Source: Raillietiella orientalis
Lineage: Eukaryota
Reading direction: 5' to 3'
DNA length: 64,000 bases
Assembly: GCA_036172245.1 (NCBI GenBank)
Contig: JAYWIR010000050.1
Coordinates: forward strand, 806,001 to 870,000
Shown: one piece after another, positions 1-64,000 of the stretch
Numbering within the stretch: position 1 is the first letter of the stretch
How the letters are laid out: the number at the start of each line of letters is the position of its first letter
Position numbers and translations under genes: made by a program
The notes under the pieces: generated by a model
What the model was told of the DNA's origin: nothing
The model's input: only the letters and a program-made list of their open reading frames with translations
Database searches by the model: none

Positions 1-837
1 AATGAACAGTTTGTACAGCTATCCAATTTAATAAACCACCCATTTCTAGGCCTTTATGAATGGCTTTTAACTTTTTCGCTGCTATATGTAGCATTTCGTG
101 GAAGCTGTGGATACAAAAGTATAGGAAACGAGTTTCATTAATATCATTGCTTTTTGCTTTCAATGTTGCAAGTGCGGATTTCGGTAAACAAGGTGTTTTT
201 TCAAGGTGACTTGCATAATAGAGATATATGTAGCATGAAAAAAATTTTTTTCTGTATGCATTATTGCGTTAACAGTAACCAGGAAGTCATATACAGGTGC
301 ATACCAAAACTGTACAGTGAATAGAGTTACCAGGAATAATCACGAGTTATTATTGTATTCCTGGTAGCAAATGCTTAGTGTGAAAATTCCAAGGGTGTCA
401 CTGAATGCATTTTCATGAGTCTGTATTCTGTATACTATATTTGGTGATATATAATAAATTTGGAGATAGGTTTGGATATATGTAAGCAGCTGCATGATTA
501 CTTTTGGTAAATAAATTAGTTTTTGTGTATGTAATTATATGCATGTAAATGCGTTTATGTATAAGGGGCTATACAATAAACTAGAATAAATTGTGTTTTT
601 TCTTGTACTTTTGTGATTGTGCTGTTCCTTCTCACAATTCAGCTCTTGTGTAAAAGGTTTGGGTTTATCCATAGAGTACTATTTGCACGATCCTTTTATT
701 AGGGTATTGTAGATGGTTTACAAGCAAAGTAAGTACAATTGAAGGATGCTTGTTACAGTATTGCGGAATGAATTTTGTGACAAATTGCAACTGTGGCATG
801 GATTAAAACTGTCTTCTTAACCACTGTGTTTTTACAG

Positions 838-908
838 TGGCGGAAGAAGAGAATGCGCAGGCTGAAGCGGAAAAGAAGGAAGATGAGGGCAAGGTCAAAG
901 TAATCTGA
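838..908 (+). CDS. Probable terminal coding exon of an unidentified gene entering from the left (..AEEENAQAEAEKKEDEGKVKVI*)
   Basis: Acceptor tgtgtttttacag ends at 837, followed by a purine-rich open frame to TGA at 906-908 and AATAAA at 974-979. No upstream exon is recognisable in the window. Confidence 0.5.
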
Positions 909-973
909 CCATTCCTTTCAAAGCAGCACAGGATTGCCGTGGAAGGAAAGAAGAAACACTTTGTTATTTCTTC

Positions 974-979
974 AATAAA
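974..979 (+). terminator. Polyadenylation signal of the plus-strand gene ending at 908
   Basis: AATAAA about 65 nt after the stop codon. Confidence 0.4.
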
Positions 980-1000
980 ATACAAAAAGTCATCTATATT

Positions 1001-2838
1001 TCAATTTGTTTCACATGGTGCTTTATAACATGTTGTGTTATGTCTTGGCCAGTGTTGCACTTGACATGATCTGTGTTTTAGAAAAGGGTTTACGATTAAT
1101 TATAAAGTTGTAGAGTAGATGGAAGTGCATACCTGCTGCAGTACCATTCAGCCTTACACTGTGAGCAACGCTTGGTGGCTGGGCTTCCACAATTGGCACA
1201 TTTTGTAGCAGTGCGCAAAAGAGCTTCCAGCTGATCCAGATTATAAATATCTGCCAATCTGGAACTTTTTGTTTGAATTTGTGTTGCAAACATTGCTACC
1301 TTTGTGCCTGTTGCTGAAGTGATGCAGAGTTATTCTGGAAAAACTCGGACAACTGTTTCTCTGCAATTTGTTTCCAGTGGCCTTGGGCAGAGCGAAGGAT
1401 GGCTTCTTTAATGGGGGATATGGCCTCCAGAATAAAAGATGGCTTTGGGGGAGAAACTGCACTCATAGATAATTGTGCCAGAAAGTGTTGTAATTCTTTT
1501 AATAAAGGTATTTGAATGAGCAGTGTCTGATTGATGTAGGATTGCAGCTGGGGAATTTTAAGAATTCAGCGTGAGTGGTAGCATTTAGTCTCATACTTGC
1601 ATCAGTTCCTGTTTGCGATATGCATCCAAATCATATTGCTGCATGCAACGGGGAGAGCTTAAGATGTAGTAAAGTGCCACCCATGCTTGAGCCTGTTGTT
1701 TAACTATAGTACTGGTTTCTGAAACCGTCACTCTTATCCATTCTCCCTCTGTGTAAAGGGTTTAGCTTGATCCTGAAAACAGGTGTTCTACCGTTATACT
1801 GACTGACTGTCCCGTTATCTAATCGTGCCCATGGTGCTGTTTTGATTATTGCAGCTAGTAATAGAGGAACATCATGAAGATCTAGAAGGCGTGGTAGCAC
1901 AGCTGCAGGTAGACTGAAAGCACTCATGAACAACAGGGAAACGTGTGATTTTACTTGTCAATTTGCTCTGCAAGTGTTTGCAGCACAGATAAACTCTTCA
2001 TGCTGATGTCAAACAGCAGGTTTTGTTGCTGCTCATCAAACTCTTTCCAGATTTCTGGAAGATCCTTGTTCTGATCGACTCTGGAAACAGCGTGGTTGCT
2101 GTATGGGCAACTTCTCACCTACTTGGCGGTGACCAGCGTTGTCATTTGCCTCGCACATATGTCCACCAGATCCAGACAGTAGTCTTCTATGGCGGCTACG
2201 GCATCTGGTTGGTGCAAGCAAACCTCAAGCAGTGACAGCGCACTGAGGGCATGAAACAGCTACACTTTTAAATGTTTCCGACGCCAAGCACTTCCTTACA
2301 ATCATGTAAATGGGAAACGTCATTGTGATCGAGTGGCAACCATCGGCAATTACAATCGGGAGTATTTTTTCCCTCCATATGTGAATCAAAATGACATCAT
2401 GGAGCAGGATTTCTAGCTGAACCGGCCTCATTAGACTTTCGTAATGGGAAGTTTGAGGTTTTGTTTGCGGAAGGTGGGTGGAAACAGAGGAGTCGGGTGG
2501 GCCACGTACGTACCTTGCCACTTGTGATGATCGTTTCCCTCACCGTCTCGTCCACGTCGGTGCGAATCTCGTAAACTGCCTGCATCACGAGTTTTTCCGT
2601 CCGCTCGTGGTGTTCTTGCCAGCTAGAAAAGTGCCCCCTCCCCCCCTCGTAAGGACGACGCAGCTCCGGTGCATTTTCCGGTTTGGAAGATTACGCTCGC
2701 TTAGGCGCCGGGCGCTTCGGTTTCAGGCAGTGGGGCTTACCCGATGGATCCCACGTCGCCGATGGGGAAGCATTTTAGTCCGTCGACGTAGGAAGTGATG
2801 TCGAAGTGCATGAGGATGGGTTTCAGGTTTTGGGACAT
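1001..2838 (-). CDS. ZMYND10: Zinc finger MYND domain-containing protein 10 (BLU; axonemal dynein assembly factor), 10 exons, 434 aa
   Basis: GT-AG exons 2838-2741, 2622-2514, 2416-2300, 2259-2123, 2080-1955, 1913-1792, 1748-1597, 1547-1300, 1258-1133 and 1070-1001 join in frame (1305 nt). Translation MSQNLKPILMHFDITSYVDGLKCFPIGDVGSIGWQEHHERTEKLVMQA...TFPIYMILFH...LDLVDICARQM...QAWVALYYILSSP...CANCGSPATKRCSQCKAEWYCSRSCQVQHWPRHNTTC follows the remembered ZMYND10 sequence end to end, with an intact C-terminal MYND finger. Confidence 0.95.
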
Positions 2839-5800
2839 CGTGACGGTCAGCCTTCGGGAGCGGAAGGGGGGTATCGATCAAACGACTGCAGCCGACGGCC
2901 AGGTCGGTGACTTGGCGGAGCCTTGCGACCCTTCCGGTTTGAGAAAAAACGGTGGGGGAGGAGTGCAAGGATAGGAGGGGAAGGAAATGCAGTCGAAAGT
3001 GTGCTTTTCGTTTCGGCAGACGGTTTCCGTAAATAAAGATGGAAATGAACGAACGGCCACCACCTTTTCCTCGAGATCCGGGAGGATTCCAGGATTTCGA
3101 GGAGAAGCTGAAGAATTGAATGAATTTGAAGGAAAAGAAAAAAAAAAAAAAGAAGGAGAAGGAACATTTCCATGCTTTGCGGAAGTTTCTACTTTGTTTA
3201 CAATCTTAGCGAAGTGGGAACAGTGCGACTTCGGGGTGCGCCGTTGAAGAGAATATGGAGGACGCACGGTAGGCATGCAGTTTTCTTTCGTTTATGCCAG
3301 CCTGCCTTTCGAAAGGTGAGAATTGGCAATCGCTTGTTAATGTTCATCCACCGTGCTTTTTCGCCGATTCCAAAGCAAAGTAGTTGAAATCTGTGATCCG
3401 TACTTCATTTCATTGCTGCTGCTTCGCAAATTGGCCTTCATGCGCCAACTTTCCCTTTGCAGAGCCATCGCCTGCACGCCAAAACACCAAAACACGCAAC
3501 TCTTGGTTCTAACACGTGGGGGTCTTGGGGTCAGCCAGCCTTCGTCTCTCCCCTACGCAACTCTTGGTCCGCCGATTCGTATGAAATGTGTGTGTGTTTT
3601 TTGGGGGCGTCACAGCGGGAGCAAAAAAGGCCGGATGCCGTGACGCTTGGTGTTCGCCGCCGAGGACTGCCCCGGTGGCCACACACCTTCATGCAGCATC
3701 CCCGGGAATGAATTCGTTCAACAAATCGCCGTTTCTTGGGCAAGTCGGTGCTTCTCCTCCAGTGGCAACACGCGGGGACACTTACACTGGGGCTTCCCGT
3801 GCCTTCACTGGACCAGAGGGAGCTGTGCCAGGTAGGCGGAGCGATTCGACCGCTACCACTCCTGCTGTTGCGGGCTCCTTCTCAAAGACCACGGCTGCAG
3901 CCTTCTTGCACTCGGAGGATCTCCCTAAGCAGCTTCCCCCGCAGAGACCACTTCATTCTCTCCAGTATTTTCGACCGCTGGCCCGCTGGCCATCGTGCGC
4001 TGCTGCATCCGTGCGGCAGTGGCGGTCCACCGCGCAATGGAACAGCAGCGGTGCCGGAGGGCGGCCGAACACTCATCATGGGTGCACCCTTGGTGAGGAG
4101 GATAGCAAGATGGCCTCTGACCGGAATCGAAAGGGTGAGAGATCGCTTCCAGTATGGCAGGCACACCGAGAACACACGAAGCAACCGTCCCATGTCCTTC
4201 ACCTCCCTTCCTGCTCACGTTTCCCTTCCGGCGGCAAAAGCATGCTCGCCCGGGCATCCCGAGTTTTCATTTCCCTTTTTTTGTTCCTCGTTCTCCCTTT
4301 CCCCCGTTTTCTTCGCTGCCGGCTGCTTGTCGGTCTTCCAAATATTCGGCGTACAAGATAAGCGTGTGTTTCATTTCATTTCTAGGAAACGTCCTCGAGT
4401 GACCGGGTCACAGGCGTCCGTGGAATGGATGCAAACAGGACCGGACAGTGTTTCTCCTTTCCCGCGTCGGGGTCAGGAAACGAAAAACAGAAGGTTCCGC
4501 TTCCTGCCGCAGCTTTCCGTGACGGAATGCCATGATGAAATGGTTTCCGAAATTCCAATACCAATCACCCCATGTGTCCTCCAGCCATGCTTTTGCTCAT
4601 TGGTAAATGTTGTTCACTTTTCAAAGATGGTTTGTGTTGAGATCCGCGATAATGAAAAGCTAATCGGAAACGGAGAATTCGTGCGTTTTATTTTGTTCTG
4701 GTGAGACTTGCGTGTCTTTTATTCTGATTTTGTAAGCCTCCGGTGCGCGCTTGCACCGATAAATTTATTTTGAATTTTTCCCAAAGGGCGCTTTGCTGCG
4801 TCTTCGTGGCAGCAAATGCCGAACTGCGAGCCTTCTGTTTGCTCTCCCTTTGTTTTCTTTGTTTTATATTTCCTTGTTTGCCGCTGCGGCACTCCCCCGT
4901 CGTCAAAATATCCTTGTGCTTGCGTCACAGATGCTGGAAGCTTAGCTTTGCACCTCCCTCTGCTACGTCTTCGCAGCTGGAAAGCGAGCGATCTTCCTGA
5001 ATCCCAAAGATCCGTGTTCTCAACCGAAACCGTTTCGAACGGAGGGGCTCCGTCCGTCTCACTCAGCGCCACGGGGTCACCCTATCTGGAATCGAGGGCG
5101 TGGATGGCCGAAGGAACCTTTCCACCAGCTGCTTTACCTAGGAACCAGAATTTTTCCGCTCCAGATGATTCCCGAGTGATCTCATAGGGAACTTCTGGTG
5201 TTTTACAGAAAGAAAACAAAATTCCACTGCACGTATTCCACTAATTGTCAGGTGCAGAAAACTGTGAGCCAAAGGAGGACTCCTTTTTAAGAAACCCAAG
5301 CATCTGCGTGTTTGTTTGTTCCGTTTATTCAAACTGCTTTTTAACATCCCTCCTTCATGTGAGCGCAGCGCTTCGTCGTGGACCACAGTGCTGTGTTTTC
5401 ATTGCTTTGGTTCCGCTCTTGCTCTGTAGTGGAAGATCGTGTTCTAATAACGCACTTCACTTGTGATAATTGGAAGCTCACGCAACGGAACTCAGTGACC
5501 TCTGAGCATATGGTCACTTTCTCGGTAGGGCTTCGCGGAAGCCTCGTAGCGGGATTCAGGAACGTATGGGAGGAAGTGTTGCTCCGCGAAAGCAGTCATT
5601 CGATTTACCGTGGTTGTGGAGTGTGACTTCCAGGATGGAATAAGATCCACGTGCCCGTGCCTTCTCGAAAAAGTTGATGAGGGGGACAGAGTGCAGTAGC
5701 AGCTCCCCCACCCTCCCTGCCAACGGGCCTTTCCGAATGCGGATGGATCCTGGGCCTTCGTCCACGTTTCCTGGATCCGAGTCGTCCAGCGTTGCACCGA

Positions 5801-8349
5801 GGTTCCAGTGGAAAGAGAAGAGAAAAATAAAAATAAAATTTCGAGCTGCGGTTCAACATAGTCGTGTGTTAACAGGGAAAGGCGCGCCCCAATCAACAAG
5901 CATCATTTCGAAAAGGGGTAAGAAAAAAAGTGTTCAGAGTCATTATCGTCATTGCAGGCTTCAGTGGAGTTCCTGTCCGTTTTCCGGAGACAGCCCAGCC
6001 GGAAACCTATTTGCCTACTGATTGAAACTTCATAGCTTCGCTTTATCATCGGAGCCTCATTCTGGGTGGCATCAAACGGCTTAACGAGCAGTTTTTATAG
6101 AGTTCTTGCCTCGGTTTCCTCTCCCGAAGAACGATAGAATTTTTTTTTTGTTTTAGAGACGGTCGGTAACGACTGCAATGAAGTCTCGTGTTTTTTCGAG
6201 TGAATTTCCTAGCTGAAGTTTGAGCTGAATAATTCAATGACAGGCCGGCCTTATCGTGGGCTCAAAGACGTTGGATGAGTAACCATCTACATCAGACCTC
6301 TTGACAACTGATTGTTCTCAGAAGAGGGGGGGGGGGAGTTGCAAGTCCCTAATAAATATCTGTGAAGTACATATTATGCAGAGCGATGATGAAAATTTCT
6401 CGAAACGAGCTAAGCACATCTTGATAGGAAGGCGAAGCAAATGCCATCATCAACCCATCCCCTATAGCTCACTGCCAGCTGTTTTTCCTTTTTCCATCTT
6501 TGAGAACAGATTTCTTCCGGGGAGGAGGCGGCACCCCCTATTCTCCAAAAGTTCGTTCCTCTGTTCCCCCCGATCGCTTTAAGCACGCCGCTTTACCAAA
6601 CTTCTCCCCTTTTGCAAATATTTACAATCTGCAAGGAAGGCGGTCAAAGGGAAAAGAAACCCTAATGAAGCGATTTGAGTAATTACCAGCCACGTGCACC
6701 TCGGATTTCTTACGGCGGCAAGGAAAATCCACTCCCTGCGTGTTCAAAAGTTGTTTTGCATATCTTAACCGTAAGAAGCTCAGGCATGCAGGCAGATTAG
6801 CAAAGTTTCCTTCTTCACGTGCGACGCCCTGCCCGATTCACGGCGAGCTCTTCCGAAAAGCTGCTCAAACGCGGAAACGAATGCTCCACGGTCAAAACAC
6901 ACCTAACTCAAACTGATCTGCCATTTCTTCTTTTTGCCTGCTCTGGAAATTAATAAGTTTTGCGGTTTCCTCCAAAGGTGTATTCGTCATGGGATCTTCG
7001 ATTCATTAAGCACTCGGATGTCACAACGCTTTTGTAAATGGCCACATCTGAGAAGTGGAATCATACACGCAGCTTCTTTTAATCTGCGACTCTCACGAGA
7101 GAGCAGGAGGCACTCGAGAGGAGGAGGAAATCCAGAAATCGAAAATGCTTCCATATTCCCCCTTTCCGTTTCGCCTCTGCAAAAAAAAAGCGATGGAACG
7201 TGATCCGTTGGTAGATCCATTGGATCTGGTGGTTGAAGGATTCGAGCCACACTTTCATGTCCAACCAAACACGTGGACGAGGGACACATTTTTTGGAGCC
7301 TTCTCCTCCTTTTGCACTTCGAGTTGATATACCACCGCCTGGTAGCTTTCCCGATTTCCACTTGGCTTCCAAACCACTCAAATTCCTTGGGAACCTTCAT
7401 TGACCGTTCCGGTGGTCAAACTCCTGCGTAAGCTGACTTCGCAAAATGATCGTTTTTGAATGCTAAGCTTCGCGATTTTAACTTGGCCTCTCTGTAGGCG
7501 CTTTTCCACATAAAGTAGTAATTTATTAAGGATTGCTAGAAACTTCATGAAAATATCAATACATAGTCAACTTGAAATTTCAAGTGTTGATATATCGTAT
7601 AGTTACTGACACGCGGTATGATACTTGTATCTTGGTATATGAATCATCTATTTTAATACTTAATGAGGTCAGCTGATGTGTGGGCGTAAGAATTACGGAA
7701 ATAGTATCGTTACATAACTTACACGTCGCAGAAACGAAAACAAGCTCGCTTTACATAATAAATGAGAAATTGTAGAAAAAAACACTCGGACTCTGGTGCA
7801 AGCATTCTTCGAATGCCGAATGGAGAAACTCGAGAAAAGCCTGCAGATCCCTGAGCCAGAAGGATTTAAGACCGACTGTGCGCAGACTCATTCACTCGGA
7901 TTCAGTGGCTTCCGGATCCATGAGCTGAGGTGCGATCACCGTGGCTAATCAGGAGACTCCATTGAGCTCATTACTTGTAAAATGTTTCGAAATCTCAAAC
8001 TCATCTCGGATGCTGCAAGTAATCCAAGTAGCCGATTTCCGGCATTTATCGATCGCTGGATGCACAGTAAATCATCGCTGCTTGACTCCGAATTCCTTTG
8101 GTCTTGGGAACCGAAATAGATGGCCTGCCTCTGTCTTCTAATCTGCTCGCATGAAATGCACAAAAGACCGTTGCTAAAGGAACAAGTGATGTAGCTCCTT
8201 GCGACTCTTGTACTTTGTGAAAGGAGACGATTTGAAATCAAAATTCCACCATGCGATTCATGGAAGTCGCGACACAATTTTCTGAATACAATAGCACTGA
8301 TGGGAACGGCATCTGCATCACTTCTACGTGGTCACCTCAGCATCTTCCC

Positions 8350-9265
8350 ACTTCGTGCTCATATTCGATCCCTGGCCCACACGAAGAACAACAGCGAAGG
8401 CCATCACTCACTTCGGTTTACAGAAGGCGGAAGGCTGCTTCCGGAGTCCACGCGCCCTCAACGCAAGGACTGCCTTCCGTCCAGTCAGCGCAGTCAGAGA
8501 GGACGTTTGCGAAGAATGCGCGCTACAAGCGAGGTCAGAGTCGGGCCGCGACACGGCAGCCCGGCAAACGGCACCGAAACGTCGCCAGTGCGCAAGGTGC
8601 CACTCCTTCGTCGCAGCATCCGTGCGCCACGGGCCCACGACGCAGCGAGTGGTGAGTGCAGGGTGGAAACGGGAGCTGGTGGCCACCCGATCCCGGAAGA
8701 CATCGCGCGACTGCTTCCCGACCACGCCTCCGGAACGAGGGGCGGAGTCCTGGCGCGCGTTTGAGTCCGGCGGAGGCTCGGCCGCCAGAAGCGCCGGCAG
8801 CCAAGCGGACCGAATGCAGTCGCGCCTCTTCGCCGACGGAGGGAGTGGCGGCTTCAGCAAGACGGGGCCGCGCGGACGGCGAGGTGCGCGGCGGACTCGC
8901 GCAGAAGAAACCAAGGGGGGAGGGAGGAGGACGGCGCGGCGCCAACATCGAGCCTATCCTGGGCGCGAGCCCCGAGACGTTCTGCGTCGCCGGCCAAGGT
9001 GAGCAGCGACCGGCGGGCGGACGTAACCAAACGCGAGGTCTGAACGGGAGGTCGACGGCGACCAGAGACGAAGGCTGGCCGCTGAAGGCGATGGCTTGCT
9101 GCGAGGGTCCCGCGACCTTTTGACCGCGCCTCCAGACGCTGTCCGTACGGAAAGCGGAGACGTCTGGTGGGCGGCAAAGAGGCCGCGGCAAGGATTTTTG
9201 CCGTGCGTCATGGTGGAGGAAGCAGAATGCGACCACACTCCTTTTCTTCTCTCCTGCCACTTCCC
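8350..9265 (+). mobile_element. Decayed 3' part of an RTE-clade (BovB-like) LINE, copy A
   Basis: Frameshifted remnants occur in RTE order: FGLQK..GCFRSPRALN (cf. KGVRQGCILSPxLFN), GWKR..CFPT..GAESW..RAFE (cf. IWK..VFP..YGAESW..AFE), AKRT, and GQGEQRPAGGRNQTRGLNG (cf. GKVEGxRxRGRxxTRWLD). It ends in tgcc..catggtggaggaagcagaa. A near-identical inverted copy lies at 31030-31950. Confidence 0.65.
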
Positions 9266-12200
9266 TCCGTGTGACCAATGTCATTAAGACATAATTCTGA
9301 AGACTGGCAAATGAGCAGAACATGCGTCTGCTGCATTCGTTCAAAGGAGAGGCTTTTGAACAAACGCTCGTCAGATTATTCCTCAATTTGGCGCATCTCC
9401 AGTGCTGAGCTGATATTTCCCGTGGTCCCACCAACCGTAATGTGATGATGAGCGAGAGCTCGTCATTAAAACATCACAAATGACTCGGTGATTGCAAGTT
9501 CCGGGAGTACAGAATGGAGGAAATCCAAGCACACTGTTCTGACTCGGCCCTCGGGATGCGCAAGAAGAAATAATGATCTGCGAGGATTCCGGGGAAAATT
9601 GGCACTGTTACTCCTGTCCGAGATAAGTTATAGGACATGTGCTAGAATGAAGGAGCAAACGATGAAACTTAATGGCTAGAAACCGATTTGGGATGAAGAG
9701 CTTGCTCGGACTAAATTCTTCTTGGGATGTAGACTCTCTAGATGAATTCCGGAATCCTTATGTTACGTGGCTCCCTCCTCGGAAGATCTTCAAAACAAAG
9801 CAGCTAGCTCGCGTGCAAGATGCTCAAAGATGATCCCAATATCTCAGACTTTATTTGAGTTCTGTAAGGCATGAAATCTGCGCTGTGTGTGTGTGTGTTT
9901 GGCGCATTCTGTATCACCTGTCCTTCTGGCGAAAGGAATGTGTGAGCGGAACCCTGCACGAGTGCAGACGTGAATTTGCTGTCGCCGATTCGGGGAAGCC
10001 CTGCTTTTTGATAGCACACTACCAGTCGTAGTGAACTCTCAAAATACCACAGAACATCGCAATATTAAAATGGGCTGCCCACACTTATCCCGTATCGAAT
10101 TTGCCCGAGGATACGAATGGAATTCGACCCTACTATCCAGACCACGGTGGACTACTGAATCCTATGGATGTAGCAGAATTACAAGACGAATCCAACGAGA
10201 AAGGATCGCAACTTTTTTTTTCCAGAAACATTGCGTTTGGGTTAGTAAGTCTGCACTCCTAATCAATTACTGTTTATTTGTGTGTGTGTGTGTGTTCTTC
10301 TTGCGATGAAGAATCCATGTGGATCCGTGCAGGTTCATCATGCTGTTGGTGCCTCGGAAAGGACACAGAAAAGCTCGTTTCCGAAAATCAATTCCCGAAA
10401 ATTCCGACAGGCTCAGCTCGTGAGAAAGCAAACGGAGTACTGTGATCGCTAATCTTTAAAACAGCGCTCCAACAGCTCGTTCCTATCTATCCAGAATCCC
10501 TCACGCTCCAAAGTCATTCTGAAATGAACAACATCGTTTGTTTATGCTCAAATTAACTGGAATCGCAGGAAATGCAAAGCAATGCCGTAATTTTCGGTAG
10601 GCATCCGATCCATGCCAAACAGAGAGGCATTATGGACTTTGTAATCTGAATGCCAAGTTCTACAGAAAATGAAAACGAGCAATGTGTAATGAAAGCGCCG
10701 GGGGCAGCAGCGGAACGACTTTGTAATTACGCGAGCGTGTAAGGAGGAGGAGGAATGCAGCAGCATTTTCGCCTCATTTGAATTCTGATTCCGAAATGAG
10801 ACAGTGAAAGTGAATAAGCCGAAAAGTATCTGATCTTCCTGATGGCGCAGCCTCAGCACGCATGATCTTCACCGTCGTCCTGCTTGCTGGAATCCACAGC
10901 TTCACATCTGGACCAACTTATGGCAACAGGTCAGTAAGGCGAAAAGACCTCCCCTACCGAGCGACCAGCTGGTTTGGTTTCAGTGACACCTCAGCTACCC
11001 CACGTTTCGCATAAGCATCTGATTCGCCCGCATTTCGATTCGGTTTGGGCGAGATAATTGCAAGCAAGACGATTTTCAGCAAGATAAGCGAAGTACTTCC
11101 CTCAATATGTGGAGAGCATGAAATCGGTACTTTTCTGAGAACTGTGGAACAAATGCTTCTTTCTCTACTGGAGGGAGGAAAAAGAGTAAAACCATGACCA
11201 TGGGAAAAAATTTTTTTTGCTACCAAAGGCCTTTTTGCGATGACTTTTGCTTAAATCGGGTAAAATGGAAAACCCGTTTCCATGCAGGTTTGAGAGGTAT
11301 CGGCATCCGTACCGTACTGGTGCCACCGGTGCCGTCTTCTAACACTCGATTTTTAGGGTAATGTGTTTCGGAAGAATTTTCGCGCGAATTGGGAATGCCA
11401 AGTTGTCCGAAAAAGCAACACAAGAAAGAAAGGAAAGGAAAAAAGGGAAGGACAATTCCTGAAAATGCAATGGAAATGAAGAAATCAAGTGAAGAATTGT
11501 TTGTAGAAAACGAGATATTGAGAAAAAAAAGAAAAGAGGGTGCGATTTAATGCCTTGGATTAAGAACACACTTCCCAAAGCGATTGTGTGTGAGATAAAG
11601 GAAAGGGAGGTACACATCCGGGCCGAGACGATTTTCTAACGGAAACCGACGCAGAAGCGCAAGAGAGGACACTCGGGATCAATTAAAAGTGGTTCTGTGC
11701 CATCTGTGGAATCCCAAATGCAAGAACGTGTTTTTTCGCGCCGAAGGGCATTCATTTGCCCGTGATGTGACCTAAGAGCAGCCAAGTGGCGAGTTCTCGT
11801 CCTCGTGTGCCAAGTTTTGATCATTCGAGAGAAAGTGCGGTTGTCATCATCCCGGGGCTCGACGGCTCCGCCGCACGCTGTTGTTTAGGAGGCAGCAGCA
11901 TTGCTTCCCTGAAGACAACCTCAGGCACTCTGGAATAGCTAGTCAAGGAGTAGAGGGAATCCGCATTCCGATTCTCAGAATCCACTTCCTGGTTGCAACT
12001 TCCCCGTTCCCGCTGTCTCTACATTTTCGTTGCCCACTTCTCTTCCTGCAGAGCTCGATCGAACGGAGGCGGCCACGGGGTTAGCCATCCATATGGCTCA
12101 TGAAATCACACGAGCTTTGACAGAGATACGTCAGATGAAGAAGCTGATCAAGATCTCGGTAGAACATGGAGGGCGTGAGAAAGCTCGGCGGTATCTCTCA

Positions 12201-12473
12201 ATCTGGGGAGAAAGGGAGGAGGAGGGGGGAGGGGAAAAGCAAATCAAACGACGTATTTGGAATGATTCGATGGATGATTTCAAAATAGGGATTCAGTGGA
12301 TCGGCTTTTCCTGACTGGCGCCCTCGTATGAGGAAACTCCCGAATCTGCGCGTTATGCAGGTAAAAAAAAAAAAGTCTTCTACAGCTGTGTGTCCATGAG
12401 GATTGAAGTTTACGCAGACTCCGGCTTGGTTTCCGCCGGTTTCCGTAGCATCAGATCGGATTAAATAAAAGTG

Positions 12474-12513
12474 AATGATAATGATGATGATGATGATAAT
12501 AATGATAATAATA
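12474..12513. repeat. (ATG/ATA)n trinucleotide microsatellite
   Basis: atgataatgatgatgatgatgataataatgataataataa. Confidence 0.85.
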
Positions 12514-13144
12514 AAAATGCGCTGAAGTGGATCAGAGGAAGTGGAAGAAATTGCCCTCGGAATAATGGCAGAGTGAAGTCTTCGACCTCTGAAAGGACCG
12601 AAGCGATCGGTTTGTGATGCTGCGTCCACATCCGCGAGAGCATTTTCCACACGACGTTTTCTGATGCTTAAATCTTCCGAGTTTGGTTTGTGTTTTTTTT
12701 CCCCCCCCCCTGTGACGGAGTCATTCAGAAAAAAGATGCTCGCAGTCACATCCCCGGCAGCGCCGAAGCACTCGCCCTCAGGACGAGCATCCGGGGCACC
12801 GATGAACCTTCAGGTCACTTCCTTTAAAGTTGCATGAATCTCTTCGCGGTGACTCGAATGTAAGGATGATGCAGAGCTGAAGAAAAATGTCCCGAGCAAG
12901 GACGTTCTTCCTTTTTGAGTTCCGTCGTCGTGTTTTCCGAGTAGAACGGAGTTTCAGTGGGTTGCGAATTCCCGGATGTTCCATACTGCCGACGAAGAAC
13001 AGAAACAATGCGACCAAGGGGACAGACAGGACGCCGTGGGGCTCGTGGGAGTGCCTGATGAAACGTTCAGACCATTTGAAGGGAAAGAGGGAGGTTGGTG
13101 TAGGATCGGGCCTGCTTGGAATATTCGCCCTACTGTTTGTACAG

Positions 13145-13895
13145 TTCTTCGACAGCCACCCGAGGGTGGGTAATTCTTCAAGATAAGGGGTACCCCGGGA
13201 GCATCCGCCATATGCATCCGGGAAGGACTCGGAGTCCGTTCCTCTCATGCCTGGGATGGGATCCCCGGGAATGGAAATCATTTCCACCCTGGCTGTCTCC
13301 GAAGGGGAATCCCGAAGGGAATCCTCCTGCCTTATTCTCTCCGGAGGATCCCCGGGGGGTCCGCTTCATCCTTTCTTCTCTGAAGAGAACCCGGAAAGGA
13401 TCCGCTCCTGGAATTTCTTCTCCGGAGGGATCCCCCGAAAGGGATTCGCTCCTGTTTTTACCCCTCTGAAGGGAGCCCCGAAGAGGAGCTTCCGAAATTT
13501 CTCTGAAGGGCGCAGCTTTCCCGAAGGGATCGGCTCGCTTCTCTGCACTCTCTGGAGAGGTGGTGGCGACACACCTACTCCATCAGTACGACACTGAGGG
13601 TTCCCCTCCGGAATGGAGGGTCCGCTCCTTCACAACCAGAGGAGAGCTCCTACTCCGTGATTCCTGGGAGGACCCGGAGGTCGACTCGACTTTCTCCCGG
13701 CCCTCATCGGGGGCATCCTGTCTGAACTGCTACCAGTGCCGCACCCGGATGAACGTAGGCCGACCAGCGTCATCTTTGTGGGGTGAATTCGGAACCCCAC
13801 GACGCACTGCGTCGATTCAGTTCGGAGTATTCGAACCCGCGACGTTTGGTGCCACTCGCGGAGACCACCGTAACCACACGGTCTCCGACGCGGGC
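13145..13895 (-). mobile_element. tRNA-headed SINE, full-length copy 1 (~750 bp) with 12-bp target-site duplication
   Basis: The minus strand starts GCCCGCGTCGGAGACCGTGTGGTTACGG...GCGGGTTCGAATAC (A/B-box-like) and ends CCACCCTCGGGTGG-ctgtc-GAAGAA. It is flanked by ctgtttgtacag at 13133-13144 and 13895-13906. Confidence 0.85.
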
Positions 13896-14498
13896 TGTTT
13901 GTACAGCCCCATCAAGTTTGTTTGCCTCCTCGTAGGGGGTGTCGTACCAAATCATGCCGTACATTCTGGTGCTTCGTTTTGTGGGCATGTGCACACACGT
14001 ATGCGTGTGCGACCATCCGTGTAAAGAGTGCACACTGCGTGTACGTGTGCACATGCATCATATATGCATGCATGGGGCTGGATAGAGATGCATTGCTTTT
14101 TACGAGCATTTCTGGACGCTTGACGAAAATCAATACACGGGATGGGGAGGGGGAGGATCCCGGCGCACAATTCGAACCGAGCTGTGCAAAAGTATCAGAA
14201 ATGCAACGTGCAAATAGCAAAGCTCTCGAGCAAAACACGGCGCCGCGCGTGCACGTTTTCCAGGTGTTGCAGGACCGAGCTTTTTTTTTTTCCTTTCTTT
14301 TTTCCTTCCCGAGGTGATCCCTCGGAACCGCGTGGTCGCGACTGCAGTCCGTGAGGCGCGGGGGGGTGGGATGCGGAGCCCCGCGCGGCATGCGGGGGGC
14401 ACGGCAGAGGAAACGGCAAGGCACCCGCGACGGCACGGATGCACGCCGAAGGGCCTGCCCCTTCGAAGCACACGGCAGCGTGCGTGTGAGTTTTTTTT

Positions 14499-14520
14499 GT
14501 GTGTGTGTGTGTGTGTGTGT
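14499..14520. repeat. (GT)n microsatellite
   Basis: Perfect GT run of about 11 units. Confidence 0.9.
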
Positions 14521-14994
14521 TCCAGCTTGGAGCCCTCCACTGCGTGAGTGGACATTCCTCTGTGCCGTCCGTCCCCTCCCGCGAGGATCCACACCCCAAG
14601 GAAAATGCCGTCATACTGCCGCTGGGGCAGTTTCCGTATTTCCGTGGTTGCGCGCCCTCGCAGCGCGATTTATCGAAACGGATCTCCTCCCCTCCCCCCC
14701 ATCCCCATGCGTTTTTGTTTTTGTTCCCCCCCCCCCCTCCTTCCTTTTCTGACGGATCGTGTTAATTCGTTGCGTTAACGGCGAGTCGGCAGCGTGGCAC
14801 CGGGGCGAGACCGGAGGATGCTGCCGCCGCAATCTTAAGCCGATTTGTCCCTTCACGAGTTTCCGATTAAGCCGGTTACGATCTCCCGGCGATCCCCAAA
14901 CGTGGGTTCCCGGCCGCACGAAACGCTGCCGAGCAACCTGCCGCATATCTGTTGCTATTCGTACCTGCAGAATCCCTCGAGTGCACCAAATCCC

Positions 14995-17900
14995 ATGGAG
15001 AGGGGGTCCAGCTCCGGGTTCCTGGTCGCTGCTGCTGTTTTGTGCTCCTCGCTGCTGCTCGTGCCGGGATTCGCCTCCCCGAACGGTAAGACACGCTCGA
15101 ATGGGAGGGAGAGGGAGAGGGAAAAAGAATTTTCTTGCCTGCGCTCGTTCCCCCGCCGACCTGGCGTTCCAGCAGCCCTGCGGGGTGAAATTTTCCTACC
15201 CCTGCCTGCGTGATTCCCCGGAGTCCACCCCCACGCCGCCGCCGCGTCCATCCCCAGCGGCGACAATGGGGAGGGAAGCCCGCTCGGGGAATCGCGATCC
15301 CAAAATAGACCCCGCCGTAGCCATGGCACGCTTCTCTCCCCTCCCCTCCCCCCCGCTTCCATTGTTGGCACGGGGTGGGGGGAGCGGGGGTACAGTACAA
15401 GAAGAAAAAAAATCGAACCGATCCGGCAGTCCGCGTGCACGCATGTGTACACACACACGTACACAAAAAGCTGTAGTGCACGTGTGTCTGTGTGTATAGG
15501 GAGGGCACGGCTCGTCGGCCTTTTGGCTAAGATCGAAGCATATATATATATATATCGATTGTGAGCTACGATGCTTCCCAAGTGCTTCTGGTAGCTCCGT
15601 GTACAAAGCGCGCCTTCGTAATCCACGTCGGCCCCAACGTAAGAAGGCGAAGACTCCCGAGTGGAAAGGGGCCCTCCCTTGGATGTTGGATAGTCCTCTC
15701 CCACCCTTAGAACCTGGAAGATCGTCCGGACGTGGGATGCGCTGCCCGAGGATGGGGACGCTGGATCTTTCGGTGCGTCGTGGTGCGCTCCTCGAAGGGA
15801 CCTGTTGAAGAGGGGGCTGTTCGGATCCTCGGTGGATTCGCAGGCGTTCTCCCGTCCCCATGCAGATATTCCTGGGTTCGGATTGGGGCTGTGGGGGGCA
15901 CGGATGGAAGAGATAAGCATCGCAACACGATGTGTGCGCTGCAGGCATCCGCCACGAAGAAACGCTCAGTTGCAGCGGATCTATCGATTCCGCTCTTCCC
16001 ATATCTGATTTCCGACAGGGCATTCTCGAATCCTCCATCTTGAGAGCCCATTCTTAAGCCGTGAGCGGCCGTTTGTCGGTGGAAGCTCAGCCGCCCTCTT
16101 GCGTTCTTTCCGACTAATCCTTCTACAAACTTCCACGCAAATCTTCCGCCGTGGCAGTGTGGTCCCAGGATGAGGCCCAGTTCCTGCGGGTCCGTGCTGC
16201 TTGCAAAGGGGGACGAAAGCAAATCGTGGCGCGAAGGAAAGGAACGCGCGACTCCTGGGCTGCGGAAAGTGGTATAACGAAACCGTCCCGTGTCCAAATC
16301 CCCCTTTCAATTTGACCTGATTTTTCCCGGAAACCCATCTCGGTTTTCAGCTCAACGTGGTCGGCCCACTGGTATCTGCAAGAGCAACAGTGTCATGCAT
16401 GAGCTGGGAATTCCCAGAACGCATACTCAGCGGCAGCCTTGCTTCTTGAGCGAACCAAGGGAGAGCGTAGAAGGCGCAGGCATCCTTTGCCACCTGCACC
16501 ATCCTCACCAGCTTCGCCTCCTTGTCCTGCTCGTGTGGGCTCATGGAATCGTTTCCGAAAATCCTCAGTCTGCATCCTCCGCATCAGCTGGCACTGGCTC
16601 GTGAGCGTTCCGGGCGGTTCCTCCAGCGGAGCGCTGCCGCGGTTTAGGGGTTCGGCGGATATCGTGGCCTCTGGCATTGGGGGCGCGAGAGCCGTCTTGC
16701 CGAAGCCCGGCTGCGGGATCGCTGGCCGCCCTCACCACTGCCAACGTTCGGACGCCCCTCGTTGACATGGAGACGGGGAGGTCTTTGAGCTCGGTCGGGC
16801 GACCTTCAAGGATGGCCGTTCTTCTCTCTTCGAGCATCGCCGCACCCGGAAGGAGGTCCCCTCTAGGGATGAGGGTGGGGGTAAGGAGACCACGCCCCAG
16901 CTCCGGTGTTCAGCTGGCATCCTAGGTCGGTGGGTCGAGGCCTTGTGCCGCCAAATGTGCCCGTTGGGCGGCGCGCCGCGAGCAGCGCCGCATCGCGCAC
17001 GCGGGACCTCCTGCAGCTACGCCCCCTCTTGACCTTGACCGGGAAGAAAAGGGGGGGAAGAGGACCTTGAAGGGGACACCGCGTAATGAATGTAGAATCC
17101 GGGAATCGGAAGCAACACGGAAGTGCATCCAGCTTCCATGTGATCCTACGCGCGACGTGTCCTCTCCGTAACGGAAGTGTCGGGGGATGTCGCGCCTGGC
17201 TGCACCGAAGGTCGGCGGGCGCCGGACGCATCGGGTGCAGCACCCGCCGAAGAAGGTCTGCTACTTTCCATTTGCAAAGTTCCAGGCAATGCCGAGGACA
17301 GAGCACAACCCAAGGGAAGAACCTCATTCTTTCCAGAGGGATCCCCTGGTTTGCGGAGACCGCTCCCCTGGTTTGTTCTCCGGAGGGACCTCCCGGAAGG
17401 GATCCTATCCTCGTTCCCTCCTCCGAAGAGAACCTCGAAGAAACGCTTCCCGATTCCTCTGGAGAGCGCTCCTCGAAGGGAGCAGCGCGCTTGTGGCACT
17501 CTGGAGAGGCACCTCTCCGAGGGGGGTATCAACCGGCTCCATGGTAACGGCTCCGTTTTCACCACAGGAGAGGAACTCCAAAGGGCTCCTTGATGGAAGG
17601 ACCCCGGAGGATCCTTCTCCAATCCCGGCCGGTCATCGGGGGCATCCAGGGACATTCGGCTTCCACCCGTGCCACGCCCGCGGCCCGCATCATCCCTCGG
17701 GGGGGGACTCGAAACCCACGGCGCACCCAACTCACTGGTTTCGACCTTCCCCCGTGTGGGATTCGAACCCGCGACGCTTGGCACATCGCGCGTTGTGCCA
17801 AGGCCGACGCGGACCGGAGAAAGCAGCCGAAAGTCCCGGTGTGGCTGTGCGTCCAGATTGCGGTGGCTGAACGCGTCCTCACCCCGATAAGAAGCACCCC

Positions 17901-19072
17901 AGCCTCCCCCTCTTGAACAGCCCACTCCGGACCGAACCCTTCCCACAATGACGAGGTAATATGTCGAGGAAACGGCTGGGAGCTATCGGGAACCCTTCCT
18001 TCCCCTCTTATTCCTTTACGTCAGGGGTGTCAAACTGACGGCGCGAGGGCCGCATGCGGCCCTCGATGCGATTTTATGTGGCCCGCGATGCTCTGAAGTA
18101 AAATGAAGAAACAGAAGAATATGTTACGAAGAAAATTGCAAGTAACCGTCGCGTCTTTGCCATGACACATGCTCTATGATGCTCTGGTCGACCGTGGGGG
18201 ACAAAGTCCAAATGCAGCGTTAGAAATAACCCGAGTTTTCGTTGATTTAACGAATTTTAATGAAAGGCATTTGCGGCAGTTTCTTTGCCTCGATCAGCGT
18301 GCCAAAGATTTGTGAGTTTTTACAACTTATTTTAAAAAAAATGTATGTAGTTGGGGGTGGTTATTTGAATTTTTAAAGTTTATATCAAACCCCCTATTTT
18401 TGATATGTTAGGAAAATTTGTAAATGTGATGTGGTCCGCGTGAATCCTACCAGTCGCATTAAATGGCCCACGGTTGAAACACCTACGTGTACGTAATCCC
18501 GAATCTTACGAAGAGTGCGCGAGACCTCCCTTCGGTGTCGCTTTCCTGCTGGGGACTCCTTGAGGCCTCGACCCGCATCGTGACCTCCTGTTCTTGGATA
18601 GACTCTTCTGAGGAGGGATGCTCAGAAGATGGCGGGTTGCTGCCTCTCGGAGGAAACCCGCTGACCCCGGCGGATTTTCATCCCTTTCGGCCCGCGTCCC
18701 GTGTCCTCCAGAAGATTTTCCTGTATCCCGTGGAAGGGAGGGGCGCGATCTTTTTGCACGAGGCGGCAGCTGCAAGCCGGGCTTCCGGAGAATCGATGAG
18801 GGGGTCGGCCCGAAATCCCGAGCGACCAGAATCCCAAATATCGAAATCCCGAAGAATCACAAGAAGTAAACTCATATGTTTATCATGTACATATATTTAT
18901 ATATGTAGACAAATATACAGATTACTATACAAATTTATCCTAGCATACATGTTTATTAATGGAATTAATATATATCGACATACATAAATATATATATATT
19001 AAAGATCATAAAAATGAAAATATATGCTTCTAATTTGATATTTTTACATTCATTTAACATATATTTATTCTG

Positions 19073-19107
<35 letters not shown>

Positions 19108-22100
19108 TATGATCTTCCGAGATTCCGATATTTGGGATTTTAGTCGACAGGGCGTCGATAACACCTGATGGCGACTGTAGCCTTCAGAAATTGTCCGTGC
19201 TGAAGAGGTGGGGGGGAGCCACTTGGCCGCCGCCATGGGGTCGAGGGTGGAAGGAGCTGCCGCTGTGCCGCCGCAACCCCCGTCGGCAGGCGCCCCTGAA
19301 CCGCGTGGCTCGAGAGCGGACGCGGAGCCGAGTCCTCACTGAAGTCTTCTCCCGAATGGATCTCTAACTGTTTTCTCTCTGCCTGTCTTCTTCCTCTTAG
19401 TTTCATGTCAGCAGGTCTGCTTGGAGCGGACCAAAAAATGTCAGATTTGCTGATGACTCCCAGGTCGGGTTCTCAGAACCTCCAATCTTTGACCCCGTCC
19501 CGCCACCATCCCATCCTTTAGGAAGAACGGCTCGAAAATGTTCCGCAAACTAGTTTGAAAGGGTTGCATCCCTTGACCAGAATCGCAGTGTCTTTTAGTC
19601 AGTTTTTTCGGTTCATCTTTCGAGATGCCTCAGTTTCCCAATTAACTGTTCGATGTCCTCCATTTGTTAGCCTTTTGCACGGATTGGATATTGGGGCTCT
19701 TGAGACTTGCCCGTGAAGCTGCTTCCCTTCTGGACTGAGGGCTGAAAATCCCAGTCACTCCGAAAGGATCCAGTGAAACAGCAGGAAAAAACTCTTTCTC
19801 CTTCCTCTTTCCTTGCCTTCCCAGCTGCAGCATCAGTGGATCATTGTTCTCTTTCAAAAGCTCATATTTGGAATTTTAGCTCCACAGCATTATTTGTTCT
19901 TTCGCCTGGGCAAGCATTTTCCATATCCCAGCCTTTCTTTCTTAGTAACAGCTTTGTAGCACGAACAAATCCATCTAATCCTTCCATATAGGATCTGTTC
20001 AAACAGCCTATCTTCCAATACATCTTACATTTGCATCGTGCAGTAAAGATCATTGCTATCGATTCTACGAGCTCTTTACGCGATAAAGGGAATCCAGTTG
20101 AAGGAATGAGGAAATAAAATGAAATCCTCACGTCTTTTTCCTCATATTTCTGTTTCCTCATCCCCTCCTGTTTCAGAATTTTTCCTTGATTCTTCTGCTG
20201 GAATCTCTCTTCGGTCTTTTCCTCACCTTTCGAGTGCTCAATTATTCCATTTACTCAGTACCAGCCGCTCGATCTGTAATGTTACTGTAGTCGTTATACT
20301 TCAATTTTTTGCCTTTTTAGGAAGAAAATCTCTTTATCTTTTTTCCTTGCGCACTGTTTCGTCTTCGACGTTCGGTGAGGTGGCAGCACTTGCATTGTTG
20401 CGCAATCTCCTGCTCCTCGACCGTCGACTCTATATTTAGCTCTTCGAGGCCCCGCGCTCCCATCCAGAGCCGGTCGCTTCCGGCGCCTTCGCGCGCGCGC
20501 GCTTCAGGTAAGCGTGGCAACCCTGCCGCTCGCTCCCTGACCAAGGCGCGAGCAGCCCCTGAAGTTTTGCCGCGCCTTGTTTTCGGGGGCCCCTGGGCTG
20601 CTGCGATCGCTCTCGACTCGGCCCCCCCTCTTTCTCCGAAGACCCCCCTCCTCGCGAAACCGGGATGGATCGGTTGTCCTGGCTGCGGCTCTCGCCTCCC
20701 GGTAGCCAGACTCCTTCCGACCCCAGAATTCCTTGGCGCGATCGCTTTTCCGCACCCCCGCGGCCAACGTCCTCTTCTCTCGATGAAGGCCTTCTCTCCT
20801 TCTCAGAATCAGGAACGAAAAAAAAAAAGGTTTTCCACGCGCCTGCTGCGGAGGTCCAATGATCTCGCCTTTCGTTTGCGCTCACTTCCGCATCCAAACC
20901 TTCCCATCTCGTCTTCGTTTCTTCCGTTGCGTTCTAAATTCGAGCCTTCCTGGGAGATGCTGTGCAGACTCAGCTTTGGCGAGGATTGCATCGGCACTAC
21001 GGATGGTTTTCCGTCGCTCCTTCGATTTCCAAGTGGTTCTGGAAAACGGCTCAGCACAGAAATTTTTAAAGAAATCTCTTTCATGGTTTGAGCTCATCGT
21101 TTCGTCTGAGCACTTGGCTGCTGCTGCTGTCAGCGGTCGTCAGACGTGTGCGTGCTCGTCACTTGTTTGTAGCCGACGGCCGTTGCGTGCAGCCAGACGT
21201 GAATGAAAATACCCGATCCGCCTGTTCTTGGAGTCCACTCAGGCAACCAGAGACCTTCTTCCATTTCTATTCCCCCCCACCCCCCCCTCAAAGGGCTGCA
21301 AACGTGACTCTTTCTTGTTGCTCCATCGGATGTTCTGAAGCACGTCGGAACATCCGATTTCCATCTGCTCACTTCAAGGAACTCTCTTCTTCGCCGACTT
21401 CCCTCGTCCACTGCAGTTTCCTTAAGAATTCGCCTCTTCGTCTCTGGGATGAAGTCACGGGCGTCCGATTTTCTGATCGGCATCCAGTCGTTCCTGATTT
21501 TCTTTCCCGGGATCAATCCTCCCGTACGAGGATTCGATAAACGGAATTTGCAGCCTTAGATGAGCTGCCATCCATGGGTGGCAGAAGAAGAAGAAGAAGA
21601 AGAAAAACAGTCCGTGGAAACGAGAGGCTGCAGTCTCGTTGCTACTACGACAAAGACTTTATCCAGCAGTGTTTTCGAAGCCCTCGAACCCATTTTAGAG
21701 TGCGAATCTTAGTTGCATCTCAATCCAGCTGATCTCCTTGCATGCCGACGGCGCTCGCAACGACTCTGTTGGCGAAGGGAAAATGTCAGGTCGGTTTGAC
21801 CTACCAGCTGAGCCAATCTGGCCACTAATTATGCGAATAACATGCAATTATCAACGAGTTTCAGTCAAAGTACCTTTGTAGTTACCAAAATAACGCAAGG
21901 AAATTTTCACTGAAGCCGAAAGAAAGCCTGGGGCGGAATTTTATTTTATCGAGTGAGGTCAAAAAAAAAAAAAAAAAACAGCCGTTTTAGCTGGTAACCA
22001 GGAAATCTTTCAAGTTGCTGAAATTGCCCGCTGCGCGTGGAAGGCCGTGACCGCGGTCCCAGCGCGTCGTGGCATTCGTCGCTGGTTCCAATCCCACGTA

Positions 22101-25100
22101 GGGGGAGGGTCGGCGCCAGAGAGATGGGTGCGCCGCGGGTTTCGAGTCTCCCCTGCAGGACGACGCTGGTTGACCCACAGGCATCGGGTGCGCCGCCGGT
22201 GGAAGCAGAAAACCCCCAGATGCCCCCCCCCACCTCCCCTTTCCTCAATGGAGTGGCCGGGACTGAAAGTCGACCGAGGAGCCACCGGTCCAATTCGGAG
22301 TTTCCCCCCGTCCCCACCCCTCAGGGGGGGACTCCCCTCCATCCTCGTACCACGGGGTTTGTTGGATCGATACCTCTCCAGAGTGTGAAGAAGCGGGCTG
22401 CTCCCTTCGGGGAGCGCCCTTCAGGGAAAATTCAGAAGCGTCCCTTCGGGGGGTTTCCCTCCCAGGCGAAAGAGGGACGGAAGACCCCTTTCTCCGGAGC
22501 TCCCTGGATTCCACTGGGTGGTCGCCCTTCCCGGGGTACCCCCCTAACCTGAAGAGTTCCAAATTCATAATGGAGCCTGTGATCCTCTGCCGGCAACTGG
22601 CCAAGAGGGGGCGTCGGGAAAATGTGGAATTCATAGAATGGCGGGGATACGCTTCACGTCACGGTAGAAGAAGCGATAGGAAGCGCGAAGGGCATCCGCT
22701 GCTCAGCCATGCAGAACGCGCCTCCGCAAGAGGAGAAATTTCCTCTTGCATCTCGTTGATCCTCGAACCTTCAACGACTGTTTTCGAATTTCTGTTCCAG
22801 ATGACGATGAAGCTGAATACGACGCGCCTTCTCTGTGGAACAGCTCTTTTTCGCGAACTGCAGCGGAGCTGAGCTCTTGCGTGAGGAATGAGACGCTGGT
22901 GGTCCTGCACGGAAGGCAGTGCTTCCGAAAGTGCATCCATGACGACGAGTGCAAGAGCAAAAGGAAGAAGTGCCGTTGTGACGGCGTCTGCGGCATGTCG
23001 TGCATAAAGCCAGGTGAGAGCGCCCTTCCCTTCCTTCCCCGATGGCGAGTGATTTTCGATTACCCGGCGCATCCATCTAGAAGGGGTGATGGGTATGGGA
23101 TGAACTTATTCCCAACGGGGAATCGGGGAGGCGGTTCGTTTCCCGTGGATCTCTCTGTCCCTTGCCCACAGGAGCTGCGCTTGCGATATTCGATATTGCA
23201 GCTTTCACTGCACCGAGATCATGTGTTCTCCTGCCATTATCTCCGTTCTTCAGCAAGGAATACTGATGCTGTTTCCTTCAGTGCTCCTCAGAAATATCAA
23301 TTACAAAGTCAATGCATCCTGTCGATTCGGTAAAAGACTAATTCAAGATGGGTGTGCTTTCTTTAGAGCTCTCGGGCTGTCTCCAGCCATCGATGAACAA
23401 AGCGAATTCTTTTCGTTGCTTCTGGCATGGAAGAAAAAAGAAAAGGGGGAAAAAGATCCCCAGAATCCTTCGGAGGAAGTTCTTCACGACCTGGTGAAAT
23501 GATTCGCTCGCAGTCTGCCGCGAGCGCAAACGAGCCTGTTACTAAGCAACAGATCTTTTCCGAGTCGACGATTCCTCTTTTTCCGTCCCCGTCCACTGGG
23601 GAACACCCTGTACTTTTAAAGGAGGTCGAGGGGCAGCTAAGAAGAATTCCTGAAGTCTTCGAGACCCACCGCTAGCTTGGAGTTCATCAAAAGTGTTTAA
23701 TAAGAGGGCGGCCAAGATTTTCACGCACATCTTCTCCACATCTCGGAAGAAGCGGGAGGAAATTTTCGAGGCTCCTGGATTTCCGCTGTCGTCCCGAACC
23801 GAACTCCCCTCATGAATTATCCAGGTGGATGGCTCGTATTGATTTCTTCTGCATCTGATGAGGCGAAGGATTCATTCCGAGGAGCAATCAGCGGTCACGC
23901 GTTCGAAGAAGTTTCAAGCTAATCCTTCCGCGACCTTTTTTCATAGAAGATCCTTTGCGGGCTGGTCGGATTCAATGAGGTGAGGTAAAATAAAATGCTT
24001 CCGCACACATTCTGGGCTCCAGTTGTAATTTGTGGAGCCCCCTTGCTCATTAGCCACTGGTCTTGACAGGATGAAGTTAACAGACCACAAGAAAAGAGGG
24101 GAAAGGTCCTCAGAGGGTCTCCTGAAGAATGCAGGATCCGTACGGACGAGAAGCCATGCGAACTGCAATTTTCGTTCTTGTACAGAAACCGATAGTGCTT
24201 CTTGCCCACCGCAGTCTTTTAGATGAGACCCATCAGCCACACTGAAAACCCACTGCTAAAAAGCTCTTTGCTGTTCAGCAAACACGACAGAGTTGCAAAG
24301 GGGTTCTGGGACTGGCATGCTTGTGCGTATGTGTGTATGTATGTATACACATGTGTGTTTTCCAGTCTGCATTTCTTGTTCTTGCTCTTCGCACCTGTTC
24401 TTTCTCCATTTCGTTTCCATTGGTTTTCATTGCGTGCATTTTATTTTATTTTTATCCTCACTTTTCTCCTCTCGGTATCCATCTTTTGAGCAAACGTTGG
24501 TTCCTTCCTCTGGATGCCGGTGGGCAAGCGCATTCCTCTGCCCACAGATAAGATATCTGATTCTATCTCAGCTGCCATCCCGATCGATAAGCATTCTAAA
24601 AAAAATCCATATTTTGTTTTATTTTATTGTTTATCAATTACTTTTCCTTAAATGGTGAAAAGTGCATTTGCCCGCTGGGCTGTTCACCAACCTGAAAATC
24701 AACGCCAACGAAAAATTCCAACGGTCCGTTACTCCAGAATATGCTCTCTAATGTCCTCGAGATGCAAGTATAAAAACGTGTAACGAACATTTGATGACTG
24801 TCCCTTTCCTGCCTATAATTTATGGAACAAAATGGAAGTGGCTGGAAGCTGCTCGTAGGTTTCCCCTCCCCTGGAAGATTAACGGGATCGGGCCGCTGAA
24901 ACGAACAAGTGAAAAATCAGAGGGAGAAATGGCTGCAATCCCACAAGTGAGTTCCCCGATCCCTGCAGGCAACTGGAACGGGATTTCCACGGACGACGGA
25001 GTGCTGTAGCCGACTTGGATCGAGTGCCTGGAAGAACACGATCGAACCGGGTGCTCCCAAGAAGAGAGAGAGAGGAAAAAAAAGATGGTCCAGTTGTGTG

Positions 25101-28100
25101 TGTGTGTGTAGGGGGGGGGGGAGGGGAACGGGAAGGATCCCAAAAGTCGACCTCTGGATCCTCAGTTCGGACGGTACAAGTAATTCGACCATCAGCCGAC
25201 CAGCTCAACCACGGGGAGGCAAAGGTAGCCGGCGGTCTGAATGTGGTCAGCAGTGAGAACGCAGGCGAGCAGGACGAGGGAAGCTGGAACTGAACCGGAA
25301 CACCATCTGAAATGAATAACCGGCAGCAAGGAAGGCACCAGCCTCACGTTCCTGGTCCGTGACAAATAGGGCGCAAGCAGAATCGTGGGCCAGCAGCCGA
25401 TTCGTGAACTCGTTGGTGGAAATGCCTACGAAGAAGGGAACGTGTACAACACCCGCCCACAGGAACTCGCAGGGCGAGGATGATCATCATGAAAAGAATC
25501 AGTGTGTGCCTCCAATGTCTCGGGGTTCAGTAATTCAAGAGATCGGCAAGACATTATCTTTGCAGTCAGCTTGGCCTCCGTCAGTGCGCTTCCTTTTCTT
25601 TCCTCGGCTCCCCTCCGCACAGGAAATTCCCGATAATGAGTGGGAAAGTCATTGTGATGGGAATGCCGAGGTATTGCATTGATTATCCTTGTGAGGACGG
25701 GGATTTTCGGAGACTCGTAAAGCGCGATGCTCCCTTGGGCCGCCCGTGCCGGGAGAGAGATCTCCAGGTCTCCAGCGGCGGAGGAGAACTTCGGTTCCAG
25801 GTGGCAAAGATGCGGTTTCCCTGCCGAGGGATCGATCTAAGAAGTGGGATGCAGAGGGCTCGGAGAGCCGTGTTGAGGCACGTGGAAGGGACCACGCCCT
25901 GTCCGGGGGCTCCGGTTCTTCGGAATCCCGAACCCACCCCGTGCCATTCGGAATCTCGAAAGACCATAATTAAAAAATAATGTCGTTCGTACACATAATA
26001 AATGCAGTGAAATGAACGTGCTAATTATAGTTCCGTGTAAATAACGGATCGTAAACATACGTATTTGTCGAACGACCGAAATCCCGAAATTCGCGATTTC
26101 CCGAAGGAGTTGCGTTTGGAATGGCAGGAAGATGAAATGCCAAACGTCTTCTTTTTTTTTTTTTTTTTTTTCATTTGTTCGCTTGTTTATTTTCTCCCAC
26201 CATTTTTAATTGCCACCGTGATCTTCATTTTTTATAATCCGATGTTTATATATTCATTTAATACATACATTCTTTTTTTTTTTTAATCATCTTTACTGTA
26301 AGTTAATGCACGTTAATTATATCGATAATGTTATATTAATAAAGAAGCTCTTAAGCAACTTCGTCTGGTAATCTATATATCAATATAACGTGTGCTATTA
26401 TATATAATGAACACACACATGTATTATTTTTTTATTATCTTTCGAGATTTTGATGGCTCGGGATTTTGAAGGACATCCGGAAGTCTGCGCCTAAACAGTG
26501 TTCGCCCAAACACCAGTCGGGATTTCCCCCAAATTCTATCCCGACACGTGGATTTCCGATTCCTTCCCTCCTGCGTTGGGATCTCACTCCGGTTGTGCAG
26601 CGGTCCAGGAGTTCTCCGGCTTCGTCGCGACCTTCGCAAGTGCTTCTCTCTCTTCAATTTTGCCTTCGGTCAGTTTATCTTCAGGATGGGGGAGGCAATG
26701 AACCACGAGCGCTCAGAAGCCTTGCCGCCCCCGCCACAACCACCACGGTCGGCGCGGTCTTTGCCGACCCGGTTTCCCGTGGTTCCCGGAAATTTCATCC
26801 CTCACATTTCCACGCGATGATTCTCTGAACATTACATCCTCGTGAGGTTTCCGTGTGACGTTGAGAGGATTCCCCCCCCCCCCCTTCCTGTCGTATTCCC
26901 TGATCCTCAGCGGAGGCAGGCATTTTTTTTCTTCCCTTCCTTCCTTCCTATTCTTTCTTGGCAGGCAACCCCCGTGAAAAATCCTTCTGGCTTTCGAGAT
27001 GCAGATTGCGGGCATCTTCAGCTGCTCACGCGTACGTGACATCGTTCGGAGTGACCGAATCCCGTTAGCTATCTGCCCAGCGAGGCACGAGCGTTCGCCG
27101 TGGTCACCATTCACGCGTTCCGTCTGAAATTCCCTTTGGCTTTGCAACGGAGCAACAGGAACGGTAATGAGCAACAGGAATGAGATATAGCCTTTTTGCC
27201 AGACGAACATCGTTATACACAAACAAATAACCACAATAACAAATCACCAACCCTTCTTCCTCCACCCCCACAGACCCTGACCCATCCTCACCTCTCTCTC
27301 GCTCCCATCAAGCAACCCTCTCCCTAACATGCCTCATACACAACATTACAGCCACAATCTTATCCGCTTCGCTGCTCCAAAGTCCGACCTTGCTCTGTTA
27401 TCCTGAGATGTGCTCCAGTGATACGTCTTCGATCCTTCCTTTACCTATTTATTCCCCCCTCCGTTCCCTAATCTTCTGGTCGTTCTTGTTTCTCACCGAC
27501 TCGCCGTGCTTGGAACCTCGCGCGACGTGGACAGAGGTGGGTTGCGGCAAGAAGTGAGCAGCCATCGTGCCTCAGGCACCGACTGTACTGAGCTTCTGTA
27601 GACGGATAGATGGAAGAAGAGCAGCAGCCACGGCGAACTGGCTTTCTAATTTGGCGAAAATAAATTCAGACCCGTTTGTTTTGCAGATAGGGAGTGCCAC
27701 TCTCTGGAACCTCCCTCGAACGGATTCCTGAAACTGAGTGGCATTCATTTTGGAGACAAAGCCAACTACTCTTGCAGCCCAGGTTTCAAACTCTATGGAA
27801 ATAAAGAACGGATATGTCAGGCAGACGGTACTTGGTCTGGAAGGAGTCCTCTATGCCAAGAAGGTAAGGGGGAATGCAAGATTGATTAAGTCGACTGGTG
27901 CCAGAATAACGGCCACTTGTGCGAAGACTTTGCTTTAAAATATTCATGGGTGAGGCTCTCATGAACGGAGAGCGAATTTGATCGGGGGATGTGATCACTC
28001 AGGAACCAAAACACATGCGCTTAGAACATATGTGATGACAGAAAATGTCCCCGCGTGTTCACACTCTCTCTAAGGCTTTTGTGTGGGGCATCCCCATTTT

Positions 28101-31100
28101 GTTAGAGAAGTGAAGAGCCCCCGGAGTGAGAAAATCATTCCTCTACATTCAGACATGCTTTGACTAGATCAAACGGTCCATTCGACCCGGTTCATTCTGA
28201 CCACAGGCCGCGAGCTACGAACGAAGCTTTCCGTGTCTTCTACGTTTTTTAAAAGCACGTCGCTCGAAGCCTCTAAACTGGGATGTTGGGCAGTATTGGA
28301 CAAAGCATCCACTCATTCCCCCATCTGTCATAATCCACTATGGCATCCGCAGGTGCAAGAACTGTCGAGGAGGAGTATTTATTGCAGCAGCATCAAATTG
28401 CCCCTTCTTGCTCACTGTTCCAACACGTGATTCCGGTTTTCCATTCCATTCCAAAACCAGACGAGTTCCCCTACTAAATATCCTGATGGTTGGCGCCCCT
28501 TTCCCATTTGCACGTTCGCCAGTGGAATGCTGGGAGACACGCGGCTTTGACTGTCGGCGAAGAGGCGAGGCGAGTCGCCGCCTGCACTCGGCCCTCTCCG
28601 TCCTCCGGGCTGCTTCCCCACACCGCTGTCGAGTTGCCCGCTCGGGCAGGAGCATCCGGTGAGGATCCTCGTTCGAGGGCGCCTTGCAAAATTGGTCAGG
28701 CTCTCCCACCAACACCCCCGCATCGCTTCCCTGATGTGCCAGACCAAACAAACGGTCCTGCCTAGCCGAATGCGCGCAGAACCCGAAGCAGAGCTCCGAC
28801 GGCCGAAAAGGCGCCCCAAGGACTCGTGCGATGATGGAAATCTTTCCTTTTCTGTCTTCGCAGTTCTTCGAAACGGCTCCAGGCCACCCGAGGGTGGGTA
28901 ATTCTTCAAGATAGGGGGTACCCCGGGAGCATCCGCCATATGAATCCAGGAAGGACTCGGAGTCCGTCCTCTCATGCCTGGGATGGGATCCCCGGAAATG
29001 GAAATCATTTCCACTCTGGCTGTCTCCGAAGGGGAATCCCGAAGGGAATCCTCCTGCCTTATTCTCTCCGGAGGATCCCCGGGGGGTCCGCTTCATCCTT
29101 TCTTCTCTGAAGAGAACCCGCAAAGGATCCGCTCCTGGAATTTCTTCTCCGGAGGGATCCCCCGAAAGGGATTCGCTCCTGTTTTTACCCCTCTGAAGGG
29201 AGCCCCGAAGAGGAGCTTCCGAAATTTCTCTGAAGGGCGCAGCTTTCCCGAAGGGATCGGCTCGCTTCTCTGCACTCTCTGGAGAGGTGGTGGCGACACA
29301 CCTACTCCATCAGTACGACACTGAGGGTTCCCCTCCGGAATGGGGGGTCCGCTCCTTCACAACCAGAGGGGAGCTCCTACTCCGTGATCCCTGGGAGGAC
29401 CCGGAGGTCGACTCGACTTTCTCCCGGCCCTCATCGGGGGCATCCTGTCTGAACTGCTACCAGTGCCGCACCCGGATGAACGTAGGCCGACCAGCGTCAT
29501 CTTTGTGGGGTGAATTCGGAACCCCACGACGCACTGCGTCGATTCAGTTCGGAGTATTCGAACCCGCGACTTTTGGTGCCACTCGCGGAGACCACCGTAA
29601 CCACACGGTCTCCGACGCGCGCAGAACCTGAAGCGAAGCTCTGCCACACGGCAGCCGAGAACGCGCGCAGTTCCTGCACGCCCGGCGTGCTTCTTGGCGG
29701 CGGAGCTCGGTTAAGCGGACAGCATGATTGGAGAATCCGAGTTCATTTCCTGTATCCAGGGGTCGCCCTTATTCACCGACCGATTCCACTTCCCCCTGTT
29801 TTCGTTCGCGGCGAACCGGAAATGCGGATTTTTACGGGGTTGGAGGTTCTCTATCCGGCCGAGGTCCCCTGTCGGCCGAAATGTGGCAATGAATCCGCTA
29901 GAGGTCATGCTCCACCCATCCTTCCGATCCATAGGCTAGCAGAAAGGAGGGGAGGGCGGTAGAGAAGGAGGCAGGTAGAGGACGCCAAGGCACACTTCTG
30001 CAGTAACCTTGCCAAGCGTCCGAAGATGGTGTCTGACTCTCGACCACCTGCCTCTTCCCCCCAGCTTTGGTTGCCATGAAACGAAAGGGTAGGGACGCAG
30101 GTGGGTGCAGGACGGGATGTGGACCCTCCTGCTATTTCTATGACAGCCAAAATTGCCGCCTTTACAGCGACTTGTGCTCAACCCTCTCTACGTTTGCCTT
30201 CCAGATGCCTCGGTGACTGCCGAAGAGTCGGCTTTCTCAGACTTCTGCGAAATCCCGGAGGAGATCCCGAATGCTTACCACAATGCCTCGGGACAGATCA
30301 GCTTCCCTTTGAACAGTATCCTGATTTATTCCTGTTTGCCCGGCTACGAGTCCAGGGGATTCGCCGAAGCCAAGTGTTTCACCTACAATGGGACGGCCAA
30401 GTGGTTTGGTCCAGACATCAGTTGCCAAGGTGAGCGCATCCTAACGGATAGATGGATAAGTAGGACGAACATAGAGAGTGCTCCGCTGTCCCTGCAGAGC
30501 TGCTGCTTTTCCCTTTTTCCCTATAGTCGGGGTCAAACATGCTCCTCAGCAACCCCAGACTGTGCGCCAGACGGGCTCGCAGAGAAATTCCGGAAGCGTT
30601 AGCAATGCCGGGGCCACCTCGCAGCAGTCCGCGAGGGACGAAGGATACATAAATTTGTGGGTCAGGTTCGCGGGAGGAGAGGCGTTAGTCCAGTCGAATT
30701 TCGATCGTCCGGTCCTCCGGTTCAGCAGCTCCGAAGAAGGCCACACGGTTATCCGCTCGTGCGCCCTACGAGAGTGGGAAGTGGAGAAGGAACCTCAAAC
30801 GAGCCACTCCTGATTCCTTCCCTCTGCCAGTCAACAGGCGCAGACGCGGCTGTCTATGCATACGCGGAACCAGGAGCCAGAGCCATCTCTCGGGCAGAAT
30901 CGAAACTCACAACGCACCATATGGTCGACGCCGAGTTGGCTCGGCGTCGACCATATGGAAGCACGCGACGATTGGTGCTGCGTGCAAGTACCTTCCTGAT
31001 CCGTCGCACCCATTCCACGTGGAGGAAAGAGAAGTGGCAGGAGAGAAGAAGAGGAGTGAAGTCGTATTCTGCTTCCTCCACCATGACGCACGGCAAAAAT

Positions 31101-34100
31101 CCTTGCCGCGGCCTCTTTGCCGCCCATCAGACGTCTCCGCTTTCCGCACGGATAGCGTCTGGAGGCGCGGTCAAAAGGTCGCGGGACCCTCGCAGCAAGC
31201 CAGTGCCTTCAGCGGCCAGCCTTCGTCTCTGGTCGCCGTCGACCTCCCGTTCAGACCTCGCGTTTGGTTACGTCCGCCCGCCGGTCGCTGCTCACCTTGG
31301 CCGGCGACGCAGAACGTCTCGGGGCTCGCGCCCAGGATAGGCTCGATGTTGGCGCCGCGCCGTCCTCCTCCCTCCCCCCTTGGTTTCTTCTGCGCGAGTC
31401 CGCCGCGCACCTCGCCGTCCGCGCGGCCCCGTCTTGCTGAAGCCGCCACTCCCTCCGTCGGCGAAGAGGCGCGACTGCATTCGGTCCGCTTGGCTGGCGG
31501 CGCTTCTGGCGACCGAGCCTCCGCCGGACTCAAACGCGCGCCAGGACTCCGCCCCTCGTTCCGGAGGCGTGGTCGGGAAGCAGTCGCGCGATGTCTTCCG
31601 GGATCGGGTGGCCACCAGCTCCCGTTTCCACCCTGCACTCACCACTCGCTGCGTCGTGGGCCCGTGGCGCACGGATGCTGCGACGAAGGAGTGGCACCTT
31701 GCGCACTGGCGACGTTTCGGTGCCGTTTGCCGGGCTGCCGTGTCGCGGCCCGACTCTGACCTCGCTTGTAGCGCGCATTCTTCGCAAACGTCCTCTCTGA
31801 CTGCGCTGACTGGACGGAAGGCAGTCCTTGCGTTGAGGGCGCGTGGACTCCGGAAGCAGCCTTCCGCCTTCTGTAAACCGAAGTGAGTGATGGCCTTCGC
31901 TGTTGTTCTTCGTGTGGGCCAGGAATCGAATATGAGCAGGAAATGGGAGGACGTCGAGGAATGGAGATGCCACTCGTTCACATCCCAACAGGCTGTTCCC
32001 ACCTCACTCTTTATGAGCTTTGCTCTTTGATGTCCTGTAGAGGAAGGGCTGCAAAAGATCAGTCTGTTGCTGCTTTGCGATCGGTAGAGGTCGGATAATT
32101 GGCACTAGGGACATTCCGTACGCCAGCAGGAGATCCATTCGGCATCGTCCCTTAAGGCCCTGCTCCTCATCTCCGACGTTTCAAGCTAGGGTCCGCATGC
32201 GGGGACTCTGGACTTCCCGGCGTCCACCTTGGGGGACAGTGGGAATCGCCGTCACGACCTTTAGATCACCCGTGCATCGCGAGCCGCGTCGATGGTTTCG
32301 TTTCCCAACTACCGTCTTCTCTTCTGCCGCCCTCTTTTTCTTCCCTGCTACCCTCTCTTCTCTCCTACTGTTCTCTTCTTCTTCCCCACTGCCCTCTGTT
32401 TCTTCCCTAGTGCTCTATTCTTCTCTACTACCCTCTTCTCCTCCCCTGCTATCATCTTCCCCTTTTCAACTACCCTATTCTCGTCCACTTCTCTCTTCCC
32501 CTCCCCTACTGCCTCTGATACTGGTTTCGAAATAACAGAAGACATCCTTAGCGCTAGAGGAATGAAAACGACAGATTGGATGCGAAGGGAGAGGAAAGCG
32601 GAAACGGAGCAGGCAGCTGATGAGGAGTTCCGCTACATAGGTCTTGGGAGAAAGGATTCGAGGGCTGCCAAGGAGAAACGAATCACATTGGCACTCCTGG
32701 AAGCAGGCGGACAGCGCGGAAACCGGCCATGCCCGCTCCGAAAACGGCGGGTCCTTAAGCGTCTCCCATCCGAAACGCCTGGGATCGATGATGACTACCG
32801 ACTTTTCGGAAGAGGAGACTGGGGTTTCATTTCGGAATCCCACAAGAAGTGTGGATAGCTCGAGGACTTCCTCTGCACACTCGGAAAGCGAGTCTCGCCC
32901 TTCTTCTGTGGGTATCTTTCCTACCGCTGGGAATCCTGGAGTTTGCCCGAAGATCCGCAAGCGGGGTGGACGTTCCGCCACGGCACGTCTTGGCTTCAGC
33001 CTGCACGCTGAGAGTCACGTAATAGTCCTCCCCCTTCTCCACCCCTTCCTCTACCATAGACTCTCCACTCAAGCCGACGGGGGACCCTGCGAGCCACCAC
33101 GTCATTTTCCCACCGAGACGCGCAGCGTGTGTGCTCTTCCGCGTTGCCTCCCACGCGAAATGCGTGCGACCATCGGGTTGCCACCGGAAGCTTTTTGGTT
33201 GATTCTCCCGTCGACCTGTGGACCCAGCGGCGACTCCGCAAGAGTCGGTGCCTAGAGGGTGCAAGTGCGAGGCTTCAAAGGAGTGCCCGAGAGCCACTGC
33301 CAGCAAGTGCCGTAGAGTCGTTGGAACCGCGAGATCTGGTGGACAACCGCCTCATGGAAGATCGCCTAGAAGACAGCAGAAGCCGACAAGAGCAGAAACG
33401 GTGCGCCCGGACATCCAGTGCTTCCTGTGCGCATCCTGGGAATAGCGTTCAGGTCACCACTCGCGGCGAGCATGCGAAAAGTCAAGAACTGCATGGCAGA
33501 CAGCTGCAAGAGGGCGGCTGCGTCTATCTAGAAGTACCAGAAGATGGGGAAGACACGTCCAGAGTTGGCAGTCGGGAGCAGTGGCGAGACTTGGTAGGGA
33601 AGCTGCCCGCAGCTAGCGGCAGCAGTGGTAGCAGCAAGTGGAGGAAGAGGGGACGGAGATGGCAAACCAGAGAAAGAGAGGAGGAGGAAGAAGAAAAAAA
33701 GAGAAGGAAGGGAGGGAGGAGAATGATTAGGAGGATGATGAGAAGAAGAAGAGGGGATGGAATGATCACGTCGTCCTGCCGTCTCGGCGTCTCCATGGTT
33801 AGGGCATTGCAGAGCCGTGCCTCCAGGCTGGAGCACTGAGCGAAAACCAATCGGAGACCGCCTTCTTTCTTTTTTCGCCTACAGAGTCTCCTTCCTTTTG
33901 TTGTCCCATGGTGTCTGGACAGCACGCGGGCCTTGGGGCACACGGACGTGACGTAGGGATGCGTCCCGCATTCCTTATCTTTTGCGGAACTCCTAGCTGG
34001 CTATGCTCTAGCGGGCGGAAGGTTCAGTGGCGCCGCGTCCGCAAGTCCAGGACGTGCCACTCCTTCCTCCTTTCTTCTGCATAAAAGACACCCTGAGGCA

Positions 34101-37100
34101 CGATGTCTCTCGCTCTAATCGCACCTCCCCCCTCGGTATGGACTGCTGCTTTCAAGCGTGGGGCGCCGAAGCCTCCTTGTGCCGCATCGCGCGCAGACGT
34201 CGCCCGCGTCGCCGGACAGCATGCCCCCTTAGGTCACGTACTGCATTCCAGAGGTGTCCTGCGGAGAGCCCCCGGAGGTGGAGAACGCGGAGACAGTGGG
34301 GGACTGCATTGAGTTCAAGTGCCAGGTCACGTACCAGTGCTTCCCTGGATTCGAGGTGTGGGGGAGCAAAATGATCACCTGCGCGGAGGACGCTTCGTGG
34401 AAGCCGGAGAAGCTGCCCACCTGCCAGCGTGAGTCTGTGGGAGGGGCGAACCAGCGGAGCGTCCCGCGGTCCGGCAGCCGTGCAGTGCCCCATCCCGAAG
34501 GACCCCAAGAACGGCAAGGCCCTCTACACGTCCGTGTCGTACAACTCCATCGTCTCCTACGAATGCCAGCATGGGTTCAAGCTGATCGGGCAGAAGACGA
34601 GGAAGTGTGACTACAATCGCACCTGGAGCGGTGCCATGTCGGAGTGCAAAGGTGGGTGGTACTCGTAGCGCGCCGCCGCGGGGAAGGGGTCCCCCGTCCG
34701 CTTCCTCTCCTGTTTCTCTTCCTCCTTTCCTTCCCTTTCTCCTCCTCCTCTTCTTCTTCCTCCCCGTCCTCCTTATTCTTCTCGTCCTCCTTCTCCTTCT
34801 TCTTCTCCTCCCCATCCTATTCTTCCCGACTGAGATTAGTGCTTTCCCTCCCCCGCTTCCCCGCCGAGGTCTCACCACGCTGTGCAAGCGCAGAGAGTCC
34901 CCTTAGACTGCTTCCATAACGCTCCGGGAAACGAGTGGCACCGGAAATCAGGAGGGCGAACAAAAGTTCGCCCTCCGAGGGAAGGGACGCAATCTGGCGG
35001 ATCTCCAGAGCCTTCTTCTCCCTTTCTCCCCTTCATGAAATCTCAGAGCAGCTCCTTCGATGTCTCCCTGAGGCGGGGAATAGGGAATGTCGCGGCCCGA
35101 GTAGATCGGGAAGGAGCCCTAGATTCGCCTGAGGCCATTTTCGTCCTCTGCGCGGATCTACGGGCTTCTGTCGTCGGGTGGAGGGTCCCAGTTGCGAGAT
35201 ACCCGATCGCGTGCACGGCCAGGCGTTTTCTCTCCCTCTCCATCCCTGCTGCTCTGCCAATTTTTGAAGGGCCGGTCAGTGGCGGGCACGATTGTCCTGT
35301 CCGACCTTCGCCTCGGAGCACCAGGTCGGTCAGTGCAGGACGCATTGTCTCTTCGATGCTCGGGCTGCTACATCTCCAGGACCTCCGGTTTTCCTATTAT
35401 CCCATCTGTCTTCTTGCTCCGTGATCCCAGGGGTTTCTTGGCCAAACCCCCTGGTGCCGCGGACGCTTCTTTGCAGGCAGACCTCATCGTGCGTCCTTCT
35501 TCCTCCTTGGGCCCTCCAGCGCTGCGGATGCGCACTCGCAGAATGCAGCACACGCGATCACCTCCCTTGAGCCCCGGAGCGCCAGACCCAGCAGGATGTA
35601 TCTTCGACTTTGTTGCCCAAGTGACTCTGGCTGTCAACCAGAGGATATTTATTAGCATTCCTGAAGTGACTCTGGTTGACAGCCACCTTCTCAACACTTC
35701 ATGGAGCAGGGGGTGGTCACTTTCCCCAACGAGTGCTGAGAGACCTCCCCTGCGCCCCGGAGCTCCCGGTCTGGCTTAAGAGTCGGGCCCCTTCTCGGAA
35801 GAGTCCTGACCATGGGTTCCCGGTGCTTTAAGCTCTGAGTCGCCGAATCGAGGAGAGACTTGAGCTCCACGCGTGCGACTTCGCTGCGCGGTTCATCTCT
35901 CGCTGCCCGAGGCGGGGCTCCTTCGGTCGGTCGCGCGCTCTTGCATCATTGCCCGGTCACGCCGGGACGTTTATTATGAAAAATAATAAACATATAGGTG
36001 TAGGGTCAGCGATACTACAACGTCCTAGAATTTTCGGAACTTGCCGGGTGACCGGCACGCAGACCGGCGTGGTTCGACTCGGCAACGGAGAGGCAAATAA
36101 AAAGAAAACAAAAAAATATATACACAAAAATTGGGAGGGTTAGGGAAAGGGTTACCAAGAGCTGGAGGGCGTCCTCCGCATCCCTTCCGGCAAGTTCCAT
36201 CCGAGTATGCTCCAAGTGGGGCCATACTGCTGCCGTCCTCAGGAAGAGCAGGGCGGAGCAGATGGCGTCCCTGTCGCGCCTTCCTGCTCTCGCGTAGCTC
36301 CAGAAAACCCCAATCCCTCGTAGGCAGTAGCAAAGAGCTGCTGGGGATGCGCCAGGAGAAAGCGCGTCGCGCACGAAGAGGCGCTTCATCACTCCCTTGG
36401 GATTGTCTGTCGGTACTCCAAGGGCCATTGCGTGACGCAGCCACGTGGGCCAGGGGGCAACACAGCCTGCGAGCAGGTGCAGAGATTCCCGTTCTGCAAC
36501 AGGTGGCGTCCACAGCCCCTGGGTCCAGTGAGGCCGGCAAGCGCTGCGCAGGACACTTCAGTACAACAGCAGAATTGCCTACTTCTCCCGCCTCAGGGGA
36601 GGGTCCGGTCGTTCTTCAGCGCTGGGGGTTTTCCTGTAGGACTCCCAGCAGCTTACCCCAGCGCGATAGTCTTTTCAGTGGAGCACTTGGGGTCGCAGCT
36701 GGCTTGTGGTCCAACTACCTAGTTCCTTCGTCTTCTGAATGATTTCGCAGCTGACCTCTCATTTGACACTCTGGTTACTGCCCAGGTGATCCCTGAGGGA
36801 GGGCGGCGCCGCTGCTAGGAAAGTTCTTTGCGCTCACGCACACGTGGTTGGCTGCATGATGGCGTCCTGTAGCGCAGAGGAGAGTGCTACAGTCGCTGCC
36901 GCATCTTTGGGCTCGCTCCGTTGCTCTTGGCCCACGTGCGGACGGTTTCCTGTAACCAGGCACTACCGTTCGCGCACTGGCAGAAGATCGAGTTGCTGAT
37001 CCTAGTCAGCTTGTCCACTCGTCGGTGCCGCAGTCTGCAGCTGGACACGTTGCGTCTGCGTCACCGCGTTAGGAATGAAGACAGTCCCGTGTAGTCGGTG

Positions 37101-40100
37101 GCTCTCTTAACCAGGAATCGTGCGGACTCGCACCAGTTCGTGCTCCAACGCCTCGCCACTAAGGCAAGCGTCCTCCACTGGAGCTGCCGCTCCAGGCTCT
37201 CCAGTTTCAGTAGGCCGAGACCGCCGTCCCGACACGGAGCGCACAAGTTCTTCAGAAGTACTCGGGACCTTCCTGTATCCCACAGGGCGATTCTCAAGAG
37301 GTCCTTCGTCTGCCTCTTATTACTCCTCGGCTGGGGTCAAACATAAATCAGGGGGCGGAAGACCAGGGCCATAAACGTGTTCCATACCGCGGCTTGGCGT
37401 TTCCTCCCGCCAGCCCATGACAAGGGGTCGAAGAACGCAGCAGGTCGTAGGCGAACGCTCTGGGGAGGTCTCGACGCTCTGGTTCCTCTTGCTCTGGCCG
37501 GATGCGCGCAGGGACTCAGGGAGGGAGCCTCCGCGTGCCAGCAGAAGAAGGCATGGCTTTGGGTGGATTATTAGGGCTCGGAGTACTGCCAGAAGGGCGC
37601 GGCATCTTCCGGAGACGCTGGACAAGTACGATCTGCCGTTCTTTTTCCCCCGGGACAGGAACGGTGCCCTCGCATGACGGAGTCCGGTTCTGCTTGCGGA
37701 GAGGAGGCCAAGTTCGGTGGGTGGGACATCCCACAATTGGGAAAGAGTTTGGCTGCTGGTCAGGCGTCCCTGAGGACCGTGCATCAGAGACATCAGTTGC
37801 TCGTGATTCACGGAATATGCGGTCTGGAAAATCCCTTTCGCCTCGTTGCTCCGAAACAACAACAAAACAGTGGGAGTTGAATGCATTTCTTCTAAGTTGC
37901 TCTTTTTTCCCCACTCAGAAATCAACTGCAACAATCCAGGAACTCTTTACAACGGCTGGATTAATGGATCCAAAACGACCCTCAGCGCAGTGATCAGTTT
38001 CCACTGCTTGGACAACATGAAGTTCGTCGGTCCGTCCATGACTGCGACTTGTCAGCTGAACGAAACGTGGTCCCATCCACTGCCTAAGTGCTACGGTAAA
38101 GAGAAATCTTCCCATTTCAGCGACCTTCCTGGCTCTGTTCGGCCGCCTCCGACATGCGGCTCTCCGCCCTCTCCCCTCTTGGCTGAATCCTCGATCGGTA
38201 AAGGAAAGCACGCGCTGCATCCGCGTGCGACCCTGGGCGAAGCTGCACGGGGGATCTCTGGAAACCCATCCCCTCTCCGCCCTTCTGGGTGCGAGGAAAC
38301 CCTCGGCCAAGTTTCGACAAAGGGCCGGTCCCATAACGAAGGCGACTTTCGCCCTTCCGGTCTCCGAATGTCCTGAGTGACCTTGGCGATCCAGTCGCGA
38401 TGGATGAATTCCTCTGGCTGCAGGGGAACGCAAGAATTGGTTTTTCAGCAACGGGAAAAGTAAACGACCGTGCATGTCCTCATATCGTTCGACTCTTTCC
38501 TTTTGAATTTCCATGCGAAACTTTGGGATGGCACATTTCTTGTGTCATCTTTCTGTGTCTTCTCTCTTTTATTTTTTTTTTTGAATTCACCGTCAGCCTT
38601 GCGTGCCTTTCGCTCTCCCATGTCCTTCGTTCTCTTTGGGCATCGGATCCTGTCTCCATCTGATTTGATAGTTCGACGTTAACAGCTCTGAAGGATGCTG
38701 CTCTTTTAGCAGACTCATCGTCGGCTGTTGCGAAGATTCGCGTGCTTCTTCAGCACCGAGATATTCTTGCCGTCAGTGTCCAAACGGTGTTCAGCAAGGG
38801 AGAGTTCTTTCCCGTTTTCCTGCCTCCGAGAAAATTTCAAAGATCGTCCACATGGCCCTGGCATCTGAGTGTCCGTTAGGTTTTCGCAGCATCTCATCCG
38901 GGAGCAATTAAGACCCTCCGAGCGCCGCTGCCTCATATAAATCTCGAGGGCTGATCAAAGACTCCTCTCTCGGAGCGCAGTTGCCCTCCATAGTAATGCC
39001 GAAGGATGAGTTGAACATTGAAGCGCGTTGGTTCTACGGAACAGAACTGGACGTTTCCATGGAAACGCCGGGCATTCCGTTCCAGCCCGCCGCCGAACGA
39101 CCATCCAGAAGGCTTGGACCGTCTTGCAAACTCGCTTGCCAGCCCCGACCGCTTTTCCTCGCATCCTTACTTGCAGCTGAGCGACGGCCAGCCTTTGATC
39201 CCGCCGAGGGAGAGGGAATGCAATTTCGTTTGTAACACCTCTCCTCGAGGGACTCTGACCACAGCGACCTCTGCGCGCGAGGCTGCGCCTGCTGCATCGC
39301 TCTGAATTCTTAACCCATGGGCAGGTCCAAACCAACTGTGAACACGGTCAGTTTCGACCTGCTCGCGTGGGCGGTCATGTGGCTGCGGCCTCCGCGCACG
39401 GCACCGAGCGTCGCGGGTTCGAATCCTGCCCGGGGAAGGCCCGACGTCGAGGACGTGAGGTGGGCCGTGGGTTTCGGGTCCACCCCGCAGGACGACGCTG
39501 GCTGAGCCACAGGGTTCAGGTGCGGCACCGGTGGAAGCCGGAGACTCACGGTTGTCCCCGCTGACAGGCCTCCGGGATTGGGAGTCGACCCACTGGGATC
39601 CTTCCAGGACATCAAGGCACCCTTCAGGAAAGGGAGCCATTCTCCCCCCACAGGGGACCCTCCATCGCATACCATGGAACTGGTTGATACCCCTCATACC
39701 TCCGGTAGCAACCGCTTCTCATCACTCTGGAGAGGCAACCCCCCTAGAAAGGCTGCCTCTCCTGAGTACAAGAGGCGCGCTACTCTCCTGATGGAGCACC
39801 ATCCAGAGAAATCTAGAAGCGTCCCTTTGGGGTTCTCTTTCGAGGGTTAAACAAGGAACAGATCCTTTTCGGTGGGTCCCTGCGAAGAAGAATTTCAAAA
39901 GAGGATCATTTCCGGATTCCCATTGGGGAAGAAATAAGCAGCAACCCTCTCCAGAGGGCCCTCCTGGAGAGACCAAGGAAGAGTTGATTCCCTCCCAAGC
40001 ATGAGAAGAATGGACCCTTCCCTCCGGAGTCTTCCTGGATCCGTAGGGTGGTAATTCTGGAGTTACCCCCTAACTTAAGGAGCTACTACTCGCCCCCTCA

Positions 40101-43100
40101 GGTGGCGTGGAAGAGCAGAGTCAAAGAGCTTCGTGAACCCTCCGTGAGGTGTCCAACAGTTCTTCAGCACATGGAGAAAAGAAAACCCGAAAAAGGGGGC
40201 GGAGGATCCTCCGCTCCGAGGGTGACCTCGACGGTCTGCTTGCCAAAATTTACCGAGCTTCTTCCCCGGGAATCACTCGGTGGCACAGGTCAACTTGCGG
40301 ACCTCTGGACAAGTCACTTTTTCTTGGACCATTGCGGGAATCGATGGGTTTTCATTCGACAGAACGCCACTTGGTCGAAGGGAACATGCGAAGACTCTGG
40401 AGAGACAGGAACGGCAGACTTGAGGAGCGGCGCTCATCCACGTCCCCGCGAATTCACTCCTCCGTTCTCCCGTCTTTCTTTCCGGGGAGCCGTACACGTG
40501 CGAGACCGCCTGGAAGCGGAGAAGCCGTGCTTTCAGGGACCTCGCAGGCTCACGTGTTCCCCGATGCGCTGGAAGGCGGGCGCTTCGTGTTCCGAGGGGC
40601 AGACGTCCGTGTGCAGCAGGCAAATCCGTGCTGATTTGGAACGGAAGTTTGGTTGAGAACTAGAGGAGCAACCTTCATACCACTGTGGTTGACGATCGCA
40701 GTCGCTGCATAGGGCAGCTCCCTACCGGGAGGACGACAGCCATCTCACCTCAGCATCCTCGTTCAAAAAGTAGCAGCAGCCACGGATCCACACGTAACGG
40801 ATGAAAGCGCCTGGTGGTTTGAGGGAAGATTTTTTCTGCAACGATTTCGACTTTGCAAGCAAAAAATTCGGAGCATCATTGCCATGCAAGGGATGAATCA
40901 TTTTCTGCTAGGCAACGGCTGCAAGAACTGCAAGAGCACTGTTGCGCGGGGAATTAAAATCACCGGATTCGATCCCGTAACTTCGTTGCCAATCCATGGT
41001 CATCACGCCCCGGTGACCATCCATGGAGTTTCGATTATTTACCGAAGGAACACGTGGGCCTTCGTGCTCGAGATCACCGTTGTGTCCCACAGTGTCCCAG
41101 TGATCACAGTGTCCCCCCTGTTGTGTGCACGCTGGGGTCCAACATGTGCTCAGGGGGCACGCGAAGCCGCGCAGCCTCTCGCTTGCGGATTCACCGTCGC
41201 GACCAACACCTGCCCCAGGGGGGTGTTCTCGAAGACGATGCTGCTTGCCGCAAAGAACACCTTCCACGCCGCTCGTTCCAAAGTCGCGACTCGCGAAACG
41301 CATGCGCGTCCTCTGCTGGGAGGGGGGTAGGGGAGGGGGGTCTCCTTCTTTGCGACGGGGTGCGTTTCAGCAAGGGTTCAACTCGGAATCCCGAAGGATC
41401 ATGGAAACTGAACGCACGTGCTCATTCTACATGGAAACTTGTTTTTATAAACCAGCCATATTTATGAACATCATTAACAGTAATATTATTTGAATGCATG
41501 TATTCATCAACATTTAGTAACACGCACTTTATTATATATATACATGCATATGCTACATATATGTTTTCATATATATATATATGTGTGTGTGTGCGTGCAT
41601 ATTTATACTCATGTATGTATGCATGCATATATTTATGTTCATATGTATATGTACATAATTCTATATGTGCGTATTTATATTCATATATGCAGGTATTCAT
41701 TATTGAAAAGATTTTAATATATGTATATATGATTGTTACATATAAGATTAATATGTGAATGTATATATATTCCTCTCTATTTCTATATATATCTTCATAC
41801 ACATATTTATATTCATATGTATATGTACATAATGACGTTCATATATGTATATGTGCATATTTTATCCATACCTACATATATATATATAAATGCACACATT
41901 TGTGTGCATGAATAAAACATGCACATATATATACATGAATACAAATATGCATAATGAATATAAATATATGCATATTTATGTTCATGTGTGTATTTATGTT
42001 CATGTGTGTATTTATTTGTGTACATTTTTATATTCTTGCATGTATGTCTATATTATCTACATACATTCATACATATAATAAGCATGTATATATATATTTT
42101 TTGTGATCTTTCGGTAGATATATATATGAATATAAATACGTACATGTATATAAATGAATGTAAGTAAATAAATATGTATATTAATATAACTACATGAATA
42201 TATATATATATATATAGGATTATAAATATGCACAAACCCACATATATATATCTCCATATGCACATGTCTATAAATGTGTGCATATTTATGTTCATGTATG
42301 TATTTATTTGTGTGCATTTTTTTCATATGTATATCTACATTCCAAACATCCTCTTACATGTAATAAGCATATGTGTTTATTTTTAATGGCCTTTCGGCAT
42401 TTTGATGGGCTCTGATGAGCAGCCATCCTTGTGGCCTCCGCCATCTTGACTTCGGGCACGGTCGCACCCCCCAAACCGTTCGGGACGGATCACGTGCTGC
42501 CGCCGTGTTCCGCTGGCGCGATGCGGACGGGCTGCGCTGGCGCCAGGACGCGCGCAACCGGCCCTTTTCTTGCAGCCCAGTGCATCGTGCCCCTGGTGCC
42601 TTTCGGGAAAGTGCAGGGTCACGTGATAGGCTCCCGCATACTCCACGAGCAAAGAATACACGTCGTCTGCAACCATTACTACGAGCTGTCCCACAACGCG
42701 ACCCCGGCCGTGTGCAACAACGGAACCTGGTCCTTCATACCCATCTGCAAACCAGGTAGGTTTTCGGGCCTGGGGCCCTGCCCGCTTCTCCAAGCGCCCG
42801 GACTGAGGCAGCAACGGTGTTTTCTTCCCGCAAGCTCGATGCAAGAGACCCCCGAACAAACCCAAGAACAGCCTTGTGCTCGTCCCGAACAGCAGCCATG
42901 GGATGAAAGCGAGGTTCCTGTGCAAGGATGGGTACGAGCTGAAGGGGTCAGAGACGGTGGAATGCCGTTATGGTCACTGGCACGGTGACATCCCTCTGTG
43001 CAAAGAAAGTAAGGTTCTGTGGAAGAATTTCAGCAGTCCGTGCGCGCGGCGGGGCTGCTGTGATCCTGGCGCGAAAAGCGGTCCGAGCGACGGGCACACG

Positions 43101-46100
43101 TTTCGTTGGGGATCCTTGGGGTGCTCCTAGGCGTCGCCGCGATGCTCTCTGGCGCGGGCCCTTCGCCAAATTCCCACTCGGTTTACGAATGCCATGCCGC
43201 CCGGAGTGCACGTTGGAGCTCTGCTGCTGCTGATGATGATGGCCCGCCCCTCCTTCCAGGGAGACCTGGTTGCGCAGGCCAGAGTTCGGGCTTTCGCTGT
43301 GTGCCCGTCCGTCACCTCACCCAAGGGGAAAGGAGGGTTCGGGCCTTCACCATCTTCTCTTCACTGCCCTACTCTTTTCTGCAGTTCTCCTCCATTGCTG
43401 GGGAAGCAACGTTGCCCAACGAGAACGCATCGCCTCTCCCGGGGGCTCGCCTTCCAGGCTTCCCAGGAGCACGACCCCGCCTCACAAGTCACTTTGGAAT
43501 CGAAGCATCTCCTTCGCACTCTGAGCCTTCGATTCTCGACCTTTTGGCTGAGATCAATTCCAAACCTTCAACTTTCTTGTACCCCGGCATCTCGAAAATG
43601 CACGTTGCTGGAGGATATCAGCAATTAGCCATGGTGGGAGTCAGTTGGCAGTTCCAAGACAAGCTGACAATGGCGAAGAAAGCATTCCACGCGACGAAAA
43701 CATTTCCTGTGGCTGTGGGGTATGATCGTGTCACGGACGGTACTCTTTCATCATGACTCGGAGTGGAACAACCCGTCAGCGGGCGCGAGCTGGCGCGAAG
43801 GAGAAAGTTTTTTTTTCCCCCGATCGGAAGAAGCGGAAGAATACGCTTTCAGAGCTCAAGGAGTCTTCGAACCTAGACGATAGTGAGTTACTTCTCGAAC
43901 ACTGCATTAAGATTCCATGCAGTTGTTCACTGCCTCCAGGTGTACACGGATGACCAGTCGAAAGGGCAGTTTCCAGCAAATACATCTCTTCTGTACAGCG
44001 CTTTCACACCTGCGATCTCCGGACGACTGATTAACGTCCAGAGACGTCCAAATATCAAGTCCGAATGCAGATCAGCTTTACTGCTTATGTTTTTTTCTCT
44101 CCTTTTTTTTTCCTTAGAAAAAACTGAGATGGAGAAACATGAGCATAAGCGCGAGTCTCGTCACCTCTGCGGTGTCCGTTCGCTCCCTGGCTGCGTTCTC
44201 CGGAGCTCCGCGAGAAGGAGCCGTCTCTGCGCCTGCGCGATCGCGCTGTGCGCGGATGCGTGACCCTCAGGCGGGCGGAACGCGTGTCGGCGCCACCGCC
44301 CTCGCAGGAGCGGACCGTCGCGCGTTCATCTCGGTCGGCGTTCCCAGGGCGACCGCCGACCGAGACGAACGCGCCCGGAACACCGCGATCCGCTCCGGAA
44401 AGCGAGCCCTTCAACAGTGCCCTCGGCGCTTCTTCGCAGACTCGGTCAGCGTAGAGGGGCCACGCGTCGCTCCCCTCCCCGCGCACTGGATACGGGGCCT
44501 CTCGGTTTTCGAACTGAGAGCTGGTGCGGAGCTTCTGACCATTTCGATCGTGCGGTCCTGCCCCTCTCTCGCCCTATGAGACGCGACCGCCTTAGGCTGC
44601 GGGCGTGGGGCTGGAAAGCAGCAAAAACAACCGAGATCCCATCATTCGAGCACCTCTCATCTCTCTCCTTCTCTTTCTTCTTTCGTTTTCTTTCGAAAAA
44701 AGGCCAGTAAAATTTCATTCACCGTCCACCGAATACAATTCTCTAGTCTGGTCATCATCTGTGAACGCCTGAAGCAACATATTTGTGAATCCTTCTCTGG
44801 ATCGAACTTTGGCTCATGTTAGGACGACTGTGTGAGGTCACATTTGTGACTTAACAGAGGAAAGGGCATCTTTGTTCACACTTGTGATTTGGAAAGTATG
44901 TTAACGGGAGGTGCAGTTCAGGGACCTCCGCCGCAATCCATGCGTCCTCCTCGTCCCTCCCTCCGGTGATGCTGCGGTCATTAAAGATAGCTTTGACTTT
45001 GCATCCTTTTCTTGCAAACCTCTCGGGAATCCGCATTCTATTTGGTCCTCACTGAGTCGATTTTCGTCCGCACTCCGGAGGTCTTTGCAGCTGCTGTTAG
45101 TGTGTTCCCACCCCCTGATCCCCCTCTCCTTTCAATCGATCGGCATCCATCCCTGTGGTGTGAAGTGATCTGTCTTTGATCATCCTTTCCTCGTTTGTCA
45201 TCTAACTCCGGTCTCCTCGGCATAGAATTGGGTAAGATTGGAGCCTTAGCAACGACAGGTTCTGTCCACGGGGGCGAACCAAGAGAAAGAATTGCTTCCC
45301 TCCAGTTTTTCTTCCTCTTCCTCCCTGCCCGTTTGTATGCTCCGTCTCTGCATGGACAGTAGACAGTGCTTTTGGATTCACCAGATTGTGCAGCATGAAT
45401 CGCATCCACCCGGTCCTCGACTCATGGAAGGACTAGACGGGTTCCAAACTTTCGACAACCTGGATCTGGAAAGAAGCGTCCGCACAATGCTGCAGAGGTA
45501 CAGGAGCGATATGAAAGATCTGCGGAGATGATCGGCTCTTCAGCTTCCGTGGTCCAGGCGTTTGCAGAAAGTTCGCTCCAGGTTGCCGGCGCATCCAAGA
45601 AAGCCACTCCGAGCGTGGGCTGTTTGTCCCCTTCGAGGGCAACCCGCGGCTTTGGGGAGAAAGTTCCAGTCCGTCACTTTGTTACCTCTGCTTCCTTTCA
45701 CAACAGCGAATTTACGAGGATCTCTTATTTTCTCGAGAGGCATGTTCCAGAGGCACTGTCTGGACCACCTTCTGCTCCCCCGCCGAACTGCGCTGATCTG
45801 GACGGAGGCCGCTCCGAGGAAGACAATCACGTGTGTCCGCGCGCCGCCGTGACCCTGGCATTGTGCGATCCGTGCCGCGTGTACCGCTCCTGGACGTTGG
45901 GGAAGGAATTCTCGAAATGAGTTTGTCGTTCACACTGGTTTGAACTTTCGGCAGAGGTGCAAGCCGTGGACGCAGATAAGGGCATTCACTTTCTAACCCG
46001 ATCCATTTCCCACTGCAGAGGATCATTTTTTCTTCGTGCTTCCAAGTTTCACCCTTTTTTTGGCACTTTTCGATGGCGAAGCTTGCACGAACATAGGAGG

Positions 46101-49100
46101 ACACGCACAGGCATCAAAGAAAGAGCGGAGCACGCGAAGACAGAGCAACACACACGGATGTGCGCAGGAAGAGCGTGTGGAGGGTGGAAGCAGCTTACCC
46201 GTGTCGCTCCACTTTTGCGCGATGGAGCTGGGACGCACCTGCACGACTTCATCCGTCCCTGGAAGTCCTTGCTCTCAGGGGTTCTCGCCCACGTTCCCGT
46301 CTCTCTCCTGCCCGCTAACAGGAGGGCCACGGTACACCCTGCCCGTTCCGGATGAGCCGCCCCCGAGGCGCGCGCCCGTTGCTGCTTCTCCCGGGAACGC
46401 CCTTGTTGAGTTTGGAGACAGTCCTTGAGGACATCGCGATCCGTGGAAGGAGGGAGGGGAGGAATCGTAGACGGCGCCGAGCATTCTGCACCCCGCATCT
46501 CTGCCGCGTTAAAGAGACCACTAGCTGGCTAACACGGGGCAGCGCAGGTAGCATGCCTCATCCTTTAGAGTCGCCGAGGATTGCGACTCTACGCGGAGGT
46601 GGAGGCCGATCCACGTTCCATGCCCCACGGTTGCATCCTGCCGAAATGTGTCGATCCGACAGGACGTAGTGGCGGCAATTAGGCGCCAGACTCTCCTTCT
46701 GATCTTTCCTCCGGCGGATCAGGAGTCTAAGAGAAGGAAGAATGGAGGAAGATGAAGATGAGAGAATTTTCTCTCTATTAGTCGGATTGACGTCATCAGT
46801 ACGATTGACATCAGTTCCTCATGGCGTGAATGGAGCCACTCAGTCTTACTCGCTTTGCCCGCTTTTCCTCTGGTACGAAGAGGCAACGCATGGAGGAAGG
46901 CTCCTCCGGCGGTCTCCTGCAGCCGCAGGGCAGCGGAGCATTTTGATGCGCACGACCTCGGTGGTACCTAGAGACAAGAAGAGATGGAACTCTGCAGCAG
47001 ATACCGCTCCATCTCCCGCTGCAGCAGATCCTGCCGTAGGCCACGGAAACACTCGTATGCGGGGCCAGGAGGCGCTCATAGAGAAAGACTCTCCTGGATG
47101 ATGGGTTCCTTGCTGCTTGCCACGAGTAGTCTGTGGACGGGAGGGCACCGAAAGGGAAAGAGGTGAAAAGGAGCCACTTCTAGGCCCGGGAGGACTACCT
47201 GATGCCCAAGTGGCACCTTCCGGCGCGAACTGTAACCATGGCCGACTCTCAAGATCTGGAGCGGTCCATTTGCTGCCGTCAACTGCGTATCTTCTCCTGC
47301 CGAAAGGTTGCCACCTCTGGACGCCGCGCTCCTCACTTGCCGTCGCTCAGAGACCGCAAGGGGCCTGGACTCTGCGCCCTGGAGGGCTTCAGGGTCGCAC
47401 GGAAACTGTAGTTCCAGAAGTCTCGGGTCTCAGAGAAGCTTCGAGACCCCGGGGGATGATCTGCAGAGTCGAAGGGCCGTTGTCGTGTCTGCCAGGGTTG
47501 GCAGGAGTGCGACTCGGGCAAGCTTGGATGTTAAGGGCAAGGAGGGTGGATTGCAATGATGGCGGCGCCTTCTCGGTGCTCAGTAGGGGAAGGAGTCCCC
47601 CTGAAAGTCGCGGAAGAGCTAGTCGGCGGGTCGTTCGGTCCCCCGAGGGGTCCGGGAGTGTCCGCTCGGGTCCCCGGCGTGCTGCTGAGGAAGTAGCTGC
47701 CTTCTCCGGACTTCTTCCTCGCAGGCTTTCTGGTCGACCTCCCTGCCGAGGACCGAAGGTGCTGAAGAAGCGCTGAGGACCGCGCCTCCTTGAAGGACGC
47801 CCAAGGGTTGACTCACGAGCGCTTCCCCCCCTGGAAAGGGTCACCCGATCTACTCCCTCGCAGCGCCGGCGGATTTCCGCCCTTTCCACCTTCCTTGGCT
47901 CGCCAGCCTTGCAGAGCCTGCAAGTCAAGGAAGGTAGAAGGGAAGGAGGTGGCTTGGAGGGAAAGGGACGTGAGGGTTGTTCCCTGACCTTCTCTCCTCT
48001 CTGTGGATGCCGCCGCGGCACTTCCGTCTCGAAGTCGCCGCAGCGAGGCAGACAAGGGCGAGAGAGGCGTGACTCTCCGTGGCCACTGGCACTGCAGCGC
48101 TCTCTTTCCAGAGTACTGTCCCTTCCCCGGGCTCATCCGGAACGGGAAGATCCTGCTAGTGGGCTACATGGGCCACTACGAGTACCGGCCGTACGTGCGG
48201 AGGATCAGCAACAACCGGCAGATCATCTACGAGTGCAGCAAGGGGTACGCCATCTCGCGGCCCAGCCCCACAGGGGCCACCTGCTTCCACGGACGGTGGA
48301 TGCCCCCAGAGAAGCCAGAGTGAGAAGGCGGTCCCTCCTGCGCCTCATGGGCACATCGCCGATCCCACCTTGTCCCTCCCCAGGTGCGTCCCGTCCCACC
48401 ACCCGAGAGCCGCGAGATCCGCCCGCTTCCCAGCGGCGGAGCGACGAGACGCCGAGAAGGAAGGAGGTAGGCAAGGGTGGGGATTCCGGGGTGGAGGGGC
48501 CACCTCCAAGGACGCCTAATGGGACGCAGATGCTCCTTCCGTTGGGAGGGAGGAGGGAAGCACCGTAAAGGGACCCCGGGGAAAGATGACAAGGCGTTTC
48601 CATTTGTGAGGATCCCCTTGGGTCTCTCTGGACCCCCTTCCTTTTCCGCCTGCAAGTCCCAGGGTGCTTCGGCTAGGGACGCGCAGCTGACCTCTCTCGT
48701 TCTATTTTTAGCACCCACGCCGGGGCCGGAGGCGGCCAAGGACGCGATCCAGGAGGTTAAAAATAAAAGGGCTCTGGGGTCTGCGGCAGCCGGGAGTCTC
48801 CCTCTGGGCTCCTGGGAGGGCGGGATCCGGCCGGGATCGTTGCCGCTCTAGAGCCTTGCATCTGCGGGAGAGGAAGGCCGGGTCAGGTCCTCTCCCCTCG
48901 AGGGAGGGGAGATCGACGAAGGCGCTCCTCCTTCGCTCGGCAACCGGCGCACCCCGCGAACCGAAGGAACAGCAATCGTCTACCCTCTGCATGTCCCGCG
49001 ATCGTCTTCCTCACCCCGGACCCTTGCTGCCTCTCCTGTCGTTCCTCCTTAGGATCGTGCCTCGACGGACCAGAAGACGAGAATGCCGTGGCAAGGGTTC

Positions 49101-52100
49101 TGCGGCGGCTCCCCGCGGGACCCCGAGGTGGTGACGTCATCAGACTGCACGTCACCTGCAAGGCGGGGTTCCGCCTGAACAGCAGGAAGGCGACATTCCG
49201 GTGCTCCGGAGGGCGGTGGAGACCCCGCCCACCCAAGTGCTTCAAGGGTACGGCTCCCCTATACCCAGCTTTTTGATCCCTCTCCCTCCCGTGGACCGCA
49301 GGGACAGCGGGCGTCGGAGTGGGACGGTCCGCGAGGGAACCCATTCTCGCGGGTTCGACTCTGACTTCAGGGGATGCCCCCCTTTCGCGAGTCAAGCGGA
49401 CCCCTTCCGCCCCCTGGCGAGAGTAGGGCGAGGGAAGGGATGGCGGAGTTGCGGCAGTCCCATTCACTTCCTCTCGTTGATTCGGGAGCAGGGCGCGAAG
49501 AAGGGCGCGGCACACGGGCGTCCCGGTGCAAGACGGAGCTGGACGGGGAAGGTGCAAGACGGGGGTGGTTACGAGGGAGAAGAGAATGACGACGATGATG
49601 GTGATGGTGACGATACGGGCGAGGGCGACGACGGAGACGATGAGCAGGAAGAGGCAGGGGAGGCTTTGATGGAGGGAGCGGCCGCAGGGAAAAGAAGGCG
49701 CTTCTTCTGCACTCCCGAGCCCACTTCCTCGAGCTAGGATTGCTCACGGCATTTTACCAGCCGGAGCAGCGACTCGAGGCTCCGGGCAGCGGTGCGTCCT
49801 CTTTGAAATGCCACTCTCTCCAACCAGGCGACGAGGCGGGGTCGCCCCGAGGAGACCGCGGCTCCGTGACGGAGTCCGCGGGACGGACTCGGAGCTCCCT
49901 GTGTCCTCTGGATGCGGCCGCGCCCTCCGGAAAGGCAGCGGACCAGGTCGACCAGGAAGCGGAAGTCCCATGGCAAGGCGTCGTGAGAAGTAGGAGGGAC
50001 CAAAGGCTCTCCTGTCTCTCCGGAGGTGCAGGAGAGAAGGAGAGGTTTGATCTCTCCAAAACCCCCGGCGAGGGACGAACAAGAGAACGGTCGGTCGCCT
50101 TCGCTTCCTGAAGACTCGTCTCGCGCGATCGCAGACGACCGGAAGCAGTGGGGGGGCACGTCCGAGGGATGATTTCGTGCCAGAACACGATGGATTCTCC
50201 AGAATCCTCCGTCTAATCCTTCCGCAAACAGAGCCGTCTTCGGAGCAACCGTCCCTCCGGGAACGTTCATCTCCGAGAGATCAGGGTGCGCCGACGACGG
50301 ACGGACAGACGCGCCAGCTCAGAAACAACACCTGATGCGAGTCCAGACCTCAGCAGCCGCGTTTCCCCCCTGACGACGACGATGACAACGGATTTTATCC
50401 AGCGCGCAAGGTTGGCACGGTGGCGCACGCTTGGCACGGCGGCGGAACCCCCCGCAGAGGAGCTCAAGGACGCCGGTTCCTATCCCACCGGCAGCACCCG
50501 TCCTTCCCCGAGCACAGAAGCTCCACCCACTCTTGGATACCCGCGCGCTGCCCGCGGGCACCGTTCCCCCGCGAAGGTGCCATCTCAGCTCTCGGCCTTC
50601 ACGGCGCAACGTGAGAGAGAGGGATCGCGCCTGCTCCCCACACGCGCGCGCATGCCCCGTCCAGAGTTGCGCGTGGAATTTGCATTCCACGCCACGACTA
50701 CGAACGGGCGGGCGCGGTTCTCCTCGGACCGTCCGCTCGTCCACCTGGCGACCCTCTCCCGGACATGGGTGCGTGCAAGCTTAAGGCCGAGAAGGGGCAG
50801 GGGACAACGCGGGAGAGCAAAAGGGAGCGTTGCGAGGGTTCTCGGCGCCGAGCGAGCGTGGGACCCTAGCGACAGGGGGGGCCTCATCGGGGAAGGCGGG
50901 CCTCAACGCCGCCTTGGGATAGGCATCAATAGATCCCCACTTTCCGCAGCACGCGACCGGGGAAGTGCGCTCGGCGAGTGTCTTCGGGACGGACGCGTGA
51001 GAAAGGGGGAAGCGGGAACCATTCGCCAAGTTGGGAGGTCAACTTTGCGGGCGTCGCTAGTGCTTGACACGTCCCGCTCCTGGATTGCAGAGGAAGGGGA
51101 GGAGCACTCCTCCGCATACGCCGACCGGAGAAACGGGAGGAAAGCCCTCCACTGCCATCATCCTGCGAGGGTCGTGGGCACGCTGATGTACAAGAACGGC
51201 GTGCCGCTACGGGAGGACGACAGGAGGTGATGCAGTGGTCATGGTTGGCTCTTTGGTCAGACACTTTCTGCAGCTTTCCTCCCGGCACGGAAGTGACGTT
51301 CACCTGCAGCGGCCGTGTCAAGCCGACCAGCGGCGTCAACGGCAACCAAAGCTGGAAGATCGTCTGCGAAAGAGGGAGCTGGGTGGGGAACTCATCTAAC
51401 TGCGGTAGGTACTCGAGTTGTGGGAGGAGGAGGAGGAGGAGGCTGCTCTGCTGACGACGCTATTATTACTGTTGAGGAGGACGAGGAGGCTGCTGCTGCT
51501 GCTGGTGGTGATAATGATGAATGAGGAGTAGGAAAAGAACGAGTGGATGGGGAGGACGAGGAGGATGTTGTCACTGTTGGTATTGATAATGATAATGATC
51601 TCGACGATGATGAGGTGAAGAAAGAAGGGTGTGTTCACTGCGTGTCTCACTTTTATACCCTCCTGGAAGAAAGGGAAAGAAAAGAAACGTTTCCCTTGCG
51701 TCTTTTCTGCGCTTCCCCTTCTTTGCAGGATCCTTCCCCTCCCGACTCCTGCCGCCCCTTTTCCCTCCAGGAACGCGCTCCCACTCCCTCGGTTGCGGTT
51801 TCGCGGGTTCCTTGAGTGACGCCGAAGGACTCCTGGGGAAGGGACTGGGCGATCGATACGCCCTCGTTGTCGGCGGGAACTCTTCCAAGTCTCCTCCAAG
51901 AGGATTTTCCTCCACCCTACCCCACTCCTCCTCTTCGGGAAGTCCTGGGCCTCCGCTTAGCGGAGACGGCAGCAGCGCCCTCCTCCCCGTCTTCCTTTCC
52001 TCCTGTTGCAGTCTGCTGGCCCTGGCAACTTGGCATCTGCCAGAGAGGGCTCTTGTGCGAGACAGCCACGTCCGGGATAGTTTTGATCCCTCCCTCCCGA

Positions 52101-55100
52101 TTCCTCCTCCTTCGCAAACCCCTTTTCCGGACCTTCCTCCCCAGCTCTCGCCTGCTCTTCTCTTTTGCAGAGGACGAGGTGGCGCCTGCGCTCTTCACGA
52201 ACTCCTCGACGCCGCTATGCTTGCTGAGGCGCAGCAGTCGGGTGCTGCTGGCCTTCGTGGGCGATGAGGAATGGGACGAGGCCAAGCCTGTGGAGGACGG
52301 AGCCCACATTGTAAGGGGGCCCCCAGGGCAAGGACCCCACGCTCGGCGCCCGCTGATGCGCTCCGTCGACTCCCCTGGAGATCCCTCGCGTGCAGCAAGG
52401 AGGATCGCGCGGTCGGAACCGCCACCCCGCAGGTTGCCCTCCCCGGTCCGCTTCGGCGCGGCGGTTCCTGCCAGGAGCGTGCAGCGGGAGACACGCCGTC
52501 CCTTCGCTGACTTCCGTGAGCGACCCGCGTCTTGCCTCGAGAAAAATCCCGTTTGCCATGCCACTCCCGATCGCCACAGGCAGACGCGCCGGAAGTTCCC
52601 GCGTCTGGAGCCTCCAGCAGCGCTGCCGGGTGCGACTCGAGCACGTCGGCAGTCGCACTGGCAGCCTGGAGAAGAGGCGCGGATTGGGGGGAGAAGGACG
52701 AGGACGGGGAAAGGAGGGAAGCGGTGGTCAGAGACGATGAAGATTTGCTGCTGTTGAAGGGAGCTCCGTGTCGTAAGAGCTTTGAAAGGCTGTTGAATCT
52801 CAGATGGGTTCCTAAGATACGAGCCACAGTTCTGAAGGACGGAGTAGGGCGTACTAATGTCTTTGTGGCACATGGGCAGTATGTCATCGTCCTTGACTTC
52901 ACTTCTGCTCCTTTCCATTCCCGCTGCTCTCCATTTCTGTACCTGTTTTGTCCTCTTTCTTTCCTCCTCTTCCTCTTCCTCCCTTCCACTATTCCTTCTC
53001 CTCCTCTCCCCATTCCTTGACGGATACCAACTGTGAGCGGACTCAGCCCGGTCCAGCTCTTGTTGGCGCCTTTCGTTCCACTGCTGCGGGCTCTTTCGGA
53101 CGAATTTGTCGGCGAAAGTGCGCGAGTAACCCGCCGGCTGGGAACTCCCGTCCTCGTGGCGGGTACGGCAGGAGGACGCAGGGTTCAGGGGACAGAGGAT
53201 GCCGCAGATCCGGGAGCGAGGGCTCGATAGCCAAAGGGAGTCCGTCCCCGGAGAAGACTTGGGAAACTTGGAGCGCGCCCGCTGGAGCGGATTTCACGGC
53301 AGGACCTGCGGAATCCGTCCGCTGAAACACCCCGGCGTCGGCAACTTGTCAGGTGAGATTCGTGGGCTTTGGGTTCGCCGTCGCACAAAGTCCAAGAAGG
53401 ACAAAGCAAATCGAAGCTGCTGACGCAGCTTCTGCTGACTCACGTCTATGCAGACTGTCTGGATTGCAGCAAGGATCGCGTGGCGACAGGCGAACCACTG
53501 AGCTCGCTGGAGGACGCTGATGAGTGCGTGTCGGGGTGATGACCCTGAACAGACAGCAATGCCTCGTTGAGAAAAGAAAAGGAAAAACCCCTTCTTCGCT
53601 CGAGGCGCGATCAACCCGAACGGCGGATCGAGGCCACGTCACAGGATTCCTTCGGCCGATTCATGGAGGCGCTCTCCCCTAAAACGGCGCCAAAATGGGA
53701 GGGAGCGACTCCGGAGCGCGGCGCGGTCATCACGGCGGGCCGGGATGCAAGGGACTGCGGGGCATCTGCGACCTAGCGGCACGGCTCGTGGGTCCAGAGT
53801 TTCAGGTGCAGAGACATCGGCAAGTACGCGTTTTCCGGGAGCAGGACTCGCGTCTGTCGCTGCGGGCAGTGGACGGGGCAGCAGCCATCGTGCGAGGGGC
53901 TCAGCCAGCTGCACGACTACGCCCGTGAGTGGGACCGCGGCACTGCGCGTAGGAAGTTTGTTGACTCTACGTCTTCCGCAGTGGACAAACCGCCGTCCAT
54001 CCTGTTCAGGCACGAGTTCGGGCCTATCGGGCAAAGCACGGACGGTAGGCTGGTCGTCTATCCCAGAACCGTCCTCCACCTGGAGTGCCTGTGGCTGAGG
54101 AAATACGGGACTCCCGTCTGGAGATGGGACGGCGGTCGCAGGTGGGGGAGCTGGCGGCTGCCTCCCAGGCTGGACGCGCCCTCAGGGAACACGTCCAAGG
54201 GTGGACTTCGGATCCCGGGCGTAACCCTGATTTGGAGTACAGGGTCACCATAGACGGGGCCAGGTTGGAAGACTCCGGGAATTACACGTGCACGACCCCG
54301 ACCAGACACCAGCACTCCGTCGAGGTCATAGTGAAAGGTAATCGGCGGGTCAACTCGGGTGCCGCGCGCGCTAACAGATCGGGGCAGCGATCCACTGCAA
54401 GGAGCTCGTCGTCGACGGACATTTAGAAAAGTCCACCTTCGACGTCAGGATGGGGGCGGTGGTGCACTTCTCCTGCGCCCACAACATGAGCGTGGTAGGA
54501 TCGCCGAACACCACCTGCCTCCCTTCCGGCAACTGGAGCTCCCCGACCCCCCGATGCCAGTGTGAGTCCCAGCCCTTCCCTTCCGGCCCCGGGGGGGCAG
54601 CAGCAGTTCTTCGGCAGTGATCCATTGCCCCCCGATGCAGCTCTCCGAGGACTCGAGGGTCTCCGTCGCGTACAGCGGCAGCGGTCTGGGCGACCGGGCT
54701 GTGTTCAGCTGCCCCGCAGGGCACCGCCCCAGGCGCGGCGCGACCACCGCCGCCGTCTGCACGGAAACGGGAGAGTGGAAGGGAACCCTGCCGTCCTGTG
54801 AAGGTCGGTACGCACCCGCTGGGTCCGCTGGTCCCACGAAGCGCGCTCGTCCCTCCTCCGTCGCCAGAAGCCACGTGCGACTCCAGGAAGATCCGCATCC
54901 GACACGGGAGGGCGAGCAGGAAACGGGCCTTCAGAGTCAACGACACCACTCTCATCAAGTGCAAGAGAGGGTACATGCTGAGAGGGCACCCGTTCCTGGT
55001 GTGCGGCGCCGACGGCAGGTGGATAGGTGACCCCCCATCATGTACGCGCACCCGTTCCCGCATTCCCGCCTGATTGCGCGCACCGCGTCTGACTACCCCA

Positions 55101-58100
55101 GGCGTCGTCGTCGTCGGGCGAGGTCCCGGAAGACCATAAAAATAAATAATGCGCTTACTATATACATTAACGTGTTTACATATAGATGAATGTATATTAG
55201 AGAGATCATAAAAAAAGAAACGTGTTTGGCGTACACTTACACGTGTGCAATATACATTCATATACACAAAAAATGTGTACGTTTGTTTTCACAATCGTTC
55301 CGGATTTTGAACCGAAGCCGGTCTTCGGTTTTCCGAGTGACACGGGCGGTTTCTAAGATCCGGAGCGAGAGAAACGCGAGTGCAGAGGCTCCTAAGGTAC
55401 GCGCACGCCGGAGTGCTCTCGATTTCGCTCCCATGACAACTCCCGCTCCGCTCCGGGGAGCAGCGCCCGCCGTTTCCTGTCAGCCCTGCCGCGGTGCATG
55501 GCAAAAACAGAGCGAAAATCCCTGTCGGAGGGCGTCCCTGTCTGCGCCAGTGAGGAAACAGCTGCGGGCGACGCTGCTGGTGCAGAGAGGCACAGCCGAC
55601 ACCCGGTGCGCCTTCCACCGGGGGCTGGCTGCTGGGGTAGGCGCCACGGACCTCGAGACGACTCATCTCGTGAAGGCATTGCTCTCACGATAGTTGCTTT
55701 CGTGTTGGTGGTTCTCAAAATGGCTGCTCCCGTGATGGCTGTTCATGAGATCAGCTTTCAGCTTAGCATCTTTACACACGGAATGCCGAAGGTGGAATTC
55801 GACCCGTAGATTCAGGAACAGAGACGAACGCACAATGGGCAGGTGGTTGATCAACATCTCACAGTGGATCTTAGTCTCAAAAGTCTCGGCAGTCCGAGAC
55901 TGTTTTGCATCTGCCAAACTGCTCTTTATTTTGCCTGAAGCTGCGCTTCGTTGACTTCTTCGCCGATTTTCGAGACCTTCGTACGGAGGCTGTCTGACGA
56001 ACGGATGCGGACCTGCGCAGATCAGCAGATAGGTGGGATTCGTAGATCTGTGTGCGCGGAAGGAGGCGTTATGCGAAGGGCAGCGTTGTATCTGCTCACT
56101 AATATGTGCACCTGTATCTTCCGAACTGAATGGTTTTAAAACTTCTGCTGAGATGAGGCAGAATAGGCAGGCTTCTTTTTTCTGTGGGTACTGCCTTCCA
56201 TATTTTCTCATCTCTTCGATTCGCTTTCCTTTTTTTCTCCTTTTCTCTCCATTTCACCTCCCATGGAGCTTTTGCTTCCTTCCGCTGAGTCTTCCATTTC
56301 CATGATGACAACGGTTGGAAAGATCGCCGTCTTTCAGCCCTCTTTTCGGTCGCAAGCACAGCACCCGGGTCTCCAGTGCAAGTACCTGCCAGGACCGATG
56401 CTGCTGAACTCGGCCACATCGGACGGGAAGCTCTCGAACTGTGGTGTCATCGGTGCACGATGCCTCCAGTGTTTCTCAGTTGCCCCCTCTTTCTTGAGTT
56501 CTTTCTCACTGCGTGAGTCGCCCGCCCGCGGCGTCTCTTTGTAACGACCCCATATCGGTCAGGTCCGAAGATCCTTACGGAAGCTCTGGGCATCCGGCGC
56601 CATTGCTACGAACGGTGCCGGCATCCTTCGATCTCCGGTGTCCAGGGGTCCAGTGGGGCTGGCTGTTCCCGTCCTTCAATCGCAAATTTTGCAGACGAGA
56701 AGGGCGAAGCGGCGAAACTCTTCGACTGCAAAATGTGCGTGAACTCACTACAAAAGAGGTGCGCGTTCCGGAGCGTGCATGCGGGGGGAAAAGCAAAGGG
56801 ACACCTGAATCCTCCCCCGTTCCCAGAACGACGTACAAAGCACCCCAAATTTGCCAGAGATTCACGATAGGATGAAGAACAGCAGAACAGCCCTTATAGC
56901 AGGAAGCTCTCAACCACCAGCTTTGGTGTGGCCATCCGGAAACCCGGTGCAGCCCAAGAGGGGCAACCTCGCTTGACTTTCCCCACGACGAAGCAACGCA
57001 AAGAAAAAAATTCGCCCAACTCCTTCTCCTCCGGATGAAAACCACTGGTGGACGGTGCACGATCTAATCAAGGATCAAGAACACGGCATTCTTGCACGCT
57101 CAGCATTCATGCACGACGTAAAACTTTCGACATCGTTCAGAGAACGCTACTGAGAGCAGCTTCCCGCCTTTCCTCTGTTTAGTGGCTTCGGATGAGGAAG
57201 GAGCAAGGGAGGACAGAGCGTCTTCCTGATACACCCCACGAAGGATCCTTCCCGTTCGAAGCTGGTCGAATCTGCCGGGAACTCGATCCGGCCGCTGCAT
57301 CTCCAACCGCTCCCGTAGACAACCAATAGGAAGCAACCGGAAAATCTCCCCCGCACAATTCCTTCTCGCCCTCAAGACCCGACGCGATTCCAGGGATTCC
57401 TGTGCTTTCTTGCTGATCTTGCGGAGCACCATCGCAAAGCACCTAGCACGGTTCTTTCCACATAACCACATATTCGCGTGGCGGGGAACCCAAACCACGA
57501 CGGAAGGCGCAACCACATCAGTTCAATCAAATGCTAAGAAGGGACCTCCTTTATTTTTTCCGCAATCTTTCCAAGTTGTCTGTGCCACGCTCCATTTCTT
57601 CATCCAACCTCCCCCAACCTGACCCAATCTAAATCGACCTACCATGAGCCTCACCTACCACAACAAATCAACACGCCGTCAACCTAACCTCACCCAACGT
57701 ACCCTACCACTCACTCAACCCATCCCAAGCAACCCAACTCACCAATAACCCAACCTAACCTGTCTAATCCAACCTAACCGAACAGGATGAATTTTTCAAT
57801 CCCTGGAATAAGAAAGAGAGCAAGCTCATTGATTTTTGAAGGTTGCCATCGTTTCGAAAACGGCTTAATTGGTCATTCGAAATAAACACCGTTGACGATA
57901 ATCTTCGGAGCCGTGTTTACTAAGGGAACGCAGATTGAGTTCGGTTTCCCGCAGGTTCAAATGCATGGAAAATTTAGAAAAAAAAAAAAAAAAAGTGGTC
58001 TGAGAAGAACTCGGAGAAACCAACAGAATCTCGTGTGCTTTGAGGTAAAGCCAGCAAGTCCTGCAGCTCCGGATGTGGGGTCTGGAACCTGACGGAGACC

Positions 58101-61100
58101 CCATTTTGTGGGTGTGCATGTGTGCCTTTTCATTCTATACACTTTGATCCTAGCCAAAGGCCGAGGAGCGAGAACCTCTACACAGAGGAAGGAAGTATTT
58201 CCAGAGGATTCTCCTAAGAGCAAGCTTCTGCTGGAATGCAGCAGGAACTCAGCAGCCACAAACCAAATCTGTTTCCATGGCACTGGCAGCACTGGCAAAT
58301 AAAACTCCGTCTCAGATAGGGAGGAGAAACGGAACGTTTGCCACAATAACAGCAGCAAATGAAACGAAGGTGCTGCCTTTTGTTTTTTGTTTCTTTTTGG
58401 CAATCGGAAAACGATAGACGCGTCCTATCAAACCCCAGATGCGAGCATGCTTTGGGCATTAAAACCGCCTCGGGGAAATGCCATCTCCAAAGAAGTTTTG
58501 GAGACGAAACCCTTATTTCTTTCCACCGTCGTTCCTGCCGTACCGAAGACACGCGAGTTCCAGGAAGCCACCCACAGGGAACATCAGGAAAAGCGACTTC
58601 CCCACCAAGTTTCATCCTTTGGCGTCTTCTGCTAATTAAGCTCTCGTTTCGCCTGTCGGTCCCTCGTGGAGTCTTCCTTGCCCCCTGCACTAAGAACGAG
58701 GAAGGCCCCCCCATCTCTTCCCATCGGACCGCCTCCCGCACCTGCGCACCTCTTTGGGGCGAGGAAGCGCATGGAAGAAATTCCCGGCAAAGAACAAGTA
58801 ACGAACAGATGACCAATCGTGCACTGCCCGCTCAGCGACGAAGTCATCTTCAGCAACGTGTCACCTCCAGCGCAAGCTCAGCACAGCGCTTCCTCTGATG
58901 CTGCCTAATGATCAGTCTTGCCACTCAGACAGAAGCAGGCCCTCTCCGAGAGACCAGCGGCAGAAAGTCCTTGCGTATATGGGAGGAGGGGGGGCACGCA
59001 CACGTGGATTCCGTGTTTTCGCAGAGCACGAGGATCTTCGGCGCTTGCGCCGGATATGAGAGAGCGTGTCAGGCAGACAGTGAGAAGTGAGCCGGTCTGC
59101 GCACTTCTCCTGCGCTGGAATCTGCAAGAACGAAGATGCGCGAGCCCACGTTGGCAGGACGGGAGCGAGGGGGCGGTGTCCCCCTCCCCTTCCCCGTTTT
59201 TCTGGCTGCGTTTCCGCAACCCCGGCGCCTCGTCCTGCTTGCAGCGGTCCTTGGTTCCTCAGGAAGGCGTACCTCCGGTCGCACCCTGACGGGCCTGTGA
59301 CCCTTCGCCGGCGGGCTCCGCGCCGAGATCTCGGAAAACCGCTGCTGCTTTCAAGGTGAAGGGCCGAGACGAACCCGCGATTTTCAAGTGCATCCGGGGC
59401 GGCGGACAGGGTCAGGAGACAGCACCCCACCGGCATGCGAGGGATATTCGGAGCAACTTGCTCAGCAGGCTTTCGTCTCATCTCTCTGTTCCCATTTGCT
59501 TTCTTTAGATTTTGCCCTTATTTGTTTTCGGAATGTAATTCCATTTCTTAGATGTCCCGATCAACGTTTCCTTTTCGAGATGGAGAATTGCCCGAATCTT
59601 GTGGACTTTTACCCAGGTCCGAATTTAAGTTCTCCTGGTTCCAGTCTGGCTCAGTGTGGGAACGGATGAATGGATTCAGGGGGAGAGTGGAAGAGTGCGA
59701 TCGAAACGAAGATGAGGACGTTGAGCAGTTCCAAGATGGGTGACGAGGCATTCAGGGCACGGGCGAGTCCATCAAGCCAGTTTCCTAAAACGAAGGAGAA
59801 CCTAAATGCCCTTCTTACGAAGATCCTCTCCTCCTTAGCTCATGCGTGTCATCTCCGAGTGCGAATTCAATTTCGAAAAAGAGGAGCGGATGGACTGCTG
59901 AAAAGCAAACAGCGACAAGAAATTGCCTCCAGGAACGGTGCAAGCGTGAAATGACCCCCAGGCGTATGAAATCTCTCGAGATTCCAAGTACAAATTCGAC
60001 GTTTACCGTGCCGGCCGCGTGTCCGTTTTTTCACCCAATCGCAAACTCACCCGGCGGGTCAAGTGACCATTCCACCTTTCAACCTGTCGAGCGAGTCACT
60101 TCTTTGCAACAGATTCTACCCGTGGGTGAAATTGGCGATGACGAGTATACACGTCAAACTCACAGCAGAGGCATCGGTTGTAAATTTCAACGCAAAAAAA
60201 GGGGGGGAGAGGGAATTGGATTCATGAAAAAATTTCGCCATCGTACAGAAAACGAGAAACTTCGTACGCGAGCAAAAGCGCACGAAAAGTTGGACCTGAT
60301 TTTGCAGCACGATGCGTTTCGAAGCAAGATACGGGTCCAACCCCAACACCGCGTTTCCTTACGGACGCCATTTTCGGAACACCCCATCCACCCTCGCCAC
60401 GCACTCGTTCCCCATAGCGTACATGGTGTAAAGTTCGGAGGGCGTTTCCCGATGACCTGACGTGGCAGCTGGTCCACCAGCCCTCACGCTTTCCGCAGTC
60501 GAAGATTCCTCTACAATTCGTTCGATGCACCCCGAGCAAAAAATGGGATCGGTTTGATCTCCCACCGCTTTCCTTTATGTAATAAATACGACTTCAAGCA
60601 CATGACGTCGAAAAGGTGCAGAAATACTTTCCCGTACCACCTCTTTCTTGCCAGCGTACACGCTGCCATTGTACCATCGCTCCTGTCCACTCCACCCATT
60701 TTTTCTCCACGTCAAGCTTTCTTTTCACGACACCGCCTGTTTCCGTCTGTTTCCATCACATGGGCGCCATGTGTTGTACCGAGGTACATTGTACATCCCT
60801 TTTGTCCCGCCACTGCAACAACATGATTTTGTTGTCACATTTTGCAATGTACTGACCTTTCTTCAGAGAAGTTGCTTCCATATTCTAAGGAATGTCGCAT
60901 TGTACCAATCATGCCCGTCTTGCAAGTACCGAGTTCCGTACTTGCGTACCAGTTATCCGAATGGAATCCCTGACCTAGTAGGTCACGAGAAAGGACGAAC
61001 GCGGTCTTCTATCGGTCGAGGGCAATTGTGACCACGCTCTGTATCTTTGCCAATGTGCGCACAGAAATTCCAACTGCATCATGCAGGCTGCAGAAGGCAA

Positions 61101-62300
61101 AAAATTTCATTCCACAACGGTTCCTTTTAGAAGGTATACGTGCCGCTCCCGAGGCAGTCGCCCTCTCCATGGCAACAGGGATCCATCAACACGGATGTCC
61201 TGCTCTGGAATACGCTGGGATTCGCGTCCTCCACGTTGGATTTTGTTTTTTTCCCCAAGCCGTTGCAATTTTAGGAACTCTGCTTCTTGAGGTCTCTTTC
61301 GAAGTCACTTTCGGTCATCTTCGAAATGGAAAGACGAAAGTTTCGTTTCCACCTCACGCAGGTCACTCTTTTGAAGCCAAAGCTCGGAAGCCTTAGTCGA
61401 GGGACCGAATCGGAGCTTTCGCCGAGGACCATTATTATTTTTCTTCCGTTAGGGCTTCAGTTGTGTGAAAAGAAAGACGAATTTTTCTGTTTGCTTGGCA
61501 AGCCTGACACCACCTCAACGAAAATGTTCACACAGGAAATGAGTGAGGCCGCTGCACGCTGCAGTCCCGATCAAAACACACACATGCAAATGAGATCTTC
61601 TTCGGAACTTTTTACGGAAATTTCGCATGTTCACGGCAAATGGTGTTTTTTTTTTTTTTTTTCCACATCCGTCACAGCGGCGCCTCTTCCAAAACGTGTA
61701 CGTACACACGTCAAGCTCGCTCGACAGCTTAAATCCTGCATCTTGAATGCAAATCAGCCATTTAAAATTTCGGGACAGCCCGGTGTCATGGCGCGCCGCG
61801 CAGCTTGCACGGTTGCCAGGTTTCGCTCATGCTGGCACGTGAAAAATCTTCCATCTGCCATCACGCTGCACATCGCTGCAGATTCTGGAGTGGATCTGCA
61901 TTGCACTACGAGTGAGAGGAGAGCAGCGTATGTCGCTGATAACGGGAAGCGCTGCAGGTGGAGGCTTCTGACCTGGAGCTAGCGGCTGCGATCCGTGCGT
62001 CGCTCTCGAACGACCGTTCGGGTCGGTTTGACTGACCTCGGTTTCGGTGGCGAGCGCTGCTCACTCCCGCTCATTCTCATTTCAGGCTTGAAAGTTTGTC
62101 CGTACCCTGGTTCGCTGATTGGAGGCACCGTCTCTTCCATCAAGTTCTTCTACAACATAGGGGAGCAGGTGGTTTTGAAATGCCTGGATGTTTTCTCGCT
62201 GCACGGACACAACACGTCGACGTGCCTCCGCAATGGCCAGTGGTCCCACAGCCTACCCAGGTGCTATCATAGCAAGAAGACGAAGGGAAGGATCCTCTGA
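14995..62300 (+). CDS. lev-9: Secreted WAP + 15 sushi/CCP + Ig protein (LEV-9/Hasp-like with Hikaru genki-type C-terminal half), 22 coding exons, 1222 aa
   Basis: GT-AG exons in frame (3669 nt): 14995-15085 (signal peptide MERGSSSGFLVAAAVLCSSLLLVPGFA), 22801-23013 (WAP), 27687-27863, 30205-30429, 34252-34428, 34478-34651, 37919-38095, 42576-42755, 42835-43008, 48112-48319, 48384-48466, 49053-49247, 51091-51226, 51274-51404, 52171-52310, 53798-53924, 53982-54141, 54186-54337, 54388-54561, 54618-54803, 54868-55041, 62086-62300. Family motifs: AKCFTYNGTAKWFGPDISC, YCPFPG..NGKILLVGYMGHYEYRPYVRRI, WKIVCERGSWVG, DKPPSILFRH..LHLECLW, CPYPG..SSIKFFY. The symbol indicates family only; exact orthology (lev-9, Hasp or hig) is unresolved. 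Confidence 0.9.
15950..16900 (-). mobile_element. Highly decayed CR1/Jockey-group LINE fragment
   Basis: Minus-strand remnant CLRLLRSPLVRSR..EYAFWEFP (cf. LYxSLVRSxLEYxxxVWxP) with downstream RHDLL; frames broken. Confidence 0.35.
17310..17810 (-). mobile_element. tRNA-headed SINE, diverged partial copy
   Basis: The minus strand has GCGTCGCGGGTTCGAATCCC, a second box GGGTTTCGAGTCCC, and hairpin modules (GCTCCCTTCGAGGAGC) collinear with copy 1. Confidence 0.75.
18022..18486. mobile_element. hAT (Charlie-like) MITE
   Basis: Left end CAGGGGTGTCAAAC followed by gggccgcatgcggccc subterminal motifs; degenerate right end ggttgaaacacctac; 8-bp flanks ctttacgt and gtgtacgt match at 6/8. Confidence 0.7.
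18810..19150. mobile_element. Foldback element A: inverted arms around an AT-rich/(TA)n core
   Basis: aatcccaaatatcgaaatcccgaagaatcacaa (18830-18862) versus the reverse complement of 19107-19139: 27/33 identical, mismatches all transitions. Confidence 0.75.
21550..21605 (+). mobile_element. Isolated retroelement 3' end: stem-loop plus (GAA)n tail
   Basis: ctgccatccatgggtggcag followed by aagaagaagaagaagaa; resembles the 3' ends of both the SINE and the RTE relics. Confidence 0.55.
22031..22560 (+). mobile_element. tRNA-headed SINE, diverged and internally shortened copy
   Basis: GGTTCCAATCCC and GGGTTTCGAGTC boxes, caggacgacgctgg core, GCTCCC-TTCG-GGGAGC hairpin, and the 3' block cccggggtacccccctaacctgaagag. 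Confidence 0.75.
22801..23013 (+). CDS. WAP-domain exon of the lev-9-like gene
   Basis: QCFRKCIHDDECKSKRKKCRCDGVCGMSCIKP; phase 1-1 exon bounded by ttccag and gtgag. Confidence 0.9.
25915..26475. mobile_element. Foldback element B
   Basis: ggaatctcgaaagaccataattaaaaaataat on the left mirrored by attatttttttattatctttcgagatttt on the right; AT-rich core. Confidence 0.7.
28864..29622 (-). mobile_element. tRNA-headed SINE, full-length copy 2
   Basis: Differs from 13145-13895 at about a dozen positions plus a short insertion next to the tail; no convincing TSD. Confidence 0.85.
30917..30958. repeat. Perfect 19-bp inverted repeat with a 4-nt loop
   Basis: ccatatggtcgacgccgag-ttgg-ctcggcgtcgaccatatgg. 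Confidence 0.95.
31030..31950 (-). mobile_element. Decayed RTE-clade LINE fragment, copy B (inverted, near-identical to copy A)
   Basis: Reverse complement of 8350-9265 with fewer than ~10 differences in the core; the same junk ORFs appear at both loci in the ORF track. Confidence 0.7.
32310..32520. repeat. CT-rich low-complexity tract
   Basis: Degenerate ctctt/ctact units; begins with tcttctcttctgccgccc, the reverse complement of a GAA-type tail. Confidence 0.7.
33660..33765. repeat. GA-rich low-complexity tract
   Basis: gaggaggaggaagaagaa...agaagaagaagag. Confidence 0.7.
34700..34825. repeat. (CTC/CTT)n low-complexity tract
   Basis: Pyrimidine-rich degenerate triplet repeat. Confidence 0.7.
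36200..37600 (-). mobile_element. Decayed 3' part of an L1/Tx1-clade LINE ORF2
   Basis: ALWDTGRSRVLLKNLCAPCRDGGLGLLKL (cf. FxWxxKxxRIxxxxLxxPxxxGGLGLPDL) at 37200-37297; upstream FCW..SLS and a downstream Cys-rich zf-RVT-like remnant near 36440-36540. Confidence 0.55.
39053..39066. promoter_or_regulatory. Perfect palindromic X-box (RFX site) consensus
   Basis: GTTTCC-AT-GGAAAC; intronic; function untested. Confidence 0.3.
39361..40116 (+). mobile_element. tRNA-headed SINE, diverged full-length copy
   Basis: Starts GCTCGCGTGG..GCGTCGCGGGTTCGAATCC, is collinear with copy 1 throughout, and ends ccccctaacttaaggag..caggtggcgtggaaga. Confidence 0.8.
40780..41300 (-). mobile_element. pogo/Tigger-like DDE transposase relic
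   Basis: Minus strand MDGHRGVMT, then after a frameshift VILIPRAT..FLQPL (cf. LDxxxGH..IPxxxTxxLQPLD); upstream VLCGK..EHPPG. Confidence 0.45.
41380..42410. mobile_element. Foldback element C with an expanded ~900-bp TA/TATG microsatellite core
   Basis: Left ggaatcccgaaggatcat and right ttaatggcctttcggcatttt; interior of degenerate tatg/catatttatgttcat repeats. Confidence 0.6.
43170..43950 (+). mobile_element. Decayed LINE reverse-transcriptase fragment
   Basis: MPPGVHVGALLLL (cf. GVPQGSVLGPLLF) and GVSWQFQDKLT (cf. LGVxxDxxLxW); frames broken. Confidence 0.3.
44150..44560 (-). mobile_element. Further decayed RTE-like fragment
   Basis: Minus strand PLYADRVCEEA (cf. NLYAExIMREA); locally similar to 8410-8520. 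Confidence 0.35.
45360..46100 (+). mobile_element. PIF/Harbinger transposase relic
   Basis: Remnants in order: FWIHQI, LRGQPAALGRKFQSV, and QAVDADKGIH..GSFFLRASKFH (cf. LRxLATGxSFxSL, GAxDGKHI..GSxFxNYKxFxS). Confidence 0.45.
51420..51625. repeat. Mixed triplet low-complexity tract (GAG/GCT/GAT)
   Basis: (gga)n, (gct)n and (gat/aat)n runs in the intron after exon 14. Confidence 0.7.
53798..55041 (+). CDS. Six-exon cluster encoding the end of CCP11, the Ig domain and CCP12-14 (Hig-type module)
   Basis: FRCRDIGKYAFSGSRTRVC..CEGLSQLHDYALDKPPSILFRH..LECLWLRKYGTPVW..LEYRVTI..EDSGNYTCTTP, then three C-C-C-W-C sushi repeats; introns 44-64 nt. Confidence 0.9.
55120..55315. mobile_element. Foldback element D (short, decayed)
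   Basis: gtcccggaagaccataaaaat on the left, aatcgttccggatttt on the right, AT-rich core. Confidence 0.5.
57600..57783. repeat. Degenerate 5-bp tandem repeat, (CCTAA/CCAAC)n
   Basis: caacctaacctcacccaac...cccaacctaacctgtctaatccaacctaacc. Confidence 0.7.
60270..61560 (-). mobile_element. piggyBac transposase relic (pseudogenised) in the last intron
   Basis: Minus strand in order: FHFEDD; IPEQDIRVDGSLLPWRGRL (cf. IDESLLLWKGRL); MGGVDRSD..RKRWYGKVFLHLFDVMCLKSYLLH (cf. MGGVDxxD..KWYKKxF); GCSENGVRKETRC (C-terminal Cys-rich domain). Stops and frameshifts present; no clear TIR or TTAA. Confidence 0.8.
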
Positions 62301-62497
62301 GCGTTTCAGCGTGGACAATCGATCTCGAGCGTCCCAGACGGCATCTGCGACGTGTTATCCCCGAATCGAATCGCATGCCCCTAAAAAAATATACGGGAAA
62401 CGCTTGATGAACGTCAAATTGTCTGGAGACAGAGGGAGGGTTTCTCGGCTTCCCCTCGCTTCGTACACTCCTCCCTTGCTGTCCTTGCTATAAAAAA

Positions 62498-62503
62498 AAT
62501 AAA
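62498..62503 (+). terminator. Probable polyadenylation signal of the lev-9-like gene
   Basis: AATAAA about 200 nt after the stop at 62300, inside an A-rich run. Confidence 0.45.
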
Positions 62504-64000
62504 AATGAAAAAAAAAAAAAAAAGAGGGGATGTACGAAACGGCCCCACACGACCCTTGGTTTCACCGATGCTGTGCGCATTTCTTTTTCGTGTGTGCGTG
62601 CGTGTTTTGCTTCGGAGGAAACAGGGGAAAGGGGTGACGCTGCGCGCTGTTGAGGGGGTGGACCTTTGGTTTGACCGATCTGCGGGGGCAGGCAGTGCGT
62701 TGAAGATGGAACGACCGGGGAAGGCCACGCCCGAATTTTCCTATCCGGAGTGGCTTTCGAGCGCAGCCTCACTAAAATCCCAGGTGCCACACTGCACCGC
62801 CTACGACCGAAGGCTTCCCAGAATGGCACGCACGCGCAGCTCCGATCGCATGGGGGTAGCGCTAGACGTAGAGGAACGGGAAAGAGCTCCGGTTTCCCTG
62901 GATGGCTCTGCATCCCTGCGGCGAGGAAGTTTGCCGAAATGAAGCCGCGTTCCACCCGTCGGAGCAGATGATGGGCGCACCCGCCCATTAAAGTGGAGAG
63001 AGTTGGCTCTGCTGCTGGACTGGGGGGTTCCGTGCAACGCCTGCCGGCATCACTGGACACGGGGGGGGGGAGGGTGATCCCGAACTGTGCCGGGTGTGAG
63101 GAGCTCGCATCCCTCACCCAGCCTGCCTGCGGATTGTGTTGCCCTCCAGCCCTCTGGGAACGCTTCGCCGCGTCCCTAGGAACCCCCAGCGGCAACCCCA
63201 GAAACTCTTTACGACCTCCTCCTTCAACGCGACGCCCTTCGGCTGGCAGCCTCACTAGCGTAGACTCCTCCCTGCTGTCTACGCGCGATCGTCGCTAACT
63301 GGAGCGACGCAAGAGGACCTAGCGACAGGCGTGCCACATCCACTTCGCCGTCTGCTTCATGAGGATGGCAGCGATATGGCCCCACCTGGAAAACAACATC
63401 CAGGAAGACCTTGCCGGCATCCTCCAAAGAATCAAGGGGACCGTCCCCAGCAGACTGTGACCCCTATCTCCAAATTGTTTTATTTTTGTTTTGTTTCATT
63501 TTCTTTTTGTTTGGCCCCTCCCCTCTGCTGCTGAGGTGGACCTCACCAGTCTGCTAACCGGTAAGACGACAGGTTAGATCCACATAAAGGATATGGTTGG
63601 ATCACTGGTCCATCCACACTGTAAATATTTATTTTATTTTTAGATAAAGGCCCCGGCGAACCTGGGTGGAAACGCCACAACCGTTTCGGGACGCGGAACG
63701 AAAACGAACCTACAGGCGGTTGGAACGATAGCCTGGAGAGAGACCTGCCATTGCACTTCGAAACACGAGGAGGGCGACCTCCTCACTTTTTAACAAAGAG
63801 GAATCCCGAGTGGCTCGAACTCTGGGAAGTGGCAACCTTCAAGAAGAGCTCTGAACGCCGTGCGGGAACGAGGAAGCCCAGCTCCACGTGCTCCCCTGGG
63901 AAACTGATCGGAAAACGCCAAAGGCGATGGCGGGCAGCATAAGAAGCGAGGTCCTGGAGAAGGAGGAGGGCCGAGCCACAGGCGTGCCACATCCGCTTCG

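Follow-up and report, generated by a model that had tools for sequence, protein, structure and literature searches.

A dispersed repeat of about 0.75 kb, whose middle part carries a string of small hairpins, some of them with a TTCG loop, raises the question of whether these hairpins are a working part of a mobile RNA or a by-product of a repeated sequence motif. The original prediction described the repeat as a tRNA-headed SINE whose transcript would be a highly structured mobile RNA made by RNA polymerase III (Pol III), with an expandable module that could act as a multivalent protein-binding or nuclease-protection platform. Our analysis of the window, which is the whole 64-kb stretch of DNA that was analysed, favors a simpler interpretation, with a probability of roughly two in three: an unclassified, long (~0.75 kb), SINE-like non-autonomous retroposon that depends on a LINE and has a quasi-oligomeric body. 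Selection for RNA shape is not needed to explain the hairpins.

Family copies in the window

Copies were located by searching the window with copy A using BLASTN and nhmmer, and a fragment was added with a family HMM (Table 1). The family was found to comprise five copies and one fragment in the 64-kb window, dispersed over 27 kb and with unrelated flanks, the elements being 751-755 nt in length. All five copies of the original prediction were found in their places, and the head-only fragment is a sixth, additional member. The pair of nearly identical copies had been misassigned, however: the 98.4% twin of copy A is the copy at 28.9 kb, the fourth in the original list, and not the copy at 17.3 kb, which aligned with A at 73% over only 161 nt by BLASTN within the window.

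Table 1. Positions of family members, their parts and other features in the 64-kb window
Feature	Position	Strand	Description
Copy A	13145-13897	-	Young full-length element, about 751-753 nt; target-site duplication (TSD) CTGTACAAACAG at 13133-13144 and 13898-13909
3' end of copy A	13145-13170	-	Small hairpin CCACC-CTCG-GGTGG, then CTGTCGAAGAA; no poly(A)
Units U1-U6 of copy A	13289-13535	-	Six degenerate ~40-nt tandem repeats; short palindrome in each, C-TTCG-G in four
Second T-arm-like hairpin, copy A	13770-13800	-	
B-box-like motif GGTTCGAATAC	13827-13837	-	In head of copy A, about 60 nt from the 5' end
Copy C	17261-17814	-	Old; head and array; 3' ~150 nt undetectable
Copy D	22032-22700	+	Old; head and array; tail undetectable
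Copy B	28873-29624	-	98.4% identity with A; unrelated flanks; 9-nt tail insertion; 5-bp CTGCG at junctions
Fragment F	30876-31020	-	Decayed head-only family piece that abuts another repeat; family HMM, E 2e-5
Copy E	39360-40114	+	Old, full-length; head/array/tail order as in A; 64% identity to A over ungapped columns
Second T-arm-like hairpin, copy E	39445-39475	+	
Second repeat family, two copies (>=932 bp each)	8335-9266; 31028-31959	+; -	98% identical, inverted orientation; no Pfam domain
Weak WAP match	22680-23330		Pfam, among the 250 longest ORFs
Six Sushi (CCP) exons of one multi-exon gene	30246-30404; 34260-34424; 37927-38091; 49147-49240; 54626-54799; 54897-55043 (about)	+	Pfam E 1.5e-7 to 7e-4
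AT-rich degenerate tandem repeat cluster	41626-42216		TATATGTA-like, periods 14-28 (TRF)

Read in element orientation (minus strand), copy A starts with GCCCGCGTCGG and ends with ...CCCACCCTCGGGTGGCTGTCGAAGAA. One young and one old copy, A and E, are collinear and have head, array and tail in common order. Identity between these two copies was 74% in the head, 73% in the tail and 71-77% in units U2-U4, compared with 36-57% at positions 136-334, a difference to which alignment quality may contribute. Copies C and D retain the 5' end without the tail, and when their tails were sought downstream by local alignment, nothing scored above shuffled queries.

Copies A and B differ by 1.6%, and two copies this close together indicate that the family was active recently. 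Because their flanks are unrelated, A and B are separate insertions and not parts of a duplicated segment; a segmental duplication as the origin of this pair was ruled out on the same grounds. No transposon-type Pfam domain, including reverse transcriptase, was detected among the 250 longest stop-to-stop ORFs of the window (all those of at least 109 aa, out of 664 of at least 60 aa), and no ORF of a family copy had a Pfam match in the same scan.

Genomic setting

The window has a G+C content of 54% and a CpG observed/expected ratio of 0.95, which gives no sign of germline CpG methylation decay. The G+C content varies from 0.38 to 0.65 per 2 kb, with GC-rich repeats embedded in AT-richer native DNA, and the Sushi exons likewise have a higher A+T content than the GC-rich intron repeats. 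Since these exons lie on the plus strand and span about 30.2-55 kb, at least copies B and E are located within or next to introns of a multi-Sushi gene of animal type. With introns between Sushi-domain exons and no CpG depletion, the genome is animal-type. The two copies of the second repeat family lose their similarity sharply after ...CTCTCCTGCCACTTC(C/T)CT, and the end of one of them, at 31028, is no more than about 10 nt away from where fragment F starts at its 5' side.

Head of the element

A B-box, scored as GGTTCGAATCC with at most one mismatch, is present in each of the five copies that have a head. The window contains seven such matches, compared with 1.57 expected by chance, and five of the seven lie in family heads. 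This conserved B-box suggests transcription by Pol III, and the SINEBase paper (Vassetzky and Kramerov 2013, PMC3531059), in the part of it used here, treats A and B boxes as an indication, not a proof. No convincing A-box was seen in the head by inspection by eye. The sense strands of A and B are free of T4 runs, of which only about 1.0 would be expected, and this would be compatible with Pol III transcription.

The head had also been described as derived from tRNA, and on this point the prediction was not borne out. ARAGORN at default settings called no tRNA, whether run on the window, on the five heads or on a majority consensus made from four of them, and Rfam returned no tRNA match in copy A at E<=10. 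Rfam matched copy E to tRNA-Sec at 13.2 bits (E 4.6, gathering score 47). When the ARAGORN threshold was lowered to 80% (-ps80), three of the five heads were called, along with a total of 62 calls across the window, or about one per kb, and the head calls were therefore set aside as noise. A second T-arm-like hairpin is located ~50 nt behind the B-box, as GTGGGTTTCGAGTCC in the old copies and GTGGGGTTCCGAATTCACCCCAC in A; besides the sites in A and E (Table 1), it occurs at the equivalent place in C and D. It may be the remnant of a second tRNA-like unit.

Ends and insertion sites

The 12-bp TSD attributed to copy A was confirmed on both sides of the element. In the test, which scored an 11-nt shared word within 40-nt flanks, none of 1000 flank shuffles shared a word as long as the scored one. 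The repeats at the junctions measure 12 bp in A and 5 bp (CTGCG, not significant) in B, and none was found in E, which leaves a significant TSD in one of the three full-length copies. No terminal inverted repeats were found, all seven inverted pairs detected being internal to the element. The combination of terminal inverted repeats and a fixed-length TSD that characterizes MITEs and other cut-and-paste elements is thus missing, with TSD lengths differing between copies, and the family resembles a SINE rather than a DNA transposon, as the original prediction had proposed.

The small hairpin at the 3' side (Table 1) is located ~11 nt from the 3' end of the element. Beyond the ...GAAGAA end, the next 12 nt of A (CTGTACAAACAG, 13133-13144) and B (CTGCGAAGACAG, 28861-28872) agree at 8 of 12 positions, and the flank of E (CAGAGTCAAAGAG, 40115-40127) is loosely similar to them. 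Both clear junctions have CTG directly after ...GAAGAA. Such flanks may reflect a target-site preference or microhomology at priming (n=3). Neither a partner LINE nor a LINE with a common tail was found in the window, where nothing outside the family shares the tail and the 250 ORFs scanned contain no reverse transcriptase domain.

The array of ~40-nt units

The six tandem ~40-nt units of the original prediction are present. An HMM made from six units that were cut by hand from copy A scored these units at E 1e-5 to 5e-9, and its matches at E<0.01 were confined to family copies, with six each in A and B, two in C and one each in D and E, and weaker ones beside them. Periodicity analyses detected the array less sharply: TRF reported a period of 42-44 with only 1.9-2.5 copies and 71-80% matches, and the autocorrelation of the array peaked at lags of 44, 86 and 40, at a value of 0.39 against a shuffle maximum of 0.38. 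The unit array is genuine but worn. A 28-nt piece of unit U3, used as the query in a metagenome scan, had no matches.

Units of copy A are 69-79% identical to units at the same position in other copies, compared with 56-72% to their neighbors within A. Because the units are closest to their positional counterparts, the array had already been differentiated in the ancestor of the old and young copies. It is thus old and not freshly expanding. The original prediction also held that the number of units varies between copies. The whole basis for this is one 41-nt gap in the comparison of A with E, and since this is the sole unit-sized length difference among the copies, the description of the module as expandable is weakly founded.

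Hairpins and folding of the array

The hairpin strings given in the original prediction, including GCTCCC-TTCG-GGGAGC at ~22400, are all present in the sequence. CTTCGG occurs four times in A (sense strand), four times in B, twice in D, once in C (within the array) and not at all in E; the four in A compare with about 0.2-0.4 expected, and the whole window contains 70 on both strands compared with 54+-7.6 expected. The local enrichment arises because one motif is repeated along with its unit.

Hairpins with loops of 3-7 nt and stems of at least five or at least six pairs were counted in the 300-nt array and in dinucleotide shuffles of it. The array contained eight hairpins with stems of at least five pairs, compared with 6.5+-1.3 in the shuffles, of which 67 of 300 reached eight, and six with stems of at least six pairs, compared with 4.1 (40 of 300 shuffles had as many). 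The antisense strand gave the same hairpin counts as the sense strand. The density of hairpins is what the C-run/G-run composition of the array yields, and the view that there are more of them than chance would produce did not survive this comparison.

Folding energies led to a similar result. With the pair span limited to 40 nt, the z-score for the array of A was -1.17 on the sense strand (23 of 200 shuffles were as good) and -1.48 on the antisense strand, and the sense-strand values for C, D and E were -1.57, -1.29 and -0.65, respectively. Whole-element folds, each compared with 20 shuffles, gave sense/antisense z-scores of -3.1/-3.0 for A and -1.3/-4.1 for E; the two strands score alike, without a bias toward the sense strand.

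Conservation of pairing

Compensatory change was sought in an alignment of units U1-U4 from the five copies, which represent four independent lineages and thus give low power. The covariation term of RNAalifold was +2.12, which is a penalty, with a double change in 8 of 54 predicted pairs. In a second test with 34 hand-placed local pairs, 81.2% of the cells were paired, compared with 79.6+-0.9% when the 3' partners were shuffled (40 of 500 shuffles were as high), and changes on both sides were found in four of the 34 pairs, compared with 2.8 in the shuffles (123 of 500). A covariation score of 0.197 was nearly equalled by sliding the partners by -1 (0.191). A hand-placed second hairpin of U3 (columns 158-169) was unpaired in all copies and was dropped before the pair-count test. 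In the young copy, the U1 hairpin has lost three of its six ancestral pairs. A hand count in the hand-defined stems gave 18 sense G.U cells and eight A.C cells, which are not independent and many of which are shared by descent.

The retention of hairpin energy was compared with neutral drift by simulation, in which the majority of C, D and E served as a stand-in ancestor and the 35 substitutions of A (18.8%) were placed at random with the same base type in 400 runs. The real A folded at -63.8 kcal/mol, compared with -59.9+-5.3 kcal/mol in the simulation, and 94 of the 400 runs were as stable; for the antisense strand this number was 41 of 400. The original prediction had named covariation and the retention of stems as its own checks, and neither came out in its favor: pairing differed little from the shuffled controls, and the young lineage keeps no more hairpin energy than neutral drift would leave. 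The pairing tests show no selection on the fold of the array, at the low power that four lineages provide.

Comparison with known families

Rfam 15 gave no match in the 64-kb window at the gathering score. The best matches below threshold were sX13 (20.9 bits, cut-off 50) and CRISPR-DR58 (16.6 bits, cut-off 38), and the matches at relaxed threshold, including these two, tRNA-Sec, EBER1 and others, were set aside as chance-level. No description of a SINE with an array of UUCG-type hairpins was found in a literature search of sources represented in part. It is possible that the family has already been catalogued in the Repbase, Dfam or SINEBase banks.

As defined in the part of the SINEBase paper used here, a SINE is dispersed, shorter than 1 kb, present in at least 100 copies and at least 60% identical to tRNA, 5S or 7SL RNA over 60 nt (Vassetzky and Kramerov 2013, PMC3531059). 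As to size and dispersion (<1 kb, interspersed, non-tandem), the present family falls within this definition with its 751-755 nt and unrelated flanks. It further resembles the tRNA-related SINEs described there in being non-coding, in its head-body-tail order, B-box head and TSD, and in having old and young subfamilies. Unlike them, it has a head that passes none of the tRNA tests applied and a tail that is neither a simple repeat nor poly(A), and its 751 nt exceed the 75-662 nt spanned by the 175 SINEBase families of 2012 (PMC3531059). The family is SINE-like, and not a proven SINE.

The closest architecture in the same source is that of CHRS, a quasi-oligomeric SINE in which a degenerate motif of ~20 nt is repeated more than 10 times (PMC3531059). 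In both families, a short degenerate motif repeated in tandem makes up the body, and the number of repeats differs between variants, which here is seen as the 41-nt gap between A and E. Six units supported by the HMM together with that gap give the present family the same quasi-oligomeric build, as a match of architecture only; its unit is, by contrast, ~40 nt long, present about 6-8 times and palindromic in each case. CHRS is a mammalian (cetartiodactyl) family, to which no sequence relatedness would be expected.

SVA of hominids is a composite retroposon with an internal VNTR. The present family is like SVA as a non-autonomous retroposon with an internal GC-rich minisatellite, whereas SVA is transcribed by Pol II, poly(A)-tailed and driven by L1, and the copy number of its VNTR is strongly variable where the unit order here is nearly fixed. 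LINE/SINE pairs of the stringent type have a 3' stem-loop. The non-poly(A) 3' end of the present family, with its small stem-loop, is like that of SINEs with a LINE-derived tail or body and would allow recognition by a LINE reverse transcriptase. That parts of LINEs contribute the bodies and tails of SINEs has been described by Kojima (2018, PMC5786205); the bodies treated in the part of that paper used here come from 5' parts of RTE and Vingi LINEs, not from 3' UTR arrays.

Proposed mode of movement

A source copy would be transcribed from the internal promoter in its head. A partner LINE would recognize the non-poly(A) 3' end of this RNA, i.e. the small hairpin followed by ...GTCGAAGAA, and its reverse transcriptase would insert copies at new sites by target-primed reverse transcription. 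Insertion by this route would leave TSDs of variable length. The ~40-nt units in the middle of the element would be the decayed remains of a minisatellite that the ancestor shared by the old and young subfamilies already carried. Because each repeated unit contains a short GC-rich palindrome, the array yields a row of small hairpins, of which some have a TTCG loop.

Dispersed copies with unrelated flanks, the 12-bp TSD, the absence of terminal inverted repeats and of ORFs with a Pfam match, the conserved B-box and the lack of a T4 run in A and B uphold the part of the original prediction that placed the family among non-autonomous SINE-type retroposons. From the sequence we infer transcription by Pol III, dependence on a LINE and a functionally neutral array. 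Several observations fit this interpretation poorly: the head is not recognizable as a tRNA and shows no convincing A-box by eye, one of three full-length copies has a significant TSD, and the window contains neither a partner LINE nor a common LINE tail. Copies C and D keep the 5' end and lose the tail, although truncation of retroposed copies usually affects the 5' end, and none of the 175 families in the SINEBase compilation of 2012, as given in the part of that paper used here (PMC3531059), reaches the length of this element.

Alternative interpretations

The same observations can be accommodated by a non-autonomous LINE derivative, in which a short promoter-like head is joined to the 3' UTR of an L1/Tx1-like LINE and the array is the minisatellite of that UTR. 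This is a special case of the preferred interpretation with a defined origin of the body, and it is put forward tentatively as a possibility of distinctly lower likelihood. It agrees with a tail that ends without poly(A) in a small hairpin and a short sequence, as in SINEs that copy the 3' end of a LINE, and with the published concept that LINE parts serve as SINE bodies and tails (PMC5786205); the 250 ORFs without a reverse transcriptase domain and the failure to find the tail outside the family in the window argue against it, as does the use of 5' parts, not 3' UTR arrays, of RTE and Vingi LINEs described in the part of that paper used here. A DNA transposon derivative (MITE) or a Helitron-type element, with the 3' hairpin as its transposition signal, would account for the position of that hairpin and for copies C and D having kept the 5' end without the 3' end. 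Such an origin can hardly be credited, given the absence of terminal inverted repeats and TSDs that differ in length (12 bp; 5 bp or none). A Helitron was rejected on two grounds: the element has the ends GCCCGCG... and ...GAAGAA, unlike the TC...CTRR ends of Helitrons, and Helitrons are not known to produce a 12-bp TSD.

In another explanation, the element encodes a functional, highly structured Pol III RNA: either selection maintains the array as a multivalent platform for protein binding or nuclease protection, or the SINE derives from a structured ncRNA. Units U2-U4, which between A and E are as conserved as the head and the tail and above the middle, speak for it, together with the four C-TTCG-G of copy A and the excess of G.U over A.C cells in the hand count of non-independent cells. 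It is nevertheless highly unlikely: no Rfam family was matched at the gathering score, local-fold z-scores were -1.2 and -1.5 on the two strands, the hairpin count lay within the shuffles, the covariation term was positive, and neither paired cells nor both-side changes stood out from the shuffled partners. The neutral-drift runs, the lost pairs of U1 in the young copy and the old copy E, which is without any C-TTCG-G, point the same way. With local folding, covariation and drift within their null expectations, folding equal on both strands and units that are positional orthologues, the highly structured RNA and its expandable multivalent platform find no support as they were proposed. A working role of the array as an RNA part, for example as a landing pad for the RNA-binding protein of the partner LINE or as an exonuclease shield, is very doubtful. 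It would explain why U2-U4 are conserved to about the same degree as the promoter head and the tail recognized by the reverse transcriptase, and if true, it would represent an unusual modular SINE design. Were retrotransposition to require the array, the family would offer a simple case in nature of a SINE with a modular RNA platform; none of the present results points in that direction.

Conclusions

In conclusion, the LINE-dependent, SINE-like retroposon that is preferred here looks like an ordinary selfish repeat, though a long and oddly built one. Measured against SINEs the family is long, and its quasi-oligomeric body is built of palindrome-bearing units; its significance beyond repeat annotation is slight. 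With its recent activity, it would be useful as a marker family and is a candidate for defining the partner LINE in this genome.
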